A DNA stretch of 64,000 bases, from assembly GCA_963813815.1 (NCBI GenBank), contig CAWFAD010000006.1, forward strand, positions 37,719 to 101,718, read 5' to 3'. The DNA comes from an uncultured bacterium. GTDB taxonomy: Bacteria > Krumholzibacteriota > Krumholzibacteriia > Krumholzibacteriales > Krumholzibacteriaceae. Below, piece by piece: positions 1 to 64,000 of this stretch. Within the stretch, counting starts at the first letter, position 1; every line of letters begins with the position of its first letter. Both the position numbers and the translations under genes were made by a program. The notes under the pieces are model-generated. The model ran no database searches and was not told where the DNA came from. It worked only from the letters and a program-made list of their open reading frames with translations.

Positions 1-254
1 GCGCGGTTTTCGCCGCCTCCCTCGTCGTCGACGCGGTCGGTCTTCGGCGGACTCCCGAGGGCGTCATCACGGCGGATGAAGTCACGGGCCGCATGGGGGA
101 CGCCGAAACGTACCAGCCGAGCTTCAAGGAACCGCTCCACGCCGGAAGCGAGTTCCGGCTCGTCGAGCGCCGCGTCGGCTGGTGGCTCGTCGAGCTCGAG
201 AACGGGGAGCGCACGTGGATCCCCGACGGGGCCGCGGAGCTTGTCATCGATTGA
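1..254 (+). CDS. 3' end of a BatE-like / SH3b-domain protein (partial, runs off window start)
   Basis: Manual translation from nt 3: ...VITADEVTGRMGDAETYQPSFKEPLHAGSEFRLVERRVGWWLVELENGERTWIPDGAAELVID*, which fits a bacterial SH3 pattern (LHAG-x-F...GW...W[IV]P); stop TGA at 252-254. Confidence 0.6.
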   Translation, partial: AVFAASLVVDAVGLRRTPEGVITADEVTGRMGDAETYQPSFKEPLHAGSEFRLVERRVGWWLVELENGERTWIPDGAAELVID

Positions 255-310
255 GAAGTAGGATACTCTTCGCGCATGGGATCGCCCGCTACGGGAAAGG
301 AGCAGGTCGA

Positions 311-1717
311 ATGAAGTCGCACCGCATCTTCGCTTTCGTCATCCTGTGTCTCGCCGCCCTCGCGGCGTCGACGGCCGCGTTCGCCGGGAAAGACGAATTG
401 GGCATCGCCCCCGGCGTCCTGAAGGATCTCGAGGGTTCGTTCGAGCTCGATGAGCACGGCCGCGCCCTCATGAACGCGCTCACCTCGAACGACGCGAAGA
501 GCCTCGCCCTGAGCCGCGAGCTCCTCATGCGGCAGGACGAGATATTCAACTTCAAGATCGACGCGAAGGGAATCACCGACCAGAAATCGAGCGGACGCTG
601 CTGGCTTTTCGCCGGGCTCAACATCATGCGCCCTGCGGTGATCAAGAAGCACAATCTCGAGAGCTTCGAGTTCTCCGAAAGCTATCTCTTCTTCTGGGAC
701 AAGCTCGAAAAGGCGAACCTCTTTCTGGATGCGGTGATCGAGCTCCGCGACCGCCCGCTCGACGACCGCGAGCTGCAGGTGCTCGTGAAGGATCCCATTC
801 CCGACGGCGGCTGGTGGTCCTACGTCACGGCCCTCATCGACAAGTACGGAGCCGTTCCGAAAGAGGTCATGCCCGAGACGAACAGCTCGAGCAGCACGGG
901 CCAGATGAACGCGCTGCTGGCGCGGCTCGTGCGCCGCGACGCCATCGATCTCCGCGCCATGGCGTCGAAGGGAGCGGGCGTCCCCGCGCTCGAAAAGCGC
1001 AAGAACGAGATGCTGCGCGACGTCTACCGGTTGCTCGTCCTCCATCTCGGCGTGCCGCCGAAGGAGTTCGTCTGGAGATACGAGGACAAGGATAAGAAGA
1101 TCCACGAGGCGAAGCACACGCCGTCCTCATTCTACCGCGACGTCGTCGGGGTCGATCTCGCCGACTACGTGTCGATCTTCGACCACGCGGCGTACCCGTA
1201 CCTCAAGTATTACCGCGTCAAGTACTGCCGCAACATGACGGGTATTCCCGACATGGATTTCGTCAACGTCGGCGCGAAGGCCTTCAAGGAGTACGCGCTC
1301 GCCATGCTGCTCGCGGGCGAGCCGGTCTGGTTCGCCGCGGACGTCGGCGCCGAGAACTACAGCAAGGGCGGCGTCATGCAGCCCGGCATCTACGACTACG
1401 AGGCGCTCCTCGGCGTCGATCTCGATCTCTCGAAGGCGGACAAAATCCGCACGTTCGACAGCTCGCCGAACCACGCGATGGTCTTGGTCGGCGTCGACAC
1501 GCTCGCGGGAAAGCCGCTCAAGTGGCGCGTCGAAAACTCGTGGGGCGCCGACGCCGGGAAGAGCGGCTATTGGGTCATGCACGACGAATGGTTCGACCGG
1601 TACGTCTACAACGTGATCGTTCACCGGAAATACGTTCCCGAGAACGTTCTCGCGCTCCTTTCGACCAAGCCGGAGGTGCTGCCGGCGTGGGATCCGATGC
1701 GCGAGCTCTTCAGGTAG
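311..1717 (+). CDS. pepC: Aminopeptidase C / bleomycin hydrolase family (peptidase C1B) with signal peptide
   Basis: QKSSGRCW (catalytic Cys), NHAM (His), ENSWG (Asn), C-terminal PAWDPM; hydrophobic N-terminus from ATG 311. Confidence 0.9.
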   Translation: MKSHRIFAFVILCLAALAASTAAFAGKDELGIAPGVLKDLEGSFELDEHGRALMNALTSNDAKSLALSRELLMRQDEIFNFKIDAKGITDQKSSGRCWLFAGLNIMRPAVIKKHNLESFEFSESYLFFWDKLEKANLFLDAVIELRDRPLDDRELQVLVKDPIPDGGWWSYVTALIDKYGAVPKEVMPETNSSSSTGQMNALLARLVRRDAIDLRAMASKGAGVPALEKRKNEMLRDVYRLLVLHLGVPPKEFVWRYEDKDKKIHEAKHTPSSFYRDVVGVDLADYVSIFDHAAYPYLKYYRVKYCRNMTGIPDMDFVNVGAKAFKEYALAMLLAGEPVWFAADVGAENYSKGGVMQPGIYDYEALLGVDLDLSKADKIRTFDSSPNHAMVLVGVDTLAGKPLKWRVENSWGADAGKSGYWVMHDEWFDRYVYNVIVHRKYVPENVLALLSTKPEVLPAWDPMRELFR

Positions 1718-1724
1718 GCCGCGC

Positions 1725-2465
1725 ATGCGCCGTATCAGCTGGAAGATCGCTCTCGGGACGTCGCTCGTCGTGCTCTCGGCCGTTCTCTACTACGTGCACT
1801 TCGCGGTCTTCCGAGATTCGCACCATATCTTCGTCTATCTTCTCGGCGACATCGCCTTCCTGCCGATCGAAGTGCTGCTCGTCACCCTCGTCATTCACCA
1901 GATTCTCACCGAGCGCGAGAAACGCCTCCTCCTGCAGAAGCTCAACATGGTGGTCGGCGCCTTCTTCAGCGAGGTGGGGATCAAGCTGCTCCGGTCCTTC
2001 ATCGACGCCGACCGCTCGCCGTCGCCGAAGTGCGAACGGCTCGGCGCCGGGGCCTGGCAGCGGCAGAGCCTCGCGGATCTCGTCCGGGTCATGAGGGAGT
2101 GCGAGTACAGCCCCGCCGCCGCGCCGGCGGACCTCGAACGCATGAAGGCGATGCTCGCCGCCGAGCGCGGCTTTCTTCTCGGACTTCTCGAGAACCCGAA
2201 TCTTCTCGAGCACGAGTCGTTTACCAACATGCTCTGGGCCGTGTTTCACCTCGCGGAGGAGCTCGAGGCGAGGAGCGTTTTCTCGGAGCTCCCCGCCTCG
2301 GACGTCAAGCATCTCGAGGGAGACATGAAGCGCGCCTACACGGCGCTCACCGTCGAATGGCTCTACTACATGGATCACCTGAAGCGAAATTACCCCTATC
2401 TCTTCTCGCTCGCCGTCCGCACGAATCCCTTCGACCGGACCATTTCGGCCATCGTGAGCGAGTGA
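1725..2465 (+). CDS. Hypothetical membrane protein (two N-terminal TM helices)
   Basis: 246-aa ORF with host-like codon use, 7 nt after pepC; hydrophobic N-terminus and soluble C-terminus ending YPYLFSLAVRTNPF. Confidence 0.75.
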   Translation: MRRISWKIALGTSLVVLSAVLYYVHFAVFRDSHHIFVYLLGDIAFLPIEVLLVTLVIHQILTEREKRLLLQKLNMVVGAFFSEVGIKLLRSFIDADRSPSPKCERLGAGAWQRQSLADLVRVMRECEYSPAAAPADLERMKAMLAAERGFLLGLLENPNLLEHESFTNMLWAVFHLAEELEARSVFSELPASDVKHLEGDMKRAYTALTVEWLYYMDHLKRNYPYLFSLAVRTNPFDRTISAIVSE

Positions 2466-2510
2466 GGCCGGCCATCGGTCATCGTCTTGTCAAATAAGGG
2501 CTTTCGCTTG

Positions 2511-2539
2511 TTGACACCGCGCGTTCGCTTCCGTATACT
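2511..2539 (+). promoter_or_regulatory. Sigma70-type promoter of the ATPase operon
   Basis: TTGACA (2511-2516), 17 nt spacer, TATACT (2534-2539), about 55 nt upstream of the first ATPase gene. Confidence 0.75.
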
Positions 2540-2593
2540 ACCCCAATACTATCCGCCGAGTTTATCCCAGTCGCAACGCGCGGGGGGACGTCC

Positions 2594-2947
2594 GTGAAGG
2601 AAGCCGTCCAGAAAATCCTCGAGACCGAAAGGGAAATGCGCGAGAGCATCGAACGGGCGCATGCGGAGTCGCAGAACATCGTGCGCGCGGCCGAGGAGCG
2701 CAGCCGGCAGGTCGAGGAGGAGGTCCGCCAGCAGGCGATACGAGAGGCGCAGGGAAAGCTCGACCGCATGAAGCTCGAGGCGGAGGAGGAGCGCTCGCGA
2801 CGGCTCGGGCAAGCGCAGGGTGGGAGCGAGGATCTCGTCGGCAAGAAGACGGCCGAGATCAAGGCCGCGTCCGAGCGCGTGACGGACCTCATTCTCGGCG
2901 TCGAGGCGAAGCAGGGCGAGCTTTTCGGCGGGGACGGCTCGCGATAA
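2594..2947 (+). CDS. A/V-type ATPase peripheral stalk subunit H/G
   Basis: Short charged helical protein (E/R/A-rich) at the head of the A/V-ATPase operon. Confidence 0.75.
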   Translation: MKEAVQKILETEREMRESIERAHAESQNIVRAAEERSRQVEEEVRQQAIREAQGKLDRMKLEAEEERSRRLGQAQGGSEDLVGKKTAEIKAASERVTDLILGVEAKQGELFGGDGSR

Positions 2948-2971
2948 TTCCCCGATAACGGCGGCGGAACG

Positions 2972-4033
2972 ATGATACTCGGGCCGATCGGCAAATACTC
3001 CCTCATCAACGCCAAGGTGCGGGCGCGCCTCAGCCGGCTGCTCCCGCCCGATACGATCTCGCGTCTCGCCGACGCGCGCGACATTCCCGAGTTCTACGGG
3101 GCGCTTCAGGGCTCGGTGTACGAGCAGGTGCTCGCGAAACCCGAGGTTTCCCTCGACCCGCGCGTCGCCGAGAAGCTCCTCGTCGAGCAGGAGGTGCAGT
3201 GGCACACGGAGCTCCTCAAGGATCTCCGCGGCCCGGCGAAGACGCTCATCGAGCTCATGCTCGAAAAATACGAAATCGAGAACGTCAAAACGGCTCTCAG
3301 GATCCGGGAGGGAGACCGCGGCGCGGGGGAGCTCGCGTACATCATTCGCAAAGAGCTCCCGCACAGCCTTCCCTACCAGTCGATCGCCGAGGCTTCCTCG
3401 ATCGAGGACGTGCTGCCGTATTTCATATCGACGCCCTATCTCAACCCCATCAAAGCCGTTCTCGACGATTACAAGCAGCGCGGCACGCTTTTTCCGATCG
3501 AGATTTCACTCGAAATCGATTTTTACAAGCGCTTGCGGGCCGCGGTCGAGAAGCTCGACCGGGCCGATCGCCGGATCGCGCAACGGCTCTTCGGGCTCGA
3601 GACCGACATGAAGAACATCAGCTGGCTCATACGGCTCAAGTTCTACTACGGGATCCCGGCCGGGGACCTCGGCGAGTACAACATCCCCGGCGGATACCGC
3701 CTCACGGGGGAACGGCTGCGCCAGGCGTTCATGGCCGATTCGATGAAGGACGTGCTCGGAGCCGCGCTCGACGGATCCTTTCGCCCCGTCGCGGAGCTCA
3801 TGCGGAAGGAGGAGGAGCTCTCGAAGCTCTACCTCCTCGAGATCATTCTCTGGAGCTACATCGTCCACGAGGCGAAACGGACGCTCGGCGGATTTCCGTT
3901 CACGATCGGGACGGTGCTCTCGTATCTCATCCTCAAGCGCACCGAGATCCGGAACCTGATCACCATTCTGAACGGCAAGCTTCTCAAGCTCGAGAGGGCG
4001 GATATCGAGACGCACCTCAGGAAAGCCTTCTAG
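2972..4033 (+). CDS. A/V-type ATPase subunit C (AC39 family)
   Basis: N-terminal YSLINAKVRARLSRLL and C-terminal YLILKRTEIRNLITI motifs; operon position. Confidence 0.85.
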   Translation: MILGPIGKYSLINAKVRARLSRLLPPDTISRLADARDIPEFYGALQGSVYEQVLAKPEVSLDPRVAEKLLVEQEVQWHTELLKDLRGPAKTLIELMLEKYEIENVKTALRIREGDRGAGELAYIIRKELPHSLPYQSIAEASSIEDVLPYFISTPYLNPIKAVLDDYKQRGTLFPIEISLEIDFYKRLRAAVEKLDRADRRIAQRLFGLETDMKNISWLIRLKFYYGIPAGDLGEYNIPGGYRLTGERLRQAFMADSMKDVLGAALDGSFRPVAELMRKEEELSKLYLLEIILWSYIVHEAKRTLGGFPFTIGTVLSYLILKRTEIRNLITILNGKLLKLERADIETHLRKAF

Positions 4034-6466
<2,433 letters not shown>

Positions 6467-6506
6467 CCGCGGGATCGGAACGGGACCGCGCGAGGGAGCG
6501 TGCAGG

Positions 6507-6812
6507 ATGCAGTTTTTCGTCATCGGCGATGAGAGCACGATCACCGGATTCGGGCTCGTCGGAGTCGAGGGTGAGACGGTGGAAACCCCCGACGAGGGCC
6601 GCGAGGCGCTCAGGAGGGCGTTTGCCTCGCCCGATATCGGCATCATCGTCGTTACGGAGAGGATCGCGGCCGGGATCCGCGACGAGATCGAGAAACATAC
6701 CTTCGGGCGGAGTTTTCCGCTCATCATCGAGATCCCCGACCGGACGGGGCCCCTGCCGGAGCGGGTTTCCATCCGGCAGATGGTGCGTGCGGCGGTCGGT
6801 ATCAGCGTCTGA
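6507..6812 (+). CDS. A/V-type ATPase subunit F
   Basis: VIGDESTITGFGLVG...PLIIEIPD...AVGI signature. Confidence 0.93.
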   Translation: MQFFVIGDESTITGFGLVGVEGETVETPDEGREALRRAFASPDIGIIVVTERIAAGIRDEIEKHTFGRSFPLIIEIPDRTGPLPERVSIRQMVRAAVGISV

Positions 6813-6843
6813 CGCGGCGGCCAGGCGCGGGAGGGTACGAGCG

Positions 6844-7491
6844 TTGACGGAACAAGAATCGGTCGACAAGATCTGCGAGCAGATCCGGGACGACGGGGCG
6901 AAAGAGGCCGGCTCCATCATGGGGAAGGCCCGCCGTACCGCCGACGAGATCGTCGCGCGCGCCGAGGCGAAGGCCCGCGAAGCCGCCGAGCGCATCGTGA
7001 AGGACGCGGCGGAACGCGGGGAGATCGCAACGCGGCGGACCCTCTCGAGCGTGAGCCTCGAGGTTCGCCGCATCAAGCTCCGCGCCCGCGAGGAGGTCGT
7101 GACGGCGGCCATGGCCCGGGTGGGCGCCGAGATGGAAAAGGCGCGGTCGCGGGACGATTACGCCGACATTCTCGCCGGTCTCGCCGTCGAGGCGATCAGC
7201 GTGCTCGAGGGGGAGAGCTTCACCGTTCACGCCGATCGCCGCGATATCGCGCTGCTCGAGTCGCGATCGTTCCCGCGCATCCGGGAAATCATCAAGGCGG
7301 AGGGGCGGTCCGCCCGATCGCTCGAGGCGAAGCCGCTTCCCGCCGCCACGCTCGGCGGCGTGCAGGTGAGCGTGCCGGGCGGCAACGTGCTCTTCGATAA
7401 CACGTTCGAAGCGCGTCTCTACCGGTTCCGCGAGGAAACGAGGGCGATGATCTTCGAGGAGGTTTTCTCCGATCGCGACGCGATCGAGTAA
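6844..7491 (+). CDS. A/V-type ATPase subunit E
   Basis: TTG start after GGAGGG; N-terminal coiled coil, C-terminal GGV...FDNTFEARL. Confidence 0.88.
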   Translation: MTEQESVDKICEQIRDDGAKEAGSIMGKARRTADEIVARAEAKAREAAERIVKDAAERGEIATRRTLSSVSLEVRRIKLRAREEVVTAAMARVGAEMEKARSRDDYADILAGLAVEAISVLEGESFTVHADRRDIALLESRSFPRIREIIKAEGRSARSLEAKPLPAATLGGVQVSVPGGNVLFDNTFEARLYRFREETRAMIFEEVFSDRDAIE

Positions 7492-7554
7492 CGTTCCGGA
7501 GCGGCCGCGCCGCCGGGGGCGCCGCGGCGGAAGCGAAGAAAGAGGAATAGCGCC

Positions 7555-9327
7555 GTGCTTGAGATTATCGGAAAGGTAGCGAAAGTCGTCGGGCCGGTCG
7601 TGCACGCGCGGGGGATCGTCAACGCGAAGATGCTCGATCTCGTCGAGGTGGGCGAGGAGCATCTCGTCGGCGAGATCGTGAAGCTCGACCGCGATCGCGC
7701 GGCGATCCAGGTGTACGAGGATACGACGGGGCTGCGCCCGGGCTCGAACATCTACAGCCCCGGCGTTCCGCTCTCGGTCGAGCTCGGCCCGGGGCTCCTC
7801 GGCACGATCTACGACGGGATTCAGCGTCCGCTCGAGGTCATCCGCGACACCACGGGGAGCGGGTACATTCAGAAGGGCATCCATGCCACCCCGCTCATGC
7901 GGGAGCGGCGGTGGGAGTTCGTCCCGACGATGGAGCCCGGCGCCGCGGTCGAGGGGGGCGAGATCGTCGGCACGATCCAGGAGACGGTGCTCATCGAGCA
8001 TCGTCTCCTCGTCCCTCCGGACACGAAGGGACGAGTCGTGTGGGTGGCGCCGGCGGGCGGGCATACGGTGGACGAGGTCGCCCTGCGCGTCGAGACCCCG
8101 CTCGGCGGGAAGATCGAGGTGCGCTTTCACCAGCGCTGGCCGGTGCGCAAACCCCGGCCAGTGAAGGCCCGTCTCCCGCTCCGGCTGCCCCTCGTCACGG
8201 GGCAGCGCGTGATCGACACGCTCTTTCCCCAGGCCAAGGGCGGAACGGTCGTCGTGCCGGGCGGGTTCGGCACGGGCAAGACGATGATCCAGCACGCGCT
8301 CGCGAAGTGGTGCGACGCCGATATCATCGTGTACATCGGATGCGGCGAGCGGGGGAACGAGATGACGGACGTGCTCATGAGCTTCCCCGAGCTCATCGAT
8401 CCCCGGACGAAGCGGCCCCTCATGGAGCGCACGATCATGATCGCGAACACGTCGAACATGCCGGTGGCGGCCCGCGAGGCCTCGATCTACACGGGAATCA
8501 CGATCGCCGAGTATTACCGCGATCAGGGGTACCACGTCGCGATCATGGCGGATTCGACCTCGCGCTGGGCCGAGGCGCTGCGCGAGCTCTCGGGCCGCAT
8601 GGAGGAAATGCCGGCGGACGAGGGGTTCCCCGCGTATCTGCCGACGAGGCTCGCCGAGTTCTACGAGCGGGCGGGCATGGTGCAAACGTTCTCCGGCCGC
8701 GAGGGATCGATCAGCATCGCCGGCGCGGTGTCCCCGCCGGGAGGAGATTTCTCCGAGCCGGTGACGCAGCACACGAAGCGGTTCGTCCGCTGTCTCTGGG
8801 CGCTCGACCGCCAGCTCGCCAACGCGCGCCATTACCCGGCGATTTCGTGGCTCGACAGCTACAGCGAGTACGTGGACGAGATCGCCGACTGGTGGCAGGA
8901 GCGCTCGAACGGCGAGTGGAGCGATCTGCGGCATCAGATCCTCGACCTGCTCCAGCAGGAGGGGAAGCTGCAGCAGGTCGTGAAGCTCGTCGGCCCCGAC
9001 GTTCTCCCCGACACGCAGCGGATCGTTCTCGAGACGTGCGAAATGTTCAAGAACGCGTTTCTCCAACAGAACAGCTACGACAAGATCGACATGTTCTGCA
9101 CGCCCGAAAAGCAGGTGAAGATGCTGCGCGTCATCATCGACTTCTACAAGCTCGGCGTCGAGGCGATTAAGAAGGGCGCGAACATCCATCAGCTCAAGAA
9201 GCTCGAGGTATTCTCCGATATTCTCCGCATGAAGTTTTCGGTCTCGAACGACGAGGCTGGGAAGATAGACGCGATCCGCGAGAAGCTGCACCGCTCGATG
9301 CAGCAGGTAACGGAGATGTACGAATAA
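7555..9327 (+). CDS. atpA: A/V-type ATPase catalytic subunit A
   Basis: Walker A GGFGTGKT, GCGERGNEM, ANTSNMPVAAREAS, EEMPADEGFPAYL. Confidence 0.97.
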   Translation: MLEIIGKVAKVVGPVVHARGIVNAKMLDLVEVGEEHLVGEIVKLDRDRAAIQVYEDTTGLRPGSNIYSPGVPLSVELGPGLLGTIYDGIQRPLEVIRDTTGSGYIQKGIHATPLMRERRWEFVPTMEPGAAVEGGEIVGTIQETVLIEHRLLVPPDTKGRVVWVAPAGGHTVDEVALRVETPLGGKIEVRFHQRWPVRKPRPVKARLPLRLPLVTGQRVIDTLFPQAKGGTVVVPGGFGTGKTMIQHALAKWCDADIIVYIGCGERGNEMTDVLMSFPELIDPRTKRPLMERTIMIANTSNMPVAAREASIYTGITIAEYYRDQGYHVAIMADSTSRWAEALRELSGRMEEMPADEGFPAYLPTRLAEFYERAGMVQTFSGREGSISIAGAVSPPGGDFSEPVTQHTKRFVRCLWALDRQLANARHYPAISWLDSYSEYVDEIADWWQERSNGEWSDLRHQILDLLQQEGKLQQVVKLVGPDVLPDTQRIVLETCEMFKNAFLQQNSYDKIDMFCTPEKQVKMLRVIIDFYKLGVEAIKKGANIHQLKKLEVFSDILRMKFSVSNDEAGKIDAIREKLHRSMQQVTEMYE

Positions 9328-9333
9328 GAAACG

Positions 9334-10737
9334 GTGAGTGAGATGATCGACACAAAGCATCGCGCCGAGGGCCGCCAGTACATCGGGATCGATCAGGTCT
9401 CGGGTCCCCTCGTCTTCATCAAGGGGATTCACAACGTCGGTTTCAACGAGATCGCCGAGATCGTCGACGCCCGGGGACACGTCCGCCTCGGCATGGTTCT
9501 CGAAACCTCCGAAGGGGCGGCCGTCATACAGGTGTTCGAGGGAACCTCGGGGCTTTCGATTCCCGAAACGCGCATCCGGTTCCGCGGCGAATCGCTCCGG
9601 TTCGGCGTCGGGAGCGAGATCCTCGGCCGTGTGTTCAACGGGCTCGGGGAGCCGATCGACGGGGGTCCGTCGCCGATGGTCGAGGAAATGATGGACGTGA
9701 ACGGCCTCCCCATCAATCCGACGGCGCGCGAGTATCCGCGCAAGTTCATCCAGACCGGCATCTCGGCGATCGACGGCATGAACACGCTCGTGCGCGGTCA
9801 GAAGCTCCCGATCTTTTCCGGCACGGGGCTTCCGCACAACAAGATCGTCGCGCAGATCACGCGCCAGGCGAAAATCGTCGGCGAGGACACGCAGTTCGCG
9901 GTGGTGTTCGCCGCGATGGGCATCAAACACGACGTCTCGCGCTACTTCGTCCGCAACTTCGAGGAGTCGGGGGTGCTCGAGAAGGTCGTCTTCATCCTCA
10001 ACCTCGCGGACGACCCCTCCGTCGAGCGTCTCGTGACCCCTCGAGTCGCCCTCACCGCGGCGGAGTTTCTCGCGTTCCAGCTCCACATGCACGTGCTCGT
10101 CATCCTGAGCGACATGACGAACTACTGCGAATCGCTCCGCGAGATCTCGACGGTGCGCGAGGAAATCCCGAGCCGGAAAGGCTACCCCGGATATCTCTAC
10201 AGCGATCTCTCGGCGATCTACGAGCGCGCGGGCATGCTCAAGGGCGTCGAGGGTTCGATCACGCAGATGCCCATTCTCACGATGCCGAACGACGACATTT
10301 CGCACCCGGTGCCCGATCTGTCGGGATACATCACCGAGGGACAGATCGTTCTCGAGCGCGAGCTCGACCAGAGGAACATCTATCCGCCGATCGCGGGGCT
10401 CCCGTCGCTGAGCCGGCTCATGAAGGACGGCATCGGCGAGGGGATGACGCGCGCCGACCACGCGCACGTCGCGAGCCAGCTCTTCGCGGCCTACTCCCAC
10501 GTCAAGGACGTCCGGGCGCTCGCGGCGGTCATCGGCGAGGAGGAGCTCGCGCCGCTCGACAAGATCTATCTCGATTTCGGCAACAAGTTCGAGCGCGAAT
10601 ACCTGAGCCAGGGCGAGTACGAGGACCGGAGCATCGTGCAGACGCTCGACATCGGCTGGCGGGTGCTTTCCTACCTGCCGAAGGAGGAGCTGCACCGGAT
10701 CAGCGAAGAGGAGCTCAACAAGTTCTACGGCAAATAG
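9334..10737 (+). CDS. atpB: A/V-type ATPase subunit B
   Basis: [45 protein letters not shown]. Confidence 0.97.
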
Positions 10738-10805
10738 CTCCCCGCGGGCCGCGACGGCCGGGGAGCGTCCGGCCGCCGCGGAGCGGCGGATGAAACGGAT
10801 CGCAG

Positions 10806-11444
10806 ATGGCACGATACGAAGTGGCGCCGACCAAGACCAACCTCCAGAAGGTCAAGCGGGATCTCACCTTCGCGGAAGAGGGATGGGAGCTGCTCGACCA
10901 GAAGCGCAAGATCCTCATCGTCGAGCTCATGGGGCTCATCGACCGCGCGGTCGAGGCGCAGGAAGAGGTCGAGAAGCGGCTCGAGACGGCCTACCGGGCG
11001 CTCGATCAGGCGACACTCCGCATGGGACGGCGGGAGCTCGGGCTCGTCTCGCTCGGCATGCATATCCGCGCCGACATCAAGTTCTCGGAGCGGCGGGTGA
11101 TGGGGGTCTCGATCCCGAAGGTGCGGGTCGAGGTGGACGACAAATCCCCCTACGTGGCGGCGGCCGAGAGCAGCGTGTGGGTCGACGAGTCGGTGCTGCG
11201 GTTCCGCGAGGTGCTTGGTCTTCTCGGACAGCTCGCCGAGGCTCGCATCGCTCTCATGCGCCTCGCGAGGGAAGTGGCGAAGACGGTCCGGCGCGTGAAC
11301 GCGCTCGAAAAGATCTTCATCCCCGATTACAACGAAACGCTGAAGTACATCATCATGTCTCTCGAGGAAATGGACCGGGAGGCGTTCTTCATCAACAAAC
11401 TCGTCAAAGACCACCTCCAGCAAAGGAAAGAGGCGGCCACATGA
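10806..11444 (+). CDS. atpD: A/V-type ATPase subunit D
   Basis: APTKTNL...LLDQKRKIL...RRVNALEKIFIP. Confidence 0.95.
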   Translation: MARYEVAPTKTNLQKVKRDLTFAEEGWELLDQKRKILIVELMGLIDRAVEAQEEVEKRLETAYRALDQATLRMGRRELGLVSLGMHIRADIKFSERRVMGVSIPKVRVEVDDKSPYVAAAESSVWVDESVLRFREVLGLLGQLAEARIALMRLAREVAKTVRRVNALEKIFIPDYNETLKYIIMSLEEMDREAFFINKLVKDHLQQRKEAAT

Positions 11445-11926
11445 CCCATCCGCTCGCGAAGATACTGCTGTATATCGACGGCAGCGAATCCTCGATCACG
11501 GCCTCGCAATTCGCGATCATCATGGCCAAGAAATACGGCTCGGCGCTCAGCGCGATCTACGTGGTGAACGAGAACCTGCTCTCCGAGCTTCTCGGCGCGA
11601 AGGTGTTCGTACAGATGGAGAAGATGGACTACGAGCGCTCCCTCGAGGACGACGGCAAGCGCTATCTCAACTACGTCGTCAAGCTCGGCGAAAAAAAGGG
11701 GATCAAGGTCGAGACGCTGTTCCGCAAGGGGATCGTTCACGAAGAGGTCATCAAAGAGGTGGCCGGGGGGGGCTACGATCTGCTCGTTCAGGGCGAGCTC
11801 GGCGAGGTGCTGAGCCTGCGCGACTCCTTTTACGAGGAGGGCGAGCGGATCCTCCGCAAGGTGAACTGCGCGGTGCTCGTCGCGCGGGGCAAGGACCGGG
11901 TGGAGCGGGCGTTCGCCGATCTCTAG
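11441..11926 (+). CDS. Universal stress protein (UspA family)
   Basis: KILLYIDGSESS...DLLVQG...ERILRKVNCAVLVAR; ATGA overlap with the atpD stop. Confidence 0.85.
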   Translation: MTHPLAKILLYIDGSESSITASQFAIIMAKKYGSALSAIYVVNENLLSELLGAKVFVQMEKMDYERSLEDDGKRYLNYVVKLGEKKGIKVETLFRKGIVHEEVIKEVAGGGYDLLVQGELGEVLSLRDSFYEEGERILRKVNCAVLVARGKDRVERAFADL

Positions 11927-11944
11927 AGGGGCCGGACGAGGGTC

Positions 11945-11973
11945 TTGCCAACCGGGGGGCGGTTCGTTATGTT
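11945..11973 (+). promoter_or_regulatory. Possible sigma70 promoter for the PTS IIA gene
   Basis: TTGCCA, 17 nt spacer, TATGTT in the intergenic region. Confidence 0.35.
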
Positions 11974-12027
11974 ACGGGAATATCGAACGGCGTTCGGGAC
12001 CCGAGGGTCCCGCGGAGGAATGGAACG

Positions 12028-12498
12028 ATGAAGCTGACCGATTACATCACACCGCAGCACGTCAAGATCGACCTCGACGGCACGAGCAAGGGAGACGTCA
12101 TCGAGGAGCTCGTCGGGATTCTCGTCGATACGAACGACGCCACGGATGCCGACACGATCTACGACGCGGTCATGAAGCGCGAGGGAGAGGGATCGACCGG
12201 CCTCGAGAAGGGCGTGGCGATTCCGCACGCCAAGTCCGACGCCGTGAAACGTCTCAGCATCGTCATCGGCATATCGCGGGAAGGGATCGATTTCGACTCT
12301 CAGGACGGGAAACCGGCGCATCTGTTTTTTCTCATGGTCGCGCCGACGTCCGAGTCCGGCCCGCACGTGCAGGCGATCGCCAAGATCGTCAAGCTCATCA
12401 AGTTCGACAAGTTCCGCGAGAGGCTCATCAAGGCGAAGAAGCCGCAGGACGTCGTCGATATGATATTCCGGGTCGAAAACGGCGATGAAGAGGGCTGA
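12028..12498 (+). CDS. PTS IIA domain protein (PtsN/fructose-IIA-like)
   Basis: REGEGSTGLEKGVAIPHAK (phospho-His motif), IDFDSQDGKPAHLFFLM. Confidence 0.9.
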   Translation: MKLTDYITPQHVKIDLDGTSKGDVIEELVGILVDTNDATDADTIYDAVMKREGEGSTGLEKGVAIPHAKSDAVKRLSIVIGISREGIDFDSQDGKPAHLFFLMVAPTSESGPHVQAIAKIVKLIKFDKFRERLIKAKKPQDVVDMIFRVENGDEEG

Positions 12499-12564
12499 GA
12501 GCGCGCCCTTTCCTCGACGCACGATCCGGCCGGCGGCCCCTTCCCCCGTTTCGCGAAATCGCGC

Positions 12565-13311
12565 ATGAACGATCCCCGCGGCGATAAGGTTCTCGGCTAC
12601 TACGGCTTTCCGCGGCGCGAAGCGCTCCGCGAGGCGCGTAAGACGTTCGGCGCGGCCCTTCTTCTCGTCGACCTCGACGTCGACCGCGGCGCTCCCGGCG
12701 CGGGAGCGCTTCCCCAGACGACCTGCCGCATCGTCGCGAACATCATCGACAACGCCGTGGATCTCGGGCCGCGGCTCGCGGCGATCGTCGCCTCCGTGGG
12801 CGAGGAAAAATGCGACCGGGGGCGGCACGCGGCACGGCTGCTCGAGCGCATGGGGTTCACCGTCGTCGAGTCGCGCTGGCGCGAGGAGGAGAACGAGAAG
12901 CGTCCGCTCGTTTGGGCGACGGCGCGGCTGCCGCTTCGCGAAAAAATCGACCGCATCATGGCGACGGTCGTCGATCCGTCGGCGCCGCCGGCGCCGCCCG
13001 GGCGCTGCGCTCCGACGCACGGATTCTGGGGCGTTCCGCCGCACGATTTCCGGCTGCTCGACCTTTTTCCCGAGACGACGCACGCGTACGGCTGGATCCG
13101 GTGCGTCGAGGCCGGGAGGCCCGCCGATCTCGGCCTCGAGTGCTTCGTCGACGAGGGAGTGCCGACCGTATTTTTCACGCAGAGCTTTTGCGCGAAGCAG
13201 GATCTCGCGCACCATCTCGCCGAGCGGCACCGCGGCCTCGCCGTCGATTGCCACCGCGAGATCAACGATTCGATCCTCGCCAAGGTCGAGGCGTTCTTGA
13301 AGCTGTCCTGA
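12565..13311 (+). CDS. Hypothetical Cys-containing protein, possibly related to 2-hydroxyacyl-CoA dehydratase subunits
   Basis: 248 aa with spaced Cys motifs (TTCRI, KCDRGR, RCVEAG, SFCAK) directly upstream of an activator ATPase; product inferred from context. Confidence 0.6.
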   Translation: MNDPRGDKVLGYYGFPRREALREARKTFGAALLLVDLDVDRGAPGAGALPQTTCRIVANIIDNAVDLGPRLAAIVASVGEEKCDRGRHAARLLERMGFTVVESRWREEENEKRPLVWATARLPLREKIDRIMATVVDPSAPPAPPGRCAPTHGFWGVPPHDFRLLDLFPETTHAYGWIRCVEAGRPADLGLECFVDEGVPTVFFTQSFCAKQDLAHHLAERHRGLAVDCHREINDSILAKVEAFLKLS

Positions 13312-13320
13312 GGGCGCGGC

Positions 13321-13985
13321 ATGATCATAGCGGACTGCGGCAGCACGTGGACGAAGATACGCGACCTCGATTCGGGCGCGCTCGAGATCATCTCCACGAA
13401 GGATCTCGTTCGCCGGAGAGGCGTCGTCTTCGACGTCGCGACGGGCCACTCGGGAAAGAACCGCTGCCGTCTCTACCGGAACGAGCTCGTCGCGCTCGCC
13501 GAGGGGGGCTCGCCCTCGTCGAGGAGGAGGACTTTTCCCTTGTCGACGTCGGCGGAAGGGACATAAAATTCATTCGATTCCGCGGGCGGAAGGTCGAAAA
13601 GCTCGACTGGAACCTCGCGTGCGGCTCGACGACGGGCGCCACTCTCGAGCTTCTCGGGGGCTACTACGACGTGGATTTCGCGTCCCTGCCGCCGGCCGAC
13701 CGCTGGGTCAACGTCACCTGCGGGGTCTTCGGCATGGAGAAGGTGCTCGAGCAGATCTCGCTCGGCACCTCCCCCGAAGCGAGCGTCGCGATGTTCCTCC
13801 ACGGGCTCGTGCGGAACGTCGTCGAGTTCATCGGGCGCCCGGAGCATTTCTACCTTTCGGGAGGCTTCTGCGAGAACCCCTGCTTTCTCGGGACCGCCGC
13901 GCGCTACTGCCGCGTGACGCCGCTCGGCCGCACGGTGCTTCTCGACGGGCTCGTTTCGGCGGGGGAGAAGGGAGAGGACTCGTGA
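13321..13985 (+). CDS. BadF/BadG/BcrA/BcrD (ASKHA) ATPase, CoA-substrate enzyme activase-like; frameshifted at a G-run near 13505
   Basis: DCGSTWTK, ATGH, NE in one frame, then DVGGRDIK, WNLACG, TCGVF, LSGG in the next; break in homopolymer GAGGGGGGCT. Confidence 0.8.
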
Positions 13986-15604
13986 GGGATCGTCGCGCGC
14001 GCATCGTCGTCATCGCCACGCTCTGCGCCGTCGCCGCCGCTGCGGCCTCGTGCGCGCTTTTCGAGAAGCGTCCTCCCCGTGTGCTCGAGCCCGCTCCCGG
14101 GACCGCCGGTGGCGCGCTCGACGCGGCCGCCGCCTTCGTTTCGCCGGAGGACAAGGTCCCCGGCTTCTTCAAGAAAACGCTCGACGCCTGCGGCGTTCTC
14201 GCCGTTCAGGTCGTCGTCCGGAACGGCGGCGGCGCGCCGCTCCTCGTTCACACCTCGAACGGCATGGAGTTGGGAGCCGGGTTCGCGGGCGCGCGGCTCG
14301 TGTGCGGCGGCGACACCCTGAATCCCCTTCATCCCGGCGAGGTAACCGCGATACTCGCCGGAGCGCGCCGGACAAAGGGGTACCGCCATCCCGGGTCTTT
14401 CGAAATGGTCGCGAGTCCCATAATCCCGCCGGTCGGGCTCTACATGATCTACAAGGAAGCGAGCGTCGGGAGGTTCTACCGGCCGCTCTTCAACCGTTCC
14501 TTCTATCCGGCGCTCCGGGGCGGCTGTCTCGGCGCCGTTCGTCTGGAGCCGGGAGAGGAGCGCCGCGGATGGCTCTACTTCGAGTCTCCGCCGGGCGGGC
14601 GGCGAGAGGCGTGCGAGCTCCTGCTCGGCGCCTGCGTTCCGCTCGCCGTGCCCGATACGATCGAGGGGTACGAGTTCGAGTTCTCCCGCGAGGAAGGGCC
14701 GTCCGCCGGCGGATATCTTTTCGCCCTCGTCCGCGAGGGCAAACGCAGCGGGCTCATGCGCGTGAGCGTGAAGTCCCTCCTCGACGATCCGGAAGCGCTC
14801 CCCGAGCGCGTCGCCGGAGTCGCGGCGAAAGCGGCGGCGATCGCGGACGTTTCGAGCCTCGGCGAACGAACGGTTGTCGCGCTCAACTTCACCTCCACTT
14901 CTCGTGCGATCGTGCTGGGCGGCGGCGCCTCGCCGGGCGAAAGCGGCGGCCGCGCTTTCTCCCGCGCGATCAAGCGGGTCTTTCCCGTCGCGGACGGAAC
15001 GTGCGTCGTCACGGAGAACGGCTTCGCGCATTTCTTCGACGAGGAGACGCGCGAAGGCGTGCCCGGAACCAAGCTCACCCGCGGCTTCGACGAGGTCGCT
15101 CTGGATCGCGGACGGCTCTTCGTTTTCACCCGGGACAAGGGGCTCATGGTGTTCGACGTCGCGGAGGGATCCCGGTTCTCGCTCGTCGAGAAACGAAATC
15201 TCTCGCGGGGAGATCGGAGCGTCTCTGGCGCGCTCGGGGGCTCCCTCGCGCTCGTGAGCCGCGGCGCTTCGCTCGCCGGCGATACGCTTTCGTTCTTCGA
15301 TCTCGACGGAAAGGCGGAGAGCCGCCGCGGCGCTCTCGCCGGGAGGGTGGTTCGCGCATCGACGTCGGGGTCGAGCGTCGTCCTCCAGCTCGAGGACGGC
15401 ACGGTGCTCCGGCTCGCGGCGGGCCCGCTCGGATCGTTCCGCATCGTCGAGGCGGGCTGGCTGCCCTTCGGGGCTCGCGCCTTGAAGGCGCTGGACGAGG
15501 CGTTCATCGCCGTCGGCGCCGCCGGAGAGATCGCTTCCGGCAAAATCGCCGCCTACCGGCCCGGCTCGCGGGGCGCCATCGAGACATCCGTCAGGGTCGA
15601 GTAA
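13982..15604 (+). CDS. Hypothetical lipoprotein with beta-rich C-terminal region
   Basis: GTG start overlapping the previous stop; signal-like RARIVVIATLCAVAAAAASC. Confidence 0.65.
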   Translation: MRDRRARIVVIATLCAVAAAAASCALFEKRPPRVLEPAPGTAGGALDAAAAFVSPEDKVPGFFKKTLDACGVLAVQVVVRNGGGAPLLVHTSNGMELGAGFAGARLVCGGDTLNPLHPGEVTAILAGARRTKGYRHPGSFEMVASPIIPPVGLYMIYKEASVGRFYRPLFNRSFYPALRGGCLGAVRLEPGEERRGWLYFESPPGGRREACELLLGACVPLAVPDTIEGYEFEFSREEGPSAGGYLFALVREGKRSGLMRVSVKSLLDDPEALPERVAGVAAKAAAIADVSSLGERTVVALNFTSTSRAIVLGGGASPGESGGRAFSRAIKRVFPVADGTCVVTENGFAHFFDEETREGVPGTKLTRGFDEVALDRGRLFVFTRDKGLMVFDVAEGSRFSLVEKRNLSRGDRSVSGALGGSLALVSRGASLAGDTLSFFDLDGKAESRRGALAGRVVRASTSGSSVVLQLEDGTVLRLAAGPLGSFRIVEAGWLPFGARALKALDEAFIAVGAAGEIASGKIAAYRPGSRGAIETSVRVE

Positions 15605-15622
15605 CGGGAAGGACGCGGCGCC

Positions 15623-16252
15623 ATGAACCGAAAGCGGGCGACACTCGACGAAATCGTCGCGACCTTCTCCGATCATATTTCGAAGAGCTACCCTTCGCCC
15701 GCCGATTTCCGCAGCAATTTCGACATTCTGCTCTGGGGCAAGCGCGACCGGTGCGACGCCCGCGACTACGCGGTCTACCTCGAGAAGAACATAGTCTATC
15801 TCGGCATTCTCGTGGAAGAAGCTCTGGGGCTCGCGGGACGCCTCCTCGATCCCGCCGAACCGCTCGACGAGACCGGGCTTCCGGCCGCTCTCGACTCCAT
15901 CGAGAAGACCGCCCGCGCCTCGACTGGAAAGCGCCACGAGCGCGCGTTCGTCGAGCGCGGGGATCCGGCCCTTCGCGACCTTGCCGAGGGGCGGGAGGAA
16001 GGCAGCGGCTACGTCGAGAAGCTCGAGTTCAACTATCGCTATCTCATGACGCTGCGGCTCTTTATCTTCGAGTTCATTTCGGTGCTCGCGGCGGTGCGGG
16101 TCGAATGCGACGTGGCGCCGGCCGAGCCGGGGGATATCCCGAGGATTCGAGACCAGATCGGCGTTATCGCCAACTATTACATCGGCAACGTCTCGGTGAG
16201 CGAGCGGGGCGCCCCCTCCCCGGAGAGCCCCGGGGGATCATCTTTTTCTTGA
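15623..16252 (+). CDS. Hypothetical protein
   Basis: 209-aa ORF with host codon bias and upstream AAGGA; no recognised motif. Confidence 0.65.
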   Translation: MNRKRATLDEIVATFSDHISKSYPSPADFRSNFDILLWGKRDRCDARDYAVYLEKNIVYLGILVEEALGLAGRLLDPAEPLDETGLPAALDSIEKTARASTGKRHERAFVERGDPALRDLAEGREEGSGYVEKLEFNYRYLMTLRLFIFEFISVLAAVRVECDVAPAEPGDIPRIRDQIGVIANYYIGNVSVSERGAPSPESPGGSSFS

Positions 16253-16327
16253 AAAGCCGGTCCGGGACGGAGTATCTTTCACCGGTATCCCGGCAACGAG
16301 CGATCGAAGCGGACGAGGAGAGTCTCG

Positions 16328-16909
16328 ATGAAAGGAACGTTTGTGCAATCGAAAGCCGTTCATGTAGGAGCGATTTCGCTCACTTCGTCCGCCGTGCCCG
16401 GGGCCATGAGGCGCGTCCTCGGCATATGCGCGTTCGCGGGATTCACCGCTGCGGCGGCCCAGTTCGCCGTGCGGCTCCCGTTCACCCCCGTTCCGGTGAC
16501 GCTCCAGACGCTCTTCGTGGCGCTCGCCGGGATCATGCTGGGCCCGCGGGACGGCTTCATCGCGATGATCGCGTATCTCGGAGCCGGCCTCGCGGGGGCG
16601 CCGGTATTCGCGGGTTTCGCCTTCGGTCCATGGACGCTCGTGGGGCCGACGGGAGGCTACCTCGTCGCTTTCCCCGCCGCCGCGCTCGTTTCCGGAGCGA
16701 TCGCGGGGCGGATCGGGCGGGGACGCGCCGCCGTCGCCGCCGCGACGCTCGCGGGGAGCGGCGTCATTCTCCTCGCCGGCGCATCCTACCTCGCGCTTCT
16801 CTCGGGTCTCTCCCTCGGCGGCGTCGTCGCCGCGGGCATCCTGCCCTTCGCGGCGGGAGAGATCGCCAAATCAGCCGCCGCGGCGTGCGTCGTCCCGCTT
16901 TCGGAGTGA
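16328..16909 (+). CDS. bioY: Biotin transporter BioY
   Basis: PFTPVPVTLQT, YLGAGLAGAPVFAG, GPTGGYL signature. Confidence 0.92.
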   Translation: MKGTFVQSKAVHVGAISLTSSAVPGAMRRVLGICAFAGFTAAAAQFAVRLPFTPVPVTLQTLFVALAGIMLGPRDGFIAMIAYLGAGLAGAPVFAGFAFGPWTLVGPTGGYLVAFPAAALVSGAIAGRIGRGRAAVAAATLAGSGVILLAGASYLALLSGLSLGGVVAAGILPFAAGEIAKSAAAACVVPLSE

Positions 16910-16961
16910 CGGCTCGCGCTTCCGCGGGCGCTCGCTCGATCTCTCGGCGCGGCGAGAGGCC

Positions 16962-17450
16962 CTACGAGCCGGCGAGCCTCGCGATCTCCTCTTCGGTGAA
17001 GCGGTAGAAAACCCAATCGCTCATCGCCCGCGCCCCGAGGTGCTCGTAGAAGCCGCGCGCCGGATTCCAGTCGAGGACCGCGAACTCCAGTCTCCCGAAA
17101 CCGCTCGATTTCGCCGCGCCGGCGATGTGTCGCAGGAGCGCCCGGCCGATTCCGGACCGGCGGAACTCGGGCCGGACGTAGATGTCCTCTATGTAGATTC
17201 CGGGGCGCCCGACGAAGGTCGAGAAGTTCTCGAAGTAAACGGCGAAGCCGGCCGGAACCTCCCCCCGGTACGCGAGGATGGCCTTCGCGGCAGGCCTCCG
17301 CCCGAAGAGGCTCTCGCGAATCGTCTCTTCCGTCGCCACGACCTCGTGGGAGATCTTCTCGAACTCGGCGAGCTCCCGTATGAGCTGAAAGACGAGGGGC
17401 GCGTCCGCCGCCTCCGCCTTTCGCACCGCGATCGCCGCGTCGTCATGCAT
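16962..17450 (-). CDS. GNAT N-acetyltransferase (spermidine/diamine acetyltransferase-like)
   Basis: IRELAEFEK, FSTFVGRPGIYIEDIYVRPEFRRSGIG, VLDWNP..FYEHLGA. Confidence 0.9.
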   Translation of the reverse strand: MHDDAAIAVRKAEAADAPLVFQLIRELAEFEKISHEVVATEETIRESLFGRRPAAKAILAYRGEVPAGFAVYFENFSTFVGRPGIYIEDIYVRPEFRRSGIGRALLRHIAGAAKSSGFGRLEFAVLDWNPARGFYEHLGARAMSDWVFYRFTEEEIARLAGS

Positions 17451-17524
17451 CGTATCGGTACCTCCGCTTTTGCAGGAAGCCGCCTTGCGCGCTCCAGCGC
17501 GCGGCGCGTTCCCTTTTTTGAGTG

Positions 17525-17553
17525 TTGACAGCCTCGCAAAACGGGCATAGAAT
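17525..17553 (+). promoter_or_regulatory. Near-consensus sigma70 promoter with no long downstream ORF
   Basis: TTGACA (17525-17530), 17 nt spacer, TAGAAT (17548-17553). Confidence 0.7.
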
Positions 17554-17559
17554 ACTATT

Positions 17560-17703
17560 CAGAAGAGGTGCCGCGCCGGGCCCAGAACTGAAGTGAAGCC
17601 CCGCCGGAAGAGCGGGAGAACGAAAATGCCCCGCGACATCTCGGATCCTCATAGTGAGACGCCACGGATTTTCTAAATGCCTCATGGAAACCCGTGGCGT
17701 TCA
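17560..17703 (+). ncRNA. Putative structured small RNA (or mini-ORF transcript)
   Basis: Follows the promoter; GAGGTG-C-CGCG-CC-GGGC pairs with GCCC-CGCG-A-CATCTC around an internal CCCGC/GCGGG hairpin; ends in hairpin GACGCCACGG/CCGTGGCGTT. Confidence 0.4.
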
Positions 17704-18951
17704 TTATGTTCCGCCGGAGGATGAGGCGCCGCCGCGCGCCGCGAGATCCTCGAGCACGGCGAGCTCCCTCCCGATCCGTTCGTCCCACGACATGAAATAG
17801 CCCCGCCCGAAGGACGCTGCCTGCCGTCCGAGACGCTCGCGCAGCTCGCCGTCGCGAACGAGGCGTTCGAGCGCGCGGGCGAACCCGCCGACGTCGCCGT
17901 TCGCCACGAGAAGCCCCGTTTCGCCGTCGCGCACCACCTCGGCCGTGCCCGAGACGTCGAACGCCACGACCGGCACGCCGCAGAGGATCGCCTCGCTGGG
18001 CGGGAGCGACATGTTCGTGAGCTCGTTCGTGGCCGCGAAGACGTCCGACGCCTTGAGGAAATCGACGACGTTGCGATGGGGGATGACCCCCGTGAAAATA
18101 ACGCGGTCCGCGAGGCCGAGCCGGCGCGCTTCCGATTCCAAAAACGCCCGCTCGGGTCCGTCCCCGCCGATCACGATCGCCGTTCGCTCGAGGAGACCCG
18201 GGTCCATCATGGTGGCGGCTCGCAGCAGAAGCTCGATGCGCTTCGATTTCACGAGGCGCGAGAAGGTAACGATGAGGATCCGGTCGAGCGGCAGACGAAG
18301 GGCCCGGCGCGCCTCGTCGCGATCGACCGCGGCGTCGGCCCACTCGGTATCCATGCCGTTCGGGAGAAACGATATCTTGCCGGGAGGGATGCCGAGGCGG
18401 GTGAGCGCCATCTCCCCCCTCGTGCCGTCGTTGAGGATGATGTAGCGGTCGACGGAGCTCCGCAGCGCGATGAGCTGCTCGATGCTCTTCCAATGGTACT
18501 TGATCCGCGGGAAGTCGAACCGGTCGAGATACATGACCCCGAAGAGCTTGACGGCGGTCGGAATGCCGAGCTTTCGGCCGACGCGGTTGAGGGGATAGAA
18601 GGAGTAGTGCGTGAAGCCGAGGAGGACGTCGGGGCGTATCTCGGCGGCGAGCCGCTCGAGGCGCGCCGTCGCGACGACGGGGTGCGCCATCGGCCAGAGA
18701 AACCGGCGCATGATTTTCGGGAACGGCTCGAAGGCGCGGAAGACGTTCGGGTACGTGTGATACGTGAGGAGCGAGTCGCGCAGCGTCTCCCGCTTCGCGC
18801 GCGGTTTCGGAATGAGAAAGTGGAGCTCGATCCCCCGCTGCGTGGCGTGCCGGATGAACTGGAGCTCGTCGGCCACGCCGCACCCCTCGCCGAGCGACCA
18901 GATGTCCTCCCAGATCGAGAGGATGAGGATCTTCTTGAGCCTGCCCGCCAC
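17704..18951 (-). CDS. Glycosyltransferase family 4 (GT-B)
   Basis: PNGMD, SRLVKSKR, GDGPER, EAILCGVPVVAFDVSGTAEVVRDGETGLLV. Confidence 0.92.
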   Translation of the reverse strand: MAGRLKKILILSIWEDIWSLGEGCGVADELQFIRHATQRGIELHFLIPKPRAKRETLRDSLLTYHTYPNVFRAFEPFPKIMRRFLWPMAHPVVATARLERLAAEIRPDVLLGFTHYSFYPLNRVGRKLGIPTAVKLFGVMYLDRFDFPRIKYHWKSIEQLIALRSSVDRYIILNDGTRGEMALTRLGIPPGKISFLPNGMDTEWADAAVDRDEARRALRLPLDRILIVTFSRLVKSKRIELLLRAATMMDPGLLERTAIVIGGDGPERAFLESEARRLGLADRVIFTGVIPHRNVVDFLKASDVFAATNELTNMSLPPSEAILCGVPVVAFDVSGTAEVVRDGETGLLVANGDVGGFARALERLVRDGELRERLGRQAASFGRGYFMSWDERIGRELAVLEDLAARGGASSSGGT

Positions 18952-18955
18952 GAGG

Positions 18956-20824
18956 TCACCTCTTGCCCGCGGGAGGGATGAGCTCCGCGAGCCGGCGATG
19001 GAGCTCGCGCGCGTCGACGAAGCCGGCGACCCGGAGGTCTTCGCGCTCCTTCCCCGCGGCGTCGATGAATATGATGGTGGGGACGCTCCGCACGGAGAAG
19101 CGGTCGTTGAGGGCCGTCTCCGCCGGCCCCGATTTCGTGAGATCGACGCGCAGCGGCACGGCGTCGCGGGCGAGCTCGACGACCGCCCCGTCGGTGAAGG
19201 TCTTCTTGTCGAGCTCGTGGCACGGAATGCACCACGCCGCCGAGAAATCGATGAGGACGGGCTTTCCGTCGCGGGACGCGGCGGCGAGCGCCTCCTCGCT
19301 GAAGGGCCGCCAAGGAATGCCGGGCTTCTCGGTCACGAGCGTTCCCCGCAGCGCGGGAATGATGAAGACCGTGACCGCGACCGCGATGCAGGCGACGCCG
19401 ACGGCGCTCCGGAGCGTCCTGAAGAATCTCCCGGCCGCGGCCGTCCGGGCCATCCACCCGAGGTAGACGCCGCCGATGACCGCGACGGCCGCGTACCCGA
19501 AGGCGGCGAGGCGCGGCCCGAGGAGATTGCGCGCGAAGTAGAGCGCCATCCCGAAGAGGACGAACCCGAAGAGCTTCCTCACCCAGATCATCCAGTCTCC
19601 CGCGCGCGGCAGGCGGGATATGCCGCCCGAGACGGTGCCGAGAACGAGGAACGGAACGCCCATTCCCCACGCGAGCGTGAAGAACATGAGAAATCCGAGC
19701 AGCGGATTTCCCGTCTGGCCGACGTAGGTGAGCAGTCCGAGCACGGCGGGGCCGATGCACGGAGCCGCGACGAGGCCCATCGTGAGCCCCATGCCGACGG
19801 CCCCCGCGTACCCCTTTTTCGCCTTGCCCGTCCGCGTCGCGAGAAACATCGGGAGCCGGATCTCCCAGACGCCGAACATCGAGAGGGCGAGCGCCACGAG
19901 CACCGCCGCGACGAAGAGAACGACGAACGGATTCTGGAGGGCGGCGCCGAAGAGGCTCCCCGTCATCGCCGCCACGGTGCCGAGCACGCTGTAGGTGATC
20001 GACATGCCGAGCACGTAAAGGATGGCGAGCACGGCCGAGCGTCCGCTTTTTCCCTCCGCCTGCCCTCCGAAGTAGCTGACCGTGATGGGAATGAGGGGGT
20101 AGATGCAGGGGGTGAGGCTGAGGCCGAGCCCGATGAGAAAGATGGAGACGAAGGCGAGCGCGAGCCCGCGCTCCTTCACCATGGCGGCGAAATCGCCTTC
20201 GCCCCCGGCCGGCGTCGCGGGGCCGGCGTCGACGCCCTCGCCCTTCTCGTCGACGAAGGGCGGCCGGGAGAAAACGGCCGGAGAGAGCCGCTCGACGCCC
20301 TCTTCGAGCGCGCCGACCCGGATCGTGTCGACCGCGCCGGCGCTCGCCGGCTCCACGCAGGTGAGATCGTTGCATCCCTGATATTTGAGCTTCAGCGCGA
20401 TCGCGTACGATCCCGGCGGAACGGACGCGCCGATGCGCAGCACCGCTCCGAAGGTGACCGTGCCGTCATAGAGCGACATCTGCGTTTCGCTCATTTCGAG
20501 CTTGCGCATGACGGGGGCGGGATAGAGAAGGCGGACCACCTCGATCCCCTCCGGAGCGTTCACGACGAGCTCGCTCGGAATGAGGTAGCCGTCGAGGGGC
20601 TTGTTCGAGTTGATGTGCCACCCCTCGGCGATGCGCGCCGTGAGGGCGACGTATCCCGTTCCTCCCGGATGAAACACCGAGAGCGAGTGCGACACCCCGG
20701 CCGAAACGAGCCCCTCGGCGGGGATGAAAAACCCCTGGGCGAGCGCCGGCGCGGCGAACGCCGACGCGCACGCCGCGAGAACGAGCAACCGTTCGATGCG
20801 CGATGTCCATGGCCTGCGAACCAC
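18956..20824 (-). CDS. dsbD: Thiol:disulfide interchange protein DsbD (N-domain, TM domain, thioredoxin)
   Basis: YQGCNDLTC, LTPCIYPLIP, AAPCIGP, WCIPC; GTG start at 20824 after AAGGAGAGG. Confidence 0.9.
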   Translation of the reverse strand: MVRRPWTSRIERLLVLAACASAFAAPALAQGFFIPAEGLVSAGVSHSLSVFHPGGTGYVALTARIAEGWHINSNKPLDGYLIPSELVVNAPEGIEVVRLLYPAPVMRKLEMSETQMSLYDGTVTFGAVLRIGASVPPGSYAIALKLKYQGCNDLTCVEPASAGAVDTIRVGALEEGVERLSPAVFSRPPFVDEKGEGVDAGPATPAGGEGDFAAMVKERGLALAFVSIFLIGLGLSLTPCIYPLIPITVSYFGGQAEGKSGRSAVLAILYVLGMSITYSVLGTVAAMTGSLFGAALQNPFVVLFVAAVLVALALSMFGVWEIRLPMFLATRTGKAKKGYAGAVGMGLTMGLVAAPCIGPAVLGLLTYVGQTGNPLLGFLMFFTLAWGMGVPFLVLGTVSGGISRLPRAGDWMIWVRKLFGFVLFGMALYFARNLLGPRLAAFGYAAVAVIGGVYLGWMARTAAAGRFFRTLRSAVGVACIAVAVTVFIIPALRGTLVTEKPGIPWRPFSEEALAAASRDGKPVLIDFSAAWCIPCHELDKKTFTDGAVVELARDAVPLRVDLTKSGPAETALNDRFSVRSVPTIIFIDAAGKEREDLRVAGFVDARELHRRLAELIPPAGKR

Positions 20825-20840
20825 AGCCTCTCCTTTCGAG

Positions 20841-22715
20841 CTACCGGGAGTAATCGAGAACGTATACGCCCCCCGCGCCGCTCGCGACGCAGAGCAAGCG
20901 TCCCGCGGCGCACACGGCGCGCGCGTCATGCACCGTTTGGAACCGGGCGGCCTCGACGATGCGCGTCGGATCGGAAACGTCGAACGCGAAAACCCCTCTC
21001 GTGAACGCCGCGGCGAAGAGCGTGGCTCCGTCGAGGCGCACCTGCCGGGCGACCGATCCAGTCGGCGCGGACGAAACGATGCGCGGGCGCTCGCGCATCG
21101 ACACGTCCGCCGCCTTGACGCCGCGGCCGCCGTCGGCGAGATAGGCCCTGTCGCCCGCGACGACGACGTCCGCCGTCCACCCCGGCGTGTCGAGGGTCGA
21201 AACGCGCCGGGGCTCGCCGCCGTCGAGGGAGAATATATGGAGCCCCTCGTAGCCGTCGGCGACGTAGAGGTGCCGTGCGTCGGCGTCGACGCCTCGAACC
21301 TCGGAGAACTTCCCTCGCCAGACGAGCCGCGGGCGGCGGGGTTTCGACACGTCGAGGATCTCGACGCCGCCGAATCCGGCGGCGCAGTAGACGCGCTCCC
21401 CGCGAACGACGAGCGCGGATAGGTAGTGGGGCGACGCATAGGCGCCGACGAGGCGCGCCTTCCGGGGATCGCCCGCCTCGGCGACCTTGATCCCTCCGTC
21501 GCCGTCCGCGATGAGAAGCGACCCGCCGGCGAGCGCGACGCCTCTCGCGTCGCGCGTTTGCAGGTGGGAGAGCCAGGATATCGATCCGCCGCTCTCGAGC
21601 CTTCCGATGCGCACGCCGTCGTAGCCGTTCGCGAGGTAAACGGTTTCGCCCTCGACCAGAATGCCGAGCGCTATTCCGCGCGTCGGAAAGAAATCCGCGT
21701 GGCGGAGCCCTTTGCGCCCGATCGCGCAGACGTCGATGCCGTCGAGCGGCGCGATGGAGGCGACGCGGCCGGACGATACGGCGATGCGGCCGGGCTTCCG
21801 GGCGGCGGCCCCGCCGCCGCCGGACGACGCATACCGCGAACCGTACGGGCGCGGCGGCAGGCTCAGCGCCCTGCCCGCGCGCAGGCGCGCCGTCCCGCCC
21901 TCTCTCCCGACGTCGAAGGGAATGATCATCCGCGACGCGCCGAGGAGGGCTCCGGCGCCGTCCCCGGAAGCGATGTCCACGATTCCCCGGTGCCGAAACC
22001 CCTCGATCGGCCTCGGCGGGCCGGGAGCCGCGAGATCCCACGCGAGAACCCTTCCGCCGGGAGTGAGAGCGAGGAGAACGGCGTCGTGGATGACCGCATC
22101 CGTCGCGCCTTCCTCGAGATCGATCGAGGCCGCTCTCTCGAGCCATCCCGCCGCCGAGCAGCGGAAAATCTCGATCGTTCCGCCGTAGGCGACGGCGAGG
22201 ATGTCGCGCTCGGCGCACAGCGCCGAGATAGGGTGCGAGAGCTTCAGGGATTCCCTGAATCGCGGCTCGCGGGGATTCTCGAGCGTAAAGACGTGGAGGA
22301 CGCTCTTTCGCTCGTCGGACACGCAGAGGGCCCCGCCCGCCGATGCGCAGCGCATCGCCTGGGAGATTTCGCTATGATGCGTTTCGACGGGGATGACGGG
22401 ATTCGAGATATCGATCGTTCTGAGGCCGCCCGTGAAGGCGGCGACGTAAACGATCGATCCTCGAACGCACAGGTCGTACGGCTCCCCCTCGATCGCAAGG
22501 TAGGCCGGCTCGGCGAGGCGATTCGAGTCGCCGAACACCGCGACGCCGCCCCCCGTGCCGAGGACGAGCCCGTTCCCGGCGAAGACCGCGGACCGCGCCG
22601 GGCCCTGTATGAGGGAGCGCGAGAGGAGGGCGAACTCCCCCGCCGCGGCCGCGAGGGGCGCCGCGAGCGCGCTGGCGGCGACGAGATATGCGGCGATGGA
22701 GTTCCGGTGAGGCAT
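20841..22715 (-). CDS. Secreted LVIVD-repeat (beta-propeller) protein
   Basis: Signal peptide; repeats such as VYVAAFTGGLRTIDISNP, LYVADGYEGLHIF, AYLADGGRGVKAADVS. Confidence 0.8.
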   Translation of the reverse strand: MPHRNSIAAYLVAASALAAPLAAAAGEFALLSRSLIQGPARSAVFAGNGLVLGTGGGVAVFGDSNRLAEPAYLAIEGEPYDLCVRGSIVYVAAFTGGLRTIDISNPVIPVETHHSEISQAMRCASAGGALCVSDERKSVLHVFTLENPREPRFRESLKLSHPISALCAERDILAVAYGGTIEIFRCSAAGWLERAASIDLEEGATDAVIHDAVLLALTPGGRVLAWDLAAPGPPRPIEGFRHRGIVDIASGDGAGALLGASRMIIPFDVGREGGTARLRAGRALSLPPRPYGSRYASSGGGGAAARKPGRIAVSSGRVASIAPLDGIDVCAIGRKGLRHADFFPTRGIALGILVEGETVYLANGYDGVRIGRLESGGSISWLSHLQTRDARGVALAGGSLLIADGDGGIKVAEAGDPRKARLVGAYASPHYLSALVVRGERVYCAAGFGGVEILDVSKPRRPRLVWRGKFSEVRGVDADARHLYVADGYEGLHIFSLDGGEPRRVSTLDTPGWTADVVVAGDRAYLADGGRGVKAADVSMRERPRIVSSAPTGSVARQVRLDGATLFAAAFTRGVFAFDVSDPTRIVEAARFQTVHDARAVCAAGRLLCVASGAGGVYVLDYSR

Positions 22716-32305: not shown

Positions 32306-33926
32306 CTACTCGAGCTTTCGCTCCTTGAGGCGCTCGCCCGCGTCTTTGACGATCGTCCGATACCACGCATCCGGGTAGGGCGGATGCTGGACGTGGCCGA
32401 GCTCGTCCTTGACATTTCCGTCCATGTACTTCACGAGCAGATCCTCGCCGAGCGTGCGCCAGCGGTCGACCGTGTTCTGCGCCGTCGTGCACGAGTACTC
32501 GGTGAGATAATCGATCGCGAGACCCGGCGATTCCTTGTGGAGCGTCACGGCCGCGGCGTCCACGCGCGGCTGCGCGGCGAGGAAAGATCCCTCGAGATCG
32601 CGCTGCACGACCTGAATGTCGCGGATCATATCGACGTAGCGGGAGTAGGCGAAGTTCGACACCCAGTTGAAGACCCAGAATCCCGATTTCCACGAGAAGC
32701 GGTGGAAATCCGCGGTGCCCACGGCGAACGCCTCGGGCACGCGCGTGATCCCGCAGTAGATCGGGTTGTAGACCGTGCTGTACGTGTCGTCGACGCCGAA
32801 CCAGAAGATTCCGCCCACGGGATCGGGGAGCCACGAGCGCATCTGCGAGACGAAGGAGAAGCCCGTCTGCTGCGTCGATGTCGCCCTTTCGTGCACGTAC
32901 GCGACGGAGTCGACCTGCCACTGCATGGGGCGCCACCGGTAGGGGCAGACAAAGGGCCCCGCGCCGACGTCGTTCGTCATGTCGAAGTCCGTTCCTTCGA
33001 AGTGGTCGCGCATGAGCTCCATGACGTCGTGAACCGAGAGCTTGCGGTCCGGCTTGATCCAGAGCGGCATCGGTTCGGCGCCCGCGACGCCCTTGACGTA
33101 ATCCATCGAGAGCTTGAGCGAAGGAGCCGCGCGGTTGAACATCGCGTAGACGCGCGACTCGCAGAAGCGGAGCGCGCCGAAATCGAGCGGAGCGTAGGCC
33201 GCGGCGAAATCGAACTCCGCGTCGGATCCCTTGAAGTACCCCTTCTCGCGCGCGACCGAGATGACGTCCGGCGCGTAGAGGCAGTTCGCCTTGTCGTTCA
33301 GGGGGAACCGGCGGATGCGGGCCTGATTGGCGTGGGCCGAGATGTAGCCGTCGGGGACCCTTCGAGCCACCCAGACGGCGCCCTTGTTGCCCGGTCCCTT
33401 GCCGATCATGTCCATGAACCAGACCTCGTTCGGATCCGAAATCGAGAACGATTCGCCGCTGCTGTAGTAACCGTGCGCCGCGACGAGGCCCGTCATGACC
33501 TCGATCGCCTCGCGCGCGGTCTTCGCGCGCTGGAGCGCGAGGAACATGAGACTCCCGTAGTCGACGACGCCGGTGCTGTCGCGGAGCTCCGGGCGCCCGC
33601 CCCACGTCGTCTCGCCGACCGAAACCTGATGCTCGTTCATGAGCCCGACGTACCCGTACGTGTGGGGAACGTGCGGAATCCGGCCGAGAAACTTGCCCGT
33701 GTCCCACTCGTAGATGTCGAGCATCGTGCCCGGCGCGAAGTCGCGGGCCGGAGCGTGATAGAGCTCGCCGTAGAGCTCGTGCGAATCGGCGGAGTAGCTG
33801 ATCATGGTCGAGCCGTCCGCCGAGGCGCCCCTCGTGACGAGATAGTTCGTGCAGGCGCTCGCGGCGGAGGCGGCGAAGAGCCGCCGCCGTCGAAACAACC
33901 AGTGCGATCCGGGTCGTGCGTTTCAT
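32306..33926 (-). CDS. Dipeptidase, peptidase family C69 (frameshift in the signal-peptide region)
   Basis: Mature N-terminal nucleophile CTNYLV..GAS.DGS, MNEHQVSVGETT, SAHANQARI; ATG 33926 is out of frame with the body. Confidence 0.88.
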
Positions 33927-33952
33927 GAGCTGCGGTACCTCCCTTGGTTCGG

Positions 33953-35545
33953 TCAACGGTTCCGTTTCGGGTGAAAGACGCCGTAGGTCCGCTCCGCGGC
34001 GCCGAGAGCGGCGAGCGCGAGGCGGACGTGCGGCACGCCGGCGCGGGGCGCGAGCATGCCGCGGATGTTGTCGAAATCGCTTTTGCGGACGAATCCGGTC
34101 GCGAGCGCGGCGACGGCGTAGAGCGCCGTGCCGCCCGCCAGGACGAGCGGGATCCGGAGCGCGGCGTGCCAGCCCGCGGAGAGCCACCCGAGCGCGACGT
34201 ACACGAGCGAGAGGAGCAGCGGATGGATCCACGCCCGGAGCTCGATGCGGCTTCCCGCGACCCGTCCCATCATGACGAGGAGCGTCGCGGCGAGCGCGAC
34301 GAAGGTCGCGAGCGCCGCGGCCGCGGCGCCGTTGATGCCGTAGCGGGGGATGAGGATCGCGTTGAGCGCGATGTTGAAGGCGGCGGCGCCGAGGTAGGCG
34401 GCCGCCGAGAGCCCTCCCCGCCCGTGCGCCACGAGCGCGGCCCATCCGATGCGGCAGAACAGATCGATGAAGGTGATCGCGGCGACGATCTGCACGATGC
34501 TCGTCGAGGGGCCGAAGCGCGGCACGAGGATGCCGAAGAAATCCTTCACGAGCACGAAGATGACGAACGTCGCCGGCATGAGCACCATGAACCCGAAACG
34601 CGACGCGTTCCGGACGAGGTTGCCGAAGATGTTCCGGTCGGGATCGTCCTTGGCGGCCGTGAGCGTCGGCACGAGGGCGAAGCCGATCGTCGAGGCGACG
34701 ATGTCGAGTATGGTGACGATCTGCGCGCCCATCGAGTAGTAGCCGAGCTGCTCGGCCGGCAGGTAGAACTTGATCATGATGCGGTCGATCGAGTTGATGA
34801 GGTTCCAGCCGAGCCCCGCTATGAAAAAGAGAAATCCGAACCGCGTCGTTTCCTTGATGCCTCTCCAGAGCGGACCGACCGCCTCGCCGAACGAGGGAAG
34901 CACCCGCCGGTGAAACACGCGCGCGTAGAGCGCCGCTCCCGCGATCTCGGACGCGAGCAGGGCCCCGACGATGAGCGTGACGTTCCGCTGCCAGAGGACC
35001 GCGCCGACCGGAAGCGCGATGTTGAGGAGGCCGTGAACGAACGCGATGGATGCGCCGAGCTTTCCCCGCTGGACGGAGAAGTAGACCGACGCGAAAAACG
35101 TGTTGACGGCGAGAAACGGTATGATGAGCGCGCTCAGGCGGAGAGGATTCACCGCCGCGCTCTCATGGGCCACGTGCTCGGCGATCCACGGCGAGAAGAC
35201 GAGCATCGCGGCCGCCCAGAGGACGCTCAACGCGAGGGTGCAGAATGCCGTCGAGCGGTAGATCATGCGCGTGAGATCCGGACGCCCGTCCTGGAGGTAC
35301 GCCGGCATGAGCTTCAGCACGGAGGTGTTGAAGCCGACGTTCGAGAGCATGCCGCCGATGAGCAGGTACGGGTTCGGGATGTTGAGAATGCCGTAGAGCG
35401 CCGGTCCGAGGAGCCTCCCGAGGAGGATGCCCTTGATCGGCTTCAGGACGAGTATCGCGATGCGGGACGCGGAATAGAAGAAGCTGTCGGATAGAACCTT
35501 GGCGGTCGAGAGATCGATGCGTCGCGTTTCGCGTGGATGGGACAT
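33953..35545 (-). CDS. Polysaccharide flippase (Wzx/MOP superfamily)
   Basis: RLLGPALYG, IDRIMI..LGYYS, LIPRYGINGAAAA; many TM helices. Confidence 0.88.
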   Translation of the reverse strand: MSHPRETRRIDLSTAKVLSDSFFYSASRIAILVLKPIKGILLGRLLGPALYGILNIPNPYLLIGGMLSNVGFNTSVLKLMPAYLQDGRPDLTRMIYRSTAFCTLALSVLWAAAMLVFSPWIAEHVAHESAAVNPLRLSALIIPFLAVNTFFASVYFSVQRGKLGASIAFVHGLLNIALPVGAVLWQRNVTLIVGALLASEIAGAALYARVFHRRVLPSFGEAVGPLWRGIKETTRFGFLFFIAGLGWNLINSIDRIMIKFYLPAEQLGYYSMGAQIVTILDIVASTIGFALVPTLTAAKDDPDRNIFGNLVRNASRFGFMVLMPATFVIFVLVKDFFGILVPRFGPSTSIVQIVAAITFIDLFCRIGWAALVAHGRGGLSAAAYLGAAAFNIALNAILIPRYGINGAAAAALATFVALAATLLVMMGRVAGSRIELRAWIHPLLLSLVYVALGWLSAGWHAALRIPLVLAGGTALYAVAALATGFVRKSDFDNIRGMLAPRAGVPHVRLALAALGAAERTYGVFHPKRNR

Positions 35546-36944
35546 TATTTTTTGAATTTGCTGATGAATTCCTCGACCTCTGGGATTCCGCCCTGAAAGA
35601 TGAGATATCCGTTGTGCGGCTCGCGCTCGGTGATCTCGCCGGCGATCGGCGTGAGCATGATCTTTCGGACTTCCTCGCGGTCGTGCGTTTGCCCGAGCGC
35701 CCAGCCGAGCTTCATGTATCCGACCTCGGGCAGCAGGTTCGCGCCGGGAATGACGCCGAGGTCCATCATGTCGCGCCCCGTGTCGTACACGTACATCTGC
35801 ACGTAGCCCCAGAGCGTCTGCACCGTCATGTAGACGTGAATGCCCCGGTCGAACGCCTTCTTGAGGCTCGGGTAGAGCGGCTTGTTGACGTGGCCGAGCC
35901 CCGTGCCCGCGATGATGATCCCCTGGTAGCCGTTGTCGATGAGGGAGTCGATGATGTCGGGCTTCATGTTCGGGTAGTAGTACACGATCGCCACGCGGTC
36001 GTCGAACGCCGTGTTGATTTTCACGTTTCGATCGGTCCGCCGCCGCTTGATAGTCCTGCCGCAGATGGATGAAGCGCTCGCGGTCCACCATGGCGAGCGG
36101 AATGTCGCCGATCGTGCGGAAGGTCGATCGATAGGATGAATGCATCTTTCGCACGCGCGTGCCGCGGTGGAGCAGTCCGTAGTCGTCGCTCGTCGGGCCG
36201 AACATGCAGACCATGACCTCGGCGATGTCGCCGTGCGCCGCCGAGCTCGTCGCGTTGATGAGATTGAGGGCCGCGTCGCTCGAGGGGCGATCGCTCGACC
36301 GCTGCGAACCGACCATGATGATCGGAACCGGCGGAGTCCTGCACCATGAAGGAGAGGATCGCCGCCGTGTGGTGCATCGTGTCGGTGCCGTGGCCGATGA
36401 TGATGCCCGACACGCCCCGCTCGATCTCGCGCCCGATGGCGTTCGCCGTGCCGATCCACTGCTCCGGCCCCATGTTTTCGCTGAAGACGCCGTAGAGCTT
36501 TTCCGTCTCGATGTTGCAGATGTCGGCGAGCTCGGGCACCGAGCCGTAGAGCTCCCCCGGCGAGAAGGCCGGGATGACGGCTCCCGTGCGGTAGTCGAGG
36601 CGCGAGGCGATCGTGCCGCCGGTGCCGAGGAGCTTCACGGTCGGTTTGGCGGGGTCGTAGGGGAAGGCCTTCTCCGGGATCTTGTAGTGCGCCTCCTTGC
36701 GGCCGAGCTCCTTCATCGCCGTGATCGTGCCGACGGCGAGGCCGACGTTGTAGCCGTTTCGCAGCTTCATCACGATGTGCTTGTCGTCGGCTGACTCGGA
36801 GCGGGGGAGAATGATGCCGGTGAAGGCGCCGCGCGTCGAGGCGACCTCGACGTCGCTCCAGACGCTCACCTGAAAGCGCTTGAGGCAGGCGAGCGCGTCC
36901 CCCCGGTACCCCTTGTGCAGATCCTGCGGTATGATCTCAGCCAT
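35545..36944 (-). CDS. gatD: Glu-tRNA(Gln) amidotransferase subunit D (frameshifts near 36335 and 36035)
   Basis: GatD N-domain KLRNGYNVG, TGGTIASRLDYRTGAV, HGTDTM, GSQRSSDRPSSDA, RKMHSSYR, GTGLGH, LPEVGYMKL.WAL. Confidence 0.9.
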
Positions 36945-36950
36945 CGTTCC

Positions 36951-38861
36951 TCACGAAATATGCGCGGACACGATCTCCGCGATGTTTTTCCCCGGGAGCG
37001 CTCCCCGGAACTTTCCCATGACGAGCCCCATGACGTGCCGCACGAGCTTCGGCTCCTCGATCTCGGGCAGCGCGGCGCCCTTGAGGAACGCCGCGATTTC
37101 TTTCTTCGCTTTCTCCGGCGCGCGAAGGTCGAGCGCGCCGATCGCCTCTGCGGCCTCGAGACCCTCGCCGCACGTCTTCTCGACGAGCGGGAGGAGAAGC
37201 TCGACGGGAATCTTCGCCGCCGCCGCCGCGCGGATGGCCTCCGCGAACCGCTCGTCCGTGAAATGGGGGAGCAGCCCGCGCCTGCGCAGATTCCGCACCC
37301 TTCCGAGCATGAGCCCCGCGAGGGCGCGCTGCGGATACGCGGCGATTCCCGAGAGGGCGTCGAAGACGAAGCGCTCGGGCGCGACGCTCATGAGCCCCGC
37401 CGTCTCGCGCGAGAGCCCGATCCCCTCGTAGCGGGCGGCGCGGTCCCACGGCCGCTCGGCCATGATCGATTTTATGCGGTCGATGCGGTCCTCGGTGATC
37501 GCGATCGGGGGAAGATCGGTGTCGGGGTACATGCGGTCGGGGCCGGGGAGGATCCGTTCGAAACCGTTCGTTCCGTCGGGCAGCGCCTGGCGCGTCTCGT
37601 TCGGAACCCCGTCGAGCGCGTCGCGGGCGCGGAGCGCGATCTCGCCGGCGCCGGTTTCGACGTCGCGGCGATCTCCCCAGACGAGGACGACCGTGTCCCG
37701 CTCCCCCGCGCGCACGGCCTTCTTGATTCGCGTCCACTCGGTGCTCGAGAGGGTTTCCCCTTCTTGGTCTGAGTGGGCGATGTTCGGGAGCCGCGTGAGG
37801 CAGGCGATGACGCGCACGCGGTCCGAGATCTCCTTCGCGAAAGTCGTTTCGGGCTGGGTGCGCCACGAGAGCATGCCGCGGAAACCGCGAAGCGCCACGG
37901 CGCGCGTCTCGAGGCCGTCGCGGAGCGCCTTGGCGAGGGGATAGTACTGCGTTCCCGCCACGAGCTCCTTCACGTCCGAGACGTCGGCGCGGAAGGAGGC
38001 GGGCGTCACTCCCCGCCGTCCGAGCTCGGCCTTGATGTCGAGGAGCGCGGCCTGTCGATAGGCCTCGTTGTGAACGAGGAGCGGAATGAGCGGTATCCGC
38101 GAGACGCCCTTGATCTCGACCCGCTGTCCGCCTTCGATCGACACGTTCACGTCCTGCCGCCCCGCGCCGATGCCGGTGTGCATCTTGCCCGTCGCCCGCA
38201 CGAGCCGGCGCAGCAGCTGCGCGACCTCGGCCACCTCCTGCGGCGTCTTCATGTCGGGGTAGGTGACGCTCTCGATGAGCGCGAAGCCGAGCCGGTCGGT
38301 CCGGTAGGTCCGCACGTGGCCGACGTCCGAGACCTCGCGGCAGGCGTCCTCCTCGAGTCCGAGCTGTCTGATGCCGATGCGCCGTCCCTTGTAGGGGATC
38401 GACCCGTCGACGCCGAGGATCGTCGTGCGCTGAAATCCCGTGGGGATGGAGCCGTCGAGGTACTGCTTGCGCGCGATGTGCACCTCGCTCACGAGGTTGC
38501 AGCCGAGGAGCATCGTCACCTCGAGGGCGATGTCGAGCGCCTCCTGATTGAGCTCGAAAGGAGGCGTGTCGTCCATTTCGTAGGTGCAGATCGTCTCCTG
38601 GCGTATCTGGTAGATGATCTCTTTCTTGGTCTTGAACTCCATGAGCGCCGTGCCGTCGTACTCGCCGAGCTCGGAGAGGGTCGGCCGCATGTGCCGCAGA
38701 ATCTCGGCGTCGTACTCCTCGCAGTAGGGGCGGATGACGGGGCAGCGGCAAAAGAGCTTTTTGCGGGTCGCGAGCTGCTGGTGGATCTCGAGACCCGATT
38801 TCATCCCGAGGCGGGCGTAGTCCTCGGGGGTCGTTTCGGAGAGCTTTCGTAGCTCAATCAC
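36951..38861 (-). CDS. gatE: Glu-tRNA(Gln) amidotransferase subunit E
   Basis: GLEIHQQL..KLFCRC, LRHMRPTLSELGEYD, DGSIPTGFQRT, LEEDACRE, RQDVNVSI, GVPNETR, PGPDRMYPDTDLPP. Confidence 0.93.
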   Translation of the reverse strand: MIELRKLSETTPEDYARLGMKSGLEIHQQLATRKKLFCRCPVIRPYCEEYDAEILRHMRPTLSELGEYDGTALMEFKTKKEIIYQIRQETICTYEMDDTPPFELNQEALDIALEVTMLLGCNLVSEVHIARKQYLDGSIPTGFQRTTILGVDGSIPYKGRRIGIRQLGLEEDACREVSDVGHVRTYRTDRLGFALIESVTYPDMKTPQEVAEVAQLLRRLVRATGKMHTGIGAGRQDVNVSIEGGQRVEIKGVSRIPLIPLLVHNEAYRQAALLDIKAELGRRGVTPASFRADVSDVKELVAGTQYYPLAKALRDGLETRAVALRGFRGMLSWRTQPETTFAKEISDRVRVIACLTRLPNIAHSDQEGETLSSTEWTRIKKAVRAGERDTVVLVWGDRRDVETGAGEIALRARDALDGVPNETRQALPDGTNGFERILPGPDRMYPDTDLPPIAITEDRIDRIKSIMAERPWDRAARYEGIGLSRETAGLMSVAPERFVFDALSGIAAYPQRALAGLMLGRVRNLRRRGLLPHFTDERFAEAIRAAAAAKIPVELLLPLVEKTCGEGLEAAEAIGALDLRAPEKAKKEIAAFLKGAALPEIEEPKLVRHVMGLVMGKFRGALPGKNIAEIVSAHIS

Positions 38862-38883
38862 GTCGGTCGCCTTTCCGGCGGTT

Positions 38884-40299
38884 CTAGCAATCGAGGTACA
38901 TCTGGACCTCGAGGGGATGCGTCCGGTTCCAGACTACGTTTGCCTCCCGCTCGATCTTGAGGCGGATCCAATCGCCGATCATGTCCTCGGAGAAGACGCC
39001 TCCCGCGGTGAGGTACGCGTGATCCTTCCTCAGCTCCTCGAGCGCCTCCTGGAGGGAGATCGGGAGCGGCTTGATCTTCGAGCGCTCCTTCGCGGGCATC
39101 TCGAAAATGTTCACGTCGTACGGGCCGAAGCCCTCCTTCGTCGGATCGAGCCGCCGCTTGATGCCGTCGATGCCGGCCATGAGCTGCGCCGCCATGGCGA
39201 GGTAGCTGTTGCAGGTGGCGTCCGGCGGGCGGAACTCCATCCGCTTCGTCGCGGGATCGGTCGCGTACTTCGGTATGCGGATCGCGGCGGAGCGGTTCGC
39301 GAGCGAGAAGAAGCAGTTCACGGGCGCCTCGAAGCCCGGCACGAGGCGCTTGTAGCTGTTGGTGCTCGGATTGGTGAACGCCGTGAGCGACGGCGCGTGC
39401 CGCAGGAGCCCGGCGGCGTAGTGGTGCGCGAGCTTCGAGAGCCCCGCGTAGCCGTTTTTGCCGTAGAAGACGTTCTCCCGCTTCTTGAGGAGAAATTGAT
39501 GAAAATGCATGCCGGTGCCGGGCTCGTTGTGGAGCGGCTTCGGCATGAAGGTCGCGGTCTTTCCGTGCCGGTGCGCCGTCATGCGCGCGAAGTGCTTCAC
39601 CATCATCGAGATGTCGCCCATCCGCGTGAGGGGGCCGAAGTCGACCTCGATCTCGACCTGCCCGTGGCCGCCGACCTCGTGGTGGTGGTAGAGCGTCTCG
39701 ACCCCCGCCTCGTGCAGCAGCGTGACCGTCTTGTCCCGGATGCCGACGAGGACGTCCTCGGGAGGCAGCCCGTGATAGCCCGAGAAGGTCCACAGCCCGA
39801 AGGTGTTCTCGCGGAGGCCCTCCGCCGGAACGATCTCGTACATGCACGTCTTGTTGGAGTTCTTGACCCGAACCTCCTCGAAGACGTAGTACTCGAACTC
39901 CGGTCCCCACATCGAGACGTCCGCGTAGCCGGTTTTGCGCAGATATCGCTCCGCGGACCGAGCGACCGAGCGCGGATCGCGCGAGAACGGCTGCTTCGAG
40001 TCGGCCTCGACGATGCGGCAGATGAAGGATATGGTGGGCTCGTCGCGGAACGGGTCGAAGTATCCGGTCTCGAGCTCCGGAACGAGCGCGAGATCCCCCT
40101 TCTCGACGGACGACATGCCGGCGAAGTTCGAGCCGTCGAACCCGACGCCGTGCGTGAAGAGGCGATCGCCCACGCGCGAGGGGGGCACCGTGAGGTGGTG
40201 CCAGCGGCCGAAGAGGTCCGTGAACTTGAGGTCGATCTGCTTTATGCCGCGGCTTCGGATGGCCGCGCGCACTTTGGCTACGGACGAAAAAATGGCCAA
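38884..40299 (-). CDS. glnA: Glutamine synthetase type I
   Basis: FDGS, HHHEVG..GQ.E, ATFMPKP..GTGMHFH, NSYKRLVPGFEAP, NRSAAIRIP, EFRPPD. Confidence 0.96.
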   Translation of the reverse strand: MAIFSSVAKVRAAIRSRGIKQIDLKFTDLFGRWHHLTVPPSRVGDRLFTHGVGFDGSNFAGMSSVEKGDLALVPELETGYFDPFRDEPTISFICRIVEADSKQPFSRDPRSVARSAERYLRKTGYADVSMWGPEFEYYVFEEVRVKNSNKTCMYEIVPAEGLRENTFGLWTFSGYHGLPPEDVLVGIRDKTVTLLHEAGVETLYHHHEVGGHGQVEIEVDFGPLTRMGDISMMVKHFARMTAHRHGKTATFMPKPLHNEPGTGMHFHQFLLKKRENVFYGKNGYAGLSKLAHHYAAGLLRHAPSLTAFTNPSTNSYKRLVPGFEAPVNCFFSLANRSAAIRIPKYATDPATKRMEFRPPDATCNSYLAMAAQLMAGIDGIKRRLDPTKEGFGPYDVNIFEMPAKERSKIKPLPISLQEALEELRKDHAYLTAGGVFSEDMIGDWIRLKIEREANVVWNRTHPLEVQMYLDC

Positions 40300-40507
40300 C
40301 CTCCTTGTTCGGCGGGTCCGTCGAGGGGATTCGCCGCTTGGCCGGGTCGATTAGGCGTTCGGCCATTCAATATATTCGATGAATGGGGTGCATTCAAGGA
40401 AAAACGCCCCCCGGGCGAGCCGCGCAATTGCCATAATAAATAGCATTTGACAAGGCGTTCCGGCGGTGCTACTCAAAGGGATATTTTGAATCAACGGGAG
40501 GTACGCA

Positions 40508-41800
40508 GTGGTCGAGCAAAAGGTCATGAATCGCTGGCTCGCCGTGGTCGGAGCGCTCCTCGTCCAGCTCTCTCTCGGCGCCATCTACGCGTGGAGCGTT
40601 TTCACGACGCTCCTGCAGGATCCCGAGGGCGCGTTCCGCTTCAGCGCCACCCAGACGCAAATCATCTTTTCGGTCGGGCTCGGCATGTTCGCCGCGCTCA
40701 TGCCCTTCGCGGGCAGGCTGCAGGCGAAGATCGGTCCGCGCCGGGTCACGTTCATCGGAGGCCTCGTCCTCGGGGCGGGCTACATCCTCGCCGGTCTCTT
40801 CGGACGCGGGTTCGCCACGCAGCTCGTTTTCATCGGAGTCCTCGGCGGCGCCGGCATCGGGCTCGCGTACGTGAATCCGATCGCGGTCGGCATGCGGTGG
40901 TTCCCCGACAAGAAGGGGCTCATCACCGGGATCGCTGTGGCGGGGTTCGGTTTCGGCGCGCTTCTCTGGGTGCAGCTCGCGGGAGCGTGGGGGCACCTGC
41001 TCGATACGATGGGCGTGCTCCCCGTGTTCCTCGCGTACGGAATAGCGTTCGCGGTGCTCGTCTCGATCGGTTCGCTCTTCATGGTCTATCCGCCCGAGGG
41101 CTGGCGCCCGGCGGGCTGGAATCCCGAGGCCAAGGCGAAAAGCGCTTCGGCGTCCCCCGCGGTAGAGATGCTCCCGGGCCAGATGCTGAGGACCGGCCGC
41201 TACCACGTCATTTGGCTCGCCTACGCCTTCTGCGCGCTCGCCGGCCTCATGGTGATCGGCATCGCGAAGCTCTACGGTCGCGACGCGCTCGCGAGCTCGG
41301 GGCTCGAAAAGTACGCCGATCCCAAGGTCGCCGCCGCGGCCGCCTCGACCGCGTACGCGATATTCTTCGCGCTGGCGAACGGCTTCGGGCGCATCGGGTG
41401 GGGGATGATCGCCGACGGCATCGGCTGGAAACGCTCGATCGTGACGATGGCGGTCATACAGGGCGTCGCCATGGCGGCGCTCTACTACCTCGGATCGAGC
41501 TTCGCCGCGCTCTGCGTCTTCTTCGCGGTCGTCGGCGCCAACTTCGGAGGCACGCTCGCGCTCTTCCCGCTCGCGACCGCGGGCAGCTTCGGCTCGAAGA
41601 ACGTCGGACAGAACTACGGCTGGATGTTCACCGCGTACGGCGTCGGCGGCATCGTGGGGCCGATCGTCGCCGGCATTTTCAAAGACATGGGGCAGGGGAA
41701 GGGTGTGGCGGCGTGGATGCCTCCCTTCATGATCGCCGCGGCGCTCTGCGTCATCGCGGCCCTCATGATCGCGTCGCTCAAGCCGCCGAAAAAGGCCTGA
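40508..41800 (+). CDS. MFS transporter, oxalate:formate antiporter (OFA) family
   Basis: LGAIYAWSVF, WFPDKKGLITG.AVAGFGFG, NGFGRI.WG...D..G, FG.KNVGQNYG. Confidence 0.9.
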   Translation: MVEQKVMNRWLAVVGALLVQLSLGAIYAWSVFTTLLQDPEGAFRFSATQTQIIFSVGLGMFAALMPFAGRLQAKIGPRRVTFIGGLVLGAGYILAGLFGRGFATQLVFIGVLGGAGIGLAYVNPIAVGMRWFPDKKGLITGIAVAGFGFGALLWVQLAGAWGHLLDTMGVLPVFLAYGIAFAVLVSIGSLFMVYPPEGWRPAGWNPEAKAKSASASPAVEMLPGQMLRTGRYHVIWLAYAFCALAGLMVIGIAKLYGRDALASSGLEKYADPKVAAAAASTAYAIFFALANGFGRIGWGMIADGIGWKRSIVTMAVIQGVAMAALYYLGSSFAALCVFFAVVGANFGGTLALFPLATAGSFGSKNVGQNYGWMFTAYGVGGIVGPIVAGIFKDMGQGKGVAAWMPPFMIAAALCVIAALMIASLKPPKKA

Positions 41801-41842
41801 GGATCTGCGCCGCTCGCATCGGCGCCCGCGGAGGGTTCGGCC

Positions 41843-42403
41843 ATGGAAGAGCTGATTCGAAAATTGCTCGTCGAGCTCGGCGAGGATCCGAATCGCGAGG
41901 GGCTCCAGCGCACCCCCGAGCGGGTCAAGGAGTCCCTCGAGTTCCTCACGAGCGGCTATCGCGAGGACCCCGAAGAGATCTTCCGGGGAGCGGTGTTCGA
42001 GGAGAAATACGACGAGATGGTCATCGTGAAGAACATCAGCCTCTACAGCCTCTGCGAGCACCATCTGCTGCCGTTTTTCGGGGAATGCCACGTCGCGTAT
42101 ATCCCCAAGGGGCGCATCATCGGCATTTCGAAGATCCCCCGGATCGCGCAGACGTTCGCGCGGCGCCTTCAGGTGCAGGAGCGCCTCACGAATCAGATCG
42201 CGCAGTCGCTCATGGATCATCTCCAGCCCTACGGCGTCGCCGTGACGATCGAGGCGGTGCATCTCTGCATGGCGATGCGCGGCGTCCGCAAACGCGACGC
42301 TATCATCATCACGAGCGCCATGCTCGGGGCGTTTCGCACCGATCCGAAGACGCGCATGGAGTACCTCGAGCTCATCAAGCGGGGCGACTCGCGCGAGGGG
42401 TGA
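41843..42403 (+). CDS. folE: GTP cyclohydrolase I
   Basis: [39 protein letters not shown]. Confidence 0.97.
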
Positions 42404-42538
42404 GACGGCGGTTCGCGCCGCCCCCTTTCCTCCTTGCAACCGCCGCGCGGTTCATTATATTGAATGGCTTTTCGGCCCGTGCGCGGCGGGGGATGCGCCG
42501 CGGGCGCGATTCGAGTTTCTACCGTCAGGAGTGGCTGC

Positions 42539-43105
42539 ATGGCGTCGATATCGGAATTTCGCAGAGGCATGGCGATCAAGCTCGACAACGAGATCTGGAT
42601 CATCACCGAGTATCAGCACGTCTCGCCGGGAAACTGGCGCGCCATGGTCCGCACGCGGCTCAAGAACGCGAAGACGGGCCGTGTGGCGGAGCGAACCTTC
42701 CGCATGACCGACCAGATCGACTCGGTTCGCCTCGAGAGCCGGGAGATGCAGTATCTCTACGAAGCCGACGGGAGCCTCCACTTCATGGACACGAAGACCT
42801 ACGAGCAGACGTTCATCCCCGCTGAGTTTCTCGGTGAGCAGAGACAGTTCCTGAAAGAGGGGAACAAGTGCACGATCTCATTCATCGACGATAAGCCGAT
42901 CACGGCCGACCTTCCCTTCTTCATCGATTACGTCATCGCCGAGTCGGAGCCGGGCGTCCGCGGCGACAGCACGACGAACCTCACGAAGAACGCCGTGACC
43001 GAGACGGGCGCCAAGGTGCAGGTGCCGCTCTTCGTGAACGTGGGCGACACCATCCGGGTCGACACTCGGACCGGGAAGTACATCGAGCGCGTTTCTAAGG
43101 GATGA
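42539..43105 (+). CDS. efp: Translation elongation factor P
   Basis: MQYLY, FMDTKTYEQ, PGVRGDS, VQVPLFVNVGD.IRVDTRTG.YIER. Confidence 0.96.
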   Translation: MASISEFRRGMAIKLDNEIWIITEYQHVSPGNWRAMVRTRLKNAKTGRVAERTFRMTDQIDSVRLESREMQYLYEADGSLHFMDTKTYEQTFIPAEFLGEQRQFLKEGNKCTISFIDDKPITADLPFFIDYVIAESEPGVRGDSTTNLTKNAVTETGAKVQVPLFVNVGDTIRVDTRTGKYIERVSKG

Positions 43106-43134
43106 CTCTCTGATGCGGCGTTCAAATGAACGAG

Positions 43135-45143
43135 CTACCGTAGCAGGACGAGTTTCTTGGTGAGCGATCTCTTTCCCGCCGTGAGCCGATAGAAGTAGAT
43201 CCCCGCTGCGGCGGAAGCTCCCCCGCGCATCCCTGCCGTCCCACGGCACAGCATGAACGCCGGGCTCCTCGATGCCGTCGAGGAGGCACGCGATCTCCCT
43301 CCCCGCGCAGTCGTAGACGGCGAGCCTCACGCGAGAGCGCTCCGGGAGCTCGAAGCGGATCGTCGTTCCCGGGTTGAACGGATTCGGGTAGTTTTGGGAG
43401 AGGGATAGCGCGAGAGGCGGGAGCGAGACGGGCTCGCTCTCGAAGAGAACGCTGCGCTCTCCCGCCTGCTCGACGTCGACCCGGTACCGGTAATCGACTC
43501 CCCTCAGGCAGGTCTCGTCGGAGAAGGCGAAGGACAGGCCGTCTCTTCGCAGCCCCGCCGCGGGCAGCTCCTCGTACCCGCCACCCTCGGGGGCGCGCAG
43601 CACGATGAAGGCCGCGTCGTCATCGATCTCCGACAGCCGCCATTCGACGACGATGCGCGAGCTTTCGGCTCGGGCGCTGAAGCTCTGGAGAAGAGTCGCC
43701 ACGGTCTCGCCGTTCGCCGTCACCCGCATGGCGTAGACCGCGCCGATCGTGTCCTGCCGCAGATCGCGCCACGTGATGATCGCACCGCCTTCCCCGTTCG
43801 AGGCTATTTCGGGGAAGAGCTGATCGCCCACGGCCCCGCACACCACGATCCCCGTGTCCGGCCATAGCAAGGCGCCAGCAGAGTCGAATCGCTGGGAGAA
43901 TATGTCGTGCGCGGAGGGTTCAGCGGCCCATTACCAGGACACTATGGCTCCGCCCACTCCGTCCCGCACGAGCACGGGAATGCAATAGCCGCGAATCCCC
44001 GTCTGCGGATAGATACGGATGGGGATGCCATTCGGCGCCCAGAGCAGGTCTCCGGCTCCACTCATGTGCTGCGCGTAGACGTCGTCGACGCTGTCCCGCC
44101 GGTCATACCAAGCGACATAGGCTCCTCCGGAGGCATCCAGCGCCAAACCGGGATCAGTTCTGATCCAGCGCCGCCGTGCATATCGGCACGTCCCCGCGCG
44201 ACAAGATGGCGCCTGTCGAGTCGATCCGCTGAGCGAATATGTTCCGATAGCCGTCATTCCCGCTGTTCCAGGCAATGAAGGCCCCTCCGCAGTTGTCCTC
44301 AATGCAGACCACTTCCCACTTCGTGACGCTGGTGCCCGAGACGCGCACCCCGTCCGTCGCCCACAGCTTGTTTCCGCTCCCATCGATGCGCTGGGCATAA
44401 ACGAAGGAATACACGAGGCTGTAGCGGTTGTCCTCCCAGGCGATGATGACGCCCCCGGCCCCATCCGTGGTCGCTTGAGGAAGATTCTGCCACCAGACGG
44501 TGGGACATACGGGAATGCCGTTCACAGTCCACAGGGCATTGCCGTCGCCGTCGAGCTTCTGGCAATAGATCTGCCCCACGCCGCTTCGATCATCCCGCCA
44601 GGCGATGATGAAGTTGCCACGGCCGTCCGGAACTATGGAAGGCCCATACTGCCCGTATCTCTCCGTAACGATCGGTACGCCGTCCGGCGTCCACTGCACC
44701 TCGCCGGCGGCGTTGACCCGCTGCACATATATGTCAAAAGTGCCGCTCCGCTCATCGCGCCATGCAATGATGGCTCCACCTTCACCGTCCGCGACTATTT
44801 GCGGGTCTGCTTGAGCGCCGGGCGCTATGGATATGGGCACGCCCTCCTGTGCCCACAGGATATCGCCGTCCCCGCCGATGCGCTGGGCGTAGATATCAAA
44901 GTCATACGCAATCCCCGAGCGCACTTCGTACCATGCGATAAATGCCCCGCCGGCTCCGTCGCTCGCAATGTAGGCGTACCACTGATCTCCCAGCGAAGGG
45001 CACACCGGCACGCCGTCCTCGATCCAATCCGCTCGCAGATCCGGAGAGGCAATAAGCGAGGTCAGCATGACCATCAGGGAAACACGCCATTGCAGCGATG
45101 CCATGAGGCTTGATGCTCCGCAGAGTTGAGCCTTCGTCTTCAT
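43135..45143 (-). CDS. Secreted repeat (beta-propeller-like) protein with C-terminal FlgD-Ig/T9SS-like sorting domain (several frameshifts)
   Basis: Repeats DG.GGA.I.W.D.R...DIY.QR across ORF pieces; C-terminal QNYPNPFNP.T.I.F...WDGRD...GIYFYRL...KKLVLLR*. Confidence 0.8.
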
Positions 45144-45282
45144 GAGTGAAACAGCATAAACCGCTCCTATAAGCATAGCCCATTTTGGAGTTGTTTTGTG
45201 CGAATTTGCGACCTCCTCGGCACAACCTGGAATCTCGCTGAAACGGTCAACCGAGATCGTGAATTGGCACAGGAGGAATGGA

Positions 45283-45542
45283 TCCTTGACGCCGCGGCAG
45301 GGGCGGCGTAAAATGCGTACGTATAATCAATCTACATTGTGAGAACCAGCGGGGAGGTTTGCGGCATGCGACTCTTTATGTTTGCCGTCATGTTTTCGTT
45401 TCTCTATGCATCCGACGCATACCCACGAACATGGTACGTTCGAACCGACGGAACCGGGGATGCTCCGACGATTCAGGCGGCTCTCGACAGCGCGCAGGCT
45501 GGCGATACGGTCCTCGTGGGATCCGGGATTCACCAGGTTGAG
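45283..45542 (+). repeat. Copy 1 of a ~260-bp direct repeat (upstream region plus 5' part of a beta-helix gene)
   Basis: Highly similar to 46581-46835 (TAATCAATCTACATTGTGA...ATGCGACTCTTTATGTTTGCC...GTGGGATCCGGGA). Confidence 0.9.
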
Positions 45543-45596
45543 AACATGCTTCTTTATCAAATGAATTGTCTGATAGGCAGGTGCATATGCGCATAA
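45366..45596 (+). pseudogene. Truncated 5' remnant of a secreted beta-helix protein
   Basis: First ~58 aa nearly identical to the 46660 gene, then diverges and stops after 76 aa. Confidence 0.7.
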
Positions 45597-46519
45597 GGAT
45601 GTCGGGGCGCAATTGTCTCCTCTCCCTTATGATCATGATTTGTTCGTGGTCGGGGTACGCTTTTGCGAGGGTGTGGTACGTACGCAATGACGGAACTGGC
45701 GATGTCCCTACAATTCAAGCTGCTATTGATAGCGCCGCCGCGGGAGATACGATCACCTTGGCAAAGGGGATATTCACGGGGCAGTCGATCATAAGGTGCT
45801 ATTCGAAGACCAATCTCTTTATCAATAGCGAGGCTGGCCCCGACAGCACCATACTCTCCCTCAGTGAAGCGCCCGCATTTATGAGCGTTGCCAACTGCAC
45901 CTTATTGTCCGTAGATGGTATCACATTCAGGGACAGCCAGAGCCGTGCAATATCATTTTATATGTCATCACAAATCGCCATCTCGAATTGCGGCTTCTTC
46001 AACAATGGCAATTCTGCGATCCTCTTTGATTGGTGCCATGGCATTGACGTGCACGATAGCAATATAAGCGGAAACGCAGCAGGCATATCTTATTATGAGA
46101 TGGATAGCGATGTAGTGATGCGCAATAATACCCTCTTAGCAAACGCGGGTGTTGCGATAGATCTGATGAACGGCGTAATAAATTGCAGCATAACGCATTC
46201 GATAATTGAGGGTAGCAGCTATGGAATCATCGGCTTCGCTTTTAACCTTTTCCTCGGCTGCAACGATGTTTTCAATAATGGGGAGAACTACGCCATACTG
46301 GATTATCCTGATCCAACGGGACTAGATGGAAACATTTCCGTCGACCCGCAATTCTGCTCGATCGATCCGGTTGCATATAACAACTACTATCTGCAGAGCG
46401 ATTCTCCGTGTGCACCCGGGAATCATCCATGCGGTTTGATTGGGTGTGAGCTGGTCGGTTGCGAGACCACGGCTTCGGAAACGGCCAGCTGGTCAACGAT
46501 TAAGCAATTGTTTAAATAG
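45587..46519 (+). CDS. Secreted right-handed parallel beta-helix protein with SWxxIKxxFK tail
   Basis: WYVRNDGTGDVPTIQAAID, Asn-rich repeats, GNISVDPQFC..LQSDSPC, C-terminus ETASWSTIKQLFK; lower GC. Confidence 0.85.
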   Translation: MRIRMSGRNCLLSLMIMICSWSGYAFARVWYVRNDGTGDVPTIQAAIDSAAAGDTITLAKGIFTGQSIIRCYSKTNLFINSEAGPDSTILSLSEAPAFMSVANCTLLSVDGITFRDSQSRAISFYMSSQIAISNCGFFNNGNSAILFDWCHGIDVHDSNISGNAAGISYYEMDSDVVMRNNTLLANAGVAIDLMNGVINCSITHSIIEGSSYGIIGFAFNLFLGCNDVFNNGENYAILDYPDPTGLDGNISVDPQFCSIDPVAYNNYYLQSDSPCAPGNHPCGLIGCELVGCETTASETASWSTIKQLFK

Positions 46520-46580
46520 AGAGCGCGGTTCTGAAGCTCAGGATCGAGTGCTCGGGATAGCCCCGGCCTCAATATTCCTA

Positions 46581-46835
46581 TCGTTGACGCCGGCGGGAAA
46601 GCGGCATAAAACATATGTAATCAATCTACATTGTGAAAACCAGCGCGGAGGTTTGCGGCATGCGACTCTTTATGTTTGCCCTCATGTTTTCGCTTCTCTA
46701 TGCGTCCGACGCGTACTCCCGAACATGGTACGTTCGAACAGACGGAACAGGGGATGCCCCGACGATTCAGGCCGCTCTCGACAGCGCGCAGGCTGGCGAT
46801 ACGGTCCTCGTGGGATCCGGGACACACGAGGTTGA
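46581..46835 (+). repeat. Copy 2 of the ~260-bp direct repeat
   Basis: Highly similar to 45283-45542. Confidence 0.9.
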
Positions 46836-47568
46836 AGATTGGCTCATCTGCGGCGCAAAAGATGATCTAACGATACTTGGGGAAGAGCCGGAGGGCTCCG
46901 CGACAATAAGTGCAACGACCGATTACAAATATTTGCGGGTTGAACATTCTTCAAACATAACAATAAAGAGAATGAAGTTTTTGAATTATTCCCTAATATT
47001 GGTTGGCATCGGTTCATCGATTATAGCGAACAACATCTTCTGCGAATCATCCTCTATTAAGGTCGAGGCAAGCGCTTCGAGCGAAATATTCAACAATCTC
47101 ATTTACTCCAGCGGCTCCGGAATAAGCTGCGGGGACTATGCAATGGAGATTACCATACACCACAATGTCATCGCCTTTAATTCGTATGGCCCGGCCATCT
47201 CGCTGGACGCTGGGAGCTATTGGATTAGCAACAACATTATTGTCAATAATCGGCAGGGCATACGGAGCATTTCAACCACCGTGCATCTCGACTGCAACAA
47301 TGTGTGGGGGAATGAGGAATTCAACTACGGCCTGCTGTTTTTCCCGGATCCGACGGGAACGAGCGGCAATATTTCTCTGGACCCGCAGTTTTGCGGTGTG
47401 AGCCCGGATATCTCGGGCAATTTCTATCTGCAGTCTGATTCGCCCTGCGCCCCCGGGAACCATCCTGACGGCTTCGATTGCGGCCTTATCGGAAGATATC
47501 CGGTCGGCTGCGAGACGGTATCCACGGAGCGAACGAGTTGGGGCGAAATAAAGGCAATGTTCAAGTAA
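46660..47568 (+). CDS. Secreted right-handed parallel beta-helix protein with SWGxIKxxFK tail (paralog)
   Basis: WYVRTDGTGDAPTIQAALD, GNISLDPQFC..LQSDSPC, C-terminus ERTSWGEIKAMFK; GGAGG RBS. Confidence 0.88.
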   Translation: MRLFMFALMFSLLYASDAYSRTWYVRTDGTGDAPTIQAALDSAQAGDTVLVGSGTHEVEDWLICGAKDDLTILGEEPEGSATISATTDYKYLRVEHSSNITIKRMKFLNYSLILVGIGSSIIANNIFCESSSIKVEASASSEIFNNLIYSSGSGISCGDYAMEITIHHNVIAFNSYGPAISLDAGSYWISNNIIVNNRQGIRSISTTVHLDCNNVWGNEEFNYGLLFFPDPTGTSGNISLDPQFCGVSPDISGNFYLQSDSPCAPGNHPDGFDCGLIGRYPVGCETVSTERTSWGEIKAMFK

Positions 47569-47747
47569 ATGGATGGAAGGATGATCGCTGAGGCCGGACG
47601 GCCGCTATTTTATTCCCGCTAGCGGTGAGATATTCCGCATTTTATGCTTCATTGGCGACTGCATTTTTTCTTGCAAGAATCAAATATAGGTGGTAGGTAT
47701 TCCATATCTCACTAGAGCTTGCTCGACACCACTATAGAGACGACATC

Positions 47748-47876
47748 CTCGCTTAAATCCAGTTCCCCGCGGCCGACACCGGGGGAGCGGTTCGACTGGT
47801 TCGGCCCTCGAGCAGCGAGCGCGACGGAGAGACGCTCTCCGAGCGGTCGCGAAGGGCCGCCGAGCGAGAGAGGAGG
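47748..47876 (+). promoter_or_regulatory. Multi-stem structured 5' leader abutting the RBS of a TonB-dependent receptor
   Basis: Stems CTCGCTT/GAGCGAG, CCAGT/ACTGG, TTCCCCG/CGGGGGA, CGGCCCT/AGGGCCG, CGCGAC/GTCGCG, GGAGAG/CTCTCC; AGGAGG at 47871-47876. Confidence 0.45.
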
Positions 47877-47882
47877 CGCGTT

Positions 47883-50519
47883 ATGCGAGGGGTTTACGCT
47901 CTCGTAGCAACGGTCTTTCTCGCGTCAATACTCATTCCCGCACTTTGTTCGGCGGGCGACGTGGGAAAGATCGTGGGTACGGTGACCGACAAGGCGACGG
48001 GGAGACCGCTCGTCTACGCGAACATCGTGCTCGTCGGGACGCCGCGGGGCGCGATGTCGCTCACGGACGGCACCTATACGATTCTGAACGTCACCCCGGG
48101 AACGTACGAGGTGCGGGCGTCGTACATGGGATACAAAACGGTGGTGGTGCGCAACCTCGTGGTCGAGCCCGATCTGACGAGAAACGTCGATTTCGCGCTC
48201 GAGGAAACCGTCGTCGGCACGCTCGAGCCCATCATCGTCGAGGCGGAGAAACCGCTCGTGCAGGTCGACGTCACCTCGACGCGAAAGATGCTGCTCGCCG
48301 ACGAGATACAGGCGCTGCCCGTCGACAATCCCGTGCAGATCATCAACTACATCGCCGGCTCGAGCGTCGACGCGACCGGGACGCACATTCGAGGCGGGCG
48401 CGCGACCGAGGTCGGGTACTACATCGACGACGCTCCCGTCCAGGATCCCATCGCGAACAACGCCCTCATCAACGTTTCGAACCAGGCCGTGAACGAGATG
48501 ATCATTTACACGGGCGGGTTCAACGCCGAGTACGGCAACGCGAGCTCCGGCATCGTCAACATCATCACGAGCGAGGGGAGCGACACTTTCGAGGGAGCGA
48601 TCGAGTACCGGATGTATCTCCCCATCCAGATGTTCTGGACGAAGTTCGACGGCCCGGATCCGCTCGACACGGGGGAGATGCGTTCCCGCTTCTACGTGTC
48701 GGGACCCATCGTCAAGCGGCCGCAGATGGATTTCAAGTACGCCCTCGCCATCGAGGCGAGCGATTGGGACGATTGGCAGCCGAGGGTCGAGGCGCTCGAT
48801 CGCCCGGGAAAGCAGCGCATCTACGACGGCGTGCTGACCTTCCGCCGGGGCAACACGAAGATCAAGGGCGTTCTCAACATCAACAACGACACCCACGTGT
48901 CGAGCTACGACGCGTCCCGGCTCTACGAGCGGATATACGTTCCCGAAACCTGGCGCCACACGCAGAACGACACCTACCGCGGCGCGCTCAACGTGAGCCA
49001 TATGTTCTCCGAGAAATCGTTCGCCTCGCTCAGTATGAGCGTCCTCGACGGCGAGCTCGAGATCGCGCAGCCCGGCATGAAGTGGGATCCGGCCCTCAGC
49101 TATCAGGAGAATCAGGACCTCTACGACTGGGACCTCGACATCAGGCGCGACGAGAACAACTTCATCGCGAGCGGCGACAACCCGTACTACGATTATCAGA
49201 AGAACCGCATCTACACCTTCCGCGGGAGCTACACCCACCAGCAGTCCCGGAACGAGGTCAAATCCGGATTCGATCTCAACGTCTATGACGTGCAGGAGAT
49301 CGACGTGTTCGCGTCGACGCAGAACTACTACATCTATGAATACGACGTGCAACCGCGCGCCGGAGCCTTTTACACGCAGGACAAGCTCGAGTTCGAGGGC
49401 CTCATCATGAACGCGGGGCTCCGGCTCGACTTCTTCGACCCGAACGCGCAGGTGCCGAAGGACTGGAACCAACCCTACGATCTGACCGCGCCTGACTCGC
49501 TCTGGCACGGGCCCGATCAGGACAACGCGCCGATCGAGCTCGAGCGGTACGACGAGGAGGGAAACTACCTCGGGGGCGGCCTCGAGGACGCGACGGTCAA
49601 GTGGAAGCTGAGCCCGCGTCTCGGCGTCTCGTATCCGATCACGGACGACAGCTATCTGCACCTTCAGTACGGCCACTTCTTCCAGATGCCCTCGTTCGAC
49701 TACCTGTACGAAAACGCGACCTTCCACACGCGCGGGCGCTGGATGATCAAGGGCAATCCGGATCTCGAGGCCGAGAAGACGGTCGCGTACGAGATCGGCG
49801 TCAACCACCTTCTCAGCACGAACGTCGCGGTCGACGTCACGTTCTTCTACAAGGACATCACGGACATGACCGAGGGGATCGTGGTCGGACCGACCGCCAT
49901 TTCGAATCCGCAGGGCCGCACCAACTACGTCCTGTTCGACAACGTCGGCTACGGCAACGTCCGCGGGTTCGAAATCAACCTCGTGAGGCGCCACATCAAC
50001 AACTGGCACTATCACGGCGCGTACACGTTCATGGTCGCGAAGGGCCTCAGCTCGAACGTCAACGAGGGCAACCTGCGGCGGTTCGACAGCGAGGAGTACC
50101 CGACGCAGCAGTTCTACCTCGACTGGGACCGGCGGCACAACTTCCTGCTCACGGGCGGCTACAGCCTGCCGAAGAACTGGAGCGTCGACGTGGCGCTCAA
50201 CTATGCCACCGGCGCCCCCTTCACCGATCCCACCACGCTGACGAGAAAGCCCACGCGAAACAACGCGCGCTTCCCCTCGATCAACAACGTGGACGTGGAG
50301 CTTCACAAGCTGTTCGAGATTTTCGGCCTCGATAGCGACGTTTTCCTCCGCGCCTCGAACGTGTTCAATCAGCGCAACATCATCGCGTGGGACGACACCG
50401 ATCAGGACTTCAGAAACTGGTACGTCGCGACCGACGGCAGCTATCTCGGACCCTTCGGCGACTACACGATCTACGGAGAGCCGCGAAGCATACTGGGCGG
50501 CGTCAAGGTGAGCTTCTAG
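47883..50519 (+). CDS. TonB-dependent receptor (carboxypeptidase-regulatory-like N-domain, plug, barrel)
   Basis: GKIVGTVTD..TG.PL, IRGGR..EV.Y.ID, GGFNAEYG, SPRLGVSYPI, GNPDLEAEKT, C-terminal Phe. Confidence 0.93.
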   Translation: MRGVYALVATVFLASILIPALCSAGDVGKIVGTVTDKATGRPLVYANIVLVGTPRGAMSLTDGTYTILNVTPGTYEVRASYMGYKTVVVRNLVVEPDLTRNVDFALEETVVGTLEPIIVEAEKPLVQVDVTSTRKMLLADEIQALPVDNPVQIINYIAGSSVDATGTHIRGGRATEVGYYIDDAPVQDPIANNALINVSNQAVNEMIIYTGGFNAEYGNASSGIVNIITSEGSDTFEGAIEYRMYLPIQMFWTKFDGPDPLDTGEMRSRFYVSGPIVKRPQMDFKYALAIEASDWDDWQPRVEALDRPGKQRIYDGVLTFRRGNTKIKGVLNINNDTHVSSYDASRLYERIYVPETWRHTQNDTYRGALNVSHMFSEKSFASLSMSVLDGELEIAQPGMKWDPALSYQENQDLYDWDLDIRRDENNFIASGDNPYYDYQKNRIYTFRGSYTHQQSRNEVKSGFDLNVYDVQEIDVFASTQNYYIYEYDVQPRAGAFYTQDKLEFEGLIMNAGLRLDFFDPNAQVPKDWNQPYDLTAPDSLWHGPDQDNAPIELERYDEEGNYLGGGLEDATVKWKLSPRLGVSYPITDDSYLHLQYGHFFQMPSFDYLYENATFHTRGRWMIKGNPDLEAEKTVAYEIGVNHLLSTNVAVDVTFFYKDITDMTEGIVVGPTAISNPQGRTNYVLFDNVGYGNVRGFEINLVRRHINNWHYHGAYTFMVAKGLSSNVNEGNLRRFDSEEYPTQQFYLDWDRRHNFLLTGGYSLPKNWSVDVALNYATGAPFTDPTTLTRKPTRNNARFPSINNVDVELHKLFEIFGLDSDVFLRASNVFNQRNIIAWDDTDQDFRNWYVATDGSYLGPFGDYTIYGEPRSILGGVKVSF

Positions 50520-50540
50520 GAGCGAAGGAGGTTCGGAGCC

Positions 50541-52406
50541 ATGAAACGGGCATTATGGTTCTGCATCGCCGCCATCCTCGTCATATGCATCGCCGGGGAG
50601 TGCGCGGCGAAAATCAATCCCCTGCGAAAGGACAAACTCATCTCGCTCGGACGCGCGCGGCCGGAGGCGAGTCCGCTGCAGACCGTGGAGGATATGTTCC
50701 TGAACGATCTCCACATCGGCGCCCTCTGGTTTCCCGCGGTCTCGAACAGGGGGTACGTCGGATACTCGGATATCAGCGCGTTCTATCCGGGAGGGGGCGA
50801 TCAGTCGATCGTCTGGCAGGCGGGGATGTGGGCCGGGGGATACGTCGAGGGCAGGTCGAACGCGTGGCGCTACCTCGGCTCGGACGGCTCGGACGGCGAT
50901 CCGCCCCAGTACGACGCGCTCGATGAGGAGGCGGTCGTCGAGACCGAGGCCGATTTCGCGCTGCCGTATCCCTACCGCCGGATGACGATCCGGGTCAACA
51001 CGGCGCTCAAGCCCATCCTCGAGAGCGGCGGGGAAGAGGTCGACGGGGACCTCGGCATAAACGTGACCTACGAGTGGCACCAGTGGGGAGTGCCGGGGTA
51101 CGACCACTGGGTGTTCGTTCACGTGACGATCGAGTTCACGAAGCCGATCGACGATTTCTACTGGGGATGGATGAGCGACTGCGACTGCGGCGACGTCAAT
51201 CTCGCCGACGTCTATTTCGACGATTACGCGGGCTGGGACGAGTCCCGGAAATTCTGCTACATGCGGGACTGGGATTACGATCCGCTGCCGGGGCAGCTCG
51301 AGGCGGCGAGCACGGCCGACAGCCTGTGGCTCTCGCCCAACGTGGTCGCGCAGGTGCTCCTCGCCGCACCTCCCGCCGGCGGGCTCGTCACCGCGGCGCC
51401 CGATCCCGCGCAGAAGTGGGTGTCGAAGAACTACTGGGACTGGAACAACGACGTCTCGGGCGCTCAGGACTGCTATGACCGGCTCGCGGGCGCCTGGGTG
51501 AATCCATTCCCTCCGGCGGACGATTTCGACTACCGAATCCTGAACGGCGTCGGTCCATACGATGTCACGGCGGGGGACGTGGCGGAGTTCTGGATGGCGT
51601 ACGTCCTCGGCGAAGGGTACGACGAGGATTCGCACGCCACCTTCGACCTCGGCACGGTCGTCGACCACGTCGACGCGGCGCAGGCGTTTTTCGAGGGCGG
51701 CATGGTCATACCGGCCGAGAGCTTCCCGCCGCAGACGCCCGATCTCGCGCCCGACCTCGCGGCGGACGTCGAGGCCGACGAGATTCTCGTGCACTGGGCT
51801 CCGTACGCGGACCTTCCCGGAGGCGCGGCCGCGGACAGCTTCTTCGTGTACACGAGCACGACGAGCAAGCTCGGCCCCTGGACGCGGGTCGCCGCGTTCG
51901 ACCAGACGACGCTCGATGCCACGGTGAAGCTCATTCCGGGCTTTTACACGTACATCTGGGTCGAGGCCTACGACGCGGACGGCGGCGTCGGGAGCAACCC
52001 GTACGCGCTCCAGAGCCGCCTCTACACGACTGACGAGGACGGGGTGCTGCGGGCCAACAACGGCACGATCACGAGCGTCATCGGCAACACGGCGGCCCAG
52101 AGCGGCCTCGATCTCGTGACGGTCGCTCCGAATCCCTACATCGGATCGAACGAGGCGGAGCTTCTGCCGTACGAGACGCTTCTCGGCTTCCATAACCTCC
52201 CCGAGCGATGCACGATCTACATCTACACGATGCTCGGGAACGTGGTCGCCATCATTCCTCACGACGCCGCCTCGGGCTCGGAGTTCTGGGACATGACGAC
52301 GCTGTCGGGCGAATCGATCGCGTCGGGCCTGTACTTCTATCGCGTCAAGGCGGATGGCGGCGGAGAGGCAACTGGAAAGTTCGCCGTCATCAAGGGGCAG
52401 CGGTAG
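50541..52406 (+). CDS. Secreted acidic protein with T9SS-like C-terminal domain
   Basis: Signal peptide; C-terminal VAPNPY...F.NLP..CTI.IYT..G..V...WD......IASGLYFY.V. Confidence 0.8.
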   Translation: MKRALWFCIAAILVICIAGECAAKINPLRKDKLISLGRARPEASPLQTVEDMFLNDLHIGALWFPAVSNRGYVGYSDISAFYPGGGDQSIVWQAGMWAGGYVEGRSNAWRYLGSDGSDGDPPQYDALDEEAVVETEADFALPYPYRRMTIRVNTALKPILESGGEEVDGDLGINVTYEWHQWGVPGYDHWVFVHVTIEFTKPIDDFYWGWMSDCDCGDVNLADVYFDDYAGWDESRKFCYMRDWDYDPLPGQLEAASTADSLWLSPNVVAQVLLAAPPAGGLVTAAPDPAQKWVSKNYWDWNNDVSGAQDCYDRLAGAWVNPFPPADDFDYRILNGVGPYDVTAGDVAEFWMAYVLGEGYDEDSHATFDLGTVVDHVDAAQAFFEGGMVIPAESFPPQTPDLAPDLAADVEADEILVHWAPYADLPGGAAADSFFVYTSTTSKLGPWTRVAAFDQTTLDATVKLIPGFYTYIWVEAYDADGGVGSNPYALQSRLYTTDEDGVLRANNGTITSVIGNTAAQSGLDLVTVAPNPYIGSNEAELLPYETLLGFHNLPERCTIYIYTMLGNVVAIIPHDAASGSEFWDMTTLSGESIASGLYFYRVKADGGGEATGKFAVIKGQR

Positions 52407-52434
52407 CCTGCGCGCAGGCAGGGGAGGAAGGATC

Positions 52435-53472
52435 ATGAAAAGGATTTTCATAGCGTTCGCCCTGCTCCTCGTCGCGCTCCCGCAGTTCGCCGGGGCGCAG
52501 ACGAGCGACCGGGCCGGGAGCACCGGCGCTCTCTTTCTCAAGCTCGGCATGAGCCCGCGGGCGGCGGCTCTCGGGAACACCTACGTCGGGATCGCCGACG
52601 ACATCAGCGGCCTCTTTCTCAATCCCTCGGCCGTGGCGTTTCTCGATGGGCAGCAGTTTTTCATCGCCGAGGCCGAGTATCTGCTCGACACGCGCGTCGT
52701 GGCCGGCGCCTACTCCTTTCCGCTGCCGGAGGCGGTCGGCGGGCGGATCGCCGTCCACTACACCGGATTCCTGTCCGGCGACATGACGATGACCACCGCG
52801 ACCGACATCGACGGCTCGGAGACAGGAGAGTCGTTCTCGTGGAACGAGCTCGCGATCGGCGTCACGTACGCGCGCAAGTTCACGGACCGCTTCTCGATCG
52901 GCGGAGGAGCGAAGTTCATCCGCACCGACGCGGCGGATTACTACAGCCAGACGGTCGGGTTCGACGTCGGCACGCTCTACCGCAGCGGATGGCGGAACTT
53001 CCGCATCGGCATGGCGGTCACGAACTTCGGGCCCGACATGCGGTTCAACGGCAGGTACACCAACACGTACATCTCGAGCATCTGGCAGGTCACCGTGCCG
53101 GAGGATTTCGGGTACTACGCGCTGCCGATATCGCTCCAGGTGGGGATCGCCGACGATCTGTACACGGCGGAGAAGATCCGCGTCACCGGCGGGCTCGACT
53201 ACAGCCATCCGAACGATCTCGCCGAGCGGATCCACGCGGGCGCGGAGTTCGCCTATGACGAGATGTTCTTCGTTCGGGGCGGTTTCTTCATGGACATGGA
53301 CCGAAGCGGGGTCGAGGACCCGGCGATATCGGGCGACGACGCGCTCGACCGGTTCATGGAGTTCCGCTTCGGGGCCGGGATCAAGATCAGCAACGTCGCC
53401 GTTGACTACGCGTGGCAGGACATCGAGGCGCTCGGAAGCGTGCACCGCTTCTCGCTCGCGTTCGCGCTCTGA
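52435..53472 (+). CDS. PorV/PorQ-family outer-membrane beta-barrel
   Basis: FLKLGMSPRAAALG, NPS, FDVGTLY, N.GP, DYAW..LGSVHRFSL. Confidence 0.85.
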   Translation: MKRIFIAFALLLVALPQFAGAQTSDRAGSTGALFLKLGMSPRAAALGNTYVGIADDISGLFLNPSAVAFLDGQQFFIAEAEYLLDTRVVAGAYSFPLPEAVGGRIAVHYTGFLSGDMTMTTATDIDGSETGESFSWNELAIGVTYARKFTDRFSIGGGAKFIRTDAADYYSQTVGFDVGTLYRSGWRNFRIGMAVTNFGPDMRFNGRYTNTYISSIWQVTVPEDFGYYALPISLQVGIADDLYTAEKIRVTGGLDYSHPNDLAERIHAGAEFAYDEMFFVRGGFFMDMDRSGVEDPAISGDDALDRFMEFRFGAGIKISNVAVDYAWQDIEALGSVHRFSLAFAL

Positions 53473-53633
53473 GCGGCCGCCGGCCGGCCGGGCCGGCGAT
53501 CGGATGAACGGTTTGTCGCGCGGGAAGGCTCCGCGGGGCCTTCCCGCGCTTATTTCATAAACATTTTTAGATAATAATGAACGCGCCCGCGCAAGTCTTT
53601 TCAGCGGCGCCAGCATCGCTGTATATTATTGTA

Positions 53634-53663
53634 TTGACATAAGTAGCAGTGATGTGAGAGAAT
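53634..53663 (+). promoter_or_regulatory. Candidate sigma70 promoter of the peptide/radical SAM locus
   Basis: TTGACA (53634-53639), 18 nt spacer, GAGAAT preceded by TG, in an AT-rich intergenic region. Confidence 0.45.
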
Positions 53664-53696
53664 TCGGCCTCGGCTCGAGAGGGGGTGAAAATATAT

Positions 53697-53816
53697 ATGG
53701 AATTCATACCTGAGCTGATGGTGACGGAGAGCCTGAAGGACGACATTTTGAGCTCATCCGACAGGTACCCGGTTCACTACAAAACGAAGATGTGCTACTT
53801 CTGCTATGATCGATGA
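53697..53816 (+). CDS. Putative RiPP precursor 1, 39 aa: MEFIPELMVTESLKDDILSSSDRYPVHYKTKMCYFCYDR
   Basis: GAGGGGGTG RBS; shares its N-terminal leader with the neighbouring ORF; upstream of an RRE-rSAM gene. Confidence 0.8.
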   Translation: MEFIPELMVTESLKDDILSSSDRYPVHYKTKMCYFCYDR

Positions 53817-53841
53817 TGAGGCAAAATAGGAGGATAGCGCC

Positions 53842-53961
53842 ATGGAGTTCATTCCCGAAATCATGGTCATTAAAGGGGCGCCGGGCAAATCCGCACCCAA
53901 GAAAATGGTGTACAACTATTTTGTAAGCGTCTGTGGGAGCTCCTGCGCAATAGATCCTTAA
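53842..53961 (+). CDS. Putative RiPP precursor 2, 39 aa: MEFIPEIMVIKGAPGKSAPKKMVYNYFVSVCGSSCAIDP
   Basis: AGGAGG RBS at 53828-53833; same MEFIPE(I/L)MV leader encoded with different codons. Confidence 0.82.
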   Translation: MEFIPEIMVIKGAPGKSAPKKMVYNYFVSVCGSSCAIDP

Positions 53962-53972
53962 TAATTTGAGAC

Positions 53973-54010
53973 GGGCTACTAGCCTGCACTCCGTTGCGGA
54001 CTAGTAGCCC
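53973..54010 (+). terminator. Stem-loop between precursors and maturase (partial terminator or mRNA stabiliser)
   Basis: GGGCTACTAG-C-CTGCA-CTCCGT-TGCGG-A-CTAGTAGCCC followed by AGTTTCCTT. Confidence 0.7.
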
Positions 54011-54086
54011 AGTTTCCTTCGTAGAGCATTTGCGCGCCGCCGCACGCTATGTAGAAGCGATAGAGTGCGCTCAACAACGAACGAAT

Positions 54087-55493
54087 ATGGAACATCTGTA
54101 TCCTCTATTAAGCCCCAGAATCATCTTCAGGCAGATCAAGAAGGACGAGAAGTACGATCCAAATTGGCCGCTATCGACGGCAAGGAGATCGATCTCAACG
54201 AGGCCTCCGAGAGGGTGGTGAGGAATGCGACGGCGGTAGCTCAGTGCGGGAGATTGCGCTCAAGCTGGCCGCGGTTTTCGACAAGACGGCGCCGGAGACG
54301 ATGCTGTCGCGTCTCGAATCGCTTCTATGCACGCTGCGAGATCAGGGGGTCATCGAGCTTTTGAATGAGCCGGTCGAGGGCAAACGCCGCCGGATCATCC
54401 CGAAGCAACCCCACGGAACACAGCCCCTCATGAGCATGTTCATGGAAGTGACGAACGCATGCAATTTGAAGTGCATCCATTGCTATTTGGGCGATATCGA
54501 TGCGAGGCGCGATCTGCCGCTCGAGCGACGTCAAGAGGGTGCTGGATCAGTATTCCGATGTCGGAGGCGAGCACCTCGCCATATCCGGAGGAGAGCCGTT
54601 CGTCAGGAAAGATATATTGGAGATAGTCGAATATGCGTCTTCACAGCCGCTCTTCGTCACCATTCTCTCGAATGGAACCCTGATAACCGACGAAACGGCG
54701 AAGAAGCTGAGTCAATACAATATAAAAGAAGTGCAGATCAGCCTCGACGGGGCGAAGACCGAAACGCACGACGCCCTTCGCGGCATGAAGGGAGCACAGA
54801 AAGCCGGCTGTCAGCGCGATCGAGGCGTTGCGGCGCGAAGGGATAAGCGTCGATGTCGCCACGGTCGTCAATCGTCTTGAATATGAGCGAGCTGCTGGAT
54901 CTAGTCGATTTCTGCAAGAAATGGGACATTGTGCCCGGGCTCTCTCACCAGCACGCGAAGGGACGGGCGGTCGAGGAGGGCATGGCGTATCAGCTCGACG
55001 TATCATCGAGCACTATCGGGAGCTGATAAAGGTTCACCGGTACATCGAGGAGACACACGCCGCCATAGCCTCTCCACTTTTAAGGTGCCGGCGAAGCCGA
55101 ATCTCGAATGTCGCACAGGTGTTCGGCGGGTCTCACTTCCTGCGCCTGCGTTCGAGCGGGGACGTCTACGCCTGCTTGGATTTGAATGCGCCCGGCGCCA
55201 AGCTCGGGAACATACATGAGCAGAGCCTCGGCGAAATATGGAATTCGGACCACCCGTTTTTAAACATGCTCCGAACCTCTTCCTTGAAGGATTTGACCTT
55301 CTGCCGGGACTGCAAGCATTTCGTATACTGCAAGGGAGGGTGTCCGGCGACGGCCTACGAGGTCTGGGGAGACTACAACATGCCCGATCCGAAAAACTGC
55401 GCTTATTTCACTCTGGCCCTGGAGCACCTGACGTTCGAGCCGGGCGAAGAGACCGAAGACGCGGACCGAACCATCATCCGGTGCGACAAGTAG
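54087..55493 (+). CDS. Radical SAM/SPASM peptide maturase with N-terminal PqqD/RRE domain (multiple frameshifts in the assembly)
   Basis: Pieces across frames: LNEASERVV..CDG..SVREIA..L....L..L.DQGVI (RRE), TNACNLKCIHCY, ISGGEP, SNGTL, QISLDG..ETHDALRG, GDVYAC..LGNI, CRDCKHFVYCKGGCPA...DPKNC (SPASM). Confidence 0.88.
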
Positions 55494-55558
55494 CCCGCGG
55501 CGGGCAATCGTGATACTATGAAGCTGGAGGACGTGTCGCCGCGGGCGATGATTTATCG

Positions 55559-57271
55559 ATGGCAGCCACCGTACGGTTTCTGAAATTCCTCAGGCCCTAT
55601 TGGAAAAAGGGGGCCTGGGCCTTTTTATTCATGCTCCTTTCGGTCGGGCTGCAGCTGCCGATGCCGTTTCTGACCAAATACCTCGTCGATGAAGTCATCG
55701 CGATAAAATCCTTTAAGCTCCTCAATCTCATAGGGCTCGCACTCGTCGGATTCTTGATCGTTCATGCCGCCTCGAATTTTCTCCAGAGCTACCTCCTTGC
55801 CACCTTCCGGGGCCGCGTGCTGTTCGACATACGCATGAAGCTCTTCGAGCGGGTTCAACGGGCGTCGCTCTCGTTCTTTCAGAGCAAGCAGACCGGCTAC
55901 CTCATGTCCCGCCTGTCGGACGACGTCAACGCGGTGCAGGGACTGTTGGCCGAGACCCTCGTGACGGCGGGTCAGAACGTCCTCACGTTCGTCGCCGGCA
56001 TCGTCTGCACGATATACATCCATCCGAAGCTCGCCCTCATCTGCTTTGGCGTCTTGCCCCTCTATGCGATATCGATCGCCGTTTTCAACAAGAGGATCAG
56101 GTCGCTGAGCACGGAGACGCGCGAAAGTTTCGCGCTCGTTCAGAAGGATCTGCAGGAGCTCCTCTCGGGCATCTCGTTGATCAAGGCCTTCACCGCCGAG
56201 GGGCGGGCGACCATGCGGCTTTTGTCCGGTCTCAAGAAGGCCATCCGCGCCGAAGTGAGGCTCGATATCACCGCCACGCTCGCTTCCATCAGCTCGGGGA
56301 TGATTTCGGCCATCGGGCCGGTGGCGCTTATCTGGTACGGCTGCGGCGAGATCATGAGGGGAAATCTGACGGTCGGCGGATTGCTCGCCTTCAGCGCTTT
56401 CATCGGATATCTCTTCGGTCCGATCGGCATTCTCTACAGCCTGAACGTGCAGGTGCAGCGCTCGCTCGCCGCGGTGGAGACGGGTTTTCGAAATTCTGGA
56501 CGTCGAGCCGGAGAAGGACGCCGAGACCGACTTCGAAATCCGGCAGGGAAGCCGTGACGTACGAAAGAGTGTCGTTCGCGTACGGCGAAGACGAGCCGGT
56601 GCTGGATGACATTTCCTTCGAGATTCCGCCGGGACGCACCGCCGCCCTCGTCGGCCGCTCCGGCGCGGGCAAGACCACGCTCGCGTCCTTGCTCTTCAAT
56701 TTCTACCGGCCGTCGCCGGGCCGCATTCTCGTAGACGGCCGGGACATCGGCGAGATGGCGCTCAAGTCGCTGCGAAGCCAAGTGGGGCTCGTGGCGCAGG
56801 ATTCGTTTCTCTTCTCCGACACCGTGCGGGAGAACATCCGTTTCGGCCGGCCGGGCGCGTCGGACGAGGAGATCGAGCGCGCGGCGAAGATGGCGCACGC
56901 CCACGAGTTCATCATGGAAATGCCGGACGGGTATCTCTCGCGGATAGGCGAGCGGGGCTCCACCCTCTCCGGCGGGCAGCGTCAGCAGGATATCGATCGC
57001 CCGGGCGATCCTAAAGGATCCCAAGATACTCATACTGGACGAGGCGACCTCTCAGGTGGACAACGAGTCGGAGCGGCTGATTCAGGAAGCGCTCGAGAAA
57101 TTCATGCAGGGGAGAACGACCATCATCATCGCGCATCGCCTCTCCACCGTCCAAAAGGCCGACGTCATACTGGTGCTGCACGAGGGCCGCGTCGTCGATC
57201 GGGGACGGCATCTCGAGCTTCTCGAGAGGGAAGGCATATATCGGGAGCTCTACCGCGGGCTGCAGGGATGA
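55559..57271 (+). CDS. ABC exporter, fused TMD-NBD (frameshifts near 56485 and 56990)
   Basis: TM domain with [43 protein letters not shown]; no N-terminal C39 peptidase domain. Confidence 0.9.
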
Positions 57272-57290
57272 CGGCCTGCGCGGTCGGAAC

Positions 57291-57941
57291 CTAGCGCTTT
57301 ATCTCCGCCTGCAGGTCCCGAATGCTCCCGATGAGGCCGCCCGTCGAGTAGAAATTCCCGCTACCGGGATAGAATAGAAATGCCCCGAGCTTCGCGGGAT
57401 CGGGCGCGTCTTTCTCGCCGAGGACGCTTTCGTCCGCCTTGATGTCGACGATCTCCCCGATGAACATCGTGTGCGTGCCGATTTCGACCGTCTTGACGAG
57501 CCGGCACTCGACGACGAGGGGGAACTCGGCGAGGTAGGGCGCGTTGACGAGATCGCTTCTTGCCGGCGTGAGCCCCGTCGCAGCGAGCTTGTCGATCTCC
57601 CTCCCTGAGACGCTCCCGAAGAAGGCTGTCTCCCGCGCATAGGTCTCTGACGGGATATTCACCGTGAAAGCTTTCGAGGCGATGATGTTCCCGTAGGAAT
57701 GGCGGGATTTCGTGAGGGATACCGTGACCGAGGGGGGATCGGAGCAGCAGATGCCGACCCAGGAGGCCGTCATCATATTGGGCGTTCCCACGGAGTCGTA
57801 CGAGCCGATGACCCAAACGGGGCAGGGCGGCACGAGCGTTCTTGCGCCGAGCGACTTCTTGCATTCGCCGTCCATCGCGGCGGCGAAAAGCGTGGACGCC
57901 GCGAGGGCGCATACGAAAGCGATTCTCGAAGATCTCCGCAT
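57291..57941 (-). CDS. Flavin reductase-like (flavoredoxin) family protein with signal-like N-terminus
   Basis: PNMMTASWVG, FTVNIPS, GSVSGREIDK, VECRL..GTHTMFIGEI. Confidence 0.88.
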   Translation of the reverse strand: MRRSSRIAFVCALAASTLFAAAMDGECKKSLGARTLVPPCPVWVIGSYDSVGTPNMMTASWVGICCSDPPSVTVSLTKSRHSYGNIIASKAFTVNIPSETYARETAFFGSVSGREIDKLAATGLTPARSDLVNAPYLAEFPLVVECRLVKTVEIGTHTMFIGEIVDIKADESVLGEKDAPDPAKLGAFLFYPGSGNFYSTGGLIGSIRDLQAEIKR

Positions 57942-57969
57942 GGTCACCTTCCTTGTTGGTGGTTTCGAG

Positions 57970-58759
57970 CTATTTCCCGGGCTCCACGTAGAGCCAGTGG
58001 TCGGCGAATGACGCCTTCATGCGAAAGCTCTTCTTGATGAAGAGAAATCCGCCCGCTCCCTCGAACCGCATCTCCTTGAGGATCCACGAGCCGTCCGGCC
58101 GCGTCTCGTAAAGAAAGGTCGAGCTCATGCGCTTCGCGCCGCGGGGGAGCGGATCGCGCGTCGATTCGACCTTGAGCGGGGCGCCCGTTTCCTCGTCGAG
58201 CCAGGCCGTGCCCTTCACCGTGTACGGCTTCGCCTTCGGATTCTCCTTGTCGTCGGCCGCGTACGAAAAGCCGAAGGCGAGGCAGCTTCGATCGCCGATG
58301 GTCTCGCGCCCGCCCGTTTCGGTGACGACGATGCCGGTCTGAACGTCGGGATTGAAGGGGCTGTCGCTCGACGAGACCGACTGAGAGCTCTCGTCGTCCT
58401 CGCCGCTCTTTTTCTTCTTTTCCTTCGCGCGCTGCTTGTCGAACTCCTTGCGGTGCTCGGCGGTCACGTCTTTTCCGTCCTCGACGACCGACACGATCTC
58501 GGTTCTCACGCCCTTCTCGGCCGCCGGGTCGGAGGCGAAGCGGAGCTCGGAGACGGTGCGCGATTTGACCGCGCCGTCGCCGTCGAGCTCTTCCATCGTC
58601 TGCGTCATCGAGCCGGGGACGAGGTTCTTCGTTCGCCTCGTAGATCGCGACGGCCTTCGTCCAGAGCGCGGGAACGGGGGACGCCGCGCGGGCCGTGAGG
58701 ACGACCGACGCGAACGCGGCGAGCGCCGCGACGGCGGCGAAGGAAATGCGCTTTTTCAC
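57970..58759 (-). CDS. Hypothetical secreted protein (frameshift near 58630)
   Basis: Signal peptide from GTG 58759; body with SPF, GTAWLDEETG.PL in another frame. Confidence 0.6.
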
Positions 58760-58829
58760 GGGTATGGCTCCTTCGGTTCGCGTTGAGACCGCAGTGTACC
58801 ACGGGAGCGGCGGGCTGTCATTTTTCATC

Positions 58830-58857
58830 TTGACTTTCGGTTTTTGTTCGGTATAGT
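58830..58857 (+). promoter_or_regulatory. lexA promoter with embedded direct repeat (candidate SOS box)
   Basis: TTGACT, 16 nt spacer, TATAGT; spacer contains TTCGG-N6-TTCGG (tTTC-N7-GTTC). Confidence 0.6.
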
Positions 58858-58922
58858 GATGAATGACGCCGCTCGATGGCGGCGCGGCGGCCGGGGGGCA
58901 GCTCGGCGCGACGGAGGGAACG

Positions 58923-59529
58923 ATGAGCTATCTCACGAAACGACAACGGGAAATACTCGAGTTCGTGCGGTCTTTTCAGGCGGCGAAGGGGTACGCCCCC
59001 TCCCTCGAGGAGATCGCGGCGCATTTCAAGCTCTCGGCCGTGAGCACGGTGCACGAGCACCTCGCGAACATGAGCCGGAAGGGCGTGCTGCGCCGCGGCT
59101 GGAACAGGGCGCGCTCGATCGAGCCGCTCGCCTCGCGCGACGCGCGCGAGGTGCCGCTCGCCGGCGCGGTCGCGGCGGGCTCGCCGATCGAGGCGATCGA
59201 GACGCCCGGGAGCGTGGCGATTCCGCCCGACCTCGCGGGCCGCGGCGAGAGCTTCGCGCTCCGCGTCAAGGGAGAGTCGATGACGGGGGACGGCATTCTC
59301 GACGGAGATCTCATCGTCGTCGAGAAGCGGCGGCGCGTCGAGAACGGCTCGCTCGCGGTCGTGCTCCTTCGGGGCGGCGAGGCGACGGTGAAGCGGTTTT
59401 ACCAGGACGGGGAACACGGTGAGGCTCCGGCCTTCGAACCCCGCGATGGAGGAGATCGTCGTTCCAGCGGCCGAGGTCGAGGTGCTCGGCGTCGTCACGG
59501 GTCTCGTGCGGCGGTACCGGCGGGTCTGA
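58923..59529 (+). CDS. lexA: LexA repressor (one-base frameshift near 59415)
   Basis: LTKRQREIL, PSLEEIA, VAAG (cleavage site), GESM (Ser), ATVKRF (Lys); C-terminus PSNPAM...LGVVTGLVR in the next frame. Confidence 0.93.
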
Positions 59530-59583
59530 CGGACGCTCGCGGGGAGGGGTGACGGGCGCGGCGCGGCGCGGCGCCGCCGCGGT

Positions 59584-59799
59584 ATGGCTATCACGTATCG
59601 GAAGGTCGACGTGCTTCTCTCGGGCGGCGGCGGCGAGGTGAGGGAAGGGGATTGTCTTCTTCTCGAGCTCGGCCGGCGGCCCGGCCCCGGCGAGCTCGCG
59701 CTCGTGAAGCGCGGCGGCGCCGAGTTTCTGCGCCGGGGGGACGGGTGCGACGGGGCGGAGGTGGTGGGGGTGGTGATCGGCATCAAGCGAAAGCTCTGA
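59584..59799 (+). CDS. Small protein resembling a truncated LexA/S24 C-terminal domain
   Basis: VREGDCLLL...GELALV..G...LRR...EVVGVVIGIKRK parallels the LexA C-terminal strands. Confidence 0.55.
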   Translation: MAITYRKVDVLLSGGGGEVREGDCLLLELGRRPGPGELALVKRGGAEFLRRGDGCDGAEVVGVVIGIKRKL

Positions 59800-59824
59800 T
59801 CCTGCGGCGCGCGGGGGGAGCGCG

Positions 59825-60994
59825 GTGGAACGGGAGATTCTCCACGTCAACACGGACGATTTCTACGCGTCGGTGCTGCGGCTCCGCGACGCCACGCTTC
59901 GCGGGAAGGCGGTGGTCGTGGCGGGCGCCTCGTCGCGAGGCGTCGTCTTTTCGGCCTCCTACGAGGCGCGCCGCGACGGCGTCTCGCGCGGCATGACCGC
60001 GACCGCGGCGCGGCGCCTCGCGGGCCGGGCCGTTTTCGTGCCGCCCGACTGGGGGCTCTTTCGGCGGGCGTCGGCGGCCGTCTTCGCGGTGCTCGGGCGC
60101 TACAGCCCCGCCGTCGAGACTTCCTCGCTCGACGAGGGGTATATCGACTACACCGGATGCGATCGCCTCTTCGGACCGGCTCCCGACGCCGGGAGGCGCA
60201 TCAAGGGCGAGATCATTCGCGAGACGGGGCTCGAGGTCTCGCTCGGGATCGCCTCGAACAAGCTCGTGAGCCACGTCGCCTCGCGCTCCGCCAAATGCGC
60301 GAACCTCGTCGACGTCTATCGCGGGTACGAGAGATCGTTTCTCGCGCCGGTTCCGATCGAGCGGTTTCCGCTCGTCGGCGAGAGGCGGGCGCCGGCGCTC
60401 CGCGAGCTCGGGATCGGCTCGGTCGGCGACGTTCTCGCTCTTCGCGCGGGAGATCCTCGCCGCGTGCTTCGGCCCGTGGGGGGAGCGCCTCCACCGCGGC
60501 GCGCTCGGGGAGGATCCCGCGCCCGTGCGGACGCATCCCGCGCCCGACGAGCGATTCGCGGTCGAGGAGACGCTCGAGCCCGATAGGGTCGACACGCGCC
60601 TTCTCGAGGGCGCGCTCTACCGGCTCGCCGAGCGCCTCGGCGAGCGGCTGCGCGCCGAGCGCTCGCTCGCGGGCGCGGTCGAGCTCGAGGTGCGGTACGC
60701 GGACGGTCTCGCGGCGCGGGGGGCCGGGCGGCCGGGGAGCCCGCGGCTGACGACCGCGCGATCTTCGAGGCGGCGCGCGCGGTTTTCGCGCGCGTCTACG
60801 CGCGGCGCGTGCGGGTGCGCACACTCTCGCTCGCGGGGCGTCGGATCGAGCCCATGCCGCTCCAGCGCGATCTTTTCGCCGGGGAGCGCGAGGCGGCGGC
60901 GGAGCGCGCCGGGCGGCTCTACGGCGCGCTCGACCGGCTGCGGGCCGTCCACCCGGGACGCGCGGCGCCGGCATTCGGGAGGTCGCTCGCATGA
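59825..60994 (+). CDS. Y-family DNA polymerase (DinB/ImuB-like; frameshifts near 60440 and 60740)
   Basis: ILHVNTDDFYAS, ASYEARRDGV..GM, SLDEGYID, SLGIASNKLV; clamp-like QRDLF near the C-terminus. Confidence 0.88.
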
Positions 60995-63900
60995 GCTTCG
61001 CGCATCTTCGCGTCCACTCGTGCTTCTCGATGCTCGCCGGGACGAGGCGGGTCGAGGATCTCGTCCGCGCCGCCGCGGCGGCCGGGATGCCGGCTATCGC
61101 CCTCGCCGACACGGACGGGATGCACGCCGTCGTGCCGTTCCAGCGCGCGTGCGCCGAGGCGGGCGTGGAGCCCCTTTACGGCGTCGAGATCACGGAGCGC
61201 GGCGGCGGCCGTCGAAGGCGCGGCGCGCGCCACGTTTCTCGCGCGAACGCGCGAGGGGTACACCGAGCTCTGCCGCCTCACGACGCGCCGGCGCCTCGAC
61301 GAAAATTTCTCCCTCGCCGCCGCGCTCGACGCCGTCTCGGAGAACGTCGTCGTCCTCGCCGAGGACACCCGCGTGCTCGGGCGCCTCGCGGGACGGCGGC
61401 GCGCGTTCGCCGCGCTCCCCGTTTCGATCGGACGCGAGGCGGCGGAGCGCCGCTGGCGCCTTCGGCGGCTCGCTTCGCACCTCGGGCTGCGAACGGTCGC
61501 GGCGGGGGACGTTTTCTTCATGGAGCCGCGGGAGCATTTCACGCACCGCGTTCTCACGGCGATACGCACGCGCACGACGGTCGGCACGCTCCCCGAGGGA
61601 GCGGCGGCGCCGGTGTCGGCGTTTTTCCACTCTCCCGAGGACGTGCGCCGCGCCTTCCACGACGACCCCGCCTCAGTCGAGGCGGCGCTCGAGATCGCGG
61701 AGGAGTGCCGGTTCGATCTCGATCTCTCGACGCGAAAGCTCCCGCGTTTCAGGACGCCCCGCGGGGAGGAGGCCTCCGCGTCGCTCCGGAGGATCGCGCT
61801 CCAAGGCCTTCGCGACCGTCTCGGGAGCGTTCCGCCCGGCGAGTGGCGGGAGGCGCTCGAAACGCTCGAGCGCGAGCTCGCCGTGATAGAGGCGAAGGGG
61901 CTCGCCGACTATTTTCTCATCTGCTGGGACGTCGTGCGGTTCGCGCGCGGGCGCGGGATGCCCTCCCTCGGGCGGGGGTCGGCCGGGAACAGCATCGTCT
62001 CGTACGCGCTCGGGGTGACGCACGTGAATCCGCTCCGCCACAACCTCTTCTTCGAGCGCTTTCTCAACCCCGAGCGCGAGCACCTGCCGGACTTCGACAT
62101 CGACTTCGGGACGGACGACCGCGAGGAGGTGCTCCGCTACATCTTCCGCCGCTACGGCAAGGAGCGCGTCGCGATGATCGGCACCTACTCGACGCTCAAG
62201 GCGCGCGCGGCGCTCCGCGAGACGGCCAAGGCGCTCGGCATCCCGGAGGGGGAGGTCGCGCCCTTCGTCGAGCGGCTGCCGTATTTCACCTCCGTCGATC
62301 GGCTCGAGGAGATCTGCGCCATATCGCCCGCATCGATCGGCATCCCCTTCGACCGCGAGCCGCTCCGCACGCTCATGCGCCTCGCCCTCGCGATCGGGGA
62401 GTTTCCCCGGCACATGGCGACGCACCCGTGCGGGCTCGTCATCTGCCCCTCGCCGATCACGGATTTCATGCCGCTCCAGCGCGGCGAGAAAGGGTACGAG
62501 ATCACGCAGTGGTCGATGCACGAGGTCGAGGCGGCGGGGCTCCTCAAGATCGACGTCATCGGCCAGAAGGGGCTCGCCGTCATCAAAGAGGCCGCGCGGA
62601 TGGCGGAGGAGAACGAAGGGCGCCCGCTCCACCCGGAGCGGATCGATTACACGAACGATCCCCAGGCGAGGCGGCTCATCCGCGAGGGGCGCACCGAGGG
62701 GTGCTTCTACATCGAGTCGCCGGGGATGATCCAGCTCATCCGGCAGGCGCGCTGCGAGGATTTCGAGGTGCTGACGGCGCTCTCCTCCATCATACGGCCG
62801 GGCGTGTCGAGCTACGGGGGCAAGCGGCAGTACCTCCACCGCCATCTCGGCCTCGAGCCCGTGACGCTCCTCCATCCCTCGCTCGAGCCCGCGCTCCGCG
62901 ACACCTACGGCTGCCTCATCTATCAGGAGCAGGTGATACGCGCCGCGGTCGAGGTCGCCGGGATGAGCCTCGGCGAGGCGGACGGGCTGCGGCGATGCAT
63001 GGCGTTCAAGAACATCGACGACGAGACGATGAGCGATTACCGCGGCTCCTTCATGCGCGGGGCGATCGAGCGCGGCGTTCCGGAGGAGACGGCGGCCGAG
63101 ATCTTCCGGCAGATCGCCTCCTTCGCCGGGTACGCCTTCTGCAAGGCGCACTCGGCCTCCTTCGCCCTCGAGTCGTTCGAGAGCGCCTACTGGAAGGCGC
63201 ACTACCCGGCCGAGTTCATGGCGGCGATCCTCTCGAACGGCGGCGGGCTACTACTCGCAGGAGGAGTATCTCGAGGAGGCGCGGCGAATGGGAATCGCGA
63301 TCCTCCCGCCGTGCGTGAACGAGAGCGCGATCCGCCACCGCGGGCGCGGCCGCGAGCTCCGGCTCGGCCTCATGCAGGTGAAGGGGCTCTCGTCCGGCAC
63401 GGCGGAGCGCATCGTGCGGGATCGGCCGTACCGCTCGCTCGGGGAGCTCGTCGAGCGCGTGCGCCCCTCGCGCGACGAGGTCGAGGCGCTCGTCGCGTGC
63501 GGGGCCTTCCGGTGTCTCGGCCGCACGAGGCCGCAGCTCCTCTGGGAGCTTCGGCTCCTCGAGAGCGGAAAGCCCGCGGCGCGCGATCTCATCCCGTCGC
63601 TCCCCCGGATCGACGACTACGACCTGCCGCGAAGCGTCGAGCGCGAGCTCGAGACGCTCGATCTCGCCGTGAGCGCCCATCCGCTCGCGATGTTCGCGGG
63701 ACGCCTCGAGGCGCTCGCGCGGGAGCGGCCGATCGTCCGCTCGTGCGATCTCGCGAGCCGCGTCGGGAGCGAGGTCGAGCTCGTCGGCTGGAAGGTGGCG
63801 TGGAAGTCGGCGCGGACATCGAGCAGCGCCGAGGAGATGATCTTCGTCACCTTCTCGGACGAGTGGGGACGCTTCGAGGCGACGTTTTTCCCCGCGGCCT

Positions 63901-64000: not shown

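Follow-up and report, generated by a model that had tools for sequence, protein, structure and literature searches.

The sactipeptide and ranthipeptide systems, represented by AlbA/subtilosin, SkfB, CteB, PapB and StsB, are among the closest described counterparts of the locus reported here: in each, the radical SAM core and SPASM domain carry a fused N-terminal RRE, the genes for short cysteine-bearing precursors immediately precede the enzyme gene and an ABC exporter is dedicated to the system, all of which recur in our locus. The mycofactocin (MftA/MftB/MftC) and PQQ (PqqA/PqqD/PqqE) pathways share with it a radical SAM–SPASM enzyme, a PqqD-type peptide-binding domain and a small precursor. 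There is also a likeness to SuiB/streptide and other RaS-RiPP maturases, such as WgkB, which have the same three-domain fold and an RRE-bound precursor leader, and whose systems are characterized by a shp/rgg quorum-sensing context.

The locus occupies positions 53697–57271 on the + strand of the window, by which we mean the whole 64,000-nucleotide stretch of DNA analysed, and comprises two 39-aa ORFs and, after a hairpin, the genes of a radical SAM/SPASM enzyme and an ABC exporter. A sequence-only reading of the same DNA had listed these elements and each was recovered where that reading had placed it; the order of precursors, hairpin, RRE–radical SAM–SPASM enzyme and exporter, all co-oriented, is real. 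In our view this is a true RiPP operon of the radical-SAM type, with a textbook architecture and a family that has not been described. The features of the locus and its borders are:

53518..53549, + strand: terminator-like hairpin, a 14-pair stem followed by TTATTTCA, belonging to the PorV-like gene upstream and lying at the left edge of the locus
53634..53663, + strand: promoter-like site TTGACA-18 nt-GAGAAT (10 of 12 matches) in an AT-rich leader region of 48–55% GC
53697..53816, + strand: candidate precursor peptide 1, 39 aa, leader MEFIPELMV, Cys/Tyr-rich C-terminal core ending C-Y-F-C-Y-D-R
53842..53961, + strand: candidate precursor peptide 2, 39 aa, leader MEFIPEIMV, a different core ending C-G-S-S-C-A-I-D-P
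53973..54010, + strand: strong stem-loop after the precursor genes, 16-nt arms (88% complementary), 6-nt loop, then a U-rich tail
54087..55493, + strand: RRE(PqqD)–radical SAM–SPASM peptide maturase, in 12 frame segments
55559..57271, + strand: ABC exporter, an MsbA-like half-transporter (TMD and NBD) with no peptidase domain, in three frames
57291..57947, − strand: convergent flavin-reductase-like gene (PF01613, 1.5e-35)

Read across its frames, the maturase is 83% identical to an intact homologue of 466 residues, P0001. The motifs CNLKCIHC and SGGEP and every SPASM cysteine are present across the 12 frame segments, and fragments of the window gene match the Pfam families Radical_SAM (PF04055, 2.2e-14) and SPASM (PF13186, 1.7e-11), in keeping with the earlier description of a radical SAM gene with CxxxCxxC, GGEP and a full SPASM cysteine set. 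Positions 55005–55490 score 54.3 bits against TIGR04085 (cut-off 27). The SPASM cysteines, at P0001 residues 343, 361, 404, 407, 413, 417 and 436, are present in the window and, together with one C-terminal cysteine, are conserved in 12 family members. Intact P0001 matches PqqD (PF05402, 27.5 bits; cut-off 23.4), Radical_SAM (1.8e-31) and SPASM (2.3e-13), and the PqqD/RRE match lies above the same cut-off in all four intact homologues (P0003, 29.3; P0004, 27.5; P0005, 24.8 bits). Thus, the proposed N-terminal RRE holds for the homologues, but the window's own fragments matched no Pfam family there, because the domain is interrupted by frame changes at 54156 and 54221.

By sequence profile, the nearest solved structures are SkfB (7.8e-40), PqqE, CteB and SuiB, and the PqqD structure 3g2b matches residues 16–90 (3.7e-4). 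By fold they are CteB (1.1e-17), SkfB and SuiB, with TM values of 0.50–0.57 (SuiB, 0.56–0.57); SkfB and CteB are therefore the nearest by both measures. The RRE region of the predicted structure is formed by strands in residues 5–37 and helices in residues 39–86.

Despite these likenesses, P0001 belongs to none of the named enzyme families compared. An NCBIfam scan returned 79 families at E ≤ 0.001, and among the best 25 of the 79, for which cut-offs were compared (the other 54 scored lower), P0001 fell below the cut-off of every named radical SAM equivalog, including AlbA, StsB, ScmE/F, MftC, PqqE, WgkB and DynA; its top score was 167.4 bits for ScmE (cut-off 400). Against the sacti- and ranthipeptide models, P0001 scores 146 bits for StsB (cut-off 625) and 103 for AlbA (cut-off 850), while the window's N-terminal enzyme fragment scores 16 bits for PapB (cut-off 340). 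The locus further differs from these systems in that each peptide has two cysteines, both at the extreme C-terminus, and the enzyme ends in a Cys-Asp-Lys/Ser tail that is conserved within, and peculiar to, its family. The best NCBIfam and plasmid matches include MftC and PqqE, for which P0001 scores 162.5 bits (cut-off 265) and 125 bits (cut-off 381), respectively; in contrast to those pathways, the RRE here is fused to the enzyme instead of standing alone, the locus lacks the other pathway genes and its exporter suggests that the product is secreted rather than a cofactor. WgkB scores 147 bits (cut-off 650) and, unlike in the SuiB and WgkB systems, the peptides contain no Lys-Trp or WGK motif and the locus has no shp/rgg context.

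The two small ORFs are preceded by ribosome-binding sites, GGGGGTG for peptide 1 and GGAGG for peptide 2, 6–10 nt 5′ of their ATG codons, as had been noted earlier. In a six-frame search of the entire 2.53-Mb genome the motif EF[IVL]PE[ILV]M occurs at these two sites only; ATGGAATTCGGACC, at 55238 within the enzyme gene, resembles the start of the leader by chance and was set aside. Over the nine common start codons the ORFs differ at 7 of 27 bases, with five codons changed synonymously and one exchanging Leu for Ile, and this mostly synonymous divergence argues for a translated peptide under selection rather than chance. Neither peptide matches a Pfam or NCBIfam family at E ≤ 0.1, and this includes the models for SCIFF, PqqA, MftA and subtilosin-type precursors; the C-terminal motifs that we take to define MftA and PqqA are also missing from both. 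With two cysteines, not six, the peptides thus lie outside the named classes, as the sequence-only reading had proposed. A search of 5.8 billion proteins with the peptides recovered two entries only, the window's own peptide 2 (P0151) and a 32-aa sequence that coincides exactly with a part of peptide 1; the leader pattern gave no match in viral contigs, and the papers listed by a full-text literature search for the leader strings were all unrelated.

Near relatives of the locus are found on contigs from four public studies, which cover it from about 53631 rightward (depth 0 at 53500–53630 in all four runs) and which keep the leader and the hairpin. Zero depth to the left is not taken to mean that the DNA is absent. 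Leader-bearing peptide genes upstream of homologous radical SAM genes, whose absence would have spoken against a precursor role, are therefore present in these near relatives, the set to which peptide–enzyme co-occurrence refers. One contig, X4, is gapless over 53667–53835 (peptide 1). Within peptide 2, X1 has an in-frame CAT inserted after 53948, and X2 carries at 53871–53949, the core, a 79-nt stretch of the same length that gives no alignment at 85% likeness. The hairpin at 53973–54010 is retained in both X1 and X2 despite the deleted or replaced DNA beside it, and in one relative another leader-like copy, of 40 nt, lies between the enzyme and exporter genes.

A complex model places peptide residues 1–13 on the RRE, with a median score of 0.62 compared to 0.09 for the best of three controls. 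It passes a mark that 116 of 157 solved complexes, and 2 of 215 mismatched pairs, also attain, at least 60% of contacts are common to its runs and the partner pLDDT is 46–47; since similar RRE–leader complexes have been solved (SuiB–SuiA and ChlB–ChlA), the pass may reflect likeness to these rather than binding. The modelled interface pairs peptide residues 1–13 with enzyme residues 31–41, 61–87 and 457–465, the last of which belong to the enzyme tail. These data bear on whether the small ORFs are the enzyme's substrates at all or are chance ORFs, or ORFs with another role, beside a radical SAM/SPASM enzyme whose true target is a cofactor or the protein product of a gene elsewhere. The lack of any family match and the two hits from the 5.8-billion-protein search would fit such a view. 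However, this alternative is hard to reconcile with a common leader that diverges almost only synonymously and that relatives conserve, with the hairpin, while the core varies and in one case the leader is copied again. The fusion of an RRE to the enzyme, the modelled docking and the placement of the ORFs, co-directional with and immediately 5′ of the enzyme gene and each with its ribosome-binding site, likewise argue against it, and we consider it highly improbable.

In the mechanism that we favor, the two genes would produce 39-aa peptides with a common N-terminal leader and different Cys/Tyr-rich cores, and the leader (residues ~1–13) would dock as an extra strand on the maturase's N-terminal PqqD-like RRE. 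The radical SAM core and two auxiliary SPASM Fe–S clusters would then abstract a hydrogen atom in the peptide core, giving rise to intramolecular cross-links. Our best guess, held tentatively and at somewhat less than even odds, is that these links are thioethers from the two cysteines, as in sacti- or ranthipeptides; C–C or C–O links to aromatic residues are the next most likely. The catalytic-site-proximity positions defined on CteB are F112, F152, T186, S210, H363 and Q364 (PMC10288494). In a hand-read HMMER alignment to 5wgg_A (offset 3), P0001 has Y134, S167, L194, S219, L362 and D363 at these six positions. With one identity and one aromatic match of six, P0001 lacks a CteB-like ranthisynthase profile as far as these positions define it, and the comparison lends no specific support to CteB-like thioether chemistry. 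A bolder proposal is that the clade represents a new RiPP class, in which an unusually short leader (~9–13 residues) would be held by the RRE on one side and by the conserved Cys-bearing C-terminal tail (457–465) on the other, the hypervariable cores would receive an undescribed type of cross-link, for example from Cys or Tyr to the conserved Asp38, and multiple swappable precursor genes would form a diversifying cassette. The contact of the leader with the tail in the complex model is in line with this proposal, which we nonetheless judge to be quite unlikely.

The strong stem-loop that had been noted between precursor and enzyme genes is borne out, as the surrounding 136-nt fold has a z of −2.9 and 1 of 200 shuffles folds equally well. 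It probably acts by attenuation or RNA stabilisation to set the precursor-to-enzyme ratio, and would keep precursor mRNA in excess of enzyme mRNA. Of the AT-rich promoter region claimed earlier, the site at 53634–53663 can be located, but the 2 such sites found do not exceed the chance expectation of 1.4. The exporter matches ABC_membrane (1.9e-52) and ABC_tran (4.3e-25), which confirms its assignment, and would export the product. These are its only domains: the protein begins directly with the membrane domain, no C39 peptidase domain is found and the bacteriocin_ABC model aligns only from model position 176 on. No leader protease was seen in the locus, in agreement with the earlier reading, and leader removal, if any, would fall to a protease encoded elsewhere. 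The convergent flavin-reductase-like gene adjoins the exporter in the relatives' contigs as well (pieces of X1, X3 and X4 span 57271–57400), and its homologue is located elsewhere in genomes of the same genus.

The enzyme clade is very small, with only nine members among 5.8 billion proteins, and has no member in 207 other genomes of the phylum or in 40 relatives. In plasmids, all 666 matching records lie below 60% identity (best ~30%, to MftC), and in viral contigs three stretches matched the P0001 pattern, none encoding a relative. Scans of metagenome and genome contigs with a four-sequence alignment, which captures generic radical SAM motifs, yielded no family member among 167 loci, the matches being only ~24–36% identical. 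The earlier suggestion of an undescribed family is therefore upheld as to the family, given its small clade and lack of a model match, but not as to a new kind of system, the setting being a very well-known one. GC content in the locus is 48–60% compared to ~65% in the flanks, and the same-genus genomes G012, G015 and G008 lack the segment, their equivalents of ~43.1 kb and ~58.0 kb being joined almost directly. This GC drop and the absence from relatives indicate that the locus is foreign, horizontally acquired and dispensable.

The copy in the window is interrupted by 14 frame changes, all of single bases (10 extra, 4 missing). Eleven are in the enzyme gene, at 54156, 54221, 54526, 54806, 54876, 54997, 55007, 55053, 55060, 55112 and 55150, none of them in a homopolymer run and with no in-frame stops; three are extra bases in the exporter, at ~56479, ~56552 and ~56986. 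Against a background gauged from relatives' ORFs and from rpoB and rpoC, four more +1 changes were found in the native lexA, imuB and dnaE2 genes, nearer the contig end, and none at 38.5–43.1 kb or in rpoB or rpoC. Minimal-segment tiling and a GC3-based ORF picker gave no discrimination as genome-wide measures of frameshifting (the former in a genome of 65% GC). Separately, contig C1 carries an intact second lexA-imuB-dnaE2 copy that resembles G015 more closely than does the copy in the window; most simply this is a second population in the bin, and it leaves error versus decay undecided.

One challenge to a functional operon is that the frame changes are real and the locus is a decayed, non-functional remnant in a foreign island no longer under selection. 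Their density, 14 in 3.2 kb compared to 4 in the remaining 6.7 kb of the contig end (~7-fold) and none in the left flank, rpoB or rpoC, is not obviously predicted by a purely technical cause. The dispensable nature of the segment also favors decay, as does the X2 contig (depth 3.5), which lacks 313 nt (54020–54332) including the RRE-coding part; either natural decay of the locus does occur or this contig is chimeric. Bacterial pseudogene decay shows a deletion bias and slippage at repeats. The profile in the window is unlike this, with changes of ±1 base only, an excess of insertions and, in the enzyme gene, positions outside homopolymers; larger deletions and nonsense substitutions are absent and each catalytic motif and cysteine is intact. 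Moreover, native neighbours closer to the contig end also carry +1 changes, whereas near-identical contigs elsewhere have none: independent contigs are unbroken at all 8 sites that they cover (including 54156, 54222, 54525, 54807, 56479, 56552 and 56986), one of these being a 320-nt piece with three other letters. When the frames are corrected, 25 of the 39 listed base differences from relatives fall at third codon positions (p = 8e-5), and they do so in every frame segment. We therefore consider decay unlikely and the 14 changes to be probably consensus or assembly errors near the contig end. Overall, we assign a probability of roughly 0.7 to the reading that the operon was acquired horizontally and directs the ribosomal synthesis, radical-SAM modification and export of a peptide, its frame changes being most likely an artefact.

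Radical SAM/SPASM maturases rank among the main sources of narrow-spectrum antimicrobial peptides and of novel cross-linking chemistry in peptides. On the practical side, the case cautions that a gene cluster that is still live may appear dead when ±1 frame changes lie densely towards the end of a contig. Because intact homologues are available (P0001 and others), follow-up is independent of the broken copy. The very small, unnamed clade of nine proteins, with precursors unlike those of described families, is a clean target for finding the product and, possibly, a new linkage.

The gene order described by the sequence-only reading, with precursor ORFs, a stem-loop, a radical SAM-SPASM gene carrying an RRE (a PqqD-like leader-binding domain) and an ABC exporter gene on one strand, is present in window 53.5–57.3 kb, and both of its 39-aa ORFs preceded by ribosome-binding sites were located.

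Features of the locus and its surroundings (window coordinates)
47883–50516, TonB-dependent receptor, within the ~43.1–58.0 kb insert
50541–52403, 621-aa protein, no Pfam family, within the same insert
52432–53469, PorV-like gene (26 bits, just below the cut-off of 27), within the same insert
53518–53549, + strand, terminator hairpin of the upstream PorV-like gene
53634–53663, + strand, TTGACA-18-GAGAAT promoter-like site in an AT-rich stretch
53697–53816, + strand, peptide 1 ORF, 39 aa, purine-rich ribosome-binding site upstream
53842–53961, + strand, peptide 2 ORF, 39 aa, purine-rich ribosome-binding site upstream
53973–54010, + strand, hairpin with 16-nt arms
54087–55493, + strand, radical SAM/SPASM gene
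55559–57271, + strand, ABC half-transporter gene
57291–57947, - strand, convergent flavin-reductase-like gene

Promoter-like sites were not above chance (2 found, 1.4 expected). The hairpin at 53973–54010 has a fold z of -2.9, with equally good folding in 1 of 200 shuffles. A Pfam and NCBIfam scan of the ABC exporter showed no peptidase domain. By eye, the flavin-reductase-domain protein (57294–57947, - strand) has a hydrophobic N-terminal stretch resembling a signal or lipoprotein leader, which would be unusual for this cytoplasmic family.

GC content is 0.48–0.60 across 53.6–56.4 kb, compared to about 0.63–0.68 in the flanks. In the same-genus genomes G012, G015 and G008, homologues of window 40.0–43.1 kb lie ~0.1–2.7 kb from those of 58.0–58.7 kb and lexA, indicating that 43.1–58.0 kb is a variable insert; the ~15 kb at window ~43100–58000 are missing at this position from all three. 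The low-GC operon is the clearly foreign part of this insert. Contigs carrying near relatives of the locus span the exporter/flavin-reductase junction, and their coverage begins only at about 53631. Searches of 40 relatives (best match 34% identity) and of 207 other genomes of the phylum found no family member; in the latter the best match reached 217 bits over near-full length, a score that the window's 228-residue fragment attains alone.

Three lines of evidence say that the peptides belong to the enzyme: selection on the leader, the relatives' contigs and a model of the complex. Over codons 1–9, 7 of 27 bases differ between the two ORFs, giving five synonymous codon differences and one Leu/Ile exchange, and beyond codon 9 the peptides diverge completely. 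Both C-termini are rich in Cys and aromatic residues, each having two Cys and Asp at position 38. The pattern is that of a conserved leader and variable core.

The relatives, pieces 85–99% alike from four public runs of four studies (X1–X4), were read from alignment tables. They cover the peptide genes without frame-breaking gaps (X4, 53667–53835; X2, 53746–53870; X1, 53717–54019). X1 has an in-frame CAT inserted after 53948, which, read against the window sequence, lengthens the peptide 2 core by one Ile. In X2 the peptide 2 leader and hairpin align, while 79 nt of core (53871–53949) do not and, by arithmetic on the record coordinates, are replaced by a stretch of equal length. X1 also carries ~400 nt between the enzyme and exporter genes, including a 40-nt copy of the peptide 2 start (53842–53881). 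This insert is flanked by a 27-nt duplication of 55473–55499, which hints at how precursor genes may be gained.

The complex model, built from the enzyme alignment with peptide 1, gave a median score of 0.62, compared to 0.09 for the best of three controls, with at least 60% of contacts agreeing among runs. Of 157 solved complexes 116 attain the same mark, as do 2 of 215 mismatched pairs; because like complexes have already been solved, a pass denotes likeness, not proof of binding. With a partner pLDDT of 46–47, the fold of the partner itself is uncertain. The modelled interface places peptide residues 1–13 against enzyme residues 31–41 (RRE strand), 61–87 (RRE helices) and 457–465 (C-terminal tail).

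The window enzyme is identical to P0001, an intact 466-aa homologue, at 384 of 463 aligned residues (83%; frameshift-aware alignment). The proposed N-terminal RRE holds for the homologues, four of four scanned scoring above the PqqD cut-off (P0001, 27.5 bits; cut-off, 23.4), while the window's own N-terminal fragments are blank in Pfam, since the domain is split by shifts of frame at 54156 and 54221. P0001 further matches Radical_SAM (1.8e-31) and SPASM (2.3e-13). An AlphaFold model (mean pLDDT 81.9, pTM 0.84) shows a strand-and-helix N-terminal domain followed by the radical SAM barrel and SPASM region. Its closest solved folds are CteB (1.1e-17), SkfB (5.5e-17) and SuiB (1.1e-15), at TM 0.50–0.57; by sequence profile they are SkfB (7.8e-40), then PqqE, CteB and SuiB, and a PqqD structure matches residues 16–90 (3.7e-4). 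Twelve aligned members share the three radical SAM Cys, the SPASM Cys and a family-specific C-terminal Cys within a short Cys-Asp-Lys/Ser tail.

The enzyme gene comprises 12 frame segments separated by 11 single-base changes (7 extra, 4 missing bases), none in homopolymers and with no in-frame stops; three further insertions in the exporter gene, near 56479, 56552 and 56986, bring the locus to 14. We consider assembly error the probable cause (roughly 0.7). Real decay is unlikely, although the density of changes is ~7 times that of the adjoining 6.7 kb and 313 nt, the RRE-coding part among them, are missing from X2, a low-depth contig. Against decay, all 14 changes involve a single base, more often gained than lost (10 vs 4), and no larger deletions or nonsense changes were seen in the locus. 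Moreover, +1 changes relative to same-genus genomes also occur in native genes nearer the contig end (lexA, ~59400; imuB, 60437; dnaE2, ~61200 and 63237), where ORF lists conceal them because off-frames stay open in GC-rich DNA. Four genes at 38.5–43.1 kb, rpoB (open frame 1,279 aa) and rpoC (1,470 aa) have none. At 54156, 54222, 54525 and 54807 independent contigs show no such change; those at 56479 and 56552 are missing from all four runs and 56986 from X2 and X4, and one change-free piece has just 3 other letters in 320 nt. In frame-corrected reading, 25 of 39 coding differences fall at third codon positions (p = 8e-5), the 39 being drawn from the 40 best-supported, beyond which 254 more exist; in the exporter gene the count is 24 of 34, compared to 18 of 34 read straight through.

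In the X2 contig, position 54019 is followed by 7 other letters and then by 54333, so that window 54020–54332, with the spacer and the first, RRE-coding stretch of the enzyme gene, is absent; this reflects either a natural truncation or chimerism in a contig of low depth. The lexA-imuA/B-dnaE2 SOS-mutagenesis cassette with the four native +1 changes occupies window 58863–64000, whose final base is the end of contig C6. A second, intact lexA-imuB-dnaE2 cassette lies at ~40–5300 of contig C1 (8783 nt) of the genome under study, with LexA, ImuB and DnaE2 97%, 91% and 89% identical in amino acids to G015 (window copy, 88%, 82% and 73%), and may be a co-binned second population or a paralogue.

What is established of the mechanism is which domains are present, that homologues score for the RRE, how the peptides are conserved and that the exporter has no peptidase domain. 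The leader would dock on the RRE, the radical SAM/SPASM core would cross-link the core peptide, the hairpin may set the precursor-to-enzyme ratio and the ABC protein would export the product, its leader trimmed, if at all, by a protease presumably encoded elsewhere. Thioethers are our best, if tentative, guess for the cross-link because each core has two Cys and SkfB and CteB are the closest structures; aromatic C-C or C-O links rank next. CteB-like chemistry lacks specific support, since at the six CteB catalytic-site-proximity positions (F, F, T, S, H and Q in PMC10288494) P0001 mostly differs, having Y134, S167, L194, S219, L362 and D363 in a hand-read HMMER alignment.

P0001 matched 79 NCBIfam models at E ≤ 0.001, and among the best 25 none of the curated cut-offs was reached: ScmE, 167.4 (cut-off 400); MftC, 162.5 (265); StsB, 146.1 (625); PqqE, 125 (381); AlbA, 103.4 (850). 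An exhaustive representative search gave 1,296 proteins at E ≤ 0.001, only 19 at E ≤ 1e-10 and 3 at E ≤ 1e-30. Among 5.8 billion proteins the family comprises nine (P0001, P0153–P0160; 36–100% identity, E ≤ 4.6e-92), the first match outside lying at 29% identity. The view that the precursors lie outside any named class was borne out, as neither peptide has a Pfam or NCBIfam match at E ≤ 0.1. Their motif has no other site in six frames of the 2.53-Mb genome. A profile search with both peptides had just two matches, peptide 2 of the window itself and a 32-aa entry (source contig, 6,192 nt) that equals peptide 1 from Met8 onward, a result of little weight because small ORFs are frequently left uncalled in annotation. 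By these comparisons, neither the enzyme nor the precursors fall in a named family; the enzyme clade is unnamed and the precursor family unrecognised. The locus belongs to a very well-known kind of system, of which this clade and precursor family are the new part; it is a reasonable target because the clade is rare, the leader very short and the conserved C-terminal tail in contact with the leader in the model.
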